A DNA stretch of 63,700 bases, filler included, from Craspedostauros australis (lineage: Eukaryota): the NCBI GenBank assembly GCA_030167865.1. It is 11 parts of 11 records of this genome, joined end to end, with 100 filler letters (N's around TTAATTAATTAA, not from the genome) between each part and the next. Parts side by side here need not be neighbours in the genome. Positions count along the whole stretch, not along the records: positions 46,861 to 57,809 come from JALAGF010004569.1; 10 more parts are not named here. One strand, written 5' to 3'. Position numbers and translations under genes: made by a program. The notes beneath the pieces were generated by a model. That model saw only the letters and a program-made list of their open reading frames with translations. It was not told the origin of the DNA and made no database searches. This document shows, piece by piece, positions 1 to 63,700 of this stretch; positions within the stretch are counted from its first letter, which is position 1; every line of letters starts with the position of its first letter.

Positions 1-1433
1 CCAATCAATCCACCATCGATGTCTGGCTGAGACAACAGACCCTCAGCATTCGCACCCTTCATCGATCCTCCGTACTGAATACGGACCGCATTCGCGACAG
101 ACTCGGACACGTTTGCGCTCATCCACTTGCGGATGTTGGCGTGTGTCTCCTGTGCCATCTCTGGTGTGGCGGTCAGTCCAGTACCAATGGCCCACACTGG
201 CTCATACGCGATGGCCACGTTTGCCCACTCTTCTGGCTTGAGGAGCTTGGCGAGAGGCTCGAGCTGCTTGGCGCACACATCCATGGTGACACCCGATTCT
301 CTCTCTTCCTTCTTCTCACCGATGGCGAACATGACCTTGAGTCCGTTGTCAAGGGCGACCTTGCACTTGTCGGCACAGAGCTTCTCTGGCTCGCCTGCCA
401 TACCGAATCCCTGTCGTCTTTCGGAGTGTCCGATGATGACCCACGCACATCCGAGGTCCTTGAGCTGGTGTGACCCGACTTCTCCAGTGTAGGCACCGTT
501 GGATGTGTTGACTCCGCAGTCCTGGGCACCGACAGCGATATCGGAGCGCAGTCCGGAGAGGAGCATTGGGATGTGGATGTATGGAACACAGAGGACGACC
601 TCAACGTTGGCAGGGATGGGTCCTGCCTCGTTGAAGACCTTGACACGCTCAGTGTTCTCGGCAATGGTTCCATTGCACTTCCAGTTTCCGCCGATGAGGT
701 ACTTTCGTGGTCCTGCCTTTCCTGCTGGTCCAGCAGATCCAGCTGGGCGCGCAGATGTGGCGACGCCTCTGTCCGCGCTTGCGTCAGCTGGCTTGGCTGC
801 AGTTGATGGAGCTCCAAACAGCATCATGGCTGCGGAGGCACCCAAGGCGGCGGCGGTTGCGCCGATCATAATATTGTCACTGCGTGTACGTCATGGCGGT
901 CAATTCATTTTGATTCGGTTGGTGAATTTGGAAATGCAGCAGAAAGTGGCGATCGCAATGCAACGACACAAAACGGGATACATGAGAAGAGTGAGAAAAC
1001 AGCAGTGTGAGTATCCGCTGTCAAAACCGCATCAGCACCATGGGTTCTCAACCGGAAGCGAATTTGCCGTCACCTTCCAACTTCATCCATCGCAAGAACG
1101 CAACCGCTTGCAGGAATTGGCCAGACATTGATTGATTGCTTTCGCATCCTTCTCAATTCCGAATCCGAGAATTCTATCGTGCAGAATTTGTTCAGGCCGT
1201 GGTTGTGGAGATGCATTTCACTTGATGCTATCTTGACCATGGCAATCAAAGGCATGGAGCATGCTCAATGCTTCACGCCTCCGCATTCCGGCGTCGTGGG
1301 AACGAAGCCAAGTGTGGTAAAGCACGGTCGTTTCGTCTGTGACTTGGAGATGGCCGCTTCGCGAATGCTGTCGATCTGGTCGAAGCCGCGACCGCAGCAT
1401 TCATTTGGGATGGATGACTTACCGAGTTGCCAT
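1..1433 (-). CDS. TPI: Triosephosphate isomerase, 3'-truncated by window; exons 1423..1433 and 1..879
   Basis: Manual translation gives RKYLIGGNWKCNG, GAYTGE, IIGHSERR, AYEPVWAIGTG, YGGS and DIDGGLIG. Exon 1 ATG GCA ACT CG is followed by GTAAGT (1422); acceptor CGCAG ends at 880; phases match (MATR-DNIMIG...). Absent from the ORF track because there is no stop in the window. Confidence 0.95.
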
Positions 1434-2723
1434 GTTTGCTGTTTCTTGGTTGCTTGCTTCGTTCGAAGATGAATGGTGTGGAGATTTGTGCGTTGCTTGC
1501 TTGTTTGATTTTGTGTCCTCGTTGGAATGGGGGTTGTCGATGGCAGAATGATGGTGGTGGAGTGCTCCACGGATACTGGTACGAGCTATGCTTGTGTCCT
1601 TGGTGAGAGTCGTTGTTGCTGTTGTTGTCGTGGTTGCGGCGGTCATTCAGAATGCGATGCTGCGCACGAGAGATGGAACAAGAAAAGATTCTTTTTTGGT
1701 GCGTGAGTGTGTTGTCGTGGGTGTTGGTGAGCTTGTTGGCAGACCGGCGCGCGAACATTGACGCACGTGCGGGTTGTCACGTCACGGCAATTGCGCAGCC
1801 TCGCAGCAGGAAAAACTACGTCCGAACAGATGGCGATCTTTTCTTGACGTCGACGTTTCTCTTCGTCATTCGCCATTTCTCAATCTGATTGGCAGGTTTC
1901 TGTCTGTTGTTCCATCAGGTTGGGTCATCAAGGGAAACCCAATAATTTGTTCAGAATTCCGAAAATTACATGTTTTTGAATCTTGGGGGACTAAGACAAA
2001 ATCAGTGCGATGATCGAATTGTGTGTTGACTTTTTCAAACACGACAATTGAGCGAGAAACTCCTTGAAATGTGCAATGTTCATTAACGGACAATAGTATA
2101 CTCGGACGCAGACGAACGTCCGGGAAATACGGACCGTCCCACAGTTGTCCGGATCGGTCCTTTTGTTCAAACATGTTCGATACAGTCCGTTAAGAAGGTC
2201 CTCGCCAATGTTGAATTGTTCTCTCAAATGGTCAACTTCGAAGAAAACAATGACAAACTTGATCGAAACTGTGGTTTTGTCCATTTTTAGTCCCGCAAGA
2301 CTAGAAAAGAAGTCTACACCTAAATTCTGGACAAATTATTGGGTGTCCCAGTTGCCCTCGCAGTTGTTGTTGATGTCTTTGTCAACTGCTCTCTTGTGAT
2401 TCCACAGGCGCCATCTGTGGCACTGAACAGATTCATCATTCCACCAACGTATGCCGACCGGTGAAGCTGGGAGCCAAATTGAGCCATTGATCACCCATCC
2501 ACCGATTCGTTCACACTCATCACTTGGATCCAATCTACTCAACTCGCATACTACTACTTCTCTGTGTTGGCGCGGACCGATGTGATTTGATGCGCTGATG
2601 CGACAGTCAGCCATCGCATGAAACCAGCAGAAGGCTGGCAACGTCATGTGCTCTGCTCGAACATGAGTAGAGCAGAGTAGATTGTTCTGTTCTATTGCAC
2701 ACGCTGTTGTTATAGAATACATT

Positions 2724-3824
2724 CTATTTCTTCTTCTCGGTTCGTGCAAGCGCGCCCTTGTCGCCCTTACCTGTGTCGATGGCGCTTGCTGGTATCCCAA
2801 TCACATCATCATCTGCTGTGAACCGATAGCACTTGCGGTAGTAGATTCCATCCGGTGCATTCTCCGGCATGATGTTGGGATCGCGGTAGGCGCAGGCATG
2901 GATGGCATCCCACGCCAATCCACCGTACCCGCCACATTCGCAGACACCACCATCACCACCGCGCGTGATCATTTCATCATGCACCATCTCGACGTCGTAC
3001 GTGGACTGCGGCGGCACGAATCCAAACGCATTCGTGTAGTGATCGGGACATGGCGATGGATTGTTGGGTTCCACGAAGCCGGTGAACGCGTTGCCCATGG
3101 GGAAGGCGCATTTGGTCCCACCGCGGTAGGCCCATTCCCACTCCGATTCGGTCGGCAAAGCCCAGCAACCCGTTCGTTTCACCAACTCACGGACGGTGTC
3201 CGGTTCTTCCGACATCCGCTCCGATTCCTGATCTATCAAGTACGGCTGTATCTCGTTGACGCAGTGTGCGCAGGAGAGGACATTGGAGAGATGGTCCTCG
3301 ATGGGATCAAAGCCGTACTTCTTCACATACTCTTCTTCGTACTCCTCGCGCTCTGCCTGCGACGGGAACGGGTCCGTTGAACCATCGTATCCAAGCTGCA
3401 AGGATCGCCCACCAGGGATCAGAAGCATGGTGCGATCGTCGAATTGGAAGGTGGCAATGTCGTGCGTCTGATCACCGCACGTGAAGGATCGGATGCCCTG
3501 AAAGACGATGGGAGTGGTCTTGCATCTGCTGTGGGTGGGATCTTTCGCTTCGTCATCATCTTCGTCTTGGTTGCCGGAAGCGTCCGGTCTGCCTTGAGCT
3601 TCATCGTGAGACTCTTCATCCTCACTTTCTTCGATGAGCCGTCGAAGCTTGACCTTGCACAGGTACTTCTGAATGCATGTCGCCACCTGTGTCTTTTGAA
3701 CCTTGTCCAGCGCATCCCAGTCTTCCACATACCTCCATCGAAGATGCTCGGTGGTGGTGGGTACTCTCGCGTTGGTCGGTTCTCGCGCAGTCGGACTCGA
3801 TATTTCAGCATGCGCTCTCTTCAT
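2724..3824 (-). CDS. Formylglycine-generating enzyme (FGE-sulfatase/SUMF1-fold) domain protein
   Basis: Motifs WALPTESEWEWAYRGG, FPMGN, NAFG, ITRGG...ACAYR; intronless 366-aa ORF. Confidence 0.8.
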   Translation of the reverse strand: MKRAHAEISSPTAREPTNARVPTTTEHLRWRYVEDWDALDKVQKTQVATCIQKYLCKVKLRRLIEESEDEESHDEAQGRPDASGNQDEDDDEAKDPTHSRCKTTPIVFQGIRSFTCGDQTHDIATFQFDDRTMLLIPGGRSLQLGYDGSTDPFPSQAEREEYEEEYVKKYGFDPIEDHLSNVLSCAHCVNEIQPYLIDQESERMSEEPDTVRELVKRTGCWALPTESEWEWAYRGGTKCAFPMGNAFTGFVEPNNPSPCPDHYTNAFGFVPPQSTYDVEMVHDEMITRGGDGGVCECGGYGGLAWDAIHACAYRDPNIMPENAPDGIYYRKCYRFTADDDVIGIPASAIDTGKGDKGALARTEKKK

Positions 3825-4457
3825 CCTTCTCTCCTTGTTGTGCTGTTATGGTTGGCACGACTATGAGTGTGCGCCATGCGCAAGTCAGGCATGCCATTGC
3901 CGAGTCATGATGCCTTCTGGTTGCCTCATTGCATTGCCATTGTGCTACGCCTCTTGCCGTTTGTTTGCCTCTTGTGTGTGTTTGTTTTGCACAGAGAACG
4001 AAAATCGCGACCAAACTCCAGCAACATGTTCGATTCCACCATGCACACGCATTCTCGATAGTAGTTCGTAGACTTCTATTCGGCCTCCGTCTTGCCGCCA
4101 ACCGCTAATGGCATCACGCAAACACAAGCCAGTCACGCGATCAGAAAGTGGTATCTTGTGGAACCGAACTCACCCCAACCGCCGCCATCATCACCATCAT
4201 CACCATCACCACCAACACCGCCAACACCACCAACACTTTCTCTCCATTCGGATGCGCAAAGAAGGGCGAATGTAGATGGAGAGACGTTCATCATCTGTGC
4301 CAACACCTACCGACCATACGACTAGGAGCAACCCCTCTTGACGAGTAGATCGATTCAGTGCTTGGCCGGGTGAACGAACCATTGAGCAAGACCATCGGAC
4401 GTTCCTGTGGCACTCAAACAAGCAGCACTCACAGCACCTGCCACGCTCATTGACGCG

Positions 4458-6908
4458 ATGGCATCCAACATCGAGAAGGTCGACGATATCCTGGCATCCA
4501 TCCCCGACAGCCTCTGGGATAAGGCGGTGCAGGATCTGGAATCCAACCGCGGTGTTGCTACGGTCGATCTGTCGCAGTGTGCGGACTTGGAAGCACTCCA
4601 CGCCCAATCCTTTCGGACCGCCAGCGATGCGTTAGACACCATCGCGGCAGCGCAAACGGAATCCTCAGCTGCGACGGTGCCCATCATCGCACCGGATGCG
4701 GATTCAGGCCATGTCACGGGCTACCATGGTGCTGGCAGCGAAAACAGCATGTCACGGTACAACGCGCATCGCGAGGGCTTTGTCTTTTCGGATGGTGACA
4801 TGTTCGCCATGACAGACAGCCGCGACGATGCCGGCGATGACTTCAAGCTCAAGATGCAGGCCCTGTCTTGCAGCTTGCACGGCATTGCCCACCATGTTCT
4901 GTTGGCGTTGGAGCGGAGGCTGGAGCTGCCCAAGTTCTGGTTCCGTGATCAGCTTGGTGCGACTTCCGACCACAGCCAATGGCATGTCAAGCGCTACGTG
5001 ACAGCTGATGGCACGCAGGCTGTTTTTGAACCGAACGCGGACACGGACAAGACTGCGGCTGCGTCTGCATCACCGTCTCCTTCTGATTGCGAGTCACCTG
5101 CAGCATCAAAGGATCAGCCCACTATCCTGCTGCCCATGCACACCGACCCATCGCTCATTTCGGTCGTCGTTCATGACAGCATCGGCAAATGCGACGGCGG
5201 ATTGGGCCTGCAGTACCAAACGAAAGATCCCAACGCGCCCAAGGAGAAGAGATGGCAGGACCTTCCCTTTCATGGACATGCTGTTGCTACCGTCTTCACC
5301 GGTTCCATCCTCTCTTACATCACCGGCACTATATGGCCGGGTGCCAAACACCGCGTCGTTCAGCAGATCCCGCCAGCGACTCATCGAATGGCCGCCACGC
5401 TGTTCCTGCGACCACAAGGCACTGCGATGCTCGCCGTGCCGCCATCTCCGGCCTTGCAATCGCAAGTCAAGCTCAAGAAGCAAATTGATTTCAATACCTG
5501 GAATGCTCGGGTGGCACGTAACTACAGCAAGAACTCCGGATCCAAAAAAGGCGCGTCGTCGACCGGCGCAAATGGCAAGGCAACAAACAGCGCTGCCGGC
5601 AACAGTACCAGTACAACTGAGCCCAAATACTCCTACGATGGCCACTACAAAGATGGCATCACGGAAATGTCATGGCATGCCTGCAACCCGCCGTTGCATG
5701 GTAGGGAAAAGTTCTTGGGCGGCGAATGTGCCGCGAATGGCAAGATCTACGCTGTGCCAGGTCATACGCCGCGCGTTCTCGTCATCGATCCCAGATCTGC
5801 CGACGCTGACACGAACACAACCAATGGCGGCGACCAATCAACACCACAAAGACAGCGGCAGCAGCAGCAGCGAGAAGGACAGTTGTCTCGACTCCGCATG
5901 TACCACATCGGACCCAGCTTTCCAGGAGAATTCAAGTGGCTCCGCGCAGTGCTCTGTCCGCAGACCAAGATCCTGTACGCCATTCCATGCCATGCGGATT
6001 CCATCCTGCGCATTGACCCCAGCACAGACACGGTCTCCACAGTGACATGGGATGCAGAGGATCCACTCGCGCCGCCATTGGGCATGCTGTGGAAGTACCA
6101 TGGCGGCAACATCTCCAAACACGATGGCTGCCTGTACTGCATCCCGCAACGAGCCAAGCACATCATGAAGTTCGACCCAGTCACGGAGAAGATATCCTTC
6201 TTCGGCGGACCCCTGGAAGGATTCAACAAATGGTACGGCGGTCTGGTCGGTCCCTCGGATGGTGCCATCTACGGCATCAATCAGTGCGCTTCTGGCGTGC
6301 TCCGAATCGACCCTGTCCAGCAAACCGCAACGGTGCATGGAGATTTCCCCGAGGGCGGGTACAAATGGCATGGCGGAGTCGTCACCGGCCCCTACATCTA
6401 CGGCATCCCGGCCCACGCCGAACGCGCTCTCAAGATCACGCCTGGTCTCGAACCCACCGTGGAAGAAATTGGGGAACCCTTGCGCACTGGCCAGCATCGC
6501 ACCGACGGCAAGTACAAATTCCTGGGCGGCGCCGTTGGATTGGACGGGTGCTGCTACTTCTTCCCCTCCGATGCCGATTTCGTAGTGCAGATCAATCCTG
6601 CCACGGATGTGGTGCGCGAAGTTGGTCCCAACCTGCGGGATTTGGAGCCCATCCATCACAACAAATGGCAGAACGGATTCACCTTGTCCGATGGCTGCAT
6701 CTACGCCATCCCGCTCAAGGCCCGGGGGATCTTGCGGATCCGGACCTTCGTCGACGGGTCGGAACCGATCATCTCTGTCATCGGCGGGCCGTACGAAGGA
6801 CTGAACAAGTGGGAGGGCGGCGTGCTGAGCCAGGATGGGAGGATGTTTTGCATGCCATTGAATTGTGCCAAGGTGCTGCAAATCCGCTCGGTGCAGGGAC
6901 ATCCATAA
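4458..6908 (+). CDS. 2OG-Fe(II) oxygenase (IPNS-like) fused to a C-terminal Kelch-like beta-propeller
   Basis: HxD (MHTDPSLIS), distal H (AKHRVV) and R (RMAATLF) are present. Eight ~50-aa repeats of the form K[WFY]xGG...DGxIYxIP...VLxIDP follow. First ATG is at 4458; the track start 4407 is GTG. Confidence 0.85.
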   Translation: MASNIEKVDDILASIPDSLWDKAVQDLESNRGVATVDLSQCADLEALHAQSFRTASDALDTIAAAQTESSAATVPIIAPDADSGHVTGYHGAGSENSMSRYNAHREGFVFSDGDMFAMTDSRDDAGDDFKLKMQALSCSLHGIAHHVLLALERRLELPKFWFRDQLGATSDHSQWHVKRYVTADGTQAVFEPNADTDKTAAASASPSPSDCESPAASKDQPTILLPMHTDPSLISVVVHDSIGKCDGGLGLQYQTKDPNAPKEKRWQDLPFHGHAVATVFTGSILSYITGTIWPGAKHRVVQQIPPATHRMAATLFLRPQGTAMLAVPPSPALQSQVKLKKQIDFNTWNARVARNYSKNSGSKKGASSTGANGKATNSAAGNSTSTTEPKYSYDGHYKDGITEMSWHACNPPLHGREKFLGGECAANGKIYAVPGHTPRVLVIDPRSADADTNTTNGGDQSTPQRQRQQQQREGQLSRLRMYHIGPSFPGEFKWLRAVLCPQTKILYAIPCHADSILRIDPSTDTVSTVTWDAEDPLAPPLGMLWKYHGGNISKHDGCLYCIPQRAKHIMKFDPVTEKISFFGGPLEGFNKWYGGLVGPSDGAIYGINQCASGVLRIDPVQQTATVHGDFPEGGYKWHGGVVTGPYIYGIPAHAERALKITPGLEPTVEEIGEPLRTGQHRTDGKYKFLGGAVGLDGCCYFFPSDADFVVQINPATDVVREVGPNLRDLEPIHHNKWQNGFTLSDGCIYAIPLKARGILRIRTFVDGSEPIISVIGGPYEGLNKWEGGVLSQDGRMFCMPLNCAKVLQIRSVQGHP

Positions 6909-7971
6909 GGAAGAGAAACCGTGCGGATGCGAGAGGGCAACACGGATCGGAGTGCTACATGGGGTACATGAAGCTGGCCGGAGTCATCGTCGGTCGTCAT
7001 CAATGCTGCACATGAACGGAAAGGACGCAATTGCCCGTGCAGTGCGACGAGGATTATGCTTGCATCTTTGCTGACGTAGCCGATGCCGAATAACAGAGCT
7101 TGTGGTATGCTTAGATTAAAATGCGATACCGTGCGCGCACGCCTCATGTTCGAAGACCAGCTCTTGGTGCATCTCAGTCCTCCAATGTTTCGATTTCAGT
7201 CTTCCGCTTGCATCCTGTCGGACTTCACCAAGCGCACCAATGCCAACAGGGAAGCACTGTCCAGGTATGATTCCAAGGCAACGCTGTTGCCGCGTTCTCT
7301 CCCTTTCTTTCACTCTTCATCCTGTGGAATCGACGTTGAGTCCACACGGCGTCCGACAGCTGCTCCTCCTTCGCGGTCGCAGTCCGAGGAACTCCATTGA
7401 CAGCGATCCAACGCACAGTACCGTCCCGACTCCGATGCCATTGTGCGCTCTCTGTTGGAACCCGAAACGGGGACAGGACTTCGTCGTCTCCATCTCTCGC
7501 AGATGAAGGCAGAGCCGGAGATGAAGATGGTCTCAACGCCTGTCTTCAGATTTGGGTGACACCTTCTGGTGTGTTCGCTGATTGGGATGGAGTCTTTGGC
7601 ATGTTCCTGTCGCCTCGGGCCCCACGATGATGCGTCAGCTGTTCGCCAACCAACCGCCCGCGATGAGAATGGCAGTGTAACACATGGAATGTCGAGCAGA
7701 ATCAATTCTGTGATTGTTGGTGGAGCATCGATGAGAGCAATCCTGATGTATGCAATACTCGCATGCATGTTGCGATGGGTGACTCTGTCTGTTGCATAAT
7801 GCTGTGTTGCGCTAAGTGAATCTCTAAGTGATGCCTTGCTATGTATATAGTCTAAGCAGTGTTGATGTCAACACTGTGGGAGTGTTGCGCTGCTGTTTAT
7901 AACAATCCAGTTGTTGCTTGTGCTTGCTGCGGCCGTCGGTGCGATGCATGCTGCATCTCTCGCGAATGCTC

Positions 7972-10905
7972 TCAATAGAGGAGCGCGGAAAAGCTGCTGT
8001 TGCTGCTCAAACTGTTGTTGCTGTTGCTGCTGGCGACGGTGGCGTTGGCGCTGACGTTGGTGGTGTTGCGGAAGGAGAGCATGCGCTTCATCTTGCGGCT
8101 TGCGGATTCCACGGCCTCTTCGAGTCCCGCCGAGGACAGGTTGCTGACCGTCTGCTTGCGTTGATGCCGCGCCTTGAGGATGGAACGTGTCGCCGTCGCG
8201 ATCTCCTGCGGGGTGTATCCCCATTGTTTCAAAATCTCCTCTCGCTGCGACTTGGAGAGCACCAGGCCCAGGCCGCGCCGTGGCGGATGCTGCTCGGCGT
8301 ACTCCTCGTGCTCATCCACGGACAATGTGGAAGAAGCCTCGTAGTTCCAGCCGATCCCGATTCCCACCCCACTGCGGACGCTCGGATTCTCGCTGATGGC
8401 ACGGTCGTAATGGCGGACCGTGACCGAATCGAATCGCGGTGGTTGCTGGTGGTGTCCGCCTTCGGAAGGCGTCGACAGAGTCCCTTCGATCTGACGCGAT
8501 GAATCCCGTAGAGAGGATGACGCCGCGTCATCGATGAAGCTGCACTCGTCGTCGATGTCATCATCGCCGGCGGTGGGATGGTGGTTGTGCTTCGGTGAGG
8601 ACAGCGATGTGATGGTGTCACCCTCGGGCAGCGGTTCGAGCGCGGACATGATGTCGCGGTTGGAGGATTTCATCGACCGGAAGGATGAAGGGACGGGGTA
8701 ATCCATGTCGATGGACGACATCTCTGCGGTGGTGCTGGTGACATCCGATGTCGTGGTGTGATCCAACGAGGCTCGCTTTGGACGGATCGAAGCGGACGCA
8801 AGAGGCTTGGACGGAAGGGAGGTCGCATACGATGGATTGGAGTAGGCAGCGGCGTTGTTTGGGATGGGCATGATGGGCATGGAGTCTTCCACGGAGGATT
8901 CCGTCACGAGGAGGTCCCTGTCCGAGGCGCTTATTGATCCCTGTTGCTGTTGCTGTTGTTGCTGCTGCTGCTGTATCTGCTGTCTGTACTGCCTGAGCTG
9001 CTCCTGGCGTTTCTTGGCGGCCCATCGTTGGCTGGTGGGCGTGCGCGTTTGCTGTCTGGTCTTGCCTGCGGTCGACTTGCCAGCTGCCCTTGCAATGGAA
9101 GCTGCGTTGGTGCCGGAGGTAGCGTTCGCATGAGCAGCAGCCGTGGAATCAGCGTGTGCGGTGGAGCGCCCACGCGATGGTTCGGAGAAGGCATCGGTGA
9201 GGCCAGTGATGTCGGAGATGACGGACTTGATGTCATCTTCGTCGGCATCAATGTCGGAGTCTCCCTCTGCATCATCATCATCATCATCATCAGCGTCTTG
9301 GATGTCGTAGATCTCATCATCGGTGTTGACGGCGGCGGCCCCGTTGAGGTCGATGCTGGTTGGGATGGCGGGCAGGGCGGCGGCAGATTCTCGGCTGTGC
9401 ACGGAGGCGGACTGCGAGCTGCCAAAGATGTAGCCCCAGACGTGGGGCGGCACGCGCTCCTTGACGTCGGAGGGAAGGGCGGAGAGGACGTAGTGCTGGA
9501 TGTCCTGCATGGAGAGCTCGTTGCCCGATGCATCGCAGAGCGGCTGCCCATGGGATGGTGACATGTTGGGCATGCGATGGGAGTAGCTGCGGTTGCGGTC
9601 ATGCTGAGAGTGCGGGTTGGCTTGCCTGTGGCGTGACAGAGGGGTGGGGATGGAGCGGCGCTCGTGGCAGGAGGCCGACACGACCCTGGCCGAGCGAGGG
9701 CTGGCGTGCTTGGTGACGGCGCCGGTCATGTCGATGGAGAAGAGGGAAGGGTTGTTGGGGGCGCTTCGGACATGCGCGCTGACGCTGCTGTGGCGGTGGG
9801 TGTGGACGTGGCTGCTTCTGTTGTGGTTGCTTCTGTTGTGGTTGCTGCAGCCTGCAACGGCGCGCGTCGTTCTGGAGCTCTGGGACATGAGCGGCGCCTG
9901 TCTGTGCTGCGGCATGACGAGATGATCGAGGTCCATATCCGCGAAGGAGGAGGTGTCGAGGGCGTCGTAGTCGATCTTGCGTTGGTAGTGCTTGAGGGTG
10001 GTGGTGAGATCGGCGGCAGCGGCCTGGTGCTTGGCGAAGGGGTAGTCCTCGCCGTCGGAGTTGATGATCTCGTCGTCGTAGCTGCTGCTGCGCCGGCCTT
10101 TGCCATCCGTCCCGGCATGTCCCGACTGCGGTTGCTGCTGGAGAAGGCTGCGGCTGCTCTTCTGCTGGCGTCTGTGCGCAGAGGACGTCGTGCGCCTGTG
10201 GGCAGAGGAGGAGGCGCGGGCGCCAGGCGAGCCGGAGGTGAGATCGCGGCGATGCGACGACGACACCGAGGCCATGCGTTCCCGCCTGTGGGAGGACGAT
10301 GACGTCGCCACAGGCGGAGGCCTTCCGTGCTGCGAAAAGGAGTTCGAACGCTGTCTTCGGCGGGAGGAGGACGACGTGCTGAGGTTGCGCTGGGGCTGCT
10401 GCTGCTTCTGTTTCTGCTTGCGTTCTCTGCGCTCGCTTCGGTCCTTCAGCCGTCTGCTGCTCTCGTGCATGCCCTCCGTCCCGCCGCGGAGAGCGGCAGC
10501 CGCGTCCGTCAACCGCAGCGTCCGTGGGGATGCCAGCGGCGATGCTGGTGGAGATGCGAGCGAATCTCGCAGAAGTCGCCTTCGCCGGCGGCTGCCGCTC
10601 TTGCTTCTACTCCTCGTGTTCATGCCGTTCATGTCGTTCATGCTGTTCATGCCGCTCACGATGTTTCTCATACTTCTGCTGCTTCGGGCGCTGTCGATCT
10701 TGCGAGGCGAATAGAGGGCGTTGTGGATGCGGGAAGGGGAGGCGGCCATCTGCATGGAAGCTGACATCGACATCGACTTGCGCGACGATCTCTCGCTGTG
10801 GCTGGCGTGCTCGTAGCTGCATTCAGGGGCACCCGCATCATTGTCTCCCTCTTCCAACGGCACCGTGCGTCCCCAACGTCGGACGGATGAGGAGGATCTC
10901 GTCAT
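7972..10905 (-). CDS. Low-complexity Ser/Arg/Gln-rich protein with a C-terminal CSRNP-N-like domain
   Basis: 977-aa ORF. C-terminal FDSVTVRHYDRAISENPSVRSGVGIGIGWNY...REEILKQWGYTPQEI...RHQRKQT resembles a diatom-expanded family. Confidence 0.7.
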   Translation of the reverse strand: MTRSSSSVRRWGRTVPLEEGDNDAGAPECSYEHASHSERSSRKSMSMSASMQMAASPSRIHNALYSPRKIDSARSSRSMRNIVSGMNSMNDMNGMNTRSRSKSGSRRRRRLLRDSLASPPASPLASPRTLRLTDAAAALRGGTEGMHESSRRLKDRSERRERKQKQKQQQPQRNLSTSSSSRRRQRSNSFSQHGRPPPVATSSSSHRRERMASVSSSHRRDLTSGSPGARASSSAHRRTTSSAHRRQQKSSRSLLQQQPQSGHAGTDGKGRRSSSYDDEIINSDGEDYPFAKHQAAAADLTTTLKHYQRKIDYDALDTSSFADMDLDHLVMPQHRQAPLMSQSSRTTRAVAGCSNHNRSNHNRSSHVHTHRHSSVSAHVRSAPNNPSLFSIDMTGAVTKHASPRSARVVSASCHERRSIPTPLSRHRQANPHSQHDRNRSYSHRMPNMSPSHGQPLCDASGNELSMQDIQHYVLSALPSDVKERVPPHVWGYIFGSSQSASVHSRESAAALPAIPTSIDLNGAAAVNTDDEIYDIQDADDDDDDDAEGDSDIDADEDDIKSVISDITGLTDAFSEPSRGRSTAHADSTAAAHANATSGTNAASIARAAGKSTAGKTRQQTRTPTSQRWAAKKRQEQLRQYRQQIQQQQQQQQQQQGSISASDRDLLVTESSVEDSMPIMPIPNNAAAYSNPSYATSLPSKPLASASIRPKRASLDHTTTSDVTSTTAEMSSIDMDYPVPSSFRSMKSSNRDIMSALEPLPEGDTITSLSSPKHNHHPTAGDDDIDDECSFIDDAASSSLRDSSRQIEGTLSTPSEGGHHQQPPRFDSVTVRHYDRAISENPSVRSGVGIGIGWNYEASSTLSVDEHEEYAEQHPPRRGLGLVLSKSQREEILKQWGYTPQEIATATRSILKARHQRKQTVSNLSSAGLEEAVESASRKMKRMLSFRNTTNVSANATVASSNSNNSLSSNSSFSALLY

Positions 10906-12883
10906 CTTGCTTCGTCTTGCTCTTCAACAGCGGCTTCAATTGTGGCTTCAATTGTCCGTCTCCGCGTGATCCTCGTGCTCGTCGTGATCGATCCGCGGAT
11001 GGATAGCGCAGGACCAACGAGGATTATAAGCGGATGTGCTAACAGTGTTCTATGTGCTCCACCTGCAAGGATGGTACGTATGCGGCATGTAGGTGTGTCT
11101 ACCGAGGATGCGGACAAGCAGCTCGTAAGTGTTGCCTCTCTCTCTGTCTCTGTCTCTTGTTCGCTTCCGCCTTCGTCGTGTTATGTTTCGATCTGTTTCA
11201 ATCCAACCGAGAGCGCTTTTCGTTTGCCCGACGAACATGAAGCAAGAAGCGCAACAGTGCGACCGTGTTGGCCACAAGCCCGCTTTAATTTCCACCCGCT
11301 CTCGCGTTTCTGCAGGTACTGACCACGCACCCGTGCGAAACTACCCTGAAACACGTCCTCATCTCTCGTACCATAATTCTGCCGTGTTCTGCCCTCTGTT
11401 TGCAACCTTCCCAGTTGGAAAAACGCCCTCGCGCTCAACACAGAGACGAAGTCCCCACGTTCGTGGTCATTGGGCCTTTCTTGGTCTCGCCGCCGTATTT
11501 CTTGCCGCAATTTGCTTCCCCACCAATTGTATCAGCCACGACTACTAATAGCACTCACCCAACCACCACCACCAAGACCCACGGAGCAAAAAGTCTATTC
11601 GTCCAACCATGACGGACGGGCAGAAAGACTGACGGCGCATTCGACCTTATATTCCGAAGGACCAATTTATCGTTCTTCGTGTTCACGTTGTTGTCCCTTT
11701 CACACATGCCGAGGAGGACGCGAGTGTCGTAGAATCACGTTGCCAAAACTGTGTCCCCATCTCGCATTCCTCCGTCAATGTCCAACATTAAGCCTTCACG
11801 GGAAAAACAACCAGAATCCCATGGGACTTCTACCGAATGCATGACCGCCCCAACAGGGTTTCGATAGTATGTATACTTCTGTCATGACTCCAACCAGTGA
11901 TTCGCCAATCTCTTCCAAATGACTCAGATCACGACCACCCCGGACCATTCTTCCGTCACCGATCTTGCCCTTGTTCGGTTGTTCTTTCGCTTTCTTTGTG
12001 AAGGTTGTTTCTTCTTCCTCTTCTTCTGCGTCAGACCCGTCATGTCGTCTCTGACCATCATGCAAAGAGTCACGGTGCTACCGAGGAATCTTGGCGCTGG
12101 CCGTAACAAGGTGCATTTTACTTCTTGTCTCACTGCTTCGCGGCCATTTCCAAGTACATGAAGAGTAGGAGCAAGACCAAGAACGATGGCACAAGGAGAG
12201 CAGGGTGGAGGGCATAGCTCTTCTTGGTCCATCTGCTCCGGTGCCCTGTGCTGAATTGTTTGCACAGCGTTGCCGAATCAGTTTGAATCATCGGGGTGGG
12301 TTGTGTTTTGCACAGTATCGGCAAAGTGGATCGTCATTGCCATTTCTCAAAACATCAACAGAGTTTGGTGGGAGTGTATTGCATTTCCCCGCTATAGCGC
12401 TTGTCCAACACCGTTTGGAGGTAGAGCACTCGAGCACTTTTGGGGTTGCGACAGAAGTGTTGCCCGTAGATTTCAGCAATCAATCTCCAAGGGCAGGTGA
12501 TCATCCGCCATGGTATCGCACGCGCAGGGCAACAATGGCAACCAAACATCATCACAGCGACAATCACAATCACGATGGCAGAGCAGAACAAAGTGGAATG
12601 AAGCGAAACATTCGCATCCACGTAAGGGTGCAGACGCAAACATTCGGGCTTGCGGGATGTGTTGCTGTGCGTCGAACAGAAAGACAGATATGTCACTACC
12701 AGAGGATGACGGATAGAGCATTCACACACCACCTACCCGTACACTCGTATTGTGGAAGGGCCACCCTCTACCAGTGTCGGCAGAAGACAACGAGTCAAAT
12801 ATGCATGTTTTATGTAGCACCATATGTGTACTGGAGTGTTCAGATATTGATACGGCGTGATCGCGAGTAAGCACCGTGCCGGT

Positions 12884-13378
12884 CTACAAGATCTCGACAG
12901 TATCAGAGGCGGAGGATCCAGTGGCGGCGCTGGCTGCGAAGCTGTGGCCATCATCTCCCGACCTCGAGTTGCCAGCGCTGACGCTGCTGTCAAATTCAGA
13001 TCCGACGTACGTTCCGTGATGCGGGGTATCCAGGCTGTCCACAGTGCTTGGTGCCTTGTCGGATTCTGGTCCGATGCTGTCGGTGTCCTCGATGCTCTTT
13101 GCCAGAGTCATGCGCTGGCGTTTCACCAACGAAACAGCGGCCATGATCAGACCGATGGCCAGCGCCACACCTCCGATGGCCAATCCAGCCGCGAGCCCTG
13201 CCTTGGACTTTCCATTGGACTTGTTGTTGCTGTTGGTTTCGTTCGTATCGGAGGTCTTGGAGTCAGTGTCTTCATCATCATCCTTCTTGTCTTGCGAACC
13301 ATTTGTGTGTGGTGGCTTTGGTGCTCGTCCTTCGAGGAACTCGCAATGTCTGTGGCATAAAGGCCGATGTATAAATAG

Positions 13379-13414
<36 letters not shown>

Positions 13415-15977
13415 CGTACAGGTGTCATTTCAATCATTGAGTGAGTGAGGTGAGTGAGGTGAGTTGGGTGAGTTGATGGAGTGATTGGTCACGAGGCGAA
13501 GGCGGAATGGTCTGGTGAGGAAAAGTCATGCCGGAGGGCAAAGCACCCGCAAATGACGATCGTTTCGGTCCAAAGCCACCCTGCTGAGCTGTCATGGACG
13601 GCCGAGCAATCCAACCCCGGTGCAAGTGAGTGTAAATGATAGCAAAAGCAGCAGCGGTAGCAGTTGCACAGTCAAGCGCGCACACAGAACATCTTGGTGA
13701 CTTACTGTCCCTCGTATCCTGGCTCACATTTGCACCCAGCATGTCTGCATTCGTAAGATCCGTTGTGACGGAATCGTCGGTTTCCCCAGGAAGCAAGGTA
13801 TAATAGTTGCACAATAGAGGATTCGCAGTTGTTGAGCAATGGCAATTGCATCCCGAGACAAGATCAAGACATGTTATCGAAGTTGCGAGACAACGGCGAG
13901 CATACAAAGAGTAGGATGGCATCTGTGAGTTGAAGGAAGGCGATTGATGCCCAATATCCATCAAGTGCAGGGCATCCAACTCGAAGTTTAACGTTTCGAG
14001 CTGATGATGATCGCAACAACACAGATGACCGTCTTGACGTCGTCTGGTGATACCACAATCACAGTCACCGTCACAGCAACAGTGTGGCAGACATAGACGA
14101 TCACAGTGTGACACACATATTTCATTCGTTCACTCACTCTTCATTGTCCTCCACGAATTTCTTGCAGGCTCCGTTGTTGACGCAAAAGGCAAACTCGGCC
14201 TTGCCAGCACCGGGCTGGCCATTGCCTGTGCAGATCTGAGTGGACGAGTACTGGCAGAACTTGCCCGCCTTCTTGTCGATGGGATCGAGGCCCTCGGCGC
14301 AATCGCACTGGTGGGTCTTGCCGATGCCACCCTGTGTCAAGGAGGCGTCGTCGATCTGGTTGATCTCGATGCACTTGCTGCCGTGCAAACACACATGTTC
14401 CCCGCCGTCGCAGACATCGATCTTGTGCTGGCACTTGATGCCAAAGTAGTCGCCGGGACAGACGCAGTGCTCCCAATCAGCGTTGTGCGTTGCGTTGAAC
14501 TCGAAGTTGTCGAGCTCTGGTCCGAATTTGCTGTTCAAGGAGATGTCCTTGAAGCCTTTTCGGCACTTGCCACCGTTGTCGCACTTGAGGGAGCAGGTTG
14601 GTTCTTCGACGGGTTCTTGACCGTTGGTGCGGATCTCGCACAGCGTGCCGGTGAAGCCCTCTGGACACTTGCATCCGAGGTGTCCATTGCCCCTGTATTT
14701 GTTTCGATTGGAGTAGAGGGAGTTTCGCAGACGAGGGGAGCGACGAGTAGAGTCGCAATGTGGATGCGATGGTGTGCATGTGCCCATGTATGGTACATGA
14801 GGATATGGATGAAGATATGGAGAGTGAATCAGTGCATGGAGCAGTGAATGCATCAGTGAATGAATCAGTGAATGGATACATTTGGTGAGATCAATGTGGA
14901 ACAACGTGAACAGCCGTTGCAAATAATGAGACTGAGATCGATAGATGATGAGGATACAAAACCCCGCACAAGTACACAACAGTGCAGAGCCGCCACTTAC
15001 GACTCCGGATCGCACGTTCCACCATTGGCGCAGAAGAGGCGTCCGTTGCTGTCGGCCTCATGCTTGCAGAAGGATGTGGACGTAGCCTGACAATGCTGAC
15101 CACCGAATGATACAACGGTATCGCCCGACGGCCGCAAAGTACCGCACTTGCACCGCCACGTAGGACTGCCACCATCATCAAGGGCCGGCTCACAACTGGC
15201 CGAGTTGAAACAGTACTCATCGCCGCACGGTGCCGACGCGATCTCGCACCGCGGGCCGAACCAACCATCGGCGCACAAACAGTGCATGCCCTCGATGTGC
15301 GGCGTCCAGTAGTTGTCGTAGGCCGAAATGGCGTGCACCTTCTTTCCGAATTGGCATGCTCCGTCGTGGTTGCAGGTGAGGTCACAGTCCGGGACCTCAT
15401 CGGCCTTGTACTGGCAGTTGGGTCCGGTGTAACCCGACAGGCATTCGCATGGCTCGATCTGCTGCTTGAAGTCGGCCTTGCAGGATCCTCCATTGACGCA
15501 GAACTTGTGATTCATGCGTTCGTTGCCAGGATCGCAGAACACGGCCTCATGCTCGCAGTACTTGCCGACGTACGGGACGCCGTTATGACGAGCCTCGGAA
15601 CAGTCGCAGGGAATCTTGTCCTCGTCCATGATGCTGGGATCGATGATGGCGGAAAGGCACGCACCGCCATGGTAGCAGAAGTGCGGATTGGCAGGATTGG
15701 GAGCCGTGCAGGTCTCGAACTTGCGACCGCATCGCAGACCCGTCCAGCCGTCCTCGCAGTCGCAGAACCAACCGTCGCGGCCCGTCTCCTTCAGGAAGGG
15801 CAGTTCCGAGCCGTCCGACAGGTCGTGCTCGCTGAAATCGGACTCGCCCTTCTTGCAGACGGATCCGTTCATGCAGGTCAGCGGGCACGAATCTGCGATG
15901 GTGTCGGTGCCTTCCGCTGAGGCGTTGCCCAGGATGGCGCAGGCCAGCGCCACGCTGAGGAGCTTGAGAGACTGCAT
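12884..15977 (-). CDS. EGF-like repeat type-I membrane protein, 678 aa; exons 15001..15977, 14138..14692, 13706..13744, 12884..13349
   Basis: Signal peptide MQSLKLLSVALACAILGNASA, about ten CxNGGxC...CxC...GxxCE repeats, TM helix GLAAGLAIGGVALAIGLIMAAVSLV then KRQR. Three canonical GT..CAG introns, all phase 2; spliced length 2037 nt is in frame. Confidence 0.9.
13382..13410 (+). repeat. (GT)n microsatellite in intron 3 of the EGF gene
   Basis: About 14 GT units. Confidence 0.95.
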
Positions 15978-17096
15978 CTCTGTCTTCTTCACACTTCAGT
16001 TGGTTTGAGTTGAGTTGAGTTGAGTTGTTACGATGAATAGTGAATGCTGAATTTGTGGGTGATGGGATCTATTCCAACCTGTCTCTCTCTTTCTCACTTC
16101 CCGTGAAGATGATCGTACGGGCAGATTCTGATTCTGTTCGTACCGTCCAGAGTGAAGTACGCAACGTCCTTCTCTTGATTGTTGTTGTTCTTCTTCTTCT
16201 TCTCGTTCTCGTCGCTTATGTGTGCAGATGTTCCACAAGAGGAGCCTGGTGTTGAGCGCTGAGGCAATGCTTCAAAGAATGTTGTGTTGTCAACAAACGT
16301 TGGGTGCAAAGGAAGAGTATGAGTCCTTGTGCTTGTACTTTGTATGGCGCAACGATCGTTTCTTTCACAGGTGTGAGTTGTTCCCTGATTGCTCTCCTCT
16401 TGTTCTTTCTTCACCACAGTGTCCGCTTCGCATGAACTCGCTTCACTCGAACTCACTCCATCACATGTCATTTCATGCAATTCGATTTCGCACACACTCC
16501 TGCTTCCACTCGCATTTCTGTTCGGCATCGCGCATGTGAGAAAGCTGGGGCGGATCGGTGATGGAATGCAACCGTTCCCAACGCTTTCATCATTTGTGCG
16601 CATGTGTCGTTGCATCCAAAATTTTGTTTTGCACGCGTTCTGCATTACAACGTTAAATATGCGTTACAATGCACTCTGTTTTGTCTTGAAGCGCATAAGT
16701 ATAACGTTCATAACGTCCATTTCCGGATAGTCTTGTCCCCTCGCGCCAAAAATGATGAGCCGCGTGACTGATCTCGTGATTTTTGGCCAAATCGATTTGG
16801 GGTGACGATTGTGTCCCGTTCGTTCGTGAACCGAGTTGTTCTTTCATCAACAGCCGTTATTATCCGTTATTTCACATCGCCAACATCCCGCCACAAACGA
16901 AGAGGAAGAAGCGAAGGAAGCGGTTGTGGCGGAACGAAGAACCGCGCGACGACATCACTTGAGTCCTCAATTGTCCGATACGTACTTTCAGGTTGAGAGA
17001 AAGTTCATCCCACCGACAGCGAACGATCTCGTGACGACGATATCTTCACCATCAATACCTGTTGGCGTCAACAATTATCAACACCAATTGACATCG

Positions 17097-17861
17097 ATGG
17101 AGACGACGACAATGGCGAGCAGCAGCAGCAGCAACCGCTGGGAGCAGTTGCCGCCTGGCTGGTCGACTGTGGTGTCGCAAACTGACGGAAGGATGTACTA
17201 TTGGGAGCAGTCCACGGGACGCACGTCCTGGATACATCCGTTGGCGGCATCGGGACAGCCGCACGATGCTCCTGTCACGACGATTCAGCCCATCACGCAG
17301 CAGACAATGTCACAGCCACCGCCTCCTCCGCCGCTTGCCTCGCAAACAACTGCAAACGCAAATGCAGGTGCTTCCCACTTTGTTCCCATCGCACAGGCCA
17401 CACCTGCTGCACAGTGGTGGAATCCGTTCGCACGATCTTCCAACGAGCAACCGCGGCACGTTGCTGGTGCGACACCGTACCTCAATGCAACAACAGTGAC
17501 AACAACAGCACCACAACAACAACACCAGCAGCTGCCTCCGCCGCCTCCACCCTACTCCACACGATTGCTGGACACGCCGTACAATGCGACGCGACGACCC
17601 GAGAGTCATCAATGCTACGCCGTCGTCGCTCTCCTTCTGTGCTTTCCCTTTGGCGTCTGCGCGTGCATTCATTCCCACAACGTCGATGAGGCCTGGAAGG
17701 ATGGGCGTTATGGTGACGCCGTCAATCATTCGCGGCAGGCCAAGAATTACGCCAACTTCGGGTGCCTCGCCGGAGCCATCTTTTGGGTGTACTGGATCTT
17801 CTTCTCGGAGCGTGGTGGGAATCGGTGGGAGTGGCCGAACGACTGGAATCTGTTTGATTGA
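17097..17861 (+). CDS. WW domain plus CD225/dispanin (IFITM-like) membrane protein
   Basis: LPPGWSTVVSQTDGRMYYWEQSTGRTSWIHP (WW) and PESHQCYAVVALLLCFPFGVCACIHS...GDAVNHSRQAK (CD225). First ATG at 17097. Confidence 0.85.
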   Translation: METTTMASSSSSNRWEQLPPGWSTVVSQTDGRMYYWEQSTGRTSWIHPLAASGQPHDAPVTTIQPITQQTMSQPPPPPPLASQTTANANAGASHFVPIAQATPAAQWWNPFARSSNEQPRHVAGATPYLNATTVTTTAPQQQHQQLPPPPPPYSTRLLDTPYNATRRPESHQCYAVVALLLCFPFGVCACIHSHNVDEAWKDGRYGDAVNHSRQAKNYANFGCLAGAIFWVYWIFFSERGGNRWEWPNDWNLFD

Positions 17862-18089
17862 TTGTTCCGTAATTGGTGACATTCGTTCATTCATTCATTC
17901 ATGCATTGATGACATGAGCTGATTCTGGAGTTATCTAATTACTACACAAGAGAATAGAATGGTGTGCTCGTCTTTGCACGTACTCGTTAGTTTGTGCTAT
18001 TGTTGACATACTCGTATTCGCACTATTATGATACACCATCAGCGCGGATCGACGTACCAGCCATGTACGAGTATCGATACCATCGTGAT

Positions 18090-20259
18090 CTAATTGTTTT
18101 GTGTGCCGTCATCTGCAGATGCGCTCAACATGTCCTCCACAGTTCGCACGAAGCCATCGGTGTCCTCCTCGAAGGGATCATGTCCCACGCCTTCCAGCTT
18201 GACGAGGTTCAGATTGTCAAGATGTTTATACTTCGCAAACGTTCGTTCGACGATGGACGGCCGAATGACGGGATCATCGGCGCTGTAGATGACGTGCACG
18301 GATGTGTTGGGCAGCGCGAGGACTCGTTGCACCAGTTCTTCGTCGGAATATCCTTGGCGATTGGAAGCGGCTCTTGCAAAGTTCAATATGCCGCCTTCCC
18401 ATCCTTGCAAGATGGAAGGCCACATGAATGCTATGACGGAGCTCTGTGAGAGCTTGTTCTTCGGATCTGCCCAGCAGAAGGTCAAGCCACGTCTCCAGAA
18501 TCCTTGCTTTCCAACAACTCGGCGTAGGACGTAGGAGGCGGTGGGATCGAACACAGAGCCCCTGAGCTTGGATCGGAGACGCTGGAATGCCGACTTTGCT
18601 CTGTTTGGAGTTGCGTCACCTCTGGCCGTTGTCGCTGCTGCTGTTGTGCTCGTTGGTTGCAAGCCCAACGCAGGCGCCACCAAGACGACCGTCTTGGGCG
18701 TGGACTTCGGAAGGTTGAGTGCCATGTGGAGAGTCGCGATGCTGCCCATGGAATGTCCAAACAGCGCCACGGGTTCGTCATTGGTGTCAGTATCACTGTG
18801 AGCACTGCTGCCATTGGCATTCACAGCTCGCGATGATGTCGATGTCGACGTCGACGATGACGATGCTCGTCTGATGAGTTCCAAGCCGATCTTTGCGGAT
18901 GATGTGAATTGGTAGAGGTCTGATTCATCGTTGCCGTTATGATCCTCCTGTCCATCGTGCATACTTTGATTTGCGTTGTTTTCGCCATTCGCCGCTGGAT
19001 AGCTTGGTTGGTTTGATCGTATGGCTAGTTCCGTGAAACCAAAGCCAACAGCATCATGAGCGAGCCCCACTCTTGCCCCGAGACGATCCGTGAGAGCTGG
19101 GATGGCAGGAAGCCAGGAAAGGGAGTTGGCCCCGAAGCCATGGTTGAAGTACAGCACCTTGAATCTGCGCTTCGTTGAGCTCTGTTGCTGGCTGAGAGGT
19201 GGCACGTACTTCAGATGGTGCACACCTAGCGCGGAGGACGCGGATGGCGGTGCGGTGTCGGAAAGCGAGAATGGAATTCGTTCGAATCTGGAAAGTCTGG
19301 ATGGCAGGAAGTACTGACGCTTGAGGTTAGCGATGGAGATCCGGCTTGGTCCCAGTCCCAGCAGGTCCTGCAGCACCATCTGCGATACAAGCGCCAGCGC
19401 TGCGGTCTGAAAATACGAAAAATGCACGATACAAAGTGGCGGGTAGTACGCAGCAAGAATTGAAATTGATGGTGAGAGAAATGATGGTGATGATGATGTT
19501 ACTTGTGTTTGTCCATGACAAGTGATTCATCGTTGCCTCTGCATCGCAAGGTACCATAGCAAGTTGCAGGCAGAGCTGCGGCAATCACATGAGCACTCTA
19601 TGGCATTGACATCTGTACATGGTAACCGTACAGGCTATTATACGTCACATGGTATTATGTATGGTACTGCTTACCTGAATGAAAAACCTGAGCATCATGC
19701 GCCATCCCTTGATCTGAAGGCTTTCCTTGATGATGGAGGAACACGCCCCGAGGATGTTCTTCGCGAAGGGAACAACGATGCCGGACGCAATCGCTCTCCA
19801 CCTGTCCATGGATATCATGGAGAGGAGCGAAGTGCAGGCGGACACAAGCCACAGACCAAGCGTCGCAAAGATATTGAGCGGCCGGTAGTACGGATGCAAC
19901 GACTGGGGCATGTCGTAGAGCGTTGCGAGATCGGGCATCGGGGTTGGCGTGATGCGAATGGCAGACGAGGCTGGGAAGTCGTACTCTTCGCTCATGTCCG
20001 GCACGAGGACGGAGGAGTGCCGATCCGGATCCGACAGGGTGCCCACCTGCAGGCGAGTGGCGAGCCTTCCCCAAATCGCAGCAGCAGCAGCAGCTGACGA
20101 CGACGGCGGCAATGCCCGCGCATCCACAGGATCGTGGCGATCGCCAGATGGGAGACGAAGGGCCGTGGGGAAGAGCCACGATGTGGTCGCTGCGAAGCCG
20201 CTGTTAGGTGCCATCGTCGTCTTCATCACCTTCAGCGTCCTCGTCGTCTCCTTGACCAT
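18090..20259 (-). CDS. Alpha/beta hydrolase; exons 19675..20259 (or from ATG 20214) and 18090..19406
   Basis: HGFGA oxyanion motif, GHSMG nucleophile elbow, DDPVI acid, GHDPFEE His. Phase-0 intron CAG|GTAAGC...TTTCAG| spans 19407..19674. Start codon uncertain. Confidence 0.85.
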
Positions 20260-20401
20260 TGCGGGAGGCCCGAGATATCGCCTGGGACTGTTGGAGAGCC
20301 GCTTCGATGGCCGAATCAGAGAAGAAGCCCGCAAACTCGTGATGGACTGCGTCTTGGTTGCCTCCGGGTGGACCAAATGGGTTGGCGCAGAATTCGCACA
20401 T
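20204..20401 (-). CDS. 65-aa upstream ORF overlapping the hydrolase start in another frame
   Basis: MCEFCANPFGPP...GDDEDAEGDEDDDGT*, preceded by a C/A-rich leader (CCAACCAC ATG). Confidence 0.35.
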   Translation of the reverse strand: MCEFCANPFGPPGGNQDAVHHEFAGFFSDSAIEAALQQSQAISRASRNGQGDDEDAEGDEDDDGT

Positions 20402-21305
20402 GTGGTTGGTAAGATAATTGTGAAGGGGTGTTGCGTTGTGTTGTGTCGTTGCGTATAGCTCGCGAAGTACAAATGCGCTTCGTTTGTGATGTGGGTCAAT
20501 GTTGATGTGGATCCTCTGTCCTTGGGCTCGTGTCGTACGATTATGTGTGCAAGGTGTGTCTGTGGCGGTTGGCGGGGTCTTTCTGTCGTTTCGTGTTTTT
20601 CTTCGTATGCCGTCTTCGCAGTTCTTCGTGTGTGAGTGTTGCTTCACACCATCGCATCACATCAAGCAGATACGGACGTTATTACCGGTTATTTGAGCGT
20701 TAGACTGGGCACTTGCAGCTGAATCGTACGCAGCAGAGTAGAGACCACATGAGAGGTAAATGGCTCGTGCCTTGAGCTCATAATCCGTTGTTTACTTCTA
20801 ATTCCATGCCTTTTCCCAGTAGGAGAGTTTGGTTTATGAGCCCATTCAGTCACAAACCAACGAGTCGCGGGGGGAGACATTTTTTGGCCAGTTGGTCCGT
20901 CCTTCCGAGGCTCTCGCAGTGCGCCGTGTTGTAGCAATGCTCCGTCGGTCCGACTTTTTGACGAGAACNNNNNNNNNNNNNNNNNNNNNNNNNNNNNNNN
21001 NNNNNNNNNNNNNNNNNNNNNNNNNNNNNNNNNNNNNNNNCATTTCCACCCAATTTGGGCCATGTTTTTGTTGTTCTCGTTCGGCACGTCGCGGAGTTGT
21101 GTTGTGCAAGCGGGCATGCTCGTTTTGGCGAGAACCATCGCCATCGCCCGTAGATTTAGTACTGCATGTTTGTATCGCACATCCGAGCCGTCGCTGCCAG
21201 AACCTTCGCGATTGCTGGTGACCGTGTTGACGGACAGACATATATTTTGCGCTTTTTACTGTTGTCGGTGCGAAAGAGTCGTTTTTGCTTCGGGTGTTTT
21301 TTCAG

Positions 21306-21405
21306 NNNNNNNNNNNNNNNNNNNNNNNNNNNNNNNNNNNNNNNNNNNNTTAATTAATTAANNNNNNNNNNNNNNNNNNNNNNNNNNNNNNNNNNNNNNN
21401 NNNNN
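21306..21405. other. Artificial contig linker N44-TTAATTAATTAA-N44 (also 24531-24630, 33614-33713, 36795-36894, 39628-39727, 43027-43126, 46761-46860, 57810-57909, 59472-59571, 62553-62652)
   Basis: Identical 100-nt spacer carrying six-frame stops, ten copies. Confidence 0.99.
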
Positions 21406-21762
21406 ATGAAGATCATGGATACTGAAGGTGAACTTCAAATGGTAAGTACTCATGGAGTAGGAACCAGTACTGAATGAACGGAGTGTCGAGTGCGGAGTAC
21501 GCATCGAGCACGGAGTATCGTGTGGGACGAGCACACGATGTCGAGAGAGAGAGTACAGAGAGGAGCAAGAGAGGATCTCGCGTACTGACTCATAGTCGGA
21601 GACTGAATCTGCGAATTAGATTGAAGCACCGAGAGCATCGGGCAAGAGAACGGGCGTACACCAAGAGGATTGGAGTAGCCAAGTAATGAAATAGCAACGA
21701 ACGACTATCAACCAACACCATCTTCCACGATCGTAGGTTACCGTGAGCGGAACTTGCCAACA
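21406..21762 (+). repeat. Partial 5' LTR of a copia element (family A)
   Basis: Homologous to ~53150-53509 (+) and to 54594 onwards (-). Ends GGTTACC...ACTTGCCAACA, exactly where homology with the 53509 copy stops. Confidence 0.75.
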
Positions 21763-21844
21763 CGTTTATAAACGATAGATTAGGGCGAGCCCGCGAATCG
21801 TATCGTGCGAGGAAGACGAACATCATTCAAGAGCAGCAGGCTGA

Positions 21845-24530
21845 ATGAGCGAGGAAGAGGAATCGAAAGACATCCCTCTGTCCCAACTGGCTATCAAGCA
21901 AGAAGAAGGTGCGAGTGAGACTCCACCACGAGAAGAGAAGGAAGTAGCAGCGGCTACTGTCCTATCAGGCGCAGACGCAAGCGCGATCGACGAGACCAAA
22001 GAAGAACGGTCTGCAAGGCTACATCGCGAGGAGGAGAGCATTCTCAAGGCAAGCAAGCAAGAGGAGACTGGTGTGACGGAGAGCATTCGCACTGCCAAAC
22101 AGAGTGGGAAAAGTGAGACACCACCAGGAGGAGAATTTGTGACGAAAACAATCTCCGCGCAACTACGAGCGAAAATCGAAGAATCGCTAANACAGAAACN
22201 NACGGAAATCAAGGGCGCGAGCGCACCAANAACGAAACAACGAATCAACATGGCGACATCAGCCAACATGAACAAGCGACGCATCAAGGCGCCGATGTTC
22301 AGCGGTGAACAGGAAGACTATAGCGCATGGGAGTCCCAAGCAAAAGCATACGCTCGTACACAGAAGACGAGAGACGTGATGTTGGGCAAGACGAAGATTT
22401 CAACAGTGAGTGAGATCGCAGCAGCCACCGACGAAATCAAGGAGGCAATGGAGGAAACCCACAAGCTGGCAGGCGACTGCTTCAGCGATCTGATCCTCAT
22501 GATGGATGCAGAGAAGGGAAAGGGCAAGCAGGCCATCCAATACATCAATCAATGCATCTCCAACGATTACCCTGACGGGGATCCACACGCGGCGTGGAAC
22601 GTTCTCGCGGAGAAGTTCCAGCCATCCGATGCGGTGACGAAGATCAAACTCAAGCGTCAATTCAACAACGAAAAGATGAAGAAAGGCTCAGACCCCGACG
22701 TATACATCACGCGACTCGAGATACTGCGCTCCCGTCTCCACGATGTCGGATACACGATCACGGACGAGGAAATGATCATGCAAATCCTCAGTACGGTGAG
22801 CGTGGAATACAGAACACACGTTGTGAATTTCAACCACCAACTCACATTCAATCCAACAGTTGTCACCATCAACACGATCAGAGGAGTACTCCGTGAAGCA
22901 CATGCCAAGCATCAAGGCGGAAAGACATACATCGACGACTTCCAAGACAGCAATACGAAGAGCAACGACGCCGGCTTCACAAGCACCGGTAACTTCAAGG
23001 GCACCTGCCACAACTGTGGTGTGTATGGTCACAGATCCACCGATTGCCCAGAACGCAAGAAATCGAACAACAAGAAAAACAACAACAACAACAACAAGAT
23101 GAACGGAAAGCGTAACAACAACCGCAACAAGGGAAGCGGCTTCAACGGGAAGTGCAACTACTGTGGCATCTTCGGACACCGCGAGGCGGAGTGCCGAAAG
23201 AAGAAGTTCAACGAGAACAAGAAGACCAACGAACAAGCCAATACGGCAACGGAAGGACACGACAAGAGCGGGCACGAGATGGTGCTCTCGGCAAAGGACT
23301 TGCCGCTCTGCATGTTGGTGTCCGACGACTACATTGAAGACTCCTTCTTCGATAACTTCGAATGCGTCGGAAGTGACGACGAAGTACAGGACGATGAGAT
23401 CGTCCCGGAGTGGCTCAGCGANGAGCCAATCATCCACGAGGTGGATCCAAGACGCGAAGTGAGCTACGAATGCTGCTTCAACGCGCACGACCTGATCGGT
23501 TCATACAGCGACGAAGCTGAGATGGACGACAAGGCCAACGATAGCGACATCGAAGAGGCCATGAGTGATGATGACAACGACACCAACGAGGACGGCGTAG
23601 ATGAAGACGCCGACGATGACGGCACAGATGAAGACGACGAATCGAACCGCGGCGCGGCGCCGCCTCCTCCAGCGGCGGGGAACAACAGATCGGGCATCTT
23701 CAACGAGGATGACAGCGACGAATCCGAAGACGGCAATCATCCAGCCGACAGCTTTAATCCGAACGAACGCGTCGTCTATCCAAGAGACATCGACTTCCCA
23801 CCGATTGAGAATCCCAATGAGTCCAACTTCCTCCATCGTCATGACACCATCCCATATGCAACAGAAACAGCATTGGTGATCCAAAAGCAACTCATCTTCG
23901 ATGCCGTAACGGAAGCAGGAATGAACCTCTTCCCAGGACACGTACAAGGAGTGCTCAGACCGATATGGGTGAACATGATGGGATCCATCCTATCCAAGAA
24001 CTTCGGATCAATCGAAGAGATTCTCGCCAACTCGGTCGTCATCAACCGCATATTGGAAGCGGACAACACGGAGACGATCCCAGAAACGGATCTGCACTTC
24101 ATCCTTGGAGGATGCATGCGTGTGCTCTTGCGAGAGCGATCACGCGTCCACCCATACGATCCAGCCACAGGATCACATCGGAGCAACACGATCCCATCGG
24201 ACTATGCACAACTGCTCAATAACATGGACGACGACGAAGATCACAATCCATACAACGAAGATGGAGTGCATGAAGATGAAGAGGCAGACGGCCTCATGGA
24301 TGAGATGGCCACAGCAGCTGTGGAGCAACTCCACAAGCTGAGCACCAAGCACAAGGACAAGGTCAACAAGGACACCTGGCTCGCCGACAGCGGAGCTTCG
24401 TGTCACATCGTCAACTCGGACGCCGCTCTATTCAACGTGCGGCACGTCAAGTCCTTCGTCCAAGTGGGAGACAGCACGAAGCTGGATTCTCCCAAAATGG
24501 GATCCATTCGCTTGAAGGTCAAGCAACGAG
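21845..24530 (+). mobile_element. Ty1/copia gag-pol (family A), open to the contig end
   Basis: DUF4219-like PMFSGEQEDYSAW, UBN2-like gag, two CCHC knuckles (CHNCGVYGHRSTDC, CNYCGIFGHREAEC), protease WLADSGASCH. Confidence 0.93.
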
Positions 24531-24708
24531 NNNNNNNNNNNNNNNNNNNNNNNNNNNNNNNNNNNNNNNNNNNNTTAATTAATTAANNNNNNNNNNNNNN
24601 NNNNNNNNNNNNNNNNNNNNNNNNNNNNNNCAAACCAGTGACAACAAGGGGCCAAAACTCCACAACTAGTGTTATCGTGAGTGCATCAACTGCGACCTGG
24701 AGGTAGTA

Positions 24709-25570
24709 CCATCAGACACGGTCCTCGTCTGTCTCTCTGTGTGTGCCAGTCTTTTTGGTTCGTTACGGTTTCGGCTGTCTGTGCTTGCTGATCTTGCGCG
24801 TCTGACAACTCGGTTCGATAAGCCCCTGTTTGTTGCGACGGTGCTGCACGGACATGACAGACACGACACGACACGACATGACACGCACGATAACAACAAC
24901 ATCACGCGCGCAACATTGAACGTGTGCCATCAGTCTGTGTGTGCCGGTCTCTTTCGTTCGTTACGATTTAGGCTGTCTGTGTTTGCTGATGCTACGCGCC
25001 TGACAACTCGGTACGATCACCCTGTTTGTTGCGACGGTACTGCACGGACATGACGGACACAACACGCACGATAACAACAACATTGAACGCGTGCCATCTG
25101 ACACGGTCCTCCTGGTCTTCGTCTGTGTCTGTTTGTACCGGTCTCTTTCGTTCGTTACGATTTAGGCGGTCTGTGCTTGCTGATGTTGGGCGCCTGACAA
25201 CTCGGTACAATCACCCCTGTTTGTTGCGACGGTACTGGTCTACACGACAGACACGACACGCACGAAACAAAACCATCGCTCGCGCAACATCGATCGCACA
25301 CCATCAGACACAGTCCTCCTGCTCTTTGTCTGTGTCTGTGTGTACCGGTCTTTTTGGTTTGTTACGATTTAGCCTGTCTGTCCGTACTTGTTGATGTTGC
25401 GCATGTGACTACTCGGTATGATTGATTGACCCTGTGTGCCATGACTCCATATCCGGTTTGTTTCAGCAATACTGCACAGACATGCAACCCACGTACAGAA
25501 TTGCATGGGCACAATCAAACACAACATGTCCAATCCTCCTCTGTGTCTGTGTATGTAGGTCGTTTTGTGC
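24709..25570 (+). repeat. Degenerate tandem array, ~4.5 units of 170-220 bp
   Basis: Units start ~24709, 24927, 25094, 25301 and ~25533. Shared blocks include CGTTACGATTTAGGC, TGACAACTCGGT and TGTTTGTTGCGACGGT. Confidence 0.9.
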
Positions 25571-25777
25571 CAGTTCAAAGTGACATGGAGAGCCAAGGGA
25601 AACGAGTCAAACAACATACTAAATTGTGCATGTCATTGTGTGTTCAGAACAAATCAACAATAGCAGCGCTTGCCCTGTTTGTTTTACTCTCTCTGTTGCT
25701 GAAATGGATGTTTCACTGGTAGGTGTCACATTTTCGTCCTCCATCCTGTTGGTATACCAAGATACATCAGAATAGCA

Positions 25778-26750
25778 TTGGAGACAACAGAGACAACCAT
25801 TGCATGCATGGGCATGGAGCTTCTGGGACAAGCAATTAATCCTGGACTCCAGACTTCACCATCAGATAGTGTGCAAACATGCGTCCAAAGCAACCTTGGA
25901 ACACACACAAAAGTGGTGGCAATGACATGGGACGGACTGAATGAGAAGGACTTACTGCCTTGTAATGCAGCAATGGAGCACCTGCTGTGCACTCTAATGT
26001 TCTGAAACAATATCCAACATGGGGAGTGGTGGCTGGATGGATGGGAAAGGATGTGAAAACTGTACGGAAGTGGACATGGATTTTTCTTTGTGCATTGGGA
26101 CTCCTCAGCCATGAACTTGTAAGTGGTATGACGTTAGTACATCAACAGCCGGACTGCAACATACACAATGCAATTGATGAGCCACATGCTGTATCCCTCA
26201 CAATCTCTGTCTTGTCCAATGTTGCCAGGTGTTGATCCTATCCCAGATTTGCTTTGAAGATCGGAAAATGGAATGTGCACAAGGAGCATCAAACATGGCA
26301 TCCGTAGATGGCACGGACTTCTCCATCATAGAGCCTACATTGTATGACCCAGGCTGGTATTTCCACAAATTCCAAGCTGTGGGTCTCGGCTACAAAGCTT
26401 GCATTTCCATTGCAAAAGGGCACCTTGTGTGGGTGGACGGACCGTATCCATGTGGGGAGTGGCCGGACATCAGAATTTATTGAGAGAAGCTCCTACATTC
26501 ATTGGATTCTCCCAAGAAGGTTGGTGCAGACTGAGGGTACAGAGGTGATCCTAACTGCTGGTTGGATCGCATGCAATGCAATGGCATGATTTGTGCATGC
26601 CATGAAGCTGTACATAAAAAGGTTCAAGAACTGAAAGTGCCTGAAGCAAAAATGGCGGCACTGTTTGGATAAGCACCAGTATGCAATGTACATGGTTGCT
26701 GCAATCACGCAATTGGAACTGAAACATACGAATCAGCTGTTTAACCTCAC
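25778..26750 (+). pseudogene. Degenerate PIF/Harbinger-like (DDE_Tnp_4) transposase
   Basis: Fragments in shifting frames: LKQYPTW...GKDVKTVRKWTW (HTH) and SVDGTDFSIIEP...WYFHKF...LVWVDGPYPCGEWPD. Stops, frameshifts and a probable intron starting GTAAGT near 26119. Confidence 0.8.
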
Positions 26751-28875
26751 CCGAACGATGGGGATCATCCAAGAGATGGATGATTGGTTGGATTCCCTGG
26801 TGGAACCGTAGGAATAAACAATAACCACATGCAAGAAACTACGATGCTCTAGAATAGAAACAACAAGCGCTGTTCAGTCTATTTGTCACTGTAATTGCTG
26901 GAAACAAACTGCAGTTGGCTGCACCAACCGAAAACGTATCCCAGGACGAACCAAGGTGGTCTGGAGGAACGATCCTGGTCTCGAAAGGTAAAGACAAGGA
27001 CAAGGACAAGGAAGAGGAAAAGCAACAGCGGCATGAAGCACTTTGTATGCAATCATGATTGTGTTGTTGACAAACACATGGAAGAACAAAAAGAAGCAGC
27101 TTGTATGACATAAGAACAACAACCATGCATATTACCAGGTAGTTTTGGACTCCTGCATCGAACAAGTCTGGCACATCATCTGGCCATCAAGGTTCGCGGA
27201 GATTGGGCCGAGCATCTTGTCAAACCTCTCTGCATCCTGATGCAAGCCAACACTACGCCAGAAGGCAGCAACTGCATATCAACCAATGCCATCAAGGAGT
27301 CTTGGCAAGGAGCGGACTGAGATGGCCTGATATGGACTGCATGGTTGGTGGAGTGGAGAAAGCATGGTCCCAACCCTACTGGGTCATTGGAGCGCCAGAA
27401 ACCCTTCCACTGGCAAGCCAGAGTGACTCACAAACTGTAGCAGGTGGCACTACAATAGTGATCGAGCCGAAATCACAAGCTCCACAAAGAAGGCAAGCGT
27501 GGCATCATGCCACAGGGCATGGACACCGATTGCTAAGCCTTTGTAGAGCTTCCTTGAAGATCTATGCATACCCACCCTGTGTAAGCTTGGTCAGCACCTA
27601 CCAGGAACCCAGCCAAGGAGAGCAGAGTGGCTGCTAGCTGTGTCACATGGCAAGCCGCATACAGAGGCCACAGTTTCTCCAGAGCATCCAGCATAGCTGC
27701 ACCATGCACCATCTGCAGCCAACATCCTCCAGCGTGACCACACGCCCAGCACGCCTCGCAGGAGTCACTGCAAAGGCAGCTGGCGCCGCCACGCGTGTCT
27801 CCTGCATGTACATTGTATATGTACTGGCATACACAATTGTATGCAACCACACAGCAAGGCAAGACCTGCCAACGTTATCCGTTCACACTAAATGACTTAT
27901 GTGGAATAAACGAGGCGGTACGAAAGCAGCTGCAGCACATGGTTATGGATTATAGTCTACATGGCACAACACCAACAACAACAGAAAAAGAACTGTACAC
28001 AGCATGCATGGGGAGGAAGAGAGAAGCAACTTGCATTGTCAGTATGGTAGGCTGGAGTATTATTAGTTGCTACAGGGAGGACCGTCGCGAAGCGCGGATG
28101 CGAGCCAAGGACGAAGTCGCAATGGATGATGGACTGGTTGTCCCGAGTCGAAGGGAAGTCGCAAATACACGAGGAAAGCTACAGCAGAACCTGCGAAATG
28201 GCTGATTCCAACGAACTGCAGGAAAATATGGAAAATAGCAACAATGGACCCACTTTCTATTCTTTCTAAGTCGTATTTACAAAAAAATGCCGTTTTCCCT
28301 TCCCCTCCTTTGTCTCTCCGCTCTTCACTCTCATCATGTCGCTCGGAGTGTTCTCGCTGCTGTCCTTGCCATCCGCGAAAGTGATCTTGCAGAGAGCTCT
28401 CGCTCTCTGTTTCGTTTCGTTTCGTTTCGTTGGCACGTACAATATGACCTATTGCGACGATACTACACTCCACACTTGGCGCAACAATCCCCAAGAACAC
28501 GATGAGGATCTGCGGTCCACGCCGTTGGCACTCCCTCCACGAGAAGCTCGCATGCATGGTGCACACGCACACTCGTACCGAAACAGGCCACGGTGAAGGG
28601 GTGGAGATCGTGTGATGGAGCCCAACAAAGGAAGCGACAGAAGGAGAGAGGACGCAACCGAGAGAAAGCCAGAGAGAGCGAGGAAAGCGAGAGACGACCA
28701 CGCAAACAAGACCACAACAAGCCATGCGATGTAAGCCAAAGTCGAGACTCGTGGTGGAATTGGAACATCCGAGGGCACGATACGATACCATAAAACACTC
28801 AACCGATCATCCAACAGCCGTCCAGGAGGTATCCATCTAAACCATCATCCAACAATCTTCGACCACCATCTCAAC

Positions 28876-30684
28876 ATGCCGACCGTTTCGAACCAACAAC
28901 TCATTGCTGCTGCCAAGGCAGGTGATCAATCCGTGTTGAAGGAATGGAACAAGCAGCATGAAGGATGTGATACCAACTGGGTTACAGATGAATATGGTTG
29001 CACTCCCCTTCATTACGCATGCACCAACGGTCATCTTGATTATGCCAAGTACCTCATTGAATCAACTGGGGATGATATCAACAGCAAAAACAACCATGGT
29101 TTCACTCCCCTACATTGGGTATGCGGCAACGGCCAATTGGAATGTGTCAAGTACCTCATTGAATCATGCCAGGCAGATGTCAACGTCAAAAATACGAATG
29201 GTGACACTCCCCTTCATCGGGCATGCTACCAAGGCCGTTCTGAATGCGTGGAGTACCTCATTGAATCAACAAAGGCCGATGTCGACTGCAAAGACATGGA
29301 AGGTTCCACTCCCCTACATGACGCATGCGCCTATGGCCATCTGGAATGTGCCATGTACCTCATTGAATCCATGAAGGCTGATATCAACAGCAAAAACAAC
29401 TATGGTGACACCCCCCTTCATCGGGCATGCATCAACGGTCATCTGGAGTGTGTCAAGTATCTTGTTGAATCCACCAAGGCTGACGCCAACAGAAAAAACC
29501 TGCAGGGTGACACTCCCCTTCATTGGGCATGCTACAACGGCAGTTCTGAATGCGTGGAGGACCTCATCGAATCAACCCAGGCCGATATCGATATCAAGAA
29601 CAACAGGAACCAAACGCCCCTCGATATGATCAAAGCAGACGATCAAATCAAGATGATGAGATCGATCATCACTGGTCTCAATCACCGCAACTCAAAACTG
29701 CAGCTGCAAATGAACAAACAACGCCGCACAAACACCATCACAAACACCATCACAACATCATCCAAGCACAACAGCCCAGCCACCTGCACAACGACCAACA
29801 TCAGCATCAGCCAAGATCGTCGCAGCGCTGTTCTTACCGAGACCAAGCCAGACGTCACCTTCCTGTGTGGACAAGGCGATGAACAACAACCAATCAAGGC
29901 AAACTCCGGAGTCCTCATGGTCACCGTTCCATCCATTCAGACATTGATCGAATCTGGAATCCAACGTCAACGCTGGAATGACGGAACTGGTGACGAAACT
30001 AGTGACGAAACTGATGATGGCGCCGCCCCCATCCAAACAACCGTCCCTCTTCCCAATCATCAACCCAAACATGTCCGGCATGTCCTCCAATGCATCTACA
30101 CGGGGGAGATATCCTTCGATGATGATGTTCCTGACAACATTGAGACTGACGACAACGCTCATGACAATGCCAATGCTGTTGACGTAAACCAGCCAACCCC
30201 CACCCTCAATGGACGGGACGATTTACACCAGCTGATCCTTGTGGCCAACGAGTTCGGCTTCTGGCGACTCAAGCTTGTTCTTGAAGCGGAGTTGGCCCGC
30301 AAGCATCTCACCAAGGACATCATGACAGATACGTTGATATTCGCTCATCAACACAACTGTGTACTGTTGAAGGATGCCGCAACGAGGTTGGCAGCTGAAA
30401 GTGAGAAAGATATATTCACGCATCCAGATTTCAGCAAGCTGATTCTACAGCCCCAACTGATGGGAGGCATTCATGTCCTGTGCAGTGGAGGAGCCGAGAG
30501 TGATGAGGTTGATGATGAGTACAAGGGCATGTCCATGATGGAGTTGTACAAGGTTGTGGATGAAGGCGCGGGCACTTCGCGCGTGGATACATACATGGAT
30601 CGCGTCGCGTTGTTGGCTTTTGTGCGTTCCATCACATCCTCCAGAGTGATTGAGACTGACGGCACTGCCGAGGGCGAGGAGTGA
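28876..30684 (+). CDS. Ankyrin-repeat plus BTB/POZ domain protein
   Basis: Six full GxTPLHxAC ankyrin repeats (102-bp period) plus caps. BTB: PDVTFLCG...VLQCIYTG...LILVANEFGFWRLKLVLEAEL. Confidence 0.92.
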   Translation: MPTVSNQQLIAAAKAGDQSVLKEWNKQHEGCDTNWVTDEYGCTPLHYACTNGHLDYAKYLIESTGDDINSKNNHGFTPLHWVCGNGQLECVKYLIESCQADVNVKNTNGDTPLHRACYQGRSECVEYLIESTKADVDCKDMEGSTPLHDACAYGHLECAMYLIESMKADINSKNNYGDTPLHRACINGHLECVKYLVESTKADANRKNLQGDTPLHWACYNGSSECVEDLIESTQADIDIKNNRNQTPLDMIKADDQIKMMRSIITGLNHRNSKLQLQMNKQRRTNTITNTITTSSKHNSPATCTTTNISISQDRRSAVLTETKPDVTFLCGQGDEQQPIKANSGVLMVTVPSIQTLIESGIQRQRWNDGTGDETSDETDDGAAPIQTTVPLPNHQPKHVRHVLQCIYTGEISFDDDVPDNIETDDNAHDNANAVDVNQPTPTLNGRDDLHQLILVANEFGFWRLKLVLEAELARKHLTKDIMTDTLIFAHQHNCVLLKDAATRLAAESEKDIFTHPDFSKLILQPQLMGGIHVLCSGGAESDEVDDEYKGMSMMELYKVVDEGAGTSRVDTYMDRVALLAFVRSITSSRVIETDGTAEGEE

Positions 30685-31004
30685 AGCGCTGTAGCCAAGA
30701 CCTTTGAGAAGCAAACATGTTCTGTACTGCAGTGGCGCTCGTGACAGGTTGAGCATTTGTAGCATCAATCACCGAAGCAGACTCAACCTCAACCATTTTT
30801 CCATACTCGCATGGAATGGAACAAGACAAGGCATCACAGCACATCACAGCACATCACACCTTTCTTCAAATTTATGTTCACGGATTGAGCAATTGGTGAC
30901 TGCTCCATCACACAATTGTGAACAAGAAGCGCGAGAGAGCGCTACAAAGAAGACACGAACAAGATTAGCTTTAACCATGCATAGTACTATTCATCATTAT
31001 TAGT

Positions 31005-32315
31005 TCATGGCATGTGAACCCGCGTGAGGAAGTTCGGGATCCATCGCCATGGGACTCTGCGGTAGAATTCATCAAGGTAGGACCGGCTTGTCCCCTGCTT
31101 CGTTGCACCGCCATCCATGCCGCTGTTGACCGACGGTCTTGCAGGTGTGTTCGCAGCTGGACTTGCCGATAGCCGTGTGCCCGGCTTGTTTTTCCAAGTA
31201 TCCTTCACGGCTTCCCAGTGTTTTTCGTACCTTTCCGCTTCTCCAAGCCACCTGGTATTGTCCCACAGCACGTGCCGTGGCGAGATGACGATCTGATGGA
31301 TCGGGTGCGGGCAGGAATTGACGTAGTTGCCGATCGCCAAATCCTCCGCGCCGAACGTCAGCGTGCTGCGATCGAGTTCGTCGGACACGATGAATTCGGC
31401 AAGATCTGGGCTCAGGAAGTACGCCTCGTTCGACATGTAGTTCTTGTTCACCATTTGTCGGCAACGCCAATCCTGCAACCCGCCGCAGCTCAGTCGGTCC
31501 ATCAGCATTCCGCCGTAGATCAGCCGATTGTATGGGCTTGGCATCAGCACACTCTGCGTGAACTCGAACCATCTCGGTGCGAACAGCATCATGTCCATCT
31601 CCACCTTGGCAATGTAGTCCACCGATATCGTGCCATCGCGAATGATGCTGTTGGCCCATTTGAAGAAGGTCGCCGATTTGCCAGCACCGTCGTTTTCTTT
31701 GATGTTTAGGTACGTCACGTCGTTGATGATCTCCGCATTGGCTTGAGGGCTGTCGCTGCCGGTCGTGCCAGATGGCGGCTCCAACGTCAGAGGGCGGTTC
31801 GGATCGACACTGTCCACCATCTGTGTCGGAGCCTTGTGGTCCTTGGCACCGCCAATGACGAACGTGTAGATCAACTCGCACTCGTCGCGGATCATCGCAT
31901 TGGCGATGTATTCCTGCAACGAGCAGATTCTGTGTGGCATGTTGAATTCCGTGTGCTCCTTGTAGTAGTTGAGGTAGGTGCGACGTATCGACTGCTGCAG
32001 CATGACGTCGCTGTCCCGATCTGTGCTCATGATGCCCCACAGGAACCGCACTTTGGGCAGCAGCTGCTTGCCATCCACCTCGGGCGGTGGCTGGAATGCG
32101 GTCGTCGGGAGCACGGCGCGCGGAGTGATGGGTGCGCGCTCAGTGGCATAGTACTCCTTCCCGCCATATACGTAGCCTCTGTGATTCTCCCTGTGCTCGT
32201 GCACTTCAGCTGCCGGAGGGCGAAGGGTGTTGAGCACCGCGATGATGAGCAAGCCGTAGACGCACAGCGCCAGCACGGACCGTCGCCGCGCTCGTTTTCG
32301 TGCCGATACGGACAT
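31005..32315 (-). CDS. Type-II membrane GT31/galactosyltransferase-like glycosyltransferase
   Basis: Basic N-tail plus TM (MSVSARKRARRRSVLALCVYGLLIIAVL), then DVTYLNIKEN..GKS, DYIAKVEMD, EDLAIG. Confidence 0.75.
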   Translation of the reverse strand: MSVSARKRARRRSVLALCVYGLLIIAVLNTLRPPAAEVHEHRENHRGYVYGGKEYYATERAPITPRAVLPTTAFQPPPEVDGKQLLPKVRFLWGIMSTDRDSDVMLQQSIRRTYLNYYKEHTEFNMPHRICSLQEYIANAMIRDECELIYTFVIGGAKDHKAPTQMVDSVDPNRPLTLEPPSGTTGSDSPQANAEIINDVTYLNIKENDGAGKSATFFKWANSIIRDGTISVDYIAKVEMDMMLFAPRWFEFTQSVLMPSPYNRLIYGGMLMDRLSCGGLQDWRCRQMVNKNYMSNEAYFLSPDLAEFIVSDELDRSTLTFGAEDLAIGNYVNSCPHPIHQIVISPRHVLWDNTRWLGEAERYEKHWEAVKDTWKNKPGTRLSASPAANTPARPSVNSGMDGGATKQGTSRSYLDEFYRRVPWRWIPNFLTRVHMP

Positions 32316-33713
32316 GGCACCCGCAGCAGCGTCCTTGCTGCACAGGTCTTGGTTGCTGGCGAAGCTCCAACCGATCCGCTTGCCCAGAATTGGTCGAAAC
32401 TGAGATTGGGAGGTGTACATGCAACGCGGATCGCCGTTCGGAATGCAGCAAATCGATGACCGATGCGACGAACGATGCAACGGATGATGCGATGGCCGAT
32501 GCGATGGATGATCCGACGGCAGGAGCAAGGACTCTGGAAGGGTGGAGTGGAATGGAGTGGAGTGGAGTAAGATGAAGGACGTGTGCTGGATGGAGCAGGC
32601 AGTGCGGTAGAAATGAAACGACGGAGCAGATCGTTGGACGTTCGATGGTCAATGTTGTGGAACAATCCAATGAAATCCAATGCAATGCTGCCTCCTCTCG
32701 CGAAAACCGTCCAACGAATGGATTGCGTGGAGGAATGCCGCCTCTGGCCAATCCGCCTCTGCGCTCGTTTTCGCGCGATGTTCCAAAACTTCAAAATTCG
32801 AAAAATGCACGATCCGGAGCGACGCGGGACTCAGACAATCGATCCAAGAATCGGCGACGATCGAGGAGGCGTCGACCGTTCGGACTCGTTTCACGACTCC
32901 ATGTAGGCTTGTCTGATAGATGAGGCGTGTAGTGATCATTTCGAAACAGTTTTTTTTCACAGCCATCATCGCGAAACGGAACACTCATTTCAGGACTAAA
33001 CTGCCGACGTGTCAGATAGATGGGGCGTGCGGTACTCGTTGTTGGCGGTATTTGTGCGCAGACAGCTTCGAGGAATGGAACGACGAAACGCACAAGAAAA
33101 GAGGCCACAGATCGTGTTTTGTGCCATCGTGTTGTGCTTCCAGAAACAGAAAGAGGGTTGTGGACAGAAACAACCAAGAAAGCATCCAAGGGGGGCAGTT
33201 CAAAATGCAATAATTGGCTCTATTTCATAGCGTTTAAGTCATAAATTGCTTGTTTCCGCCTAGTTCTTATCCTCGACGGAATAATATGGAATTTTTGTTC
33301 TTTTTTGGATAATTGGTGCTTTCCCCCCAAAATTCGCACGAGTTGCTTTCGCTCTTCGTCATTGCTCCATTTCCCCACTTTACACTGTGTCGGTGTTTGC
33401 TGAGCGTGTTTTCGTCTCCGGTCGGCACAAAACAAGGCTGCTGTCTTGGGCCAGCACAGAGCACACAAAACTCACAACCCCAACACTCTCCACAGAGATC
33501 ATTGCTCCACAGAGCACTTCGTTCCTGTAACAATCACAATCACAACAACAACCACAACAGGTACACCAACATCACCACCGCAACAGTGTTTCGTCCATGG
33601 GTGGCTCCTGTATNNNNNNNNNNNNNNNNNNNNNNNNNNNNNNNNNNNNNNNNNNNNTTAATTAATTAANNNNNNNNNNNNNNNNNNNNNNNNNNNNNNN
33701 NNNNNNNNNNNNN

Positions 33714-35658
33714 GTTCGTCGAAGTGGCACTGGTTGCAAGCCTCGCCTGGTGTTGTCGGGATTTGAGTGCACACGCCGTCGCCAAGGGTGATGTCGGCGT
33801 TGAAGTAGAATCCGTATCCCATGAATTGGCACGAGTACAGTGCGGTGCAGGCCAACGCTCCGATTCTGGTGTTGCCCTCGAACTGGTTGTAGTAAGTTTC
33901 ATCGATAATATTACCCACCAGGTCGTACTCCGTGTAGGTGTAGTGCGAATTGACGTAGGAGCACGAACCGTTGTTTGCGCAGGAGCCCCTGCCGATGTTG
34001 ACAAACGAATTTCGCTTGTTGTCCGTGCCCATGTTGCCTCTCGTCGGGGTGGAAGTGAGGTACTCGGCAGTTCCGGCTCCCAGTGCCGCGCACGAATTCG
34101 TTCCGAGGCAAGAAAATGGTTGGACGATGCTGTATCCGTTGGCCTGTGCTCCGAGGGAGTAGCACGCGGAGCCGCCCAGGCAGGAGAATGGGCCGATGAT
34201 GCCAGTCCTCTCACTACCGGAGTTGAAGTTGAAGTAGGAGCAGGCTTTGTCCTGGCCGGGGTTTTGGCAGCTCGACTGGAACACGATCGTTTGCGGTTCG
34301 AGGTTGTCGCAGGAGTTCATTCCGATGCAGCTATTGGCGCTGATGCTGGCGACGCCGACCCAGCTGCAGTCGGCGGCACCTCCGGGGCAGCAGGTGTTGC
34401 CAGACTGTTGGCAAAAAGCGATGGCATCTGTGGCAGTACCCGTGAAGACTTCTCCAGTCGCGCTGGCGGCCTCCTGGAACTGGGCGAGGACTCCGGAGTT
34501 GTCCTTGATTCTGTCGAAGAGCGCGACTCCTTCAGTAATGCTGTCCTGGTTGGCAAAAATGCTGAGAAGATCGGTCTCGTTCTCGATGGTGGCGAGTAGG
34601 TTCTGGCCGTTGGTGTCTGATGGTGTTCCCAACTCCGCCAAGAACTGAACAATATTCGGCGCCAGGCCGCTGGTTGGTGCCGAAGTGGGTGTTGACGTAG
34701 GTGCTGATGTAGGTGCCGACGTGGGTGCTGATGTAGGTGCCGAAGTGGGTGCTGATGTAGGTGCCGAAGTAGGGGCAGACGTAGGTGCGCTGGTCGGTGC
34801 CGAAGTAGGGGCAGAAGTGGGAGCGCTCGTCGGCGCCGAAGTAGGGGCAGACGTTGGTGCGCTGGTCGGTGCCGCCGTGGGTGCGGTGGGTGCTGACGTT
34901 GGCTGCGAAGTCGGTGGGATGGTCCCGGATCGTGTCGGGCCCGCAGTTGGTGCTGCTGTTGGTGCGGTTGGGGACGATGTCGGTGCGCTGGTCGGCGCTG
35001 ATGTCGGGATGCTTGTCGGGGCCGATGTCGGGGCGCTTGTCGGAGCCGATGTCGGTGCGCTGGTCGGTGCTGATGTTGGGGCGCTTGTCGGAGCCGATGT
35101 CGGTGCGCTGGTCGGTGCTGATGTTGGGGCGCTTGTCGGAGCCGATGTCGGTGCGCTGGTCGGTGCTGATGTTGGGGCGCTTGTCGGAGCCGATGTCGGG
35201 GCGCTGGTCGGTGCTGATGTCGGTGCGCTGGTCGGTGCTGATGTTGGGGCGCTTGTCGGTGTCCTGGTCGGTGTGCTGGTCGGTGCCATGGTGACGTCTC
35301 CGTTCTTGGCGCCCTTGTTCATCTTCATGCCGTCCTTGTTCATCTTGCCGTCATCACTGTCGCTGGTCATCATGGTGGGTCCTTCCGTGGTCTTGGCCTT
35401 CTTCTTGTCCATCCCCCCGCCCGCACCAGCGGAGCTGTCCATGTCCTCCTTGGTGCGGCGGAGCCTCCTGGTGAGTCCGGTGATCTTCTCAACCGTCTTC
35501 TCCGAGTCGTCTCCGTAGTAAGTCCACGCGAGCTTGTTGGCTCCGACCTTGGCATCGTCTCTGGAGGGTGAATGCATGCCGGCAAGGAGCTTCTCATCTT
35601 CGACGGCGGAGGCGGCAGCGATGTGCGCCAAAACGAGTGAGCTGATGCGATACTTCAT
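33714..35658 (-). CDS. Secreted mucin-like PTSA-repeat protein with Cys-rich C-terminal repeats (3' truncated)
   Basis: Signal peptide MKYRISSLVLAHIAAASA, >40 PT[SA]x tetrapeptides, then IGxxSCxGxxxC repeats. Confidence 0.9.
34672..35285 (-). repeat. 12-bp coding minisatellite (PTSA) with a 48-bp higher-order period in 35030-35260
   Basis: GGGGCGCTTGTCGGAGCCGATGTCGGTGCGCTGGTCGGTGCTGATGTT recurs on the + strand. Confidence 0.95.
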
Positions 35659-36894
35659 GGTTGATGTGTGTGCGTGGTATCTGAGTTGAGTATTGATAGA
35701 CTAACGTGGAGGGAGGGCAGGGGGCGGATATTAGATATTGAAGCGTCTGCATTGTGGAGAGGTGCACGGTGCCATGCGTGCCGCACGAGTGAGTAGACCG
35801 AAGACGCCAGTGGGCAAAGGTATAGCGGCGGAATGGCAGGCAAAGATGCGGAAAAGAAGAGAAATGTGAGACAAAATGCCCAAGTTTGCTCCGGCGTTCT
35901 CCACTTGATTGGTATTGCGGGAGATCGCGTATCGCGGACTTATCACAGATGCATCGCACATCATCCATCGCTCTGGATCTCGTCTCGCGATGAGTGAAGG
36001 AGCTGCCGTGAACGGCTTGCACACAAAAAACGCAGTGGACCAGCGGAGGCGAGGACCGCAGGAGAATGACTATTTCCTATTCATCCTGGCACCACCCTCT
36101 GCATGTTTTTCATGTTGTGCCGTCCTGCACCCGGTCTTCGCGTTCTGTTTGATGAAGATACAAGACGACACATGGAATGGACCACGTGCTTGGCGTTGCT
36201 CTCGATCGGATCCATGCCGAAGGCCCATGGGCCCTTTGGTTTGTTGTATTGCCTGCGGTCCATGATCGCATCACTGGCACAGCTCCAGTGCACAAGCCGC
36301 ATCATAGAATTCGCCGCATCCAATCACATGAAAACAACCTTCCGACATACAGTATCATTGTGTATGCATGGTGATGTGCTAGTGCGTGTGTGGCAACTAT
36401 GCCTGGCGCAGCGCGGTGTGACTCACCGTGATGTTCGTGCTGTTTGCTGTCGCGGAATGGGAGTGATTGATTGCGTCTGCGTTTGAGCTGGAGCGGCCTT
36501 GAGATTTGTGAGAACGAAAATTGATGTTGGGATGGGACAACGGAGGTACGCAGAGAGTAGGTGCTTCCGCGGTGGTTGGCGGTTGTGCTCTGCAGGTGTG
36601 GACGCTGAAGACTGATCGTTTTTGAATCATTCTCCGCTTTCAGCCAACGTTTTCGTTTGCGTCATCATCTGCGCGTCTCGTGTCGCCGCGTGCTACATCA
36701 CAACAACGCGGCTCTGAACACCATCATGGCACCGTCGTGCCGTCGAAGCGCGCTGCAGTGCAGACCAGGGCCTGTTGTGCACAACAACAACACCNNNNNN
36801 NNNNNNNNNNNNNNNNNNNNNNNNNNNNNNNNNNNNNNTTAATTAATTAANNNNNNNNNNNNNNNNNNNNNNNNNNNNNNNNNNNNNNNNNNNN

Positions 36895-39627
36895 CATAAG
36901 TCCTTGCATGACGCAGTTTTGGTAATTGAGGATACCAATGCCAAATTCTCCGACCTCCATCGAGCGGTGATACCCTTTCTTGTGATCCCGCAGGGCATCT
37001 TCGAAAGTGGACCTGAACCCGTTGACGTAGCTCGCGGAAGTCAATCGGAACATGCCTTCCAGATGTCTTCCATCGACCTGCTCGAGGATCAGGTCGCCGA
37101 TCTTCATACAACGCTGGGCCAGGGCTTGCTCTTTCGTGCCACATAGTCGAAGTCCATATGTACCGAAGGCGCCTGCCATCTCTGCGCAGATGCCGTGCTT
37201 GATGGATGTGCACAGCATCTTGCACGTGTTCAAGATGTTAAAGTCCACTTTGTTGATGGCATTGGAGCACATGTTGAAGTCTGCACGAATCATCATGGCA
37301 GTGAGCTTCTTCTTATCCGTCATCCATGATCTTGCGAGGATCTTTTCGTTGGTGTTGTTCTTTAGGAAGTGCTTAACCTTCATCCTGGTCATCATAGTGT
37401 GCAGCGAGTACCATCGGCTGGGGAACGCTTTCAACGATTGAAGCAGACGCAGCTCCATCTCCATGCAGTCTCTGTGACGATCCTGCCTGGTCAAGGCTCT
37501 GGCCATGGAGAAGTGGGTGAGCGCCTTGTCGTCCGGTGATCTGGCTCTCTCCAGCACCTCGTCGCACAGCTTGTAGCCGACTTCGTAGTTGCCGATCGAC
37601 AACTCGACGTCGGCGCGTGCCCGATAGACCCGCAGGCAGATGTCGTAGTGCTCATCACTGTCCCAGATCGATGGGCTGGCAGCGGCTTGGGTACCGGTCG
37701 ATCCTTTGGTCTTGGAGGAGGTGTTGGGAGATGAGCCAGTTCTCACTCGCTGCAATGCTTCATGCGCCATTCGCAAGTACCCGGCGGCTGCTTCGAGCGC
37801 TGCCATCTCTGTGGCCTTCTCGCCAACCTCCAGATTCATGATGGCGGAGAACATGTGATCTTTGGTCTGCACGGTGTTCAAGTGATCCGCAGCCACGAAC
37901 AACAGGCCATCGTCTACTTCTGACGTAGTAACAGTCGAAGTGAACGTTTCGGTTGACGTTACTGAGTCTGTGGACTGGGAGGGCATTGCGACCTTGCCTT
38001 GTGGGTGACTTTTGCGTTGCTTCTTAGGCTCGTGGTCAGTCCCATGATTCGCATCGTTGCCATGCTCTTCTTCCTCGTCCTCTTGAAGACGAGTCTGCAT
38101 GCGTCGGTACATCTGCAGCAAGCAGTGACCGATCCGCACGCGCAACTTGTCACGAGCCTCGCCGGCTGGGATCATGCCTTGTGCGGCCTGCTGGATGCGA
38201 TCGTGCGCGAAGTGGTACTTGGTACCACCGATGGGGTTTGAGATGAGACGCTCCAGAACCGCATGGTCCAGCATACTGGAGAGTTCTTGCTTGGAGGAGA
38301 TGCGGGCCATGGAATCGATCTCTCCATCCACGTGCTTGCGCTCGCTTTCGAGCACCCGATGCAGCACCGAGATGTCGAACATCGATCGGATGTAGGCCGC
38401 AATGGACAACACCTGCTGCAGCTGCATGGGAAGGTCTCGCAGCTTGGATTCGATGATGCCGATGATGTTATCGCTGATGGGCAGTTGGGCGCTACCGGCG
38501 TTGCTGTCGTCGTCATCCCCTGGGTTGGAAAGACTCCACTCCCATCGGTGAGAGATGGAGTTGAAGGCGAGAATGTCCTTTCTCTCCAGCTCTTCGAGAG
38601 CTTGCAGGGTGAAGAAGACGTTTCCATCTGTCTTGGAGTGGAGCTTCTCGGATAGATCTTCGATGTCGTTGCAGTCCAGCATGCTCGAGAGCCATGCAGT
38701 CATGTCATCCAGCGTGAGGTTGGTGATCGTGATCTGCTGGAGGGTTCGCGGAGGGCGGCGCTTACCAGCCTGAGACAATGATGTGGTTGCGGACGTGGTT
38801 GATCTATCATCAGGGCCTTCTGCCTTTTGGTTGCTGTCATTGGCAGTATCCTCTGCTGACAACGGCGTGACGAGGCACCGTGCCAGCGGGTGGTCTGGCG
38901 TGAGGTCCAGTGGTTCGTCAGTATGCGGGTTAGTGTCCTGGCGGATGGCACCAAGCAGAAGGAAGTTTTGCAACCCGGAATCAGCTACCAACCAGGCGAT
39001 GAGGCTGAGGCCCACCTCGGCAGACCACTGCAGATCGTCGAGGAACATGTAGATGGGTCGTTCCTTCGTCGAGACTGCCTTAATGAACTGTACGAAGATG
39101 TACTGGAGCTGGTTCCACATCTTTTCTGTCATGGCTCCACCCGCCGCTGGTGAAGATCCATCGCCGTTGGCGGTGCTGGCGTTCATGCTGGTGCTGTAGT
39201 TATCGCGCCGGCTGACGGATTGGCTCATGACAGAAGCGCCGCCTCGGGCTGACTTGGATGTCAAGATGGAGAGAGATGGCACCACTTTCACCAAGGGACG
39301 AAGCCCGCCGTTGGGGAATGCTGCTCGCGCGCATTCACGCATGCGATCGAGTTCTTCCTTGGGTCCGTTCTTGAGTTGGGTTGTGAAGTCTTGAATGGCC
39401 TGGGCGATGGCCGAGAATGGGTCACTCTTTCCTGTGTACTCGTCATACTTTCCACGCAGGACGTAGCAGCAGGAGCAGGAGGGTGCTGCATCGCCTGCAC
39501 CCGCTTGTTCAGTCTTCGTTTGCTTCTGGTTGGAGCCCTTGCCGCAAATGCAGCATGTCTCCAGGAAGTGATCAACGAGAGCGGACTTTCCTGTACCGCT
39601 GACACCCCAGACCAGTACAGCTGGATG
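36895..39627 (-). CDS. STAND-like P-loop ATPase (AAA_16/COG3899-type) with helical/TPR-like C-terminus, partial at both ends
   Basis: The frame is open across the whole contig. Walker A GVSGTGKS (upstream of the track start), GKYDE, Walker B FLDDLQW, KTDGNVFF, FAHDRIQQAA. Confidence 0.88.
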
Positions 39628-39727
39628 NNNNNNNNNNNNNNNNNNNNNNNNNNNNNNNNNNNNNNNNNNNNTTAATTAATTAANNNNNNNNNNNNNNNNN
39701 NNNNNNNNNNNNNNNNNNNNNNNNNNN

Positions 39728-40583
39728 AGATCTCGATCGTCTAGTTGCGGATGTCAATCGGTTGTTGCGAGATGGCAGCAGTGAAACACATGAAGCGAAT
39801 GAAGTCAATGAGACAGATGCAACTCCAAATGGCATGAAAGAAGCCTGGGATGCCCTGAAGCTCAGCAACCGAACTAGTACCACACCATTCATGAGAATCG
39901 ATGATGCATATCATGTATCATCCAGCTTCCATCCCACATTCCAAGCGACGGCTCGTGAATACATCTACATCCTTCCTTTGCGCAAGACAGTATGTCTTCA
40001 ATATGCCAGACTCATGGTGAAGACGGTGAACCAGTTCTTCGCATCTGTCATGAACCAATCGATGGATTACACCTCGTTGAGCAAAGGCAGGATATTGACA
40101 CAGTCGGCGGATTGCACCATTCAAGCAGGACGATGTTGGTTGGTAACGGGTTCGGGCAGAGTCGATGTTGAAGACGTAGATGAAGTATCCAATGATCAGC
40201 AGCAGCTCCGCACATCTGGCATCGCTGAGTTGGAGGATGCCATTCCGGGCTTCAACAAGGTATGGCGCAAGCATGAACAGGAAGGATCAACCTCATCATC
40301 ATCATCACCATCATCAGCAGTTGTATCAGTAGGGGCGGCGGTAGGGCCGGAATACGATGGCGCTCTCGTCTTTCAAATCCGCGCAAACCGATTTCTCAAA
40401 CGGATGATTCGCAAGATGGTGAACTCGCTGCTGCTGGATGCCTCAGCCACCATCGAAGAGCCACAGGGCAACGACGAACAGCCCAACCGATGGATACGAA
40501 GGATCGAGAGGATGGATCGCTCATACAATTGTGCAGCGCCGCCCGGTGGTCTGTGTTTGTGGAGGATCTACTTTGAAGAATGA
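39728..40583 (+). CDS. TruA-family tRNA pseudouridine synthase, C-terminal part
   Basis: FHPTFQATAREYIYILP, QIRANRFLKRMIRKMV, AAPPGGLCLWRIYF. Confidence 0.8.
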
Positions 40584-40707
40584 ACAGGAATGGTCTTCGT
40601 GACAATCATCGACAATTGTAGGCAGGTGGTACGATGTATCTCAGGATGTATCAGCTGTGGTATCTCGCTGTTGTATTCAACAATGGAGGTGTGATTTGTT
40701 TCACAGC

Positions 40708-43026
40708 CTAGTTTAGCAACGTGACTGTTGTCATGATTGATAACGCCATCACCAGCATGACGGATACCGTGGAAGGGATCATTGGTGAGAAAGCTGAGCT
40801 GGTAGGTGCAGTGGTGGAGGCTGAAGTAGGGTGCATCGAAGATGCCCCGCTGGGTGTGTTGCTTGGAGGGTTTGACGGCGAAGGCGACGGTGCGGATGGT
40901 TCAGGCGATGGCACAGCCGACGGCATCCTCGAGCTTCCGCCGCAGAACTCCAACGATCCCATGAAGAATTCATAGTAACCTTCGCAAGCGGCATCAGGAT
41001 ACTCTTCAGCCTCTTCGCTTGACAACCCTGGGAACATGATGAACGGGCATCCCTCACATTCGAACCAGTGTGGTGGTGTAGGCTCGTAGTCCAACGTGGC
41101 CTCACCCAATAGTTTTGTCTGCGTATCCACACGGATGGCGACCACGCCGTCGGCCTCCGAAACAGACAGTGGTGGATCAAATGTGATCACAGCTGTGAAA
41201 TCTTCGCTCCCTCTCGCCTCGATTGTGCCGGACGCGATTTCTGTCCAGGCACCAGGTATGACCCACGTGCTTGGACGGTAGAAGATGGTGTATGGTTGGC
41301 TCCCAGTCGATGGCAACACGAGCCTCATGCCCGTGATGTCGATGCCGCTCAATATCTCAATATCGTATCGCACAGATGCAATCCGACGTGTAAAGAAATC
41401 ACGTGGGAGACCTGCCGTCTCTCCACTGCGACATGAAGTAGTCGGTGCCTGTGTGGGAACGACAGATGGTTGGGTCGTTGGTGATACTGTCGTTGAAGGA
41501 GAAGCCGATCCAGTTGGCATCTCAGTGTCTAGGCCATAGCAGAAATCGAGTGAACCGATGAAGTAGGGGAAGTAACCGGGGTCGAAGCTGGGCGCACTGT
41601 CTCCAATTTCAAAACTGGCTTGTCCAGAATACACATCAAATGGGCAAAATGGACATGAGAAAATGTAGGATGGTGCGATGCGTGCGGAGCTCCGGCCTGA
41701 GAATTGAAATTGATTGGCCATGTCGATGCGGAAGGAAACAGTGCCAGTATTCGCTGGCAGGAGCAGAGGTGAATCAAACGGAAGGGTGGCCGTATAGTCG
41801 TCCGAATCTGTTTTTCCGTTGTTTCCCGATGCGATCTGAGTCCAATTGCCATCCACCTCCCAGGTATCTGGTCGGAAGAAGATCGTGTAAGGCATATTGG
41901 AAAAGCCAGGAGCCACGAAAAGCCGCATTCCGGTGATCTGAAAGTCCCTAATTGTACGCAAATCGAATCTGAAGGACTTCGTGATGTGATCATCGTCAAC
42001 CAAGCTTCGACGGGACCTTGTGTATTCCCACTCTCCGCACCCTGCTATTGGAGTTAGGCTGGGGAGTGCGCTTGGTGTGTTGGAAGGTGGTGCTGATACT
42101 GATGGCGCAAAAGAAACGGATGGTACAATGGATGGCGATTGGCTGAACTCCCCTTTCACGCTCACTGTCGCACACATTGGTGTCGCTGATTCATCATCGA
42201 TGTTGGAAACGGAAATGACGAGGCCATCCAAGAGCTTTGTAGATCCAAACTCAATGATCCTGTACGACGGTTGGGTCATATTCAGAATGGCCTCTAACTT
42301 GGATCTGCTCCCATCGCGTGGAGCCTGATCATGCGCTGATGTGACGAGCACTTGGTTTCTGCCCAGTGGCGAATCGGCATTGAAACCGATGGCTCGGTTA
42401 AACGCGACGTAGTAGTTGAAAAGGCTCTCGGGATCATCGATTCGGATGATGACATGGTAGCTTGTATCGGTGGGATCATAGTCTACCACACCACAGAGTC
42501 TCCCTTCGAAGTCGATGTTTTGGCCTCCCGTGAGTGTGACGGTCTGATCAGAATACCATCCCATTTCCCAACTCTTGGCCCCTTTGAGATGGGCGTGTTC
42601 GATTTCAGTTGGTTCCGTTTGGGATGTGATTAGATGTGCGGAACATGGCATGCCGTATGGTGAGTGCACGCGTTGTGGTTTTAGTTTTGGTGGGAGAGAC
42701 AAAACAAGCACGGCAAGGCAATTGCATTGGGGAGACGAGTCAGTGGCCACACGAGTGTGGCGGGAATAGCCCAACGTGCCCCGGTCGATGAACGTCATAG
42801 ATTGGGTGCAATTTCGATCAGCAATTCCCGACAAGTGCATACAAAGGGATCAGTGAGAGCTCCACTGGTTGAGTCCCCCAGATTCCGCCCGCTGCGTCAT
42901 GCAGAGTGTTCTTTCGATGATGAAATTGGCTGTCTCAGGATAAGGCATCGATCGGGCTCTGCATTAATGGACATGTGATCTGCCGCCATCAGATCTGAGG
43001 ATGCTTACCGTTGTAACCCGAGAGCG
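40708..43026 (-). CDS. Gametolysin (peptidase M11)-like protein, C-terminal part, with duplicated domain and GPI-type tail; exons 43009..>43026 and 40708..42581
   Basis: Splicing GTAAGC(43008)..AAAG(42582) restores YNG|AKSWEMGWY. Also YYVAFNRAIGFN, PS/PT linkers and a hydrophobic C-terminus. Catalytic HExxH is not in the contig. Confidence 0.75.
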
Positions 43027-43179
43027 NNNNNNNNNNNNNNNNNNNNNNNNNNNNNNNNNNNNNNNNNNNNTTAATTAATTAANNNNNNNNNNNNNNNNNN
43101 NNNNNNNNNNNNNNNNNNNNNNNNNNTGCAAAGGAGAGACCTCAAGACACACAGAAGACGATCCTATCTAGCGTTAGTG

Positions 43180-43210
43180 GTTGTTGTTGTTGTTGTTGTT
43201 GTTGTTGTTG
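43180..43210 (+). repeat. (GTT)n microsatellite
   Basis: About 10 units. Confidence 0.95.
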
Positions 43211-43395
43211 CTGCTATTTCGAGCTGTGGTCCTCGAAATTGTGTTCTCTCCTTCTCTGACAGGATTCTGTTGCTGACACATGCTCACGTACGAAACTGCT
43301 ACACCGTTGGCGCGTAGGAGTCATTGCACAAGACCAGATGACCGCAACGGTCGACTGACAGACGGTACGACCCGTATGATCCCAAAACTCGTTCT

Positions 43396-43458
43396 TAATT
43401 TTTCAGAACAGACAGGTTTCACCCCCCAACACCTCCGGTCACGTGAAAAACCTGCACA
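43396..43458 (+). repeat. LTR 3'-end fragment related to the 50669-50858 LTR
   Basis: TAATTTTTCAGAACAGACAGGTTTCACCCC...CCGGTCACGTGAAAAACCTGCACA matches 50793-50858. Confidence 0.75.
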
Positions 43459-44496
43459 GTGTCAGATTCAAAAAACTGACTCGTTCGACTGTTGGTGCTG
43501 TTACACGAATGTTGAGATTTGGCATGACGTCACGGACCAGACGAAGGTCAGACCCGAACCCCGACTAACATTGCATGTAAATCAGGCTAGTCACGTGTCT
43601 GTACCACGACCGAACGTGTGACGGTGTCTATGACCCACTCGAGTGACGGGACCTGCAGTCGGTCCTGGGGTGGTGGCAACATACGGGGCTTTCGACCAAA
43701 GAACTCACATATTCATAAACTAGGTAGATTTATAAGAATTATATTGGACGCCGATTTTGCTTTAATAGAGAATTCTCGCAAGCAGCCACTTCCCGATTTC
43801 AAGCACCCACGAAGACAGAGATGTGACACCGGTTTGGTTTGCTCCGAAATCGCAAAAAGTTGTTCGGAGCAATCAAGTTCTGAGCGTTTCATGAACAAAA
43901 CAGTACTTGAACAGTTCCTTGGTGGCACTGTATCAGTTCCCGTAAGTCTATCCCTCAATCATGTCGAGTCTACTACCCTCGGTTGCGTTTGCCACTGTTG
44001 AACAATTTTCAATGGATTTGTCGTTTCATTTATGTGACTATCACTCTCTGTTCTTGAATACCATGCTTCGTTGCTTTTGCATCTGCGTTCTTAGAGGCTT
44101 GTCATTCTCTGCCAAGGTGTCCTCGTCCGGTGAGAAGTTCGAAAGTGCTCGTCACAAACCCAAACACTCTCTCCACTCTTAACCATCTCCAGCATGAGCA
44201 ATAAGACTTGAAATAACGTTTATGAGCAACTTTCTTGCCAACGTGCCAGACTTGCGTTCATCAACACAGCAACCAGCCTAATTGACATGCGTGAGCAGTC
44301 TACATCTGGACAGAAGAGCACAGTCTACAACGAAAGCAATTTATGATTGGTCAGTTCCAAAATTGCTACATGTGGAAGACCTTTTCGTGGGACACAACGA
44401 AATCAGGAAGAAATGATTATCTCGGTTTCAAGAGCCCATTTGAAACCAGATTCCGATTCTGGTTTTCGGGGCGACCCCACAAGAAATGTCTCTATC

Positions 44497-45297
44497 TGTT
44501 GGAAATCCGGGGTAACCCAGTCTCTAGTAGTAGTCTCTGATTACCTATTCCTGTTGTTGCATTGTTGGAACTGTGAGAACATCTTCTTCATTTCTTGCAT
44601 CTTCAAATCCATTGCCCATGATAATAGCAGTAGCACCCTGTAGTTGCTCTTGTATTCATCATTGCAGAGCTTGTTCATCATACACATCTCATCATGCATT
44701 CCAGGTGTATTTCATCATGTTCTTCCATGGTGATTCCCTTCTACACTCCTGCAGTACATGCATGCTGATGTCAAGTTTCACTCTCTTCCGATCCGACATC
44801 AATCACCCATTCAGTGCACTCTTTCGCGTTGTTCACTCACTTTTCTCACATGTTCACCAATGATCACACTTGGTCAGAACATGGAGTTCTGGCACGATCA
44901 GTCCAGTCCTTCGATGCTGTTCCAGTCCGCGCTTTGTTCTCCTTCGCGGTTCTCCGTCAATCACACGATCGTGTTCTGAGTTCCGAGCGACTCAACTGTG
45001 ATAGCGCTTCTCCATAGATGTTTGTTTCACCGGTCAACCATCGTGCTTGGAACACTTCGGTGTTCCAGTCTCTCTTTTACATCCAAGGTTCGCCATCTTT
45101 GTCCGTTAGTCATCACGAACACATCATGTCATTCGTCCGTCCGTTGTCCGTCATACTCTTGACACACAGAGGAGGATGGCTCACAATCGACTTGGGAGTG
45201 TGTCCGACTTTGGTAGATCGACTAGTCTATTTTTGGTATTATGGGAGGTGCGGCAATCTAGGATAACACGACATAGTCGTACCCTCGATTCCTGACA
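44497..45297 (-). repeat. Putative 3' LTR (~800 bp) of the minus-strand copia, preceded by a PPT
   Basis: After the RNase H stop, purine tract AATGGAAGGG (45298-45307) is followed by TGTCAGG. Candidate end GGGTTACCCCGGATTTCCAACA resembles the family A LTR end. Confidence 0.6.
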
Positions 45298-45343
45298 CCC
45301 TTCCATTGTCGCATCGACATCATACCATAGACTCCACACTCCA

Positions 45344-46760
45344 TCACATTCTTGCACCACCATCCCTCATGCTCTCCTTTCGGTCCATTGCCGACTGAGG
45401 CTGGATGATGTCTCCCTTTGTGTCCTTGGTGAAACTGTCAGCGATGTTGTCCTCTGAACGTGCGAACCGGGCTCTAGCCTCTCTGTTCGCAATCAGTTCC
45501 CAGATGCAGTGATGTCGGATATCGATGTGCCTTGTTCTCACAGATGTCGGCAGGTTGGAAGTAATGAAGATTGATCCCACGTTGTCGACCATCACGTCTG
45601 CTGGCTTGTGCATCTCCAGTCCGATATCACTCATCAGTTGCGTCAGGAAGCAGATCTCCTTGCCTGCTTCTGACAGTGCAACGTACCCTGCCTCCGTTGA
45701 GCTCAGTGTCACGCTGCGTTGTGCCTTCGATCTCCAGATGATAGGCACTCCCTGTAGTAGGACGAGGTGTCCTCCCACACTGATGCGATTGTCCTTGTCA
45801 CCAGCGAACTCGCTGTCGGTGTGCACCACAATCTTCCATGCATCGTTCTCCAATGGACTCGGTCTCATCTTCAGTCCATACTCTCTCGTATCCGTCACGA
45901 ACTCCATGACCCTCAGCATCTCCTTGTATGCTGCAGCTGTTGGTCCATCCAACACCTTGGTCAATTCTTGCACTGCGTTTGCGATGTTGGGTCATGAGTG
46001 CTTCACCAGGTATAGCAGCATACCTACTCCACTTCGGTATTTGCTGCGTCGCTGTTTGTTCACCTTCGGCGAGTCACTCTCTCTCTCTCTCTCTCTCTCT
46101 CTGGATGCCTTGCCCTGGTGTTCCTGGTGTTCCGTATCATTGCAGCTTCATCACGTCGTCCTTGAAAGTGTTGACAATGTTCTTGATGATGTGTGGTTGG
46201 TTCACCCAGCAGTTGGTCTCATCACGGTTGAAGTTCATCTTGCAACTGAGGTAGTCTTTGAGATCTTCCTCCACCTTGATACTGAACCACTCTGCCTTGA
46301 AGTCTCCCACAAGATCCTTCAGCTCCTGTTCATCCCCGATGCACAGGCAGTCGTCAACGTAGGTTCCGATTGGTAGCAGTCTCCCTTCCTGATTCCGAAT
46401 CAGGAGGCATGGATCCACCTTGCTCTGTCTGAATCCCAGTTTGATCAGGATGTCGACCAGCCTCTTGGTCCACTGTCTGGCGCTCTGCACAAGCCCATAG
46501 ATCATCTTCTTGAGCAACAGGCATTCGTTCTCGCCATGCTCCTCATCTGATCATATCGTAGAACTCCTTGTTGATAGCCTTCCGCCATTTCGTACCCTTC
46601 GATGAATCTGCATGATCTCAGCATCCTTCGAATGCGGTGGGGTCCAACATCATACCTGTGTATGCATGCTCGGACGTCTCATCCCTTCTCTCATGGTTGC
46701 TGGGGTCTTCTCAGCTTCCTCAGCTGACTCACCACCTCCACTGCTTGATTCTGAGTCGGA
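45344..46760 (-). pseudogene. Degenerate Ty1/copia RT-RNase H
   Basis: LKKMIYGLVQSARQW, TYVDD, TDSEFAGD, VTLSSTEAGY, RTRHIDIRHH, NIADSFTK. Stops, frameshifts and a (CT)n tract near 46077-46102. Confidence 0.93.
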
Positions 46761-47099
46761 NNNNNNNNNNNNNNNNNNNNNNNNNNNNNNNNNNNNNNNN
46801 NNNNTTAATTAATTAANNNNNNNNNNNNNNNNNNNNNNNNNNNNNNNNNNNNNNNNNNNNCTTTTGCACCTCATCTTCACGCAGTAACACGCACATTTGC
46901 CGTGTTGTCTCCGTGTTAATTTCACTTGCAAATTGCATGAGACCTGTCATGTCTCTCTCATGCTCACAGTTCNNNNNNNNNNNNNNNNNNNNNNNNNNNN
47001 NNNNNNNNNNNNNNNNNNNNNNNNNACAGTAAACAAACACTCTCCTCACCAACAACAACGACTTGATCACTCTACGTTCTCGGTGCGGTATCCTTCACA

Positions 47100-50000
47100 C
47101 CCATCTACGATTACGTTCTAACAGAAGGAGTTGGAGGGTCCATCCCCATCCAATCCAAGGGCACACTGTCATGGACAATACTTGACAATGATGGCAGGCC
47201 ACTGCAGATTTAGATATCCAATGCTTACTACGCGCCACGGCTTCGCATCCATCTGTTCTGTCTGCAGCAATGGTCTGACCAAGGCCCTCACAATCACCAC
47301 TGCAGGCACCTGCGTACCTGCACGACATACGGCAACTACACTGTCCTGCGCTCCTCACGTTGCAAGGTCACAGTATATCATCATCCAGGCACCAACCTGC
47401 CTTTGATGTCTGTCGCCAACACCAAGTGACATGCGCCAGCATTCCTCACTACTTCCAGTCCTCCAAGCAACTCTGAACTTCTCAACATCAACAATGTCCC
47501 CGATATCATGATGGAGGTTCACGAAGATCCCAAGCTTGCCAAGTTGAGGCCCGATCCTCTCCAAGACAACAACACACTGGTCTGTGATCAGTTGGCAACA
47601 CATCCTGTTGGTGCGTCTGACGCACAAGGACAGCTACTCCGGTGGCATCATCACTTGGGACACCTACCCTTCCGTGTCTTGTGCAACATGGCGTCACACA
47701 GCATCATACCACGACACTTGGCCACGGCCAAGTTCCCTCTCTGCATCTATGGCAAAGCCGTCCGTCGGCACAGGCCAAACCATATCATGCACGTTGTCAA
47801 ACGAGCGCGATTCCCAGGGCATATAGTGTCAGTCAACCAGATTTTCTCCTGCCAGCCTGGGGTACTTCCGCAGCAAAACGGCACGCACACCTGGTCGCGA
47901 TACACATGCGTGACAGTGTTTGTTGATCAGTACCTTGGTATTGAGTACGTTCACTTGCAGCTCATCCAGTCTGGTGCCAACACACTGCAAGCCAATCAGG
48001 CTTTCGAGCGCTATGCTCACTCATTCGGTGTCTGCATACACCACTACCACCCCGACAAAGACAGATTCGCTGAGCAGCTGTTCCGCACGGCTGTCGCAGC
48101 AGCCAATCAAATCATCGCATTCTGTGGAGTCAATGCTCACCATCAGAATGGCGTCGCCGAGCGACGCATCCGCGACCTCCAAGAGTCCACTTGCTCGATG
48201 CTCTTGCATTCGCAGCACCATTGGCCTGATGTCATCCATCCGTCTCTATGGCTGTATGCTCTGCGTTACGCCTCTGAGATCCGAAGGAACGCTGCTCGAG
48301 AGGGAGGTATATCGCCACTCCAGCGATTCGCGCAGATCAAGGTCCAACCCTTGATGTAACACTTTCACACATTTGGATGCCCTGTATACATCCGCAAGGC
48401 CGCACTGCAACAGGGATCCCAGGTTCCCAAGTGGAGCAGCCGAGCCAAACATTGCCATATTCCTTGGCATGTCAGCTGAACATGCAAGCAGCGTACCTAT
48501 CGTTCTCAAGATCGACACAGGGTACATATCGCCACAGTTCAATCTGAACTTCGATGGCAGGTTCCAAACGGTCAAGACCAACCCACTAATGCGTCCTGTC
48601 GCATCGCAGTGGCAGCGTCTCACACACATCGACGAACCAGCCGAGCCCTCGCAACAGATTCGCTCCGAATGCATCACACGTGCTGTTCAGCACCAGCTTT
48701 CCGCAAGCACGCGTCCTCCAGGGACCACACACGCTGCACCTGATGCCAAGCCATTCCAGCTTGACATGCAGCACAAGATGCACGACCTTCCAAGGTCCAG
48801 CCTTCCAAGGCACAGTCTTCCAAGACAACCAGCAAGCTCACCTTCAGAGGGAGCTACGCCATCGCCACACAGAACGCATCACGATCTGCTACATCCGCAA
48901 CAGAATGTGCAGAGACCAACCAGACTACACTCCAACTCCAATCCTACCACACATACACTGCTCAATCCTTCCACGCATCTGACATCCTCAACATGAACTC
49001 GGGCGATCTGCACCCTATGTCATTCGCAGCAACACTCGCAGACGATGACACTATGTACTGGGGGCAAATGCAGAAGCAGCATGACTGTGACAAATTCATT
49101 GAAGCAATGCACAAAGAGATCGAAGACCACCAATCCAGACAACATTGGGAGGTCATTCAACGCACTCGTGTGCCAAAAAGGCACAAGATCCTGAAAGCTG
49201 TCTGGTCATTCAAACGCAAATGCAGACTTGCAACCGGCGAGATCTACAAGTGGAAAGCACGGCTACGCGTGCATGGAGGAGAGCAACAATATGGTGTCAA
49301 CTACTGGGAAACATTTGCACCTGTTGTGCAATGGTCCACCATCCAGACATTCCTCACCATGGCCGTCCAACAGCACTGGCACACTTGCCAAATCGACTTT
49401 TTGTTCTGGAGTTCCCACAAGCGGATGTGGAATGCGACATCTTCATGCAAGTACCTCAGGGGTGCAACATGGACGGAGACAGCAGGTCTCACGTTCTCCA
49501 ACTCAAGAAAAATCTGTACAGCACCAAGCAAGCAGCATTGGTATGGCATCGGCATGTGGTTGACAGCCTGATGCAGCATGGATTCCGGCAAAGCCAAGTT
49601 GACGAATGCCTTCTCTGCAAGGGCAACACATCCATTCTGCTGTACGTTGACGACACCATCATCATTGGCCCACGCAAACACGAGATCGATGACATCATCG
49701 AGCGCCTCAAGGCACGGTTCACACTAACCAACGAAGGCAACATGGATGATTATCTGGGCGTTCACATCCAACGTACTGATGACACCATCACACTCTCACA
49801 ACCGCAACTCATAGATCGAATCATACGAGCAGCCAAGATCGATCCTGACTCACCAGGACGAACCTATTCGACGCCAGCCGTCAAACCGCTCCTATACAAG
49901 GACACTGGTGGCCCTGCTGCCACTTGGCGATTCGAATATCAGTCAGTTGTGGGGATGCTCAACTTCCTCACATGATCAACGAGACCTGATATCTGCTTCG

Positions 50001-50635
50001 CAGTCCATCAATGCGCACGCTTCATGGCTCATCCGATGAAGTCACACAAAGATGCCATCGAATGGATTGTACGATACCTTGCTCACACATGGGATATGGG
50101 ACTCCGCATCTCACCTACCCAATGACTCCATTCACTGCTATGCTGATGCAGACTTCGCAGGAGGCTTCACACAAGCCAACAACGACCCCAACACGGCAAA
50201 AGTCGTACCGGATATGTCATCCTGTATGCAGGATTCCCCATCATATGGAACTCCAAACTGCAAACAGAAGTCGCACTCAGCACCACAGAAGCCAAGTACG
50301 TGGCTCTCAGCCAAGCTCTATGAGAGGTTATACCCATCATACACCTCATCAACGAAATGAAGCAGCACATATCGTCATTCGACACTTCTCTGCCAACAGT
50401 TCACTGCACAGCATTTGAGGACAACTCCGGTGCCCTCGAACTCGCAAACGCACCCAGAATGCGTCCTCGTACCAAACACATCAATGTCAAATACCATTAC
50501 TTCCATGAAGCTGTCAGCAAAGGGCTCATCACCATCGAACAGGTCGACACGTTGGACCAGATGGCCGATATATTCACCAAGCCCTTGGCACGTTCACTAT
50601 TCAAATCTCTGCGATTGCGACTATTGGGATGGTAA
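47100..50635 (+). pseudogene. Degenerate CoDi-type Ty1/copia pol (integrase-RT-RNase H)
   Basis: WHHHLGH, HQNGVAERRI, WKARL...YWETFAPVV, LYVDD, YADADFAG, FEDNSGA...RTKHINVKYH, QMADIFTKPL. Multiple frameshifts. Confidence 0.95.
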
Positions 50636-50668
50636 GCACGGTCCGCTCGTGCCACCGACAAGAGGGAG

Positions 50669-50858
50669 TGTGCAGATTAAGTGCCAATTCACGAATCTGG
50701 CCGAATCCGAACGATGATTGTCAATGGGCAGACGATACCGCACAAACGACGAGTAGGATCCACACTGAGCAAATGACCACCCTGCACGGACATAATTTTC
50801 AGAACAGATAGGTTTCACCCCATCTCCCACACTTCCGGTCACGTGAAAAACCTTCACA
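50669..50858 (+). repeat. 3' LTR (190 bp) after a PPT
   Basis: PPT AAGAGGGAG (50660-50668); termini TGTGCAG...CTTCACA. Confidence 0.75.
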
Positions 50859-51099
50859 AAGATTTGATTGTGCAGAAATATTTGCATATGAGAAGACACT
50901 TCTTCAACCACTGACCTCCAACCAAAACAAGAAACCTGATAGAGAATGGCTTGGGTTTGAGAGAAGTGCAAACCGAATCATCTTGAAATACATGAATACG
51001 ATCAACCAAGAGGTGCAGACAGCAGAAGAGAGAGAGAGAGAGATAGCTTAAGTAATCATATTTTGGTCTTACATCCACAACAACAACATCCATCATCAT

Positions 51100-51768
51100 T
51101 AGCAAAACAACATCAATTGTATGAACATCAATCATCCGTCGGCATAAGGCAACATGCCAATGATTGTTCTTAGCATAGTCGGCAAACCGAGGAAGAAACA
51201 ATTCGATATTGCTCAGGTACGGTAAGGCAATGGCATAGAAGTAGGTGTAGAAAGTACAAACAATGCAGGAGATGCAGATGTTGTCCATACTTAATCTCAG
51301 TTCCATGTCACAGAAACGTCCACGATGTGCCAGACAGTACAGCATGAGCAGCAATCCCATTTCATAGGATACCAAGTATTGGTTCTTGACCTGAATGCAT
51401 GCAGGGTCATTCTCACCAGACACTGCCTGGAACTTTGGCCAGAGACGGTCAGCCAAGCATTGGAGGTAGCATGCTTGGAAGCGGAAGTGAGGAATAGCTT
51501 CGGTGTCAGCCAATTCTAAGATGGCAATGTTTCTGTTCGTATACAAAGGAGGAGGACCCAATGGACGGAGATAGAGCTGCTGCATCTCTAGCACATGGCA
51601 GCCTAATGCAATAGCGTGACTGTAGTACTCCACAAGAATGGTGACACCAGTGTAGTTCAGACCCTGCACATCAATCTGCGAAAGCTGATTCACAGCCTCG
51701 ACAAATCGATCGTGGGCTTCTTGCAATGCCTGCCTCTCTGGAAGGGAGTTCCAAATACGCAGCACCAT
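51100..51768 (-). pseudogene. Truncated PIF/Harbinger-like transposase (N-terminal HTH region)
   Basis: HFRF...L..LADRL...LLLMLYCLAH...DME...ISCIV pattern; DDE core not seen. Confidence 0.6.
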
Positions 51769-52139
51769 TAGAAAGAGAAGGACCAGCTACAGTGCGTGGA
51801 GAAAGGTTGTATATGCGAAAGCGTGGTGAACACGGAAGAATTGAAGAAACCACGAGTATAGCATCAAGTGCAGTGTGGAAGAAATCTGTCATGCAGGTAC
51901 CAAAAACCGGAAGGAGGTGATGTGTCGACAGAGGCATCAGCAAATGTGATGTTCTTCAGCACGAATCAAACCGAACGTGACTAAATTAATCGCACAGTTT
52001 TGGCGCGAACGCAATATCGCTCGAGTTAATCCAAGCAGTATTCTGTCACGAATCAGTCCTGTGCGGTTTTCGTGCTCGAGATTCAATGCGAACCGCGACA
52101 TGACACAGGGGCCGGGGGAACAGAATGCGAAAGTCCTCT

Positions 52140-53509
52140 AATGGAACACACGAAAATGAGCAGAATTTCTGGAGGAAATTTGCAATCGACGATTTCTGAG
52201 AGAATTAGAACATCGTCCGTCCATCCATCAATGGTTGATAATCAGCAACTACACACAGGAAAAGGGCACCAAACACTGCACTTACTACGCCGCCAGGGTG
52301 ATCAATCCATCAGGTGGAGTTGGAGATGTTTGGTGTTCTTTGTTGTTCTAATAGGTTGTGTCCAATTGATGATTGAGTTTGGATTATGAGAACATGATCT
52401 CATCATTCCAAAGATGGTGCCTATTGCACGAGTTTCTAATGTGCTGCTCGATTACCTCGTGGTTTATCTCGCAGTCTTTCCTAAAACATTGCCCAAGATG
52501 GCATGTTGATTTACACGATATCNNNNNNNNNNNNNNNNNNNNNNNNNNNNNNNNNNNNNNNNNNNNNNNNNNNNNNNNNNNNTCTGTTTGATCATATATG
52601 GATTGATCCGTCTACGTCGACGAGGTGCATGCATCACCTCTGACAATGTTGTTCTGGATCCTAAATGTTGTTGCCACGTGCTCAATGATGCATTTGGCAT
52701 TGCTAGACAGGTCAGCATACCATGACTAAAATATAATCTCGATTCCGAGGATCACAATGACCGATCCTCTGACGTCATACGATGATGTCAGTGCCTACGT
52801 CAGGTTCGATGACTGTAGTGACTGAATCTCAATCGTGTAATCAAGACTCACTCGACTATACTCTCAAATCGAGTCGAATCAAAAATAATGAATCATGTTT
52901 CAGTCATGGGAGATAGGTACCTAATTTCGATCTAGATGTTGATAATGGTACCAAGAGAATCTCGAGGTACTTCCCAACTAAACCTCAGATGACGATATCA
53001 TCTGACAGGTTGCTGCATCACCAATGGAACATGACATCTGGAGAGCAGAAGGACGCCTACTGGCATTGACAGGATGTCATCGTGTCACCATGTCGACATC
53101 TGTCTCCAAGTCAGAGCAAGAGGCGAAGATCCGATGACCGAAGGACATCAGGATCATGGATATGGGAGATGAACTTCAAATGGTAAGTACTCATGGAGTA
53201 GGAGCCAGTACTGAATGAACGGAGTGTTGAATGTGGAGTACGCATCGAACATGGAGTATCGTGCAGCACGAAGTACACGATACTAAGACAAAGAGAGAGA
53301 GAATACAAAGAGCAGCGAGAGAGCATCTCGCACACCGACTCATAGTCAGAGACCAAATCTACAAAACAGATTGAAGCGCCAAGATCATCTGGCAAGAGAA
53401 CGGACACCGAGAGGATCGGAGTGCCAACGTAATGAAATAGCAAACGAACAACTATTAACCAACACCATCTTCCACGATCGTAGGTTACCGTGAGCGTAAC
53501 TTGCCAACA
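52140..53509 (+). repeat. Family A LTR copy (may start at TGTCACG, 52044); contains an N gap
   Basis: 53150-53509 matches 21410-21762. 52140-52230 and 52965-53155 are inverted matches to 55186-55277 and ~54960-55152. Confidence 0.7.
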
Positions 53510-55277
53510 ACTTTCAGGTTGAACGTGAGTTGGTGATGGAAGTTCACGATGTGAGTTTTGTATTCGTTGCTTACTGTGCTGAGGATCTGCATGATCATCT
53601 CCTCTTCGCTGATCGTGTATTCGACATCGTGGAGGCGGGAGCGTAGAAGCTCGAGCCATGTGATGTAGATGGCGGGGTCCATGTCTCTCTTCATCTTTTC
53701 ATTGTTGAATTGACGCTTGAGTTTGATTTTGGTTGCTGCATCGGATGGTTGGAACTTCTCCGCGAGAATGTTCCACACTTCATGTGGTAATCATCAGAGA
53801 CGCACTGGTTGATGTATTGGATGGCCTGCTTGCCCTTTCCCTTCTCTGCGTCTATCATGAGGATTAGATCGCTGAAGCAGTTGGCTGCCAGCTCATGGAC
53901 TTCCTCCATCGACTCCTTGTCTTTTCCTCTGGCTTCTCCGATCTCACTCATCGTTGGGATCTTCGTCTTGCCCAACATCACATCTATTGTCTTCTGCGTA
54001 CGCACATACGCCTTCGCTTGGGACTCCCAGGCATTGTAGTCCTCCTGACTACCACTGAACAACGGCGCCTTGATGCGTCGCTTGTTCATTTTGGCTGATG
54101 TCGCCATGTTGCTTCGTTGTTTTGTTGATGGTGCGCGCACGCTCCTGATTTCCGTTTGTTTCTGTGTGATGACTTTTTCAATTTTCGCTCATGTTTGCGC
54201 GGAGATGTGTTTCGTCACAAATTCTCCTCTGCGTGCCGTCTCACTTTTTCCGTGTTGCTTGGCTGTGCGAATGCTCTTCGTCACACCAGTCTCTTCTTGT
54301 TTGATCGCCTTGAGAATGCTCTTCTGCACGAATCATAGTCTCGCAAACCATTCCTCGTTGGTCTCATTGGTTGTGCTTCCTTCTTCGTTAGAGAGGACAG
54401 TGGGCGCACCCACTTCCTTCTGCTGTTGAAGTCAAGTCTCACTCGCACCTTCTTCTTGCTTGATAGCCGGATTGGACAGAGGGATGTCTTTCAATTCCTC
54501 TTCCTTGCTCATTCAGCCTACTGCTCTTGAAGGATGTTGTCTCCCTCGTACGATCCAATCCTCAGGCTTGCCCTGATCTATCGTTTATAAACATGTTGGC
54601 AAGTCTTGTGAACAGATACTTTGCGATTGTGGAAGACGGTATTGATTGTTACGATTATGTTTGCTATTTCATTACATAGACACTCCAATCCTCTCAGTGT
54701 CTCTTGTTCTCTTGCCTGATGCTCTTGGCATGTCTCTCTTGTTGGTCTGACTATGAGTTGGTATGAAAGATCCTCTCCCGCTGTTGTTCATGCTCTCTCT
54801 CGCTCTCTCTCTCAATGTTGCCTATTCACACCATACAATATTCCGTACTTGACATGTACTCCGCATGCAGTACATACTCCGTCGTTTTGTTCTCTGTTGG
54901 CCCATTACTCTGTGAGTAGTCGCCAATACTCCCACACTGCATTCCTCCTTGCATACTCACGATCTTGATGTCCCTTTAGTCATTGAATCTTTGCCTTCTT
55001 GATCTGATGTTGAGACGGATGTCGACATGGTGACACAATGGCATCTTGTCAACATCAGCTGTTGGTTCCATGGTCCTTCTGATTCCACATTCCATTGATG
55101 ATGCAATGGTCTGGCAGATGATATTGTCATTTGAGGTTTAGTTGGGAAGTACATCAAGCTTCGCTCGATGCCATACGTTTGCAGTGATGGATGGACGGAC
55201 GATGTTCCTGATTCTCTCAGAAATCGTTGATTGCAAATTTCCTCCAGAAATTCTGCTCATTTTCATGTGTTCCATTT
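53510..55277 (-). pseudogene. Decayed family A copia: 5' LTR remnant (54594-55277) and truncated gag (ATG 54512 to 53510)
   Basis: Clear paralogue of the 21845 gag (MATSAKMNKRRIKAPLFSG..., WNILAEKFQPSDA) with stops and frameshifts. Confidence 0.92.
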
Positions 55278-55324
55278 CCACTGTGATTTTGACCATCACA
55301 GCATACTATTGGCACTAATGTAGT

Positions 55325-55903
55325 TGTACCGTCCGTACATATATAAGAGAATAACGGGTGAACGATGCACATATACATGTACATCTTGACATGTACTCAC
55401 ATGTACATCTCGACAGCCCGGTCGGCAGCAGCGACGTTGCGACCAAAAAGCACAATCCCTTCGTCAACATCTACAAGGACGGCAAGGAGGATACCCTGCG
55501 GCGACAGATCCAGCGCACGAAGAACCGTGCCACCAACATCCTCCTCGAGAGCTCGCAAATCGACCAAATGGAGGATGATGATCAAGGCCTGCGCGTGGAC
55601 CAGCTGCTGCAGGAAACGGATGAGATCCTGGAGGAGGCCACCCTCGAGATCAAAAAGTCCGAACACAATCGCAACAGCTGGCATATCCGCAAGGCCATCT
55701 CGCTGTGTGACGACGATGATCTTGACGAAGATTGACAATTCTCACAGAATTCCTTACTTCTTACTTCTCTACTAATCCTATTAGTCAAATACTGGTCGGG
55801 GGGCTGTCTTCGGACAGCACTCACAAATAAACAACAAGAGCTCCGACCAGGGCACGAAACAACGGGCCAATACATCTTTCGTAGTTACTTGCACTGTTTG
55901 ACA
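55325..55903 (+). repeat. Putative 5' LTR (~579 bp) of copia family B
   Basis: TGTACC...TTTGACA termini, AATAAA at 55826, immediately followed by a PBS-like sequence. No second LTR in the window, so the left end is tentative. Confidence 0.6.
55391..55735 (+). CDS. 114-aa acidic helical ORF within the putative LTR
   Basis: Uninterrupted ORF with mostly C/G-ending codons, similar to the adjacent gag; no recognised family. Confidence 0.55.
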   Translation: MYSHVHLDSPVGSSDVATKKHNPFVNIYKDGKEDTLRRQIQRTKNRATNILLESSQIDQMEDDDQGLRVDQLLQETDEILEEATLEIKKSEHNRNSWHIRKAISLCDDDDLDED

Positions 55904-55924
55904 GATTCAGAGTCGTGCTTACCA
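55904..55924 (+). promoter_or_regulatory. Primer binding site complementary to the 5' half of tRNA-Gln(CUG)
   Basis: GATTCAGAGTC is the reverse complement of the anticodon arm GACTCTGAATC. GTGCTTACCA is the reverse complement of the D-arm-like TGGTAAGCAC. Confidence 0.75.
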
Positions 55925-55979
55925 ACACTGAGCAACACCCAACACCACATCACCTTTTACCATCGTACGAGTTACCACC

Positions 55980-57377
55980 ATGGACCGGCCAACCAACATC
56001 AACACCTTCAACAAGATCATCCAAGAGCTGGTACAGCTCGATGACGAAGAGATGGCGTTCATCGGCGAGAAACTCGGGAGAATCGATCGTGTCATCCGCA
56101 ACTCGGACGCCACCATCGTGGCGGCCTTGGCGCTCTCGCCAACGCTGTCATCAATCAACATCACCAACATCCTGCGCATCTTCGCATACGCAAGGTCCAA
56201 CACCATCACCGCACGCACCGATTGGGCAGCAATCGACTTGTTCAACGAAGCGAACAGCTACGAACCACCGGAAGTCAGCACGCCAGTTGCGAACGCTGCT
56301 GCTCAAGTGCGATCGGAGATGGCGATCAGGGAGGCAGCCGCAGCAGCGGATGCCACTGGGACAGCGGGTCGCGAAATCACCGTCAGCTCACCGAGCCGCG
56401 CGAAACGCACCCCGCGATCACCACGAACCCCACGGACTCCATCAGGATGGAAGTTCGACAAGATCAGCATGCCGGAGGCACCCGAATTCACCGGGAACAA
56501 CAGCGACTGGTATGACTGGAAGATCGCGTTCAAGCGACAGCTGGTTACATCCAGATACGCCGCGTACCTCGATGTCGACAAGCCATCGCATTTCGCAGAG
56601 GACATCGACGCGCAGCTCTACACTGTCCTGCACACCAAGACAGAGAAGGGATGCGCGGCATTCATCGTGGAAGCACACGAACCGAACGGCCATGACACAT
56701 ACCAGGCGCTCATACGCAACTATGAATCCGTCGACCACAAAGCTGAGGCCATCGCAGAGGAAGAACAGAAGATCGCCGAACTCCGTTACGACGGATCAGA
56801 GCCATTCCCAGTATTCGTCAACGCTTTCTCCAAGTGCATCCGTGTCATGGAGCAGAACGGAAAGCAGATGACCGACCAGCAGAAGATCGCGAAGTTCTTT
56901 CGCAACATCACCGACGACCGCTTCACAAGCGAGATGTCCAGATTCCGCAACACGGAACACTCCTTCAACGCAATTCGTGAGGCGTTCATGCAACATGACG
57001 CGCTCCTCACGAAATCGGAAGGACACTACTCTCCCAAGCGCAACCGTCGCTACCAACAGAAGGACACCAAGGATGACCGCAAGAGGCTGCGCGAATCCTC
57101 CAAGTGGGATCGCAAGGGCGCCGCATCGTTTCGGTTGCCGGACTCCGTCTTCCGTCGCATGCCGGTGAGCACTCAAGTGCTCCTCGTCGAAGCATCTCGT
57201 CACTTCCGCACCACTGGGAAACCAATCGATGAGGAAACCCTCAAGCGCAACAAGCCAACAGAGTACGCGCGCAACCTGGAGTTGCCCATGACCCAGCGAG
57301 GACCCAAGCGGCCTCGCACGGGCGATCACAAGACCGGACGACCTGGCACCCAAGGACCATGGAACGCCGGTTCTTGA
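55980..57377 (+). mobile_element. gag of copia-like (CoDi) family B
   Basis: PEFTGNNSDWYDWK, and YDGSEPFPVFVNAF...MTDQQKIAKFFRNI (UBN2-like); basic C-terminus; intact 465 aa. Confidence 0.85.
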
Positions 57378-57809
57378 CAATCAAAGACGGGCACAACTCG
57401 CCGTCAGTCGGAGATTGTCATCCACCTCAAACCCCGCGACTGTAGGGGGGCGAGCGTGACGACCGCAGCGGGAATGCCCGGACGTGCACGTCCGGTGGCA
57501 CCACAAGAGTCCCGTCCGTGCACAACCCACCCGACAGTGGAGCACTGCATCCGAAGGGCAAGAGTAACGAACGATAGCCAAGGCTTTATCATCCTAGACT
57601 CAGGGGCGGACGGAGACATCGTTCATGCGTCGGGCTGGGAGGTGACCCACACACACCAACAAGAGTTTCGTGCCCGAGGGGCGACGATCAACTCACCAAT
57701 CGAGACATTCCAGATGGTCGACGCCGTGGCAGCATACGAGCCCCCATCAGGCGGCGTGATCCTCATCAAAGCAAACTACGTGGCTCTCGACAAGCATCCA
57801 CAGCAGACG
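57378..57809 (+). mobile_element. pol N-terminus (aspartic protease), in frame with gag after a single UGA
   Basis: No stops from 57378 to the contig end. IILDSGAD active site and VDAVAAYE...VILIKAN, a CoDi-type protease. Confidence 0.85.
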
Positions 57810-57909
57810 NNNNNNNNNNNNNNNNNNNNNNNNNNNNNNNNNNNNNNNNNNNNTTAATTAATTAANNNNNNNNNNNNNNNNNNNNNNNNNNNNNNNNNNN
57901 NNNNNNNNN

Positions 57910-59471
57910 CACTGTGGGTAGCCATAAGCCGGTCAAACGTAATGCGTTGTCCGCGCTTCTCCAGGCTCATCACAACGCCGTGGTTGCTGATGTCGAAGCC
58001 GCTCTCAAGCGCTTTGTTGATGCTGAGAAGGTTCACCCACAAATTGGGCACGAACTTCACGTGCTTGAGGAGGATGGTTGCGGTGGTNNNNNNNNNNNNN
58101 NNNNNNNNNNNNNNNNNNNNNNNNNNNNNNNNNNNNNNNNNNNNNNNNNNNNNNNNNNNNNNNNNNNNNNNNNNNNNNNNNNNNNNNNNNGTCATCCCCT
58201 CGTCGTTGTTGGTCAGGTGGCACGAGGCACCTGAGTCGCCCAACCAAGTGTTTGCCTCATGGCGGTCTGGGGCGAGTGTGATGCGGCGTTCTTCGACGCC
58301 GTCGATGTCGCCGACCACCATTGCCATGTCTGGTTGCGGGTTTCTCTCGCTGTAGACGGGGAGTTCTGGGAACTCACCTGGGCCGCGAACTCCGTAGTGG
58401 CCTGGGTGGTACTTCCACATGACTTGGAGTGCTCCACGCGAGGCCAGGCTCCCGATGAGTCCATGGTGGATGGCTGGCAGCTGCTCCTTCTCCAGCCTTT
58501 CGTTGATGAACGGCATGTTCTTCATGACGTTGAACGGGGTCATCATCCCGATCTCGCGTAGGAGGAAGTAGAGGGTGCGAGCATCCGCGCAAGTGCGTCT
58601 GTCTCTCGACTTGTACTCCTTCACTGTGTCGAGGCATAGTAGGGCAAGCTCGCAGCGCACACTGTCAGCCGGCATGGCGTTGCTCAATGAGTATCGCACT
58701 GCGAGTGCGAGGGACTCCTCCTTTGCGAGCATTGCGCGGCGTTCATCGCGTTCTTCGTGGGTTGTCGGTTTCACCACGTCCGTTCCTTCCGGTAGATCGA
58801 TGAGGAATGGCTGGGCTGGGCAGTCGACGCAGTACGAGTAGATGTACCCTTGTTTGAAGCATAATGGACATGATGCCCATCCTTGGTACATTGCGCGCGC
58901 TGCTACTTCAATCGCCTTCTCGATGGGAGGCTTGTTGGTGGAAAGCGAGAAGATAGGCTCTCTGCAGATGTCTTCCGCTCCGATCACCATTGCCACTTCA
59001 TTGGTAGACTCCTCGTCGGTGCTGACGAGGTCTTCATCGTAGATGACTTCATCGAAGAACCCGTCGTCATCGGTGGACTCGTCTTCGGACGGGAAGAGTT
59101 CGCGGTTGATGCGCTCGGCGGCGACCGCCGGTGGTCCGTAGTGACCATACACCCCTGGGTGGTGGGCCGCCCGCTCTTCAGCTGTCCACTCGGAGCCTTG
59201 GTTTGGCTCTTCGTTGCCTTGGTCGGCCATCTCTTCGTCGGTGGACGTGAGGGCGAGGTCTTCGGTGGTCTCCTCTTCGGGAGGCATCATGGCGTAGTCG
59301 TTGCTCATGTTTTTCTTGATGTTCGCAATTTCTTGGGTTGTTACGAGTCTTGGGTTGGTCACATTTTTGACCTCAGTCGAATCAAGATCGAACTCGTTGG
59401 TGAGGAAGCACAGCATTTCCGTGCTATCCATGGACTTGTCGTCTTCGGGCAACCAGATGGGCTCCTCGATC
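57910..59471 (-). mobile_element. Ty1/copia fragment: long gag-protease spacer and protease
   Basis: WLGDSGASCH and LKHVKFVPNLWVNLLSI. Spacer contains CPLCFKQGYIYSYCVDC. Confidence 0.88.
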
Positions 59472-59571
59472 NNNNNNNNNNNNNNNNNNNNNNNNNNNNN
59501 NNNNNNNNNNNNNNNTTAATTAATTAANNNNNNNNNNNNNNNNNNNNNNNNNNNNNNNNNNNNNNNNNNNN

Positions 59572-59625
<54 letters not shown>
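59572..59625 (+). repeat. (AAC)n microsatellite at contig start
   Basis: About 18 units. Confidence 0.95.
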
Positions 59626-59626
<1 letters not shown>

Positions 59627-60409
59627 GCAACACCAAGGCAGCACCCACCATGAACACATTCGAAGTGGCCTGTCTGGCTGGCAAGACCGAGCATCACAGC
59701 AAAGCAGAGCAGGATACCAACACAGCAGAGATGTAGCTGCAAATCGAAGTATTAGTTATCATATGTTTTAGGTGCACCTGTGATTGGAGTGCCTGTGTGC
59801 ACATCGTCTGCTTGATGGCATGGAGGATTGTGATGTGTGGCATGGTGTGTGATGTTTGTTTTGTGTTTTGTGATGAGTGGTGTGATTTTTGTGACGCGGA
59901 CCGTTTTTTTGTGTCGTGAATGGTGTGCGTGATGGAGCCATCGCGCTGTGAAGCCGTCACGTTGTGTTGTGCCGCTCTGATCGGAAAATTCCAGCCGAAC
60001 CACACACAAAAAACGCTCCAAGGCCTCAACTGCGTCGATCGGAGCGCCAGTACAATCGGTGTGTGTTGCACAAACCCATCGAATGGCAAAGGCTCCTCTT
60101 TGTTGGTACCGCACTTGTACATCTGTACCACATTGTACCATGCTAGTACTCCACTTCCTTTTCATCACACATGTACAACCCTCGCGATCTTTGCTGCCAT
60201 CAAGTCCCAGCGTCTGTGCTCGTCACTGGAGCACCAACGATGCATCCTCTGATCATTCGTCTCTGCTCGTGCCCTGCCGACGGCACTGCCGCTAGCACGA
60301 TCGTCATGTATTGGTAGAGCAGAGGAGAGTGAAGCAGATCGCAACGAATACACACCATACAATGCTCGTATGCTATACTATGCTATGTTGTGATGTGCTA
60401 GTGCAGCTC

Positions 60410-62552
60410 CTATAATATGTTACATACTCGTACACTAAGAGCACAGTCCACTACTCCATGTACTGCTTCGAGCTTGCTAGATGGAGCAGATTGGACTTCC
60501 TCTCTTCTGGGTGCGTCGCCATTGGACGCCTCTTCGTTGATTGTTGCGTCCTCCTTGCCGTCATGCCCGCATTCGTTCCGCTTGGCCTCCTGTCCTGTTT
60601 GTGTTGATTGGATGCTTTGCTCCGTCGCTGCAGAAGGGTCCATCTCTTTGCTGCCATCGTGTGTTGACGAAGACCCCATTACCTGACTGGGATCATCTTG
60701 TGCTGAACATGATCGAGTCTTTGCGCTGGTCTCGTCTTGCGGAGTGGGCACTGCAGATGCAGATGCCGTCTCCGAAATGATGGTTGTTTGTGAAGACTTC
60801 TTGGTGCTGGCATCGGCTTCTTTCGTTTGTGCGTTGTCTCTTGCACGTCCCATGGTGCTGAGAACCCCAATGGTGGCCATCGATGCAACAGCCGGGGCCA
60901 ACAGCTGTGATGAGGTGATGCCCGCCTTCTGCTGACCTTTGCTCTCCTCAGACACCACTGCGCCTTGTTTTGCCCGTGAGTTTGTGGCTGTGGCCGTCGT
61001 GGATTGGGCTGGGTTGTCCACGATTCCATGGGATCCATCTTGTGGCACACAATGCCATCGCCGCTCTCACCGTCGTACACTTCGAAGCTTGTGCTGTCGT
61101 AGTTCACAAGGTCGATGACTGGTGCTGCACCAGCTGGGTTGGTGGTAGACTTGTCGGCGCCAGTGCTGTGTGCTGAATCGCGTGATGCAAGGGCGTCGTC
61201 TCTGTCACCAATCCATGGATCCTCATACGAATGCTTCTCCTCCATGGAGTCGCTGATAACGATGACGCCATTGGAATGACTCTGCGATGGTCGATTCTGC
61301 TGGTGATCATCGTTACCCTTGTTGTCACTGGAGCAGTGGTCATCTTCGTCGTCGAGCACAATGATCTCTTCGACATTTCGCGAGCGGGAGACGCTCTCTG
61401 CTGTTTTTTTTTGCTCGATGGAATAATTCCCAGGTGACGCACCACCCTGGCTTCCGTGGTCGGTGACATCAATTGGGTCATGTCCAGTAGGAGCATCACC
61501 AACATCAGCATTGTTGCAATCCTTTTCTGCATTCATCAACGACTTGGTCATGATTGCTGCGCCGACCCCAAGGACAACTGCTGCACCTGCGGCTACTCCA
61601 GTCGAGGCGTTCTTGGTGACATCGTCCAATGACGACTTCGCTGAGCTGATCGACTTGTGGGATGAGTTACACTCGATGTGACCAGTCGAAACAGTTGCTG
61701 ATGCTTCTTGAGCGGCGTCGGCAACATCGTTTGTTGAGGCCGCAGACGTGTTGTTGGTGTAGCTGCTATTGACAGGATTCGAGTTGGCGCTTGCGCTCGT
61801 CACCACGCTGACTGCAGGGCTGCCGTCAGCTGTGGCTTTGGCTGTGGTCGTGGTCGTGGTTTTGGCCGCAGCTGCCACAGATGCCGCCGTAACGACTGCT
61901 GCGGCCACGCCAATAGCTGCAGTGGTTTTCAATGTGTTGGCGTCGTCGTCCTTGTTGCTGTTGTCATCTTTCCCGAAGCTGCGATCGCTCTGAGTTGTGG
62001 ATGGCCTCGATTGGTCTTGGTGCCCGACCAGTGCCCCAACCTTTTCCAAGTCAGAGTCCAACAGGCTGTTCAAGACGGAGTCATTGAACGACGAAGGGCG
62101 TTCGTTTTCTGCAGAGCTGGAAGACAACTTCCTGGTGGAAGCTGCACCAGATCTCACCGACCGTTCATTCTTGGAGACGGTGAATTCGGAGGCTGTGGAT
62201 TGACCGCTGTTCGTTCCTCGCGCAGGCATGAGAATATCCATGCCCTGGACAACTGGGATGTCATCAGATGAACGTACGGTTTCCACGAGGTGGCCGACTA
62301 TCACTGGGTTGGCTGCACCGGCGACTAGTTCTTGCTCTTCAGATCCTGGTTGACATGCGTCATTGCTGGCAGATTTGTCCTTGTTGCTGGTTTCGTATGA
62401 ACTACCAGCAGCCAGTTTGGCCGCAGCAAGGTCCATGATGTCTTCGAGAGGAACCGGAGGAGGCCTGTTGGTCTCTGTGAGAGGTTCGATGCCTTCTCTC
62501 TGCATCTGCAAGCGAATCATTGCTGCAATCTTCGCCTCGTAGTCAGATGATG
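60410..62552 (-). CDS. Low-complexity Ser/Thr/Ala/Asp-rich hypothetical protein, 5'-partial, with apparent frameshift near 61050
   Basis: Open from the contig edge. Composition continues in the second frame (60410..61048) after ATTGTGTGCCA. Confidence 0.6.
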
Positions 62553-62652
62553 NNNNNNNNNNNNNNNNNNNNNNNNNNNNNNNNNNNNNNNNNNNNTTAA
62601 TTAATTAANNNNNNNNNNNNNNNNNNNNNNNNNNNNNNNNNNNNNNNNNNNN

Positions 62653-63700
62653 GATGTGCTTCTCTGGTTCTTTGTTCTCGTCCTGCATCGACAATCCGAT
62701 GTCGATCGCTGGTGATTCGGTAATGATTGCATTCATCCTGTATAGTCCTGTTGTGCTATAATGAGTGATCTCAATCTCTCCTTCATCTGCAATTTCTTCA
62801 TCATCTGTAGTTTCGTTGTTGGAGTCGTCGATCTCCTCGTCGCTGAGTTCATCACTGTCTTCGTTGGATGATGGATCGCTTTCATATCCTTCTTCCTTTC
62901 GACCTCGTTCGTTGAAGTCTGCGAGCTCACGTAGAGCTCTGGGAATACTCTTCCCTGTAGTTGACTTGGGATTGGTTTCTCCCTTCCTGCCTCGTGCTTC
63001 GTGACGTCGGATCCTCTCCTTTCTAGCTATGTCACGCTTGTTTGGCTTGTTCGGTGGAGGTCTGGATGGTGTACCTTGTGTAGACCTCGCTGGTGTGTTC
63101 GGAGGAGTGACGCCTGTGTCATCGTCGGCTTCGTCGCCGGATGGTAGGATCTCGTCATCCTCATGATTGGATTCGCTCCGATCTTCCTCGTCGTTATGGA
63201 TTAGTTGAGTCACTACTCCATCGTCCTCATTATCCTCATCGTCGCTGTCCGATAGGATATAGTATCTGTTGCTGTCAGCGAAAGAAACTCTCTTCGCTTC
63301 CGATGTTTGACGCGTTGCCGTCTTTGGCGTTGCTCCCTTCCGTCCGATGGTTGTGAAGCCGTCTGCGTCTGTTGTTCCTGTTTCGTTGGATATGTTCGGT
63401 GCTGGTGCCCAGCCACGGAACTGTCCGTATGATTGATTGAGCCACTTGATGTCGCGTGAGCANACGAGTGACTTNGTCGATGGTCTGTACATGTTGTAGA
63501 CCCCTGATGCNTGTTGGTGTGCATATCCGATGAACACCATCTCTTCTCCTCTATTCTTGAGTTTAGCGGTGATCCCGCCGTAGGTAGTCTTCACAACACC
63601 CACCTCTCCGAAAGTACGGAGTGCATCCGCGTATGGTGGATCGTTGCCGAAGAATTGTCGATGTGGTGACTCCTTTTGATTCTTCGCTACGGTGATGTTG
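62653..63700 (-). mobile_element. Ty1/copia pol fragment: integrase end, SH3-like domain and linker to RT
   Basis: LRTFGEVGVV...KLKNRGEEMVFIGYA...VYNMY...SRDIKWL, followed by an acidic linker ending EPEK. Confidence 0.88.

Follow-up and report, generated by a model that had tools for sequence, protein, structure and literature searches.

5' region of a probable Ty1/copia-superfamily LTR retrotransposon with a knuckle-less gag in the diatom Craspedostauros australis

Background

The Ty1/copia elements of diatoms were described as the CoDi families (Maumus et al. 2009, PMC2806351). According to that report, a CCHC motif is absent in all families except 6.2-6.5, LTRs of 153-844 bp display TG/CA ends, and the majority of elements show at most a single stop or frameshift at the gag-pol boundary. 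Assignment to CoDi1-7 is based on reverse transcriptase (RT). The main text is silent on the types of primer binding site (PBS).

A gag-UGA-pol organization in one frame was reported for Tca2 from Candida albicans, also a Ty1/copia element, whose PBS corresponds to an internal part of a tRNA other than the initiator, namely tRNA-Arg(UCU) (PMC2194720, PMC4139406). Likewise, the copia-type element VdLTRE5 from Verticillium carries a UGA between gag and pol, an arrangement described as rarely observed (PMC3441728). The same source indicates that neither Tca2 nor VdLTRE5 displays a CARYYA motif, and that the flanks of the Tca2 stop fail to drive readthrough in yeast. This motif characterizes type I (tobamovirus-type) readthrough, in which the stop codon is followed by CAR-YYA, a context that stimulates readthrough of UGA also; natural cases are mostly UAG codons from plant RNA viruses (Firth and Brierley 2012, PMC3542737). 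As for primers, half-tRNA PBSs were described in the plant copia lineages Osser and Bryco (half tRNA-Met) and Bianca (half tRNA-Ile) (Neumann et al. 2019, PMC6317226), and the half-tRNA primers on record in Ty1/copia in these sources are Met, Ile and Arg (PMC6317226; PMC2194720, PMC4139406).

The locus studied here lies in the part of the window (i.e. the whole stretch of 63,700 nucleotides analysed, filler included, from C. australis assembly GCA_030167865.1) that derives from contig JALAGF010004569.1. With CoDi elements it shares a diatom-type host and relatives, putative TG/CA LTR ends and the absence of CCHC, and the range of CoDi LTR sizes spans both LTR models considered below. Its contig ends before the RT used for CoDi assignment. 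Like VdLTRE5 and Tca2, it displays a UGA behind gag, in one frame with what follows as in Tca2; unlike both, it has the CARYYA motif. Its putative PBS corresponds to an internal tRNA region, as in Tca2 and the plant elements, with tRNA-Gln(CUG) instead of Arg, Met or Ile as the matching tRNA. Compared to most type I cases, the stop is UGA, the host is a diatom and the motif is known from its sequence.

Results and discussion

The element is probably the 5' 2.1-2.5 kb of an LTR retrotransposon from the Ty1/copia superfamily, cut inside the protease by the assembly (Table 1), and it likely belongs to a family with knuckle-less gag occurring in diatoms and marine samples. The first-pass annotation had proposed a new retroelement lineage combining an LTR ORF, half-tRNA-Gln priming, a knuckle-less gag and stop readthrough. 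The identification of a retroelement 5' end held, and of five features listed, four were recovered in the sequence; the LTR ORF may not be part of the element. Integrase and RT are both missing because the contig stops at 57809, as had been noted. Since one truncated copy exists, no feature is demonstrably conserved.

Table 1. Features of the element and of its 5' surroundings (nucleotide positions are those of the window; aa, residues of the gag product).
Feature	Position	Strand	Basis or remark
U3 of a 579-bp LTR, or flanking DNA outside the element	55325-55732	+	TGT at 55325, TATATAAG at 55340-55347
114-aa ORF	55391-55735	+	strong coding signature, no homologue; TGA stop 55733-55735
ATG-free 261-nt stretch before gag start	55719-55979	+	ATG scan; fits a transcribed leader
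Alternative 171-bp LTR (TGACAA...TTGACA), or R-U5 of the long LTR	55733-55903	+	sequence
Hairpin GCTGTC-TTCG-GACAGC	55803-55818	+	sequence
AATAAA	55826-55831	+	sequence
Putative PBS	55902-55939	+	13 nt (55902-55914) complementary to tRNA-Gln(CUG) positions 30-42, then degenerate complement of D arm/5' part
gag	55980-57377	+	465 aa, ends in TGA; ORF, homology, fold model
Gag N-terminal helical domain	aa 7-91	+	fold model
Gag disordered S/T-P linker	aa 127-158; cluster nt 56388-56444	+	pLDDT, dipeptide count
Gag capsid core	aa 164-347, nt 56469-57020	+	fold match
Gag basic tail	aa 349-465	+	pI 11.1
TGA + CAA TCA, CAR-YYA type I readthrough motif	57375-57383	+	sequence; motif from PMC3542737
Start of pol in gag frame: basic linker, putative aspartic protease	57378-57809	+	frame, homology; cut by contig end

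The gag protein and its relatives

The gag product contains two cysteines in total, does not match C-x2-C-x4-H-x4-C and gave no zf-CCHC in the Pfam search, which agrees with the earlier description of a gag devoid of zinc knuckle. The basic tail and the Ser/Thr-Pro cluster described at the same time were also recovered, the latter as five S/T-P dipeptides at residues 137-154, inside a linker predicted to be disordered (pLDDT <50).

In the AlphaFold2 model (mean pLDDT 77.9), the predicted capsid core is folded like the capsid of Drosophila copia (8vvw_A, Z 13.9, rmsd 5.6, 178 of 184 residues aligned), and Ty1 CA's C-terminal domain was matched with Z 12-13 and an rmsd of ~2 over ~90 residues. 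The predicted core shares this fold with the copia and Ty1 capsids (PDB 8vvw, 8s41, 7nlh, 9rxw) at sequence identities of 8-14%. Compared with these capsids, the gag of the element has an additional helical domain at its N-terminus and a long linker predicted to be disordered. The N-terminal domain, folded alone, best matched SAM and helix-hairpin-helix structures (Z 5-6.5, below the level at which the tool is reliable).

A phmmer search with gag against 1.84 billion representatives yielded 38 relatives at E-values up to 0.001, with identities of 15-30%, the best one being P0002 (E 1.8e-28, 30% identity). With a word index, gag found no match among proteins of similar length, unlike in the full phmmer search. 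Two relatives (P0024 and P0019) originate from the diatom Mayamaea pseudoterrestris and another one (P0040) is an MMETSP transcript. The copia-type gag family PF14223 was matched by 21 of the 41 aligned family members, and zf-CCHC by none of the 41. One relative, P0044, extends further: its gag, protease-like and DDE-like parts precede, in a single ORF, an RVT_2 domain at residues 1213-1395. This domain lies ~650 residues beyond the protease-like part, and a D..D..E pattern was read by eye in the interval. A PDB sequence search with the whole P0044 protein gave no match.

An origin outside Ty1/copia would be in line with the silence of Pfam on the element's own gag and protease, and with the 30% ceiling on identity to any relative. 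It is nevertheless highly improbable: relatives match the copia gag family, one of them carries RVT_2, and the best fold matches of the capsid core are the copia and Ty1 capsids. The new lineage put forward in the first-pass annotation found no support either: besides these points, gag has its 38 relatives, and every one of the oddities has an earlier description in Ty1/copia.

Searches within the window with eight proteins (tblastn) revealed no further pieces of the lineage, and a repeat search revealed no second copy of the element's 5' end. An alignment of a gag trio was used to look for relatives among 151 pattern matches from viral_contigs, 308 from metagenome_contigs and 54 from genome_contigs, and none was detected; P0002 fits both peptide patterns yet its contig did not surface, so that it evidently lies outside the contig collection searched.

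The gag stop and the start of pol

The TGA at the end of gag is the sole stop in 610 codons and is located in the linker between gag and protease, the frame behind it being open for 144 codons, up to the N run at 57810. The next six bases, CAA-TCA, are the only ones among 609 in-frame hexamers that fit CARYYA, a motif found at a window-wide rate of 0.2%. The region downstream of the TGA is homologous to the corresponding region of the relatives, four of which (P0006, P0007, P0044 and P0045) each aligned across the TGA in a single tblastn match. It contains a DSG at 57597-57605 (DSGA, 57597-57608), yet Pfam and PDB sequence searches with the protease region were empty.

These observations are consistent with the stop readthrough proposed earlier: the in-frame TGA, the open frame and the CAR-YYA context were all found, and the readthrough itself is putative. 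Most ribosomes would halt at the UGA (57375) and release a 465-aa Gag, and a minority would pass UGA-CAA-UCA and produce Gag-Pol. Binding of nucleic acids by Gag, if any, would involve its basic regions and not a zinc knuckle.

Alternatively, the copy could be dead and its TGA a private nonsense mutation, because more distant relatives have an uninterrupted gag-protease ORF; the family would then normally make one gag-pol polyprotein with no readthrough. Indeed, no stop separates gag from protease in P0006 (923 aa), P0007, P0011, P0033 and P0045, and the TGA is known from a single copy. RNA structure 3' of the stop was rejected since folding energies were no better than those of shuffles (z -0.79 and 0.09), which also speaks for a mutation. 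On the other hand, a private nonsense mutation fits poorly with the uniqueness of this stop, its position between gag and protease and the unique CARYYA behind it. Moreover, the gag of the closest relative ends near the same place: P0002 and P0040, which are 99% identical and come from different sources, each terminate at residue 436, close to where the TGA would fall. A private mutation was therefore considered unlikely, though by no means negligible, and a leaky stop was preferred.

Two further explanations for the TGA were rejected. Removal of the stop by an intron did not fit, since the sole GT...AG span, as seen by eye, is 38 nt long and shifts the frame. A sense meaning of TGA is countered by the presence of one TGA against seven TGG-coded tryptophans in the frame, and by the fact that two of six other long ORFs end in TGA. 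As a separate observation, an 8-bp stem takes in the gag stop.

Primer binding site

Internal ('half-tRNA') priming is known from copia and Ty5. In the present element, a pattern derived from 55904-55923, GATTCAGAGTC-N{0,6}-GTGCTWACC, occurred once in the window and in none of 100 shuffles. In viral_contigs it was found in five stretches, all five of them inside tRNA-Gln(ctg) genes. These genes, viral stand-ins that may differ from the host tRNA-Gln, were selected with a pattern that the element itself had supplied. The exact complement reached 13 nt in three of these five genes and 11 nt in the other two; for 12 non-Gln tRNAs of the same viral loci, the complement to the PBS was 5-8 nt. Past the anticodon-arm match the PBS displays similarity to the D arm, and the T-arm part is absent.

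The half-tRNA-Gln priming of the first-pass annotation was thus retained for the tRNA-Gln-like PBS, with reservations as to its fit. Relative to the viral tRNA-Gln genes, the PBS is devoid of 4 nt (at about positions 26-30) and of 2 nt of the D loop, and the Rfam tRNA model did not match the PBS stretches, including those cut at the presumed primer end. The PBS stretch comes right after ...TTGACA, an LTR end that was read from one LTR copy. As judged from this complementarity, a 5' fragment of tRNA-Gln(CUG) would serve as primer for minus-strand DNA synthesis; its anticodon stem-loop would pair with 55902/55904-55914, directly behind an LTR ending in ACA.

A conventional PBS at TGGTCGGGG (55794) was rejected: its complement would be a tRNA starting with C, it had no model match, and the stretch lies within a hairpin. 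The exact 20-nt PBS had no match in metagenome_contigs or in genome_contigs. In a thin sample of the literature on half-tRNA PBSs, no report of a half tRNA-Gln primer was found.

LTR limits and the upstream ORF

The 114-aa ORF upstream of gag displayed a clear coding signature. Its GC contents by codon position were 0.61/0.29/0.75, and its score of 0.40 bits per codon under a host-ORF model was reached by none of 5000 shuffles, the other two forward frames being negative. From 55736 to 55975, all six frames scored as non-coding. The length of the ORF is not significant by itself, as it was reached by 7.6% of 2000 shuffles. No homologue was found: Pfam gave sub-threshold hits only, searches among proteins of near length and among longer ones were empty, the Atlas provided no usable match, and the PDB yielded just NMD3 at E 0.03.

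Whether the ORF belongs to the element depends on the LTR limits. The 5' edge at 55325 is marked solely by a TGT, in the one LTR copy present, and the LTR end at 55903 is placed only by ACA and the adjacent PBS. Its location in the LTR, as claimed in the first-pass annotation, was thus left unconfirmed. The ORF may lie outside the element because its stop coincides with the start of a possible 171-bp LTR, which excludes the ORF and fits as well as the 579-bp one. An accessory gene encoded in U3 and a flanking ORF interrupted by the element are about equally likely.

If the LTR is the short one, the ORF and the TATA box would belong to an interrupted flanking coding sequence, to which the TGA of the LTR provides the stop. 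With the TG at the ORF stop as LTR start, the two ends form a terminal inverted repeat at five of six positions, compared to three of six for the start at 55325, although this match was sought post hoc. The coding signature stops exactly at the TGA of the ORF, the ATG-free leader begins just before it, the hairpin and AATAAA are found inside the 171 bp, and CoDi LTRs of 153 bp exist (PMC2806351). Against this, the TATA at 55340, the ORF and AATAAA (55826) make a neat unit within the TGT...ACA of the 579-bp LTR, and a homologue of the ORF is absent among host proteins too. Furthermore, the CpG observed/expected ratio of 55325-55790 (1.07) resembles that of the element (1.14 for 55791-57809) and not that of the upstream 5 kb (0.78 for 50000-55324), figures that also bear out the CpG richness noticed earlier. 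The short LTR was judged quite plausible, with a chance slightly below even.

The ORF could instead be a real accessory gene in the 579-bp LTR, in U3 or in a long R, comparable to the LTR-encoded genes of retroviruses. Besides the coding signature, this is suggested by TATATAAG 44 nt upstream of the ATG and AATAAA 91 nt past the stop, which TGT and ACA enclose together with the ORF, and by the similar GC3 of the ORF (0.75) and gag (0.72). It is weakened by the lack of homologues in all searches, by an LTR start that has no backing from a second copy, by the frequency with which shuffles attain the ORF length, and by a gag leader that is ATG-free solely downstream of the ORF. An LTR gene was accordingly kept as a tentative reading.

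The ATG-free stretch was equalled in 637 of 20000 shuffles and in 8 of 1160 window tiles of equal length. The genomic RNA would begin downstream of 55718.

Combination of traits and surroundings

Taken jointly, the element might represent a distinct diatom copia clade with a 5' tRNA-Gln(CUG) half as primer, UGA-CAR-YYA readthrough and an LTR gene equipped with TATA and poly(A) signals. This complete combination of three traits, so far undescribed, is improbable.

At present, with one truncated copy, this is mainly an annotation result. If further copies bear out the tRNA-Gln half primer and the readthrough signal, diatom copia elements would add tRNA-Gln to the known half-tRNA primers, and a leaky-stop signal of plant virus type would be at work in a stramenopile retrotransposon. 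Within the literature searched, UGA-CAR-YYA would then be without precedent as a canonical type I signal of LTR retrotransposons, and it could serve as a short natural readthrough cassette for diatom genetics. Readthrough would also bear on the control of the gag:pol ratio in copia elements, for which a gag-stop-pol arrangement has been termed rare (PMC3441728). A real gene within the LTR, if true, would be the more surprising point. On the upstream side, the neighbouring repeat structure stops at 55276.

Gag, putative protease and copia placement

The gag frame consisted of 465 codons and a single TGA, after which it stayed open for 144 codons until the contig ended. As the first-pass annotation had read it, the 465-aa protein lacks a zinc knuckle (two cysteines, CCHC pattern absent); it gave no Pfam match. 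Its pI was 4.6 for residues 1-125, 12.0 for 126-160, 5.4 for 161-348 and 11.1 for 349-465. The Ser/Thr-Pro cluster noted earlier was also borne out, five such dipeptides occurring at residues 137-154, in a linker of predicted disorder (pLDDT <50 at residues 127-158 of the AlphaFold2 model; 41-row alignment, mean pLDDT 77.9). Relatives displayed Pro/Ala-rich linkers at the matching place. Downstream of the gag stop, a basic stretch was followed by ILDSGADGD.

In the predicted structure, the gag core (residues 164-347) best matched 8vvw_A, the capsid of Drosophila copia, with a Foldseek E of 1.1e-3 and a VIA Z of 13.9 (rmsd 5.6, 178 of 184 residues aligned), and it also matched the C-terminal domain of Ty1 CA (Z 12-13, with about 90 residues aligned at an rmsd of about 2). 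Ahead of the capsid, residues 7-91 displayed a five-helix N-terminal domain (pLDDT >90), common to the whole gag family including relatives P0005-P0007, P0011 and P0024. The closest structural matches of this domain were to SAM and helix-hairpin-helix domains, but a Z of 5-6.5 is insufficient for assigning it a name. This domain might substitute for the absent knuckle or drive oligomerisation.

A phmmer search of 1.84 billion representatives, with the read-through product as query (610 residues, X in place of the stop), yielded 38 proteins at E <=0.001, two at <=1e-10 and none at <=1e-30; a word-index search with gag gave no match. The top match, P0002, comprises gag only (436 aa; E 1.8e-28) and shared 28% identity with the element's gag over 351 BLASTP columns. 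Relatives originated from JGI, ENA, Logan, an MMETSP transcript (P0040) and the diatom Mayamaea pseudoterrestris (P0024, P0019). Relative P0008 (NCBI MHA7927749.1) is listed among the hypothetical proteins of a Marinobacter MAG; its 1452-bp contig probably represents diatom DNA that was misassigned to a bacterial genome during binning. Among 41 aligned family members, Pfam detected PF14223 (copia-type gag) in 21, PF03732 in six and zf-CCHC in none at E <=0.001. In P0006, P0011, P0033, P0044 and P0045, a single ORF combined gag, a D-x-G segment resembling a protease and a D..D..E region; that of P0044 extended into RVT_2 (residues 1213-1395). Since this copia-type reverse transcriptase lies about 650 residues past the protease, P0044 displays the Ty1/copia order. 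The copia placement, initially drawn from resemblance only, is therefore now backed by family relatives, the domain order of P0044 and the capsid fold, integrase and reverse transcriptase being absent from this copy as first stated.

Coordinates of the element and of other features in the window
Feature	Position	Strand
Scaffold carrying the element at its end	46861-57809 (Ns from 57810)	
Element, 5' part (with the long LTR form)	55325-57809	
Candidate LTR, long form (579 bp)	55325-55903	
Candidate LTR, short form (171 bp)	55733-55903	
114-aa ORF	55391-55735	+
Last ATG upstream of gag	55716	
Hairpin	55803-55818	
Primer binding site (PBS) pattern	55904-55923	
13-nt ungapped tRNA match	55902-55914	
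gag	55980-57377	+
N-terminal gag domain	55998-56252	
gag TGA	57375-57377	
8-bp stem region	57375-57420	
pol start	57378-57809	
DSG	57597-57605	
Host gene	18093-19526	-
Copia element with 913-aa ORF	21406-24586	+
680-aa ORF	33658-35700	-
12-nt tandem repeat array	34605-35323	
Distinct copia-type element	47430-50080	+
Inverted arms	about 52140-53480 and 54624-55276	
Copia-like gag remnant	53485-54107	-
Further gag-protease ORF	57911-59431	-

Stop codon at the end of gag

The TGA is followed by CAA TCA, which fits CAR-YYA. Among the 609 in-frame hexamers of the ORF there is one such fit, exactly at the stop; across the window the rate is 0.2% of positions. UAG-CAR-YYA is described as the type I readthrough signal, which works with UGA and UAA too (Firth and Brierley 2012, PMC3542737). 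Four relatives gave a single tblastn match spanning the stop. The gag of the closest relative stopped about ten residues short of the corresponding position, and this end was identical in two copies differing at 6 of 436 residues (JGI contig and MMETSP transcript). Judged from sequence, programmed readthrough at the gag TGA is probable, yet five more distant relatives displayed no stop at that place, RNA folding was no better than that of shuffles (z -0.79 and 0.09) and the element is known from one copy. The stop codon lies within an 8-bp stem, in which TGACAATC pairs with GATTGTCA 38 nt downstream; the overall folding energy of this region was not better than that of shuffles.

Putative primer binding site

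ARAGORN detected no tRNA genes in the window. The PBS pattern, which adjoins ...TTGACA and includes a free gap of 0-6, occurred once in the window and in none of 100 shuffles. In viral_contigs it recovered five stretches, all within ARAGORN-called tRNA-Gln(ctg) genes. The element's complement covered tRNA positions 30-42 ungapped (13 nt) in three of these genes, the anticodon-region match being 11 nt in the other two. All five compared tRNAs are viral, not the host's, and had been picked with a pattern that derives from the element itself. Positions 16-26 and 10-13 were also covered; about 4 nt (26-30) and two D-loop nucleotides were missing, and there was no T arm. Within 55733-55979, 12 non-Gln tRNAs of the same viral loci matched only 5-8 nt anywhere, and Gln(ttg) 7-9 nt. 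The Rfam tRNA model did not match the PBS stretch. The match is thus upheld as one to tRNA-Gln(CUG), the putative primer, and to an internal site instead of the 3' end, in line with the half-tRNA-Gln priming first proposed. No earlier report of a half-tRNA-Gln primer was found in a thin literature search, in the source portions it covered.

LTR boundary and the 114-aa ORF

By length alone this ORF was not significant: of 2000 dinucleotide-shuffled versions of 55325-55979, 7.6% contained an ATG ORF equally long or longer. Another frame holds an overlapping ORF of 136 aa. Its codon pattern was strongly coding, with GC by codon position of 0.61/0.29/0.75 and scores of 0.40 bits per codon (model from five other window ORFs) and 0.31 (gag-protease model), neither reached in any of 5000 shuffles. 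The other two plus-strand frames were negative, the opposite-strand frame scored 0.32 and 0.20, and all six frames were negative in 55736-55975. Pfam, protein, Atlas and PDB searches found no homologue. The proposed LTR ORF is coding-like in character and may lie either inside the LTR or outside it, two boundaries fitting.

With the 171-bp LTR, the element would have inserted into a coding ORF, making the LTR ORF an artefact of the assumed boundary; we place this reading just short of an even chance. The ORF's TGA supplies the TG of TGACAA, mirroring ...TTGACA at 5 of 6 bases (a start at 55325 gives 3 of 6), and the coding signal ends where this LTR starts. The 261-nt ATG-free run after the last ATG upstream of gag is rare (637 of 20000 shuffles, 8 of 1160 window tiles), the hairpin and AATAAA both fall inside the 171 bp, and LTRs of CoDi elements (diatom Ty1/copia groups) are recorded as short as 153 bp. 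The hairpin, perfect over 6 bp and closed by a TTCG loop, belongs to the presumed R region and precedes AATAAA by 8 nt. With the 579-bp LTR, the ORF would be a true LTR gene, a somewhat less probable reading consistent with the TGT...ACA boundary, TATATAAG 44 nt upstream of the ORF's ATG, AATAAA 91 nt past its stop and a CpG content resembling the element. The remaining probability goes to neither of these readings.

Comparison with known elements

CCHC fingers are reported in CoDi6.2-6.5 only, and in most CoDi elements gag and pol are separated by at most one stop or frameshift (Maumus et al. 2009). The gag-UGA-pol arrangement is described for copia-type Tca2 (PMC2194720) and VdLTRE5, where it is termed rarely observed (PMC3441728); both are given as lacking CARYYA (PMC3441728), in contrast to the element, which has it after UGA. 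An in-frame stop is also reported in use by fission yeast Ty3/gypsy elements (bioRxiv 10.1101/2022.12.06.519325). Through the CoDi, half-tRNA and gag-UGA-pol cases, knuckle-less gag, half-tRNA primer and gag-terminal stop are thus precedented in Ty1/copia, and the new lineage proposed initially is not callable on present evidence. The element is a divergent member of an already known kind; Gln(CUG) as half primer and canonical CARYYA after UGA may be new forms.

Setting of the locus

The analysis was based on one truncated copy and protein relatives from elsewhere; no second copy was found in the window (tblastn) or in contig collections. CpG observed/expected was 1.07-1.14 in the element versus 0.78 in the 5 kb upstream. 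Directly upstream, a gag remnant whose frame is broken is flanked on either side by inverted copies of a single sequence (76-96% complementarity, seven pieces), and 52140-55276 is a head-to-head or rearranged element. This repeat structure stops at 55276 and gives no help on the LTR boundary. The same scaffold carries a distinct copia-type element (gag_pre-integrs match; RVT_2, E 1e-27), so it is a nest of retroelements.

Another copia element displayed a 913-aa ORF with PF14223 gag, CCHC knuckle and Pol_BBD, all in one frame; gags with and without knuckle therefore coexist in one genome. Its upstream part (21406-21767) was 88-93% identical to 53147-53514. A further gag-protease ORF carried a DSGAS motif, no stop between gag and protease and no Pfam match. 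Contig joints consist of 44 N, TTAATTAATTAA and 44 N; the window being short contigs chained by spacers, adjacency across joints is meaningless. For the host gene, the nearest Atlas clusters were eukaryotic, mostly Bacillariophyta, a lead only. The 680-aa ORF matched the Pfam PT disordered repeat and contains the long array of 12-nt tandem repeats.

Follow-up and report, generated by a model that had tools for sequence, protein, structure and literature searches.

The open reading frame of 114 codons at positions 55391–55735, here called ORF114, is very probably protein-coding, as judged from an unusual codon signature and not from its length. It lies in a window of 63.7 kb, by which the whole stretch of DNA that was analysed is meant. 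A link of ORF114 to a retrotransposon is plausible. The explanation which we tentatively prefer, at somewhat less than even confidence, is that ORF114 is a genuine coding sequence, or was one until very recently, and that it lies in the LTR or leader at the 5′ end of a young Ty1/copia-like element. An earlier note on this DNA had proposed an accessory gene inside the U3 of a putative LTR. The coding character of the ORF was borne out by our analysis, the idea of an accessory gene was borne out in part, and the placement in U3 was not supported.

Coding signature and product of ORF114

The frame itself is located as follows:

55391–55735, + strand: ORF114, from ATG to TGA (55733–55735), 114 codons, uninterrupted

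The frame is open from 55355, and it is as intact as had been described before. Its length by itself is within chance, as the window contains 205 stop-to-stop open frames of at least 100 codons, and two further frames are open across the same stretch, one on the + strand (55365–55775) and one on the − strand (55397–55738). The GC contents at the three codon positions (0.61/0.30/0.75) resemble those of the Pfam-supported genes of the window. For a codon log-odds analysis, genes of the window served for training in four different sets, comprising host genes only, transposable element (TE) genes only, TE genes minus the downstream gag-like ORF (gag465), and gag465 alone. Across these four sets ORF114 scored +47 to +52 bits in frame, whereas the two shifted + frames of the same stretch reached −14 to −65 bits and the three minus frames +11 to −103 bits. 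In the per-codon ranking ORF114 was third of the 205 frames, compared to ranks 26, 121 and 203 for the overlapping frames. Within windows of 30 codons the signal went up at the ATG, stayed at +13 to +18 bits throughout and dropped at the stop codon of ORF114, after which no such signal was seen until the gag frame, from about 55931 on. The claim of a protein-coding-like ORF is in agreement with this score, with the rank and with a signal that is limited to ORF114. The score of +48.2 bits after host training, compared to +52.3 bits after TE training, does not tell whether the codon usage is host-like or TE-like.

The product would be a protein of 13.2 kDa with a pI of 4.76, containing 16 Asp and 10 Glu residues, and is thus acidic, as had been noted earlier. 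Its claimed helical nature is plausible only: a single-sequence AlphaFold2 model of low confidence (pLDDT 64, pTM 0.25) predicts two helices at residues 33–55 and 65–105, together with a disordered N-terminus and an acidic tail at the C-terminal end.

Judged by sequence comparison, ORF114 is an orphan, with relatives being absent from the databases searched, including those of other diatoms. A word-indexed search of 5.8 billion proteins, covering near lengths only, yielded no relatives. When 1.84 billion representatives of all lengths were searched in full with HMMER, one marginal match was obtained (E 9.8e-4), a bacterial helical repeat protein of 288 aa with a signal-like N-terminus, which was judged to be a composition match. 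Against Pfam, ORF114 produced the sub-threshold hits MLKL_N and DUF7822 only. With 18.2 bits (E 0.0019) the hit to MLKL_N (PF22215) stayed below the gathering cut-off of 27 bits and was regarded as another match of helical composition. Nothing usable was obtained from the PDB sequences (best hit NMD3, E 0.03) or from the ESM Atlas. The search for relatives by Foldseek, which had been suggested as a check, was carried out with the low-confidence model against the PDB and gave no support either (best E 7.9). BLASTP did not reveal any similarity between ORF114 and gag465 (E 2.3).

How the absence of relatives is to be read is illustrated by a hydrolase gene of the window (18093–19526, − strand), which retrieved 209 related proteins. 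In line with a diatom host, all organism-named ones among them are from diatoms, the best identities being 38–40% (Epithemia, Seminavis, Entomoneis, Nitzschia and others) and none being near 100%. As the best identity is 40%, the host species' own proteins seem to be missing from the protein databases, and the absence of same-species copies of ORF114 among proteins is therefore uninformative.

Neighbouring elements and signals around ORF114

The window has ten junctions, each consisting of two 44-N runs around 12 bases (the one examined being TTAATTAATTAA), and is therefore made up of several contigs in a row. The scaffold with ORF114 spans 46861–57809 and has internal gaps at 46973–47025 and 52523–52582. 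Every coding-like segment on it besides ORF114 is a TE gene, and a scan for coding signal over this scaffold found no upstream exon for ORF114. Its main features next to ORF114 are:

47430–50632: frameshifted copia pol, followed by AAGAGGGAG and then by the 189-bp LTR
50670–50858: neighbouring 189-bp LTR (TGTGCAG...CTTCACA), the end of which resembles 43400–43458
52140–55276, − strand: remnant of an older retroelement that has inverted arms and a gag on the minus strand (53485–54140), forming a boundary and lying outside the ORF114 unit
55980–57377, + strand: gag465, a gag-like ORF of 465 codons ending with TGA, with a strong start context (accATGg)
57375–57809, + strand: protease-like region, beginning with a lone in-frame TGA (57375) followed by CAA TCA, after which the frame goes on until it is cut by the scaffold end

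In the older remnant, the arms 52140–52233 and 55182–55276 match at 95% and the arms 52945–53480 and 54624–55174 at 69%, and the remnant as a whole has a relative at 21406–22863. Similarity to the rest of the window stops at 55276. This leaves an unexplained interval of 703 bp (55277–55979), the middle half of which is ORF114, and any LTR, PBS and leader of the downstream element must fit into these 703 bp between 55276 and the gag ATG. The neighbouring 189-bp LTR contains neither a TATA box nor an AATAAA, and these two signals are therefore not a general mark of LTRs in this genome.

The ATG of gag465 is located 244 nt past the stop codon of ORF114, on the same strand. Its frame is open from 55932 and its coding score ranks fifth of the 205 frames. 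Past the TGA of gag a D-S-G-A motif is found in frame at 57597–57608, and the assignment of this region as protease-like is based on that motif and on its position after gag. Searches against Pfam with E-values of up to 10 gave no match for gag465 or for the protease region, and sequence searches for near-length relatives of gag465 gave none. The best hit of gag465 among the PDB sequences was the Ty1 Gag p22, at a weak E-value of 0.41. In the Atlas, 29 look-alike clusters of unnamed proteins were found (up to 0.93), the first of them with Bacillariophyta as its recorded origin, in addition to a Ty1 TYA cluster at 0.83. An AlphaFold2 model of residues 160–420 of the Gag was unusable (pLDDT 41.5). 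As these independent weak leads all point toward Ty1/copia Gag, the element is taken as a copia-like retrotransposon. The downstream element thus appears, on weak leads, to be a Ty1/copia-like element of a diatom, with the scaffold ending ahead of any order of Pol domains.

Around ORF114 itself, the following signals and repeats were found:

55340–55347, + strand: TATA-like box TATATAAG, matching TATAWAWR, 51 nt before the ATG of ORF114; putative promoter element
55376–55391 and 55400–55415, + strand: two copies of the 16-mer CATGTACATCTYGACA, overlapping the start of ORF114
55389–55396, + strand: third ACATGTAC; each ACATGTAC contains an ATG, the middle one being the start of ORF114
55826–55831, + strand: AATAAA, 91 nt past the stop codon of ORF114, with CAACAAG directly 3′ of it
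55792–55850, + strand: branched RNA stem-loop (predicted fold) with the AAUAAA in a 15-nt loop

Both signals that bracket ORF114 are rare in the window. TATAWAWR occurs three times on both strands of the 63.7 kb, two of these being on the + strand. The AATAAA, which had been reported downstream of the ORF and is indeed present there, is under-represented with four occurrences instead of 9.7 expected ones (three of them on the + strand), and it was not found up to 300 nt downstream of any of the five Pfam-supported host ORFs of the window. The short repeats which were said to precede the ORF are real in so far as CATGTACATCTYGACA has exactly two copies in the window, compared to 0.16 expected ones and to none of 100 shuffles with at least two copies. 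However, they do not precede ORF114 but overlap its start: the last base of copy 1 is the A of the ATG, and copy 2 falls within codons 4–9.

The predicted stem-loop consists of a basal stem (CUGGUCGGGG/CUCCGACCAG) and an inner hairpin (GCUGUC-UUCG-GACAGC). With −27.9 kcal/mol it is more stable than shuffled sequences (−13.1 ± 2.3 kcal/mol; z = −6.37), none of 200 shuffles being as stable. A search against Rfam over 50600–57809 with E-values of up to 1 yielded no matches. According to a review of LTR structure (PMC3601003), a conserved TATATA box is typical for copia LTRs, and those of the Sire and Tnt1 groups have CAACAAA as polyadenylation site. The TATA-like box at 55340 and the AATAAA at 55826 follow each other in the order of U3 and R signals, an order that is not specific for LTRs. 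The arrangement of the signals is LTR-like, yet it is equally that of a small independent gene.

Placement of ORF114 and competing explanations

The earlier note had placed ORF114 inside an LTR. Neither blastn nor tblastn found a second copy of 55277–55979 in the window (only the interval itself was returned), and the scaffold stops at 57809, within the protease region of the element. The LTR is therefore unproven, and an LTR pair, termini, a target site duplication (TSD) and a PBS are unshown. Smith-Waterman comparisons of the region with the 189-bp LTR and with the contig part 43127–43520 gave scores of 18–22, which is chance level (shuffle mean 19.3). An imperfect direct repeat (55276/55889) and a 10-mer common to the region and the 189-bp LTR were considered as LTR signs and judged to be not significant. 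An enumeration of TG...CA ends, short inverted repeats and TSDs returned many equally weak candidates with ORF114 either inside or outside and none being prominent, for example 55282–55903, 55290–55903 (flanks GATTT/GATTC) and short ones starting from near 55717–55733. A PBS downstream of ORF114, as had been assumed, could not be confirmed: the sole TGG between ORF114 and the gag ATG (55736–55979) is located at 55793, which is upstream of the AATAAA, and it is a poor PBS candidate, as it is base-paired in the stem of the hairpin. No tRNA gene was found in the window.

Two layouts fit the interval. One is an LTR of about 0.6 kb, from TG at 55282 to CA at 55902–55903, enclosing the TATA-like box, ORF114 and the AATAAA hairpin. 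The other is a shorter LTR (about 171 bp) bounded by TGACAA at 55733 and TTGACA at 55903. It starts at the stop codon of ORF114, which would then be host DNA next to the element, perhaps a gene that was truncated. The range of 153–844 bp that is given for diatom copia LTRs in PMC2806351 covers both lengths. That a short LTR downstream of ORF114 is feasible is indicated by the 189-bp LTR in the same scaffold. Also for the longer layout U3 does not appear to be the right compartment: the only TATA-like box is upstream of ORF114, and one LTR holding this box and the AATAAA would put ORF114 in R. What stands of the proposed accessory gene are the coding signature, the orphan nature, the position on the same strand 244 nt before gag and the bracketing signals, whereas the LTR is unshown.

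The short layout leads to the main rival explanation, which is doubtful but possible: ORF114 would be an orphan gene of the host, entire or only its 5′ part, and the element would have been inserted behind or into its 3′ end with a short LTR downstream (e.g., 55733–55903, about 171 bp). With the LTR starting at 55733, the LTR would provide the TGA of ORF114 with its first bases and would also comprise the AATAAA hairpin. Small lineage-specific genes are common in diatoms, and an orphan of this kind would fit with that. The ends TGACAA/TTGACA are an inverted match in five of six positions, the scaffold contains an LTR of similar shortness (189 bp), diatom copia LTRs go down to 153 bp (PMC2806351) and the codon scores after host and TE training (see above) do not separate. 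However, the element would then have to be driven by a U3 of about 60 nt that lacks a TATA-like box. An origin of ORF114 from the element is preferred for several reasons which at the same time speak against a host gene. The rest of the scaffold is entirely TE-derived or non-coding, so that ORF114 would be its sole coding sequence of non-TE type. Among the host genes of the window the TATA box and the AATAAA are foreign, none of the five Pfam-supported host ORFs using them. No homologue of ORF114 was found in the other diatom proteomes or transcriptomes searched, whereas the hydrolase has relatives there. Finally, ORF114 is intact and, like the young gag, not depleted in CpG, unlike its older surroundings (observed/expected 1.03 for ORF114, 1.21 for gag465 and 0.69–0.83 for the older neighbours), which is weak evidence. 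This ratio does not distinguish host genes from TE genes.

Other arrangements appear less probable. ORF114 might be an internal additional ORF between the 5′ LTR and gag, the true LTR being located further left and split off by the later insertion of 52140–55276. The flanks of this insertion, TCCTCT (52134–52139) and TCCACT (55277–55282), match in five of six positions, as would be expected for an insertion into once-continuous DNA, and additional ORFs upstream of gag-pol are documented (PMC7264820). Yet such a match is weak (about 0.03 by our own estimate, with freedom of the boundaries considered), the left flank (50859–52139) is CpG-depleted (0.69) unlike the ORF114 unit and shows nothing that could be recognised as part of an LTR, the TATA box is on the ORF114 side of the split, and the hairpin with the AATAAA would be part of the leader, where a polyadenylation signal is unexpected. 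We regard this arrangement as unlikely. That the frame is open by chance, or is a dead remnant without present function in TE-rich DNA, is decidedly unlikely: this would agree with the 205 frames of at least 100 codons in the window, with three frames being open across the ORF114 stretch, and with the absence of homologues, of a domain and of a confident fold, but not with the strong three-base periodicity, the third rank of 205 compared to 26, 121 and 203 for the overlapping frames, the sharp edges of the signal at ATG and stop, and the rare promoter-like and polyadenylation-like motifs which bracket ORF114 in the correct order. Very improbable is the idea of ORF114 being a 5′ exon of Gag, with a GT at 55705 (GTGTGA) spliced to the AG at 55965–55966, so that codon 104 would continue in frame into gag and the stop codon of ORF114, the hairpin and the AATAAA would be removed. 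The phases fit, the gag frame is open from 55932, and gag465 has an unusually long N-terminal extension ahead of what we take to be a copia-Gag-like motif. The donor, however, is weak, an intron of 262 nt would exceed the usual length in diatoms, gag has an ATG that is itself in a strong start context, and the acidic tail of ORF114 together with its stop codon resembles a natural C-terminus.

The preferred reading of ORF114 as a coding sequence in the LTR or leader of the element has difficulties of its own. It would be unusual for R to measure about 480 nt and U3 no more than about 90 nt, and an ORF ahead of gag, together with several intervening AUGs, should impair the translation of gag.

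Proposed expression of ORF114 and comparison with known systems

If ORF114 belongs to the element, a cassette of about 0.6 kb consisting of TATATAAG, ORF114 and the hairpin-held AAUAAA would make up most of the 5′ LTR, which might start with the TG at 55282 and end with the CA at 55902–55903. Transcription would start approximately 30 nt past the TATA box, near 55370. With the TATA box and the AATAAA in one LTR, ORF114 would be part of the transcribed R and not of U3, and with ORF114 in R the 3′ LTR would not be needed for its expression. Use of the LTR's own polyadenylation signal would result in a short mRNA of about 0.45–0.5 kb, encoding only the acidic protein with its two predicted helices, and read-through of the hairpin-embedded signal would yield the genomic gag-pol RNA. 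On this genomic RNA ORF114 would be the 5′-proximal frame and would damp the translation of gag. A self-regulatory role of the ORF114 protein, comparable to that of Ty1 p22, is speculation. It is also conceivable, although doubtful, that a copia-type LTR here holds a complete gene in R, in which case every LTR, including solo LTRs, would be an expression unit and the balance between mini-protein and gag-pol would be set by stop or read-through at the hairpin. If true, each copy of the LTR would be a gene, and the element would seem to have a switch of its own that decides between short mRNA and genomic RNA. If, on the other hand, ORF114 is a host orphan beside an insertion with short LTRs, the finding is an ordinary one.

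Additional ORFs (aORFs) of plant LTR retrotransposons are found mostly in Ty3/gypsy elements. Some of them are located upstream of gag-pol (review PMC7264820, citing Steinbauerova et al., 2011). Like ORF114, they are extra, family-specific ORFs on the sense strand beside gag, without known domains. They differ from ORF114 in being located in the internal region, most of them between pol and the 3′ LTR, and in being defined by conservation across copies. ORF114, in contrast, is known here from one copy and would belong to a copia-like element of a diatom host, possibly within the LTR.

Coding sequences in or overlapping a terminal repeat, as ORF114 would be if it is located in the LTR, are represented by MMTV sag and HIV nef. 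In both cases the ORF overlaps the U3 of the 3′ LTR, and its mRNA is either spliced or made from an internal promoter. In ORF114, by comparison, the TATA-like box is upstream and the polyadenylation signal downstream, which points to R, and its product has no similarity to solved proteins. R is also the location of the poly(A) hairpin of HIV-1, which tunes the use of the 5′ and the 3′ signal. The predicted structure at 55792–55850 likewise presents the AAUAAA in a stable stem-loop. It has no relationship to the HIV-1 hairpin by sequence or Rfam, and its putative function is suggested by one sequence.

With regard to diatoms, Ty1/copia elements of the CoDi groups are described in PMC2806351 as having "one or no stop codon/frameshift" between gag and pol. 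In the main text of this source the term "additional ORF" has zero occurrences, and the sections considered describe no extra ORF in CoDi elements. A literature phrase search for retrotransposon ORFs within or encoded in an LTR returned nothing relevant among the papers listed, judged by titles and the starts of abstracts. The CoDi elements and the element described here have the diatom host and the gag-pol arrangement in common, and the published LTR range of 153–844 bp admits an LTR of 0.6 kb.

Ty1 p22 is a small element-encoded protein which is made from an alternative transcript and restrains its own retrotransposon. Its structure is available as PDB 7nlh, going by the title of that entry. 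p22 is an N-terminally truncated Gag. ORF114, in contrast, is not similar to gag465 (E 2.3). As a small protein that is produced by a copia-type element via an alternative transcript, p22 might nevertheless be a possible model for ORF114. It is mainly from retroviruses and from the Ty3/gypsy elements of plants that extra genes of LTR retrotransposons have been described. Compared to these, a coding unit located wholly inside a copia-type LTR would, if true, represent an unusual architecture, especially in R and in a diatom.

Contig joints and sequence signals

The window consists of contigs strung together by linkers of 44 Ns, 12 bases (TTAATTAATTAA, as read at 57854-57865) and another 44 Ns. 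Contigs which lie side by side here may come from separate places in the genome.

Positions of the linkers between contigs
Linkers 1-5: 21306-21405, 24531-24630, 33614-33713, 36795-36894, 39628-39727
Linkers 6-10: 43027-43126, 46761-46860, 57810-57909, 59472-59571, 62553-62652

AATAAA is under-represented in the window as a whole, with 4 sites where 9.7 are expected, and only three TATAWAWR sites are present. The host genes seen in the window seem to do without these canonical signals. The heptamer CATGTAC is over-represented, with 18 sites in the whole window against 5.9 expected, a number reached in none of 100 shuffles. Examples are located at 54853, 55376, 55390 and 55400, and three copies are clustered at the start of the 114-codon orphan ORF. 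At 34605-35323, 12-nt tandem repeats are part of a long minus-strand ORF with Pfam PT-repeat matches. An Ank/BTB gene (28735-30681) has 102-nt repeats at 28996-29601, which are its ankyrin units.

Retroelement remnants

Retroelement features in the window
47430-50632, plus strand: decayed copia pol with gag_pre-integrase and RVT_2 matches and several frameshifts
End at 50858: short LTR of 189 bp (TGTGCAG...CTTCACA), following the copia pol and a purine tract
52140-55276: retroelement remnant, an inverted repeat enclosing a minus-strand gag fragment

The purine tract, AAGAGGGAG, is located 3′ of the pol end at 50632 and precedes the LTR, of which the final ~60 bp recur in another contig (43400-43458; 87% identity, ending in CTGCACA). 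The arms of the remnant at 52140-55276 share 95% identity over the outer 95 bp and 69% over the inner ~550 bp, with a CGATCG palindrome near the fold-back point. Its flanks, TCCTCT and TCCACT, match at five of six positions, and a further contig (21406-22863) contains another copy that is folded back in the same way.

Junction of gag with the protease-like region, and N-terminus of gag465

The 465-codon gag-like ORF (gag465) and the protease-like region share one frame (55980-57809), in which a lone TGA is followed by CAA TCA (57375-57383). In some plant viruses, stop codons are read through more readily when they lie in a stop-CAR-YYA context. As TGA CAA TCA fits this context, readthrough at 57375 may be a route to gag-pol. 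Alternatively, the TGA could be a simple mutation of this copy.

Gag465 begins with an N-terminal extension of ~165 residues (55980-56480), which is first helical and then Ala/Pro/Arg-rich and is followed by the F-x-G-x-N...W motif. In copia Gag this motif is usually close to the N-terminus. The minus-strand gag at 54140 carries it near residue 17.

Follow-up and report, generated by a model that had tools for sequence, protein, structure and literature searches.

The first 1.9 kb of a retroelement lies at the end of a contig, which cuts it off within pol, and its sequence together with a modelled protein fold indicates that it is of the copia/Ty1 type. Present are a putative U5 and a putative primer-binding site (PBS), the gag gene with an in-frame TGA at its end, and the beginning of a protease (Table 1). 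The window, meaning the whole stretch of DNA that was analysed (63,700 nt, filler included), is a chain of eleven separate contigs with ten linkers of the form N44-TTAATTAATTAA-N44, an all-frame stop spacer, between them. Adjacency across a linker is meaningless, and the site described here lies within the contig at positions 46861-57809.

Table 1. Features of the retroelement and linkers of the window (positions are those of the window).
Feature	Position	Strand	Remarks
Upstream region, would hold the 5' LTR	55277-55903	+	proposed 3' end …TTTGACA at 55903
Stem CTGGTCGGGG/CTCCGACCAG, 10 bp	55792-55850	+	predicted; encloses hairpin and AATAAA
PBS block 1, putative	55904-55914	+	GATTCAGAGTC; complement of tRNA-Gln(CUG) nt 30-40
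PBS block 2, putative	55915-55924	+	GTGCTTACCA; complement of tRNA nt 16-25
Block 3	55925-55928	+	ACAC; complement of tRNA nt 10-13 (5' strand of D stem)
gag (P0001)	55980-57377	+	intact, 465 aa; copia/Ty1-type capsid by remote homology and fold
gag stop TGA and CAA TCA	57375-57383	+	in frame; pol goes on in the same frame
pol start	57378-57809	+	aspartic protease motif DSGA at 57597-57608; cut by the contig end at 57809
Linkers 1-5	21306-21405, 24531-24630, 33614-33713, 36795-36894, 39628-39727		
Linkers 6-10	43027-43126, 46761-46860, 57810-57909, 59472-59571, 62553-62652		

The gag, pol start and upstream region of the element

The gag product (P0001) has no match of its own in Pfam, and a word-indexed protein search returned nothing at either the 'near' or the 'longer' lengths. 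An exhaustive phmmer search retrieved 35 remote relatives (best 1e-28, 30% identity), and when Pfam was run on the 36 aligned sequences (P0001 and its relatives), Retrotran_gag_2 was detected in 22 of them and Retrotrans_gag in six. A profile search of PDB sequences gave a single weak match, to a Copia VLP protein (E 0.26). The AlphaFold2 model of P0001 (pLDDT 79.7) placed the Drosophila Copia capsid first in a fold search (8vvw_A, E 3.5e-3, prob 1.00, with no match below E 0.001), followed by Ty1 Gag CA-CTD in several chains (TM 0.74-0.81 among the Ty1-derived CA-CTD chains listed) and then by HIV-1 CA. Ahead of the capsid core there is a helical N-terminal domain (residues 1-125, 55980-56354; pLDDT about 90-97) that has no family assignment and is common to P0004 (residues 11-70 align). 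P0004 is the closest relative of P0001, and a transcriptome collection of marine eukaryotes also contains it as a transcript. For the ORF adjoining the site, a language-model look-up led to clusters of hypothetical proteins from eukaryotes, for which Bacillariophyta is the sole phylum recorded; this is a lead and not an identification.

Apart from the in-frame TGA, the reading frame is unbroken over 1830 nt of gag and protease. The CAA TCA that follows the stop codon fits the CAR-YYA consensus for read-through (PMC2194720), and in the one copy seen the TGA could be either a programmed read-through signal or a nonsense mutation. The predicted fold of the gag-pol junction is not significant, and the pol start has no match in Pfam.

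Next to the element on its upstream side, a repeat of a copia family on the minus strand extends to about 55273, and at most about 625 nt are therefore left for an LTR. Its 3' end at 55903 is an assumption, and the LTR itself is putative. A search for terminal inverted repeats that would mark its start gave weak candidates at 55290 (7/12) and 55723 (8/12). No direct repeat or second copy of the region upstream of 55904 occurs in the whole window, and the absence of a second LTR there is as expected, because the copy is truncated at the contig end. Searches of the window and of metagenome, viral and genome contigs likewise yielded no second LTR, no solo LTR and no other copy with its DNA, and the Gag relatives are known as proteins alone. 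The exact 21-mer of the PBS (with W at one base) had no occurrence in the metagenome contigs and no zero-gap match in the viral or genome contigs, and there were no loci for P0004 in the metagenome contigs or for the Gag relative P0008 in the genome contigs. When viral contigs were searched with P0001, one weak match was obtained inside an ORF of 1871 aa, and was rejected as spurious; the contig, which is without repeats, we take to be of phage origin from its ORF layout alone.

The putative LTR contains a single AATAAA (55826-55831), which lies inside the predicted stem, as does a perfect 6-bp hairpin with a TTCG loop (GCTGTC-TTCG-GACAGC, 55803-55818). The arrangement possibly resembles the poly(A)-signal hairpin of an R region, and the AATAAA, the stem and the CA end are compatible with R-U5 without being proof of it. 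The fold of the 196-nt stretch that includes the stem is not significant overall (z -1.27), nor is that of the leader. Just upstream, an ORF of 126 codons (55355-55735) has no relatives in a word-indexed protein search, and its sole Pfam entry is a sub-threshold match to MLKL_N.

Complementarity to tRNA-Gln(CUG) ahead of gag

The upstream stretch ends in ...CACTGTTTGACA, with its last base at 55903, and the three blocks of Table 1 follow one another directly from 55904 to 55928. The earlier note had described …TTTGACA up to 55903 followed by two blocks, and had remarked on the lack of a TGG-type PBS; both descriptions are correct, for up to the ORF the sole TGG after 55903 is the one that its start codon at 55980 shares, within CCATGG. 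The site lies in sense orientation 52 nt ahead of the gag ORF and starts directly 3' of a CA dinucleotide (55902-55903).

Block 1 is complementary to an internal stretch of the tRNA that takes in the end of the anticodon stem, the loop with the anticodon CUG and the first two nucleotides of the 3' strand of the stem, where it ends at nt 40. All 11 positions pair with the printed human tRNA-Gln(CUG), as they do with each of 13 tRNA-Gln(CTG) genes that were fetched, in the latter case by construction. A second segment complementary to the same tRNA, as seen in bipartite PBSs, is also present. After nt 26-29 of the tRNA are skipped, block 2 matches the D loop and the 3' strand of the D stem, pairing at 9/10 positions with the eukaryote-type tRNA (the mismatch is a U opposite U20) and at 10/10 with three of the genes, which read TGGTAAGCAC. 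Block 3 pairs at 4/4 positions after nt 14-15 are skipped, and with four bases is weak alone. The alignment thus leaves nt 26-29 and 14-15 of the tRNA without a partner, and bears out the earlier statement that two blocks are complementary to the tRNA with about four of its bases looped out.

The tRNA-Gln side of this pairing is sequence borrowed from other organisms, not the host's own, and neither ARAGORN nor Rfam detected a tRNA gene or other RNA family in the whole window. Human tRNA-Gln(CUG) is printed as ...TGGTTAGCAC-TCTG-GACTCTGAATC... in a figure legend (PMC5159642) and in a methods section (PMC11096365), in agreement with the sequence that had been given in the earlier note, and provides an independent check for block 2 and for the 4-nt gap. 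Further tRNA genes were sought with a pattern of the two blocks separated by a free gap of 0-8, and with a second version that had W at one base. The pattern search found two tRNA-Gln(CTG) genes in viral contigs, and the W version gave 11 loci in prokaryotic genome bins, corresponding to 11 complete tRNA-Gln(CTG) genes, plus one cut copy. All 13 complete genes match by construction, having been retrieved with a pattern built from the blocks. Ten are nearly identical to the human tRNA, with TGGTTAGCAC, a gap of TCTG, TCAG, TCAA or ATTG, and then the anticodon block; the remaining three carry TGGTAAGCAC, to which block 2 is exactly complementary, and have a gap of 3 or 4 nt.

To gauge the strength of the match, the reverse complement of a eukaryote-type tRNA-Gln was compared by local alignment with 636 overlapping 300-nt windows that cover the whole stretch on both strands. 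The site ranked first with a score of 31, the runner-up reaching 24 (mean 15.4, sd 2.5). Not one of 20000 random 100-mers of local composition scored 31 (maximum 30), and a Gumbel estimate puts the probability at about 2e-5. Block 1 by itself is much less telling: against one tRNA, 97 of 20000 random 100-mers scored at least 22, and as there are about fifty tRNA species, any one leader will commonly match some tRNA over 11 nt, so that block 1 alone is not significant. When block 1 was held fixed and the next 30 nt were randomised, 31 was reached in 358 of 50000 trials (about 0.7%). Because block 1 alone is weak, the significance rests on the combination of blocks and on their location just 5' of gag. 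Three positional facts were not fitted, namely that the match lies in sense orientation 52 nt ahead of gag, that it starts after CA and that it begins at tRNA nt 40. Duplex energy was rejected as a discriminator, since GC-rich places elsewhere score as low or lower (-34.6 kcal/mol at the site; -36 or lower at 8 of 4903 other positions in the window). Taken together, these results support a complementarity to tRNA-Gln(CUG) that is real and non-random.

A tRNA-Gln half as candidate primer

On balance, and with chances that we put slightly above even, 55904-55928 would be the PBS of a Ty1/copia-type LTR retrotransposon, probably from a diatom or some other marine protist, that is primed by a 5' fragment of tRNA-Gln(CUG), a reading that draws on the sequence and on analogy with known elements. 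A cut behind nt 40 of cytoplasmic tRNA-Gln(CUG), within the 3' strand of its anticodon stem, would yield the 5' fragment that serves as primer. Its last 11 nt (30-40) would pair with 55904-55914 and place its 3'-OH next to the last base of U5, A55903, from where reverse transcriptase could extend it into U5 and R to give minus-strand strong-stop DNA, as experiments have shown for Drosophila copia and Ty5. The known primers of these two elements end at tRNA nt 39/40. Contacts with the D arm (nt 16-25 and 10-13) may stabilise the complex while nt 26-29 and 14-15 bulge out on the tRNA side, and the result would be an interrupted, extended primer-template duplex for which Ty1, with its split PBS, offers a parallel in principle. 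The LTR end is assumed; that the tRNA is cleaved, that it primes and that blocks 2 and 3 have any function we infer by analogy with copia and Ty5. A half-tRNA-Gln PBS was what the earlier note had proposed, and that proposal is partly supported, by the complementarity, the sense orientation, the copia-type gag 52 nt 3', the preceding CA and the end at nt 40, and by the good documentation of half-tRNA priming in Ty1/copia elements; its suggestion that replication is tied to regulated production of tRNA halves is speculation.

A more elaborate version of this proposal appears doubtful to us. It holds that a copia lineage of a protist, probably a diatom, primes with a 40-nt fragment of tRNA-Gln(CUG) on a deliberately interrupted PBS of three blocks, covering nt 10-40, the extent of which is set by tRNA modification. 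Among the 13 fetched genes, it is in the skipped nt 26-29 that the anticodon stem varies between species, and the paired blocks are invariant, the genes having been selected by those blocks. The match stops at nt 10, next to G9. In many eukaryotic tRNAs G9 is m1G, which blocks reverse transcriptase, and the 18-nt PBS of retroviruses is set by m1A58. If this version were true, half-tRNA priming would be combined with multi-contact binding like that of Ty1, replication would depend on tRNA cleavage, and a tRNA modification would set the extent of the PBS, as m1A58 does for the retroviral PBS.

Primers that are cleaved or internal tRNAs are well established in Ty1/copia elements. According to a review (PMC5371799), the primer of copia is a 'half-tRNA' and that of Ty5 an iMet that has been cleaved internally, and in C. 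albicans the PBSs of Tca2/gamma, whio and zeta correspond to a stretch inside tRNA-Arg(UCU), with a match described as 'extensive' in gamma (PMC4139406); the earlier note had cited copia and Ty5 (iMet) and Tca2 (Arg) as precedents, in agreement with both sources. Like copia and Ty5, the element described here is of Ty1/copia type and its PBS would pair with the anticodon stem-loop region and not with the tRNA 3' end. It differs from these two iMet-primed elements in that the tRNA would be Gln(CUG), in that pairing would reach into the D arm with two bulges, and in being known from sequence alone. With Tca2/gamma, whio and zeta it shares the use of an internal region of a non-initiator tRNA, and Tca2 also has gag and pol in one frame with a UGA between them (PMC2194720), the same layout as here. 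The tRNA and the host are other than in Tca2/gamma, and interruptions break up the extended match. The text of PMC4139406 reports tRNA-Gln as a primer in C. albicans solely by way of its 3' end.

The choice of tRNA varies by lineage among copia families with a PBS for the anticodon region, and the present element resembles them in this type of PBS. The fungal element FunCo1 has a PBS against an internal, anticodon-region part of tRNA-Lys (PMC5445492), and when its printed PBS is set against the printed tRNA-Lys, the match ends at nt 39 by our own indexing. Copia and Helenus families of rust fungi match the anticodon loop of Tyr, Ile, Asp, Asn or iMet tRNAs (PMC10886601). In plants, Osser, Bryco and Gymco-II are listed with 1/2tRNA-Met and Bianca with 1/2tRNA-Ile, half-tRNA primers being restricted to Ty1/copia elements (PMC6317226). 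Across these sources, half-tRNA primers are reported only in Ty1/copia elements, and the tRNAs involved are iMet, Arg, Lys, Ile, Tyr, Asp and Asn. No report of a half-tRNA-Gln primer was found in the main texts, and supplementary PBS tables may list one.

A point against the half-tRNA-Gln PBS is the 4-nt loop-out next to the priming helix, for which the same half-tRNA literature, as far as its main texts go, offered no documented precedent. Bipartite PBSs are described for Ty1 and Ty3, the segments of Ty1 being separated by a small internal loop (PMC5371799), and as in these elements the primer tRNA would contact the genomic RNA through more than one segment. Unlike Ty1 and Ty3, which use the native 3' end of full-length iMet and contacts in its T and D arms, the primer here would be a 5' fragment, with all contacts within 25 nt. 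For the CoDi copia elements of diatoms, which by the lead given above probably come from the same host group, reported LTR lengths are 153-844 bp, and gag and pol are separated by at most one stop codon or frameshift (PMC2806351); both features fit the present element. The word 'tRNA' is absent from the text of that paper, which hence gives no PBS type.

Several tRNA species are thus already known to act as internal primers, bipartite PBSs are known as well, and the general picture would be unchanged, copia primer choice being varied already. What would be new, if the half-tRNA-Gln reading is right, is the tRNA species, Gln, and the host group, and the interrupted extended duplex may be a new variant as well. 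Confirmation would make tRNA-Gln(CUG) one more tRNA with a 5' half that primes Ty1/copia elements, and would extend the mechanism to a protist lineage for which the main diatom paper (PMC2806351) contains no PBS description in its text. It would also provide a natural split-duplex half-tRNA primer, useful for learning how much pairing these reverse transcriptases need.

Alternative readings of the match

The interruptions could reflect damage to this copy: in active copies the complementarity to tRNA-Gln nt 10-40 would run without a break over about 31 nt, and two small deletions and one substitution would have broken it up here. The three blocks are collinear with the tRNA and are a 4-nt gap, a 2-nt gap and one mismatch away from such a complement, the in-frame TGA could be a mutation too, and gamma/Tca2 of C. 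albicans has an extensive match to an internal part of tRNA-Arg(UCU) (PMC4139406). However, one frame runs through the 1830 nt of gag and protease, and beside this intact frame two indels in only 31 nt would be unusually dense and are unlikely to stem from random decay. We consider damage of this kind unlikely, and the two gaps, judged from a single copy, are probably original.

The complement may also be genuine and have another role or origin, for instance in packaging, translational control or tRNA-fragment-guided silencing, or as the relic of a template switch, with the true PBS or the priming elsewhere. Targeting of PBS-like sites by tRNA fragments has been described, for 3' fragments (PMC12853362). 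The LTR end at 55903 is assumed, and 110 nt upstream there is a TGG-initiated, G-rich stretch, TGGTCGGGGGG (55793-55803), as an alternative PBS. That stretch is preceded by AC, not CA, lies inside the predicted stem, and would, by our reading, call for a tRNA in which the acceptor end is C1-G72, an uncommon pair there. The tRNA-Gln match, on the other hand, starts exactly where known half-tRNA primers end, directly after CA. A different role or origin therefore seems improbable to us, and priming by the tRNA-Gln half is still preferred.

Chance resemblance, in the leader of a retroelement with some other priming, we regard as slightly less probable still. Both the tRNA and the place were free to choose, and some 50 tRNA species multiplied by several gag leaders bring the probability to a corrected value of roughly 1e-2, a rough figure that precedes any counting of the positional coincidences. 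These coincidences (the beginning after CA, the end at tRNA nt 40, and the sense-strand place just 5' of gag) speak against chance, as do the random leaders, none of which reached the score, and the first rank among the 636 windows. Self-priming like that of Tf1 is unsupported, as 55277-55903 holds no complement of at least 7 nt to the leader.

The rest of the window contains further retroelement sequences. Another copia family is present with its LTR and leader twice, inverted, in one contig (52140-53514, plus strand; 55276-54600, minus strand), and its arms are up to 96% complementary, which could be either a palindromic rearrangement or an assembly artefact. The same LTR and leader are found again at 21406-21767, in the contig at 21406-24530, and the gag of this family (Retrotran_gag_2) is seen at 53488-54188 (minus strand) and 21845-24586 (plus strand). 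A degenerate copia pol with several frame changes extends over 47430-50700 (plus strand) and includes a gag_pre-integrs domain and RVT_2 (E 1e-27); its C-terminus looks, by eye, to be presumably of RNase H type. Three small contigs carry, all on the minus strand, an unrelated gag with the copia-type protease motif LGDSGASCH and Pol_BBD (57914-59452), a Ser/Ala/Thr-rich ORF of 613 aa that belongs to no family (60679-62520), and an integrase C-terminal SH3_retrovirus domain (62605-63699). Tandem arrays, unrelated to the PBS site, occur at 34605-35323 (12-nt unit), at 28996-29601 (102-nt unit, inside an ankyrin-repeat ORF) and at 24735-25216 (unit of about 196 nt).

Follow-up and report, generated by a model that had tools for sequence, protein, structure and literature searches.

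A retrotransposon fragment at the end of one of the contigs analysed here carries gag and the beginning of a protease in the same reading frame, with a single UGA (57375-57377) between them that is directly followed by CAA UCA. Judging from the sequence, we lean towards reading this UGA as a candidate programmed type-I readthrough site. The broader proposal, that a Ty1/copia lineage living in diatoms sets its Gag:Gag-Pol ratio by the TMV-type hexanucleotide in the arrangement UGA-CAA-UCA, seems to us evenly balanced.

In the mechanism that we propose, the UGA would be the normal end of Gag, and most ribosomes would stop there, giving a Gag protein of 465 residues. Owing to the type I (CARYYA) context provided by CAA UCA, a minority of ribosomes would put a near-cognate amino acid at the UGA. 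These ribosomes would stay in frame and go on to translate the protease and, where the copy of the element is complete, the rest of Pol. The leakiness of the stop would in this way set a high ratio of Gag to Gag-Pol. Three points are inferred here: that the family has this stop as a fixed feature, that the hexamer is active in this host, and that there is readthrough at all.

Gag and the start of a protease share one frame interrupted by a single UGA

The window, by which we mean the whole stretch of DNA that was analysed (63,700 nucleotides, filler included), is not one continuous locus, as it consists of 11 contigs chained by N44-TTAATTAATTAA-N44 linkers. The element lies on the contig at 46861-57809, whose last base, 57809, abuts an assembly linker. 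Because of this cut, the element as present here has no integrase, RT, RNase H or 3' LTR. The features of the locus are as follows.

55340-55347: TATA-like TATATAAG, upstream of the gag ORF
55980-57374, plus strand: gag ORF of 465 codons, with its ATG at 55980 in the context ACCACCATGG; it has relatives in phmmer searches, the best being P0001
57375-57377, plus strand: in-frame TGA (UGA), the sole stop in 610 codons
57375-57420, plus strand: predicted hairpin with an 8-bp stem (57375-57382 paired with 57413-57420) that includes the stop; indistinguishable from chance
57378-57383, plus strand: CAATCA (Gln-Ser codons), which fits the type-I readthrough hexamer CARYYA
57378-57809, plus strand: gag frame open for another 144 codons, covering a linker and an N-terminal protease part, with homology to the protease (PR) regions of P0005, P0006, P0010 and P0032
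57411-57431, plus strand: EIVIHLK, resembling V.V.LK / K(K/R)I.F.L of the relatives' gag-PR linker; a weak alignment in a low-complexity linker
57474-57476, plus strand: first ATG past the stop, in frame and 33 codons downstream; a Pol-only product might alternatively start here
57594-57608, plus strand: LDSGA, an aspartic-protease active-site-like motif (D-S-G) in the gag frame, aligned with IDPG, IDSG, FDTG and LDEG of relatives
57810-57909, no strand: assembly linker N44-TTAATTAATTAA-N44, at which the contig stops and the element is cut short

In the frame opened by the ATG at 55980, 465 sense codons are followed by one stop and a further 144 sense codons up to base 57809. The junction reads GGT TCT TGA CAA TCA AAG, corresponding to the peptide PWNAGS*QSKTG, and the EIVIHLK motif begins 12 codons past the TGA. 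Between 57378 and 57480 there is a single ATG in all frames taken together, the one at 57474. A sequence-only reading of this stretch had described just such an arrangement, with gag and protease in one frame, the TGA at 57375-57377 as the only interruption, CAATCA behind it, no ATG between the stop and 57474, and NAGS-x-QSK as the junction peptide. All of this was borne out by the frame translation and the ATG search. The term "gag-pol" used in the same reading is apt for gag and the start of the protease, and it goes too far for the rest of Pol, which is missing from a contig that ends at 57809.

What follows the stop is an open frame with homology to protease regions. When P0005 and P0006 were used as tblastn queries, they produced single alignments (56460-57809) that span the TGA, and because these alignments cross it uninterrupted, we take the downstream frame to be the coding frame. 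An aspartic protease motif of the D-S/T-G type downstream of gag is present in the form of LDSGA, the protease itself being truncated where the contig ends. Between the TGA and this motif, both remaining forward frames contain stops. Open frames of 432 nt made up 744 of the 7936 sampled in the window, as against 0.8% of 5000 shuffles of the post-stop segment.

With gag and PR in one frame and the other forward frames closed, PR would be reached only across the UGA, barring a downstream start or splicing. Frameshifting was rejected as a route to Pol, the protease being in the gag frame. A short GT..AG intron that would remove the stop was set aside as well, since the sole nearby candidate found by eye is about 38 nt long, which is not a multiple of three. 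No direct repeats of at least 40 nt were found in the contig, and this is expected because the 3' end of the element is missing. A search of the window for a tRNA gene that would match a primer-binding site (PBS) also found none.

The sequence context of the stop is rare

In the UGA studied here, the stop is directly followed by CAR-YYA. This combination is uncommon in the window: counted on both strands and in all frames, CARYYA follows 3 of 2338 TGAs, and it follows 8 of 3377 stops of any kind. The hexamer as such occupies 288 of 124,728 positions in the window (0.23%). Within the 1830-nt element there are five CARYYA hexamers, and only one of them is in frame, namely the one directly after the TGA. 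The bases preceding the stop are CU, which we count against readthrough. For yeast, AA before the stop is described as favouring readthrough, as cited in the portion of PMC10085805 that was available.

A stimulatory RNA structure was also looked for. The fold of 57366-57530 has a z-score of -0.93, and 28 of 200 shuffles fold equally well or better, pseudoknots being outside the explicit search.

Relatives of the element include both gag-only and fused forms

Relatives were collected by a phmmer/HMMER scan of 1.84 billion cluster representatives and counted at E<=0.001. There are 38 of them at this threshold and 2 at E<=1e-10, all at no more than 30% identity, in a set of 1.84 billion representatives from which the source species and its close kin are absent. 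The best relative is P0001 (436 aa), with an E-value of 1.8e-28 in the phmmer scan. In pairwise comparison, residues 14-361 of the query align with residues 11-334 of P0001 at 28% identity (E 3e-36). From the end of this alignment to the stop there are 102 residues in P0001 and 104 in the gag of the element, and the two ends lie about 12 residues apart when anchored by eye on an LP motif shared by the tails. P0001 is a complete gag-only ORF present on two contigs, and its 90%-identity cluster includes an equally long MMETSP transcript ORF. A search for longer forms of P0001, between 764 and 2180 aa, found none, which is weak evidence.

Judged by its relatives, the element is probably the 5' part of an LTR retrotransposon of a Ty1/copia-like lineage. 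This assignment is made because Pfam Retrotran_gag_2 is found in P0001 (35.4 bits, cut-off 27) and in P0032 (27.6 bits), because P0043 (1546 aa, from the 90% cluster of P0005) has the copia-type reverse transcriptase domain RVT_2 at residues 1213-1395, at its C-terminal end, and because the relatives show an order of gag, PR and an integrase-like region. The latter is seen in P0005, P0010 and P0032, where gag is followed by a D-x-G protease block and then by an integrase-like block, the last of these having weak PDB profile matches to retroviral integrases (E 0.12-0.4). The element's own gag (at E<=0.1) and its post-stop segment gave no Pfam match.

Among the 38 relatives, 21 are gag-only, and their ends, when projected on the query by a crude use of HMMER coordinates, fall at positions 440-520, the stop studied here being at 466. 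Eleven further relatives end before this interval in the same crude projection and are probably fragments. The remaining six (P0005, P0006, P0010, P0023, P0032 and P0034) are distant relatives in which a single ORF runs from gag into PR. As both layouts occur in this gag family, its ancestor may have had a single ORF. Of the 11 gag-only relatives that were aligned, 9 have an ORF that ends 3-21 residues past a conserved K(K/R)I.F.L and then acidic residues. Here, the look-alike of this motif, EIVIHLK, sits after the TGA and the frame continues past it, as it does in the fused relatives, a point that counts only moderately against a designed stop, the linker alignment being weak.

Several searches were directed at further copies and closer kin. 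Within the window, the locus itself was the only match, both to the element (blastn and tblastn) and to the 38 relatives (tblastn). A word-index search for close protein relatives of 335-1068 aa found none, and no public sequencing runs containing 56900-57809 were found, RNA included. Profile scans for DNA of the relatives (alignments A3 and A6, and P0007) in viral and genome contig collections came back empty, and scans of metagenome, viral and prokaryote collections yielded no usable DNA of the relatives. Two matches, L001 (metagenome) and L002 (viral), were rejected as relatives and treated as chance, both covering only residues 14-67 at 38% identity. L001 itself has packed ORFs on the same strand and a phage-like look.

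The host is probably a diatom

The gene for an alpha/beta hydrolase at 18093-19526 in the window has 209 relatives, and among the best 120 of these 209 every organism name is that of a diatom, at identities of no more than 40%. Of the gag relatives, P0023 comes from the diatom Mayamaea pseudoterrestris. Because the organism names among these best hydrolase relatives are all those of diatoms and because P0023 is of such origin, "diatom retroelement" seems a reasonable label for the element, and the earlier assignment of the host to diatoms agrees with the match of the window's host genes to diatom proteins. The cluster of one relative also holds a marine eukaryote transcript.

Alternative explanations of the in-frame stop

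A one-off nonsense change is a possible, if rather doubtful, origin of the stop. In this scenario the family would normally have a single Gag-PR-Pol ORF, a substitution or a base-calling error would have made the TGA, and the CAATCA behind it would be coincidental. Opportunities for such a change are not few, as a single substitution would turn 45 of the 610 codons into TGA, among them 8 CGA, 11 GGA and 10 TCA, and the contig is an unplaced repeat within a low-grade, gap-containing chain. Six of the 38 relatives are fused across the junction, and the frame here runs past the linker motif as in this fused type. Moreover, very many windows were scanned, so some 1-in-400 coincidences are to be expected. 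On the other hand, CARYYA would follow a random stop by chance in about 0.13-0.24% of cases, and the stop, of all places in the 610 codons, is in the little-conserved linker that joins the gag core to the protease. These codons contain one stop, no frameshift and no other lesion, and there is no sign of decay by deamination, with observed/expected CpG ratios of 1.21 for gag and 1.03 for the part downstream. The nearest relative, P0001, is gag-only and of almost equal length, which also speaks against an accidental stop. A random nonsense change would have to meet both the linker, about one fifth of the 610 codons, and a 1-in-400 hexamer, whereas a designed stop would need just one of a few known contexts; the comparison favours design, even at a low prior. 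Our estimate for programmed readthrough is nevertheless held back because the case was picked from a very large scan, because the copia junction stops described in the literature consulted lack CARYYA, and because we deal with a single copy that has no comparative backing. What had been proposed from the sequence as programmed readthrough is thus upheld in part: the rare context, the intact frame and the similar end of the P0001 ORF speak for it, and the single-ORF relatives speak against it.

Quite improbable, in our judgement, is a genuine fixed stop without readthrough, with Pol being made separately, be it by reinitiation or leaky scanning at the ATG at 57474, by use of an internal promoter or by way of RNA splicing. 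This ATG does lie in frame, 33 codons past the stop and ahead of the protease motif, and the available part of the work on Tca2 describes a gag-pol junction that held a minor promoter and that alone gave no readthrough in yeast (PMC2194720). However, the 32 codons from the stop to the ATG are open and contain the linker-motif look-alike (32 open codons being weak evidence), and a separately made Pol leaves the presence of CARYYA unexplained. Pol made without Gag would furthermore need other means of reaching particles, which we count against this alternative. As to UGA being a standard sense codon, either for selenocysteine or in a variant nuclear code, we give the idea next to no credence. 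No point in its support was found, and the standard code delimits the window's long Pfam-domain ORFs in the normal way. TGA is also the commonest stop triplet in the window, with 2338 occurrences, and the host proteins encoded there are consistent with ordinary genes that end at UGA.

Comparison with known readthrough systems

Natural viral cases of type I readthrough mostly use UAG and are found in replicase or coat-extension genes of plant RNA viruses. The present case differs from them by its UGA stop, by its location in a retrotransposon whose host is diatom-like, and in that the candidate site is known from sequence alone. The type-I consensus is given as UAG-CAR-YYA in the available part of the review by Firth and Brierley, according to which CARYYA stimulates readthrough of UGA and UAA too (PMC3542737). 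The CAA UCA found here fits the type I (TMV-type) signal in its stop-CAR-YYA form, and the suggestion that a stop followed by CARYYA is a TMV-type leaky signal agrees with what that source says, UGA included (PMC3542737).

An in-frame gag stop is an established strategy of retroelements, represented by Tca2 and VdLTRE5 among copia elements and by Tj1/Tosmo and MuLV. Tca2 (pCal), a Ty1/copia element of Candida albicans, has gag and pol in one frame with a UGA between them, as described in the part of PMC2194720 available, and its mention as a known UGA case was correct. The same part states that the Tca2 junction alone was insufficient for readthrough in S. cerevisiae (PMC2194720). Tca2 and the element described here have in common the copia type and the gag-UGA-pol layout. 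They differ in that a pseudoknot was proposed for Tca2, whereas here a canonical hexamer is present and the structure is not significant; Tca2 is without CARYYA (PMC3441728). In VdLTRE5, a Ty1/copia element of Verticillium dahliae, the junction stop is also UGA, and its authors sought CARYYA and found none, unlike in the element studied here, which has it; they regarded this organisation as very rare for copia elements (PMC3441728).

The elements Tj1, Tosmo1-3 and Tcry1 of fission yeasts belong to Ty3/gypsy (Tf1/sushi) and have an in-frame TGA between Gag and Pol in a strictly conserved GAA-TGA-CT, and transposition of Tj1 is reported to require its stop, both according to the available portion of PMC10085805. 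The in-frame TGA is common to them and to the element described here. The superfamily and the stop context are different, and conservation over five elements there stands against one copy here. MuLV, a gammaretrovirus, represents type III, in which gag-UAG-pol readthrough involves a pseudoknot, as the available part of the same review has it (PMC3542737). The logic of a gag stop suppressed in the same frame is shared. The requirements of MuLV are UAG, a spacer of 8 nt and a pseudoknot; the site studied here has UGA instead, with a fold no better than that of shuffles, and does not fall under type III.

The CoDi elements of Phaeodactylum and Thalassiosira are diatom Ty1/copia elements, as the element described here probably is; placement within CoDi1-7 would go by RT phylogeny, and the RT of our element is missing from the contig. 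For gag-pol readthrough in a diatom element, or for a retrotransposon using CARYYA, no description was found in a full-text literature search in which most of the matches were not read closely.

Possible significance of a leaky gag stop

To our knowledge, translational recoding in diatoms is essentially unstudied. If the proposed readthrough is real, the UGA-CAA-UCA would be the first type-I motif in a retrotransposon found in the literature searched, and the earliest proposal of a recoding signal in a diatom. A copia gag stop would thereby be placed in a new host group and in a context unreported for retrotransposons in the literature searched. Programmed readthrough would in that case extend to diatoms, and a six-base signal of plant viruses would turn out to be used by a cellular retroelement too. 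If, on the other hand, the stop is a one-off nonsense change, the locus would be a dead piece of retrotransposon of the ordinary sort, lying on an unplaced contig.

A functional leaky stop of this kind might also be of practical use, as its nine bases would make a compact, transferable cassette to tune expression ratios in diatom engineering. As for the evolution of such elements, it would be a further indication that elements of one copia lineage switch back and forth between a single ORF and a gag-pol layout separated by a stop.

Adjacent contigs of the window are not physically linked
The 11 contigs of the window are joined by identical linkers, N44-TTAATTAATTAA-N44, each of which introduces stops in all six frames. 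As neighbouring contigs were merely placed side by side in this way, there is no physical linkage between them, and no feature is to be read through the joints.

Linkers (N44-TTAATTAATTAA-N44)
21306-21405
24531-24630
33614-33713
36795-36894
39628-39727
43027-43126
46761-46860
57810-57909
59472-59571
62553-62652

Other contigs bear host-type genes and long ORFs without an assigned family
We found four host-type genes on contigs other than that of the studied element. Among the best 120 of 209 relatives of the alpha/beta hydrolase, all named ones are from diatoms, at no more than 40% identity.

4386-6905, plus strand, 2OG-Fe(II) oxygenase
16830-17858, plus strand, WW + CD225 protein
18093-19526, minus strand, alpha/beta hydrolase
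28735-30681, plus strand, ankyrin-BTB protein

At the thresholds applied, Pfam assigned no family to four long minus-strand ORFs, and all were left unmatched by tblastn with the relatives' gag, protease and integrase.

7975-10923, minus strand, 983-aa ORF
40711-42849, minus strand, 713-aa ORF
60679-62520, minus strand, 613-aa ORF
58191-59452, minus strand, 420-aa ORF

Two further copia-type pol fragments are present in the window
One of them, a decayed second pol, shares its contig with the studied gag; it retains matches to gag_pre-integrs, at E 1e-4, and to RVT_2, in two pieces at E 3e-10 and E 1e-27, and it is split over overlapping ORFs in different frames, which means that frameshifts are present. 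No relation between this remnant and the gag at 55980 was detected by BLAST. The other fragment bears a PF25597 retroviral polymerase SH3-like domain (E 1e-6), lies on a contig distinct from that of the studied element and is an ORF still open at the window end.

47430-49972, plus strand, decayed copia-type pol
62653-63699, minus strand, copia-type pol fragment

An inverted repeat lies upstream of the studied gag
In the sequence upstream of gag, neither a 5' LTR nor a primer-binding site of the studied element could be defined. Just upstream of gag there are two ORFs that overlap each other, as well as a TATA-like TATATAAG; the one ORF of this pair that was tested had no Pfam match. Further upstream, the arms of an inverted repeat that is large but imperfect (identity of 69% over 564 nt and of 95% over 95 nt) enclose a short ORF whose product shows a gag-like F-S-G...W...W pattern. 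Between the end of this repeat and the start of gag lie about 700 nt. The repeat, together with this ORF, could represent another element, or else a breakpoint at which the studied element inserted.

52140-53480 and 54624-55276, arms of the inverted repeat
53694-54188, minus strand, enclosed short ORF
55340-55347, TATA-like TATATAAG
55358-55775, two overlapping ORFs of 125-136 codons

Some gag-only relatives share features at either end of the ORF
Among the gag-only relatives, one clade (alignment A5) comprises P0015, P0019, P0030, P0038 and others; in four of its ORFs the first two residues are Met-Gly (MGN.., MGA..), and this sequence feature suggests that their Gag is N-myristoylated. At the opposite end, in 9 of the 11 members aligned, the ORF stops 3-21 residues past a conserved K(K/R)I.F.L motif with acidic tail. 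The pattern appears to be a conserved terminus of gag; it may also mark a recoding site in this clade. Another gag relative, P0007, comes from a 1452-nt contig in a Marinobacter MAG and is entered in the database as a hypothetical protein, partial; most likely, this contig is a eukaryotic retroelement sequence mis-binned into a bacterial genome.
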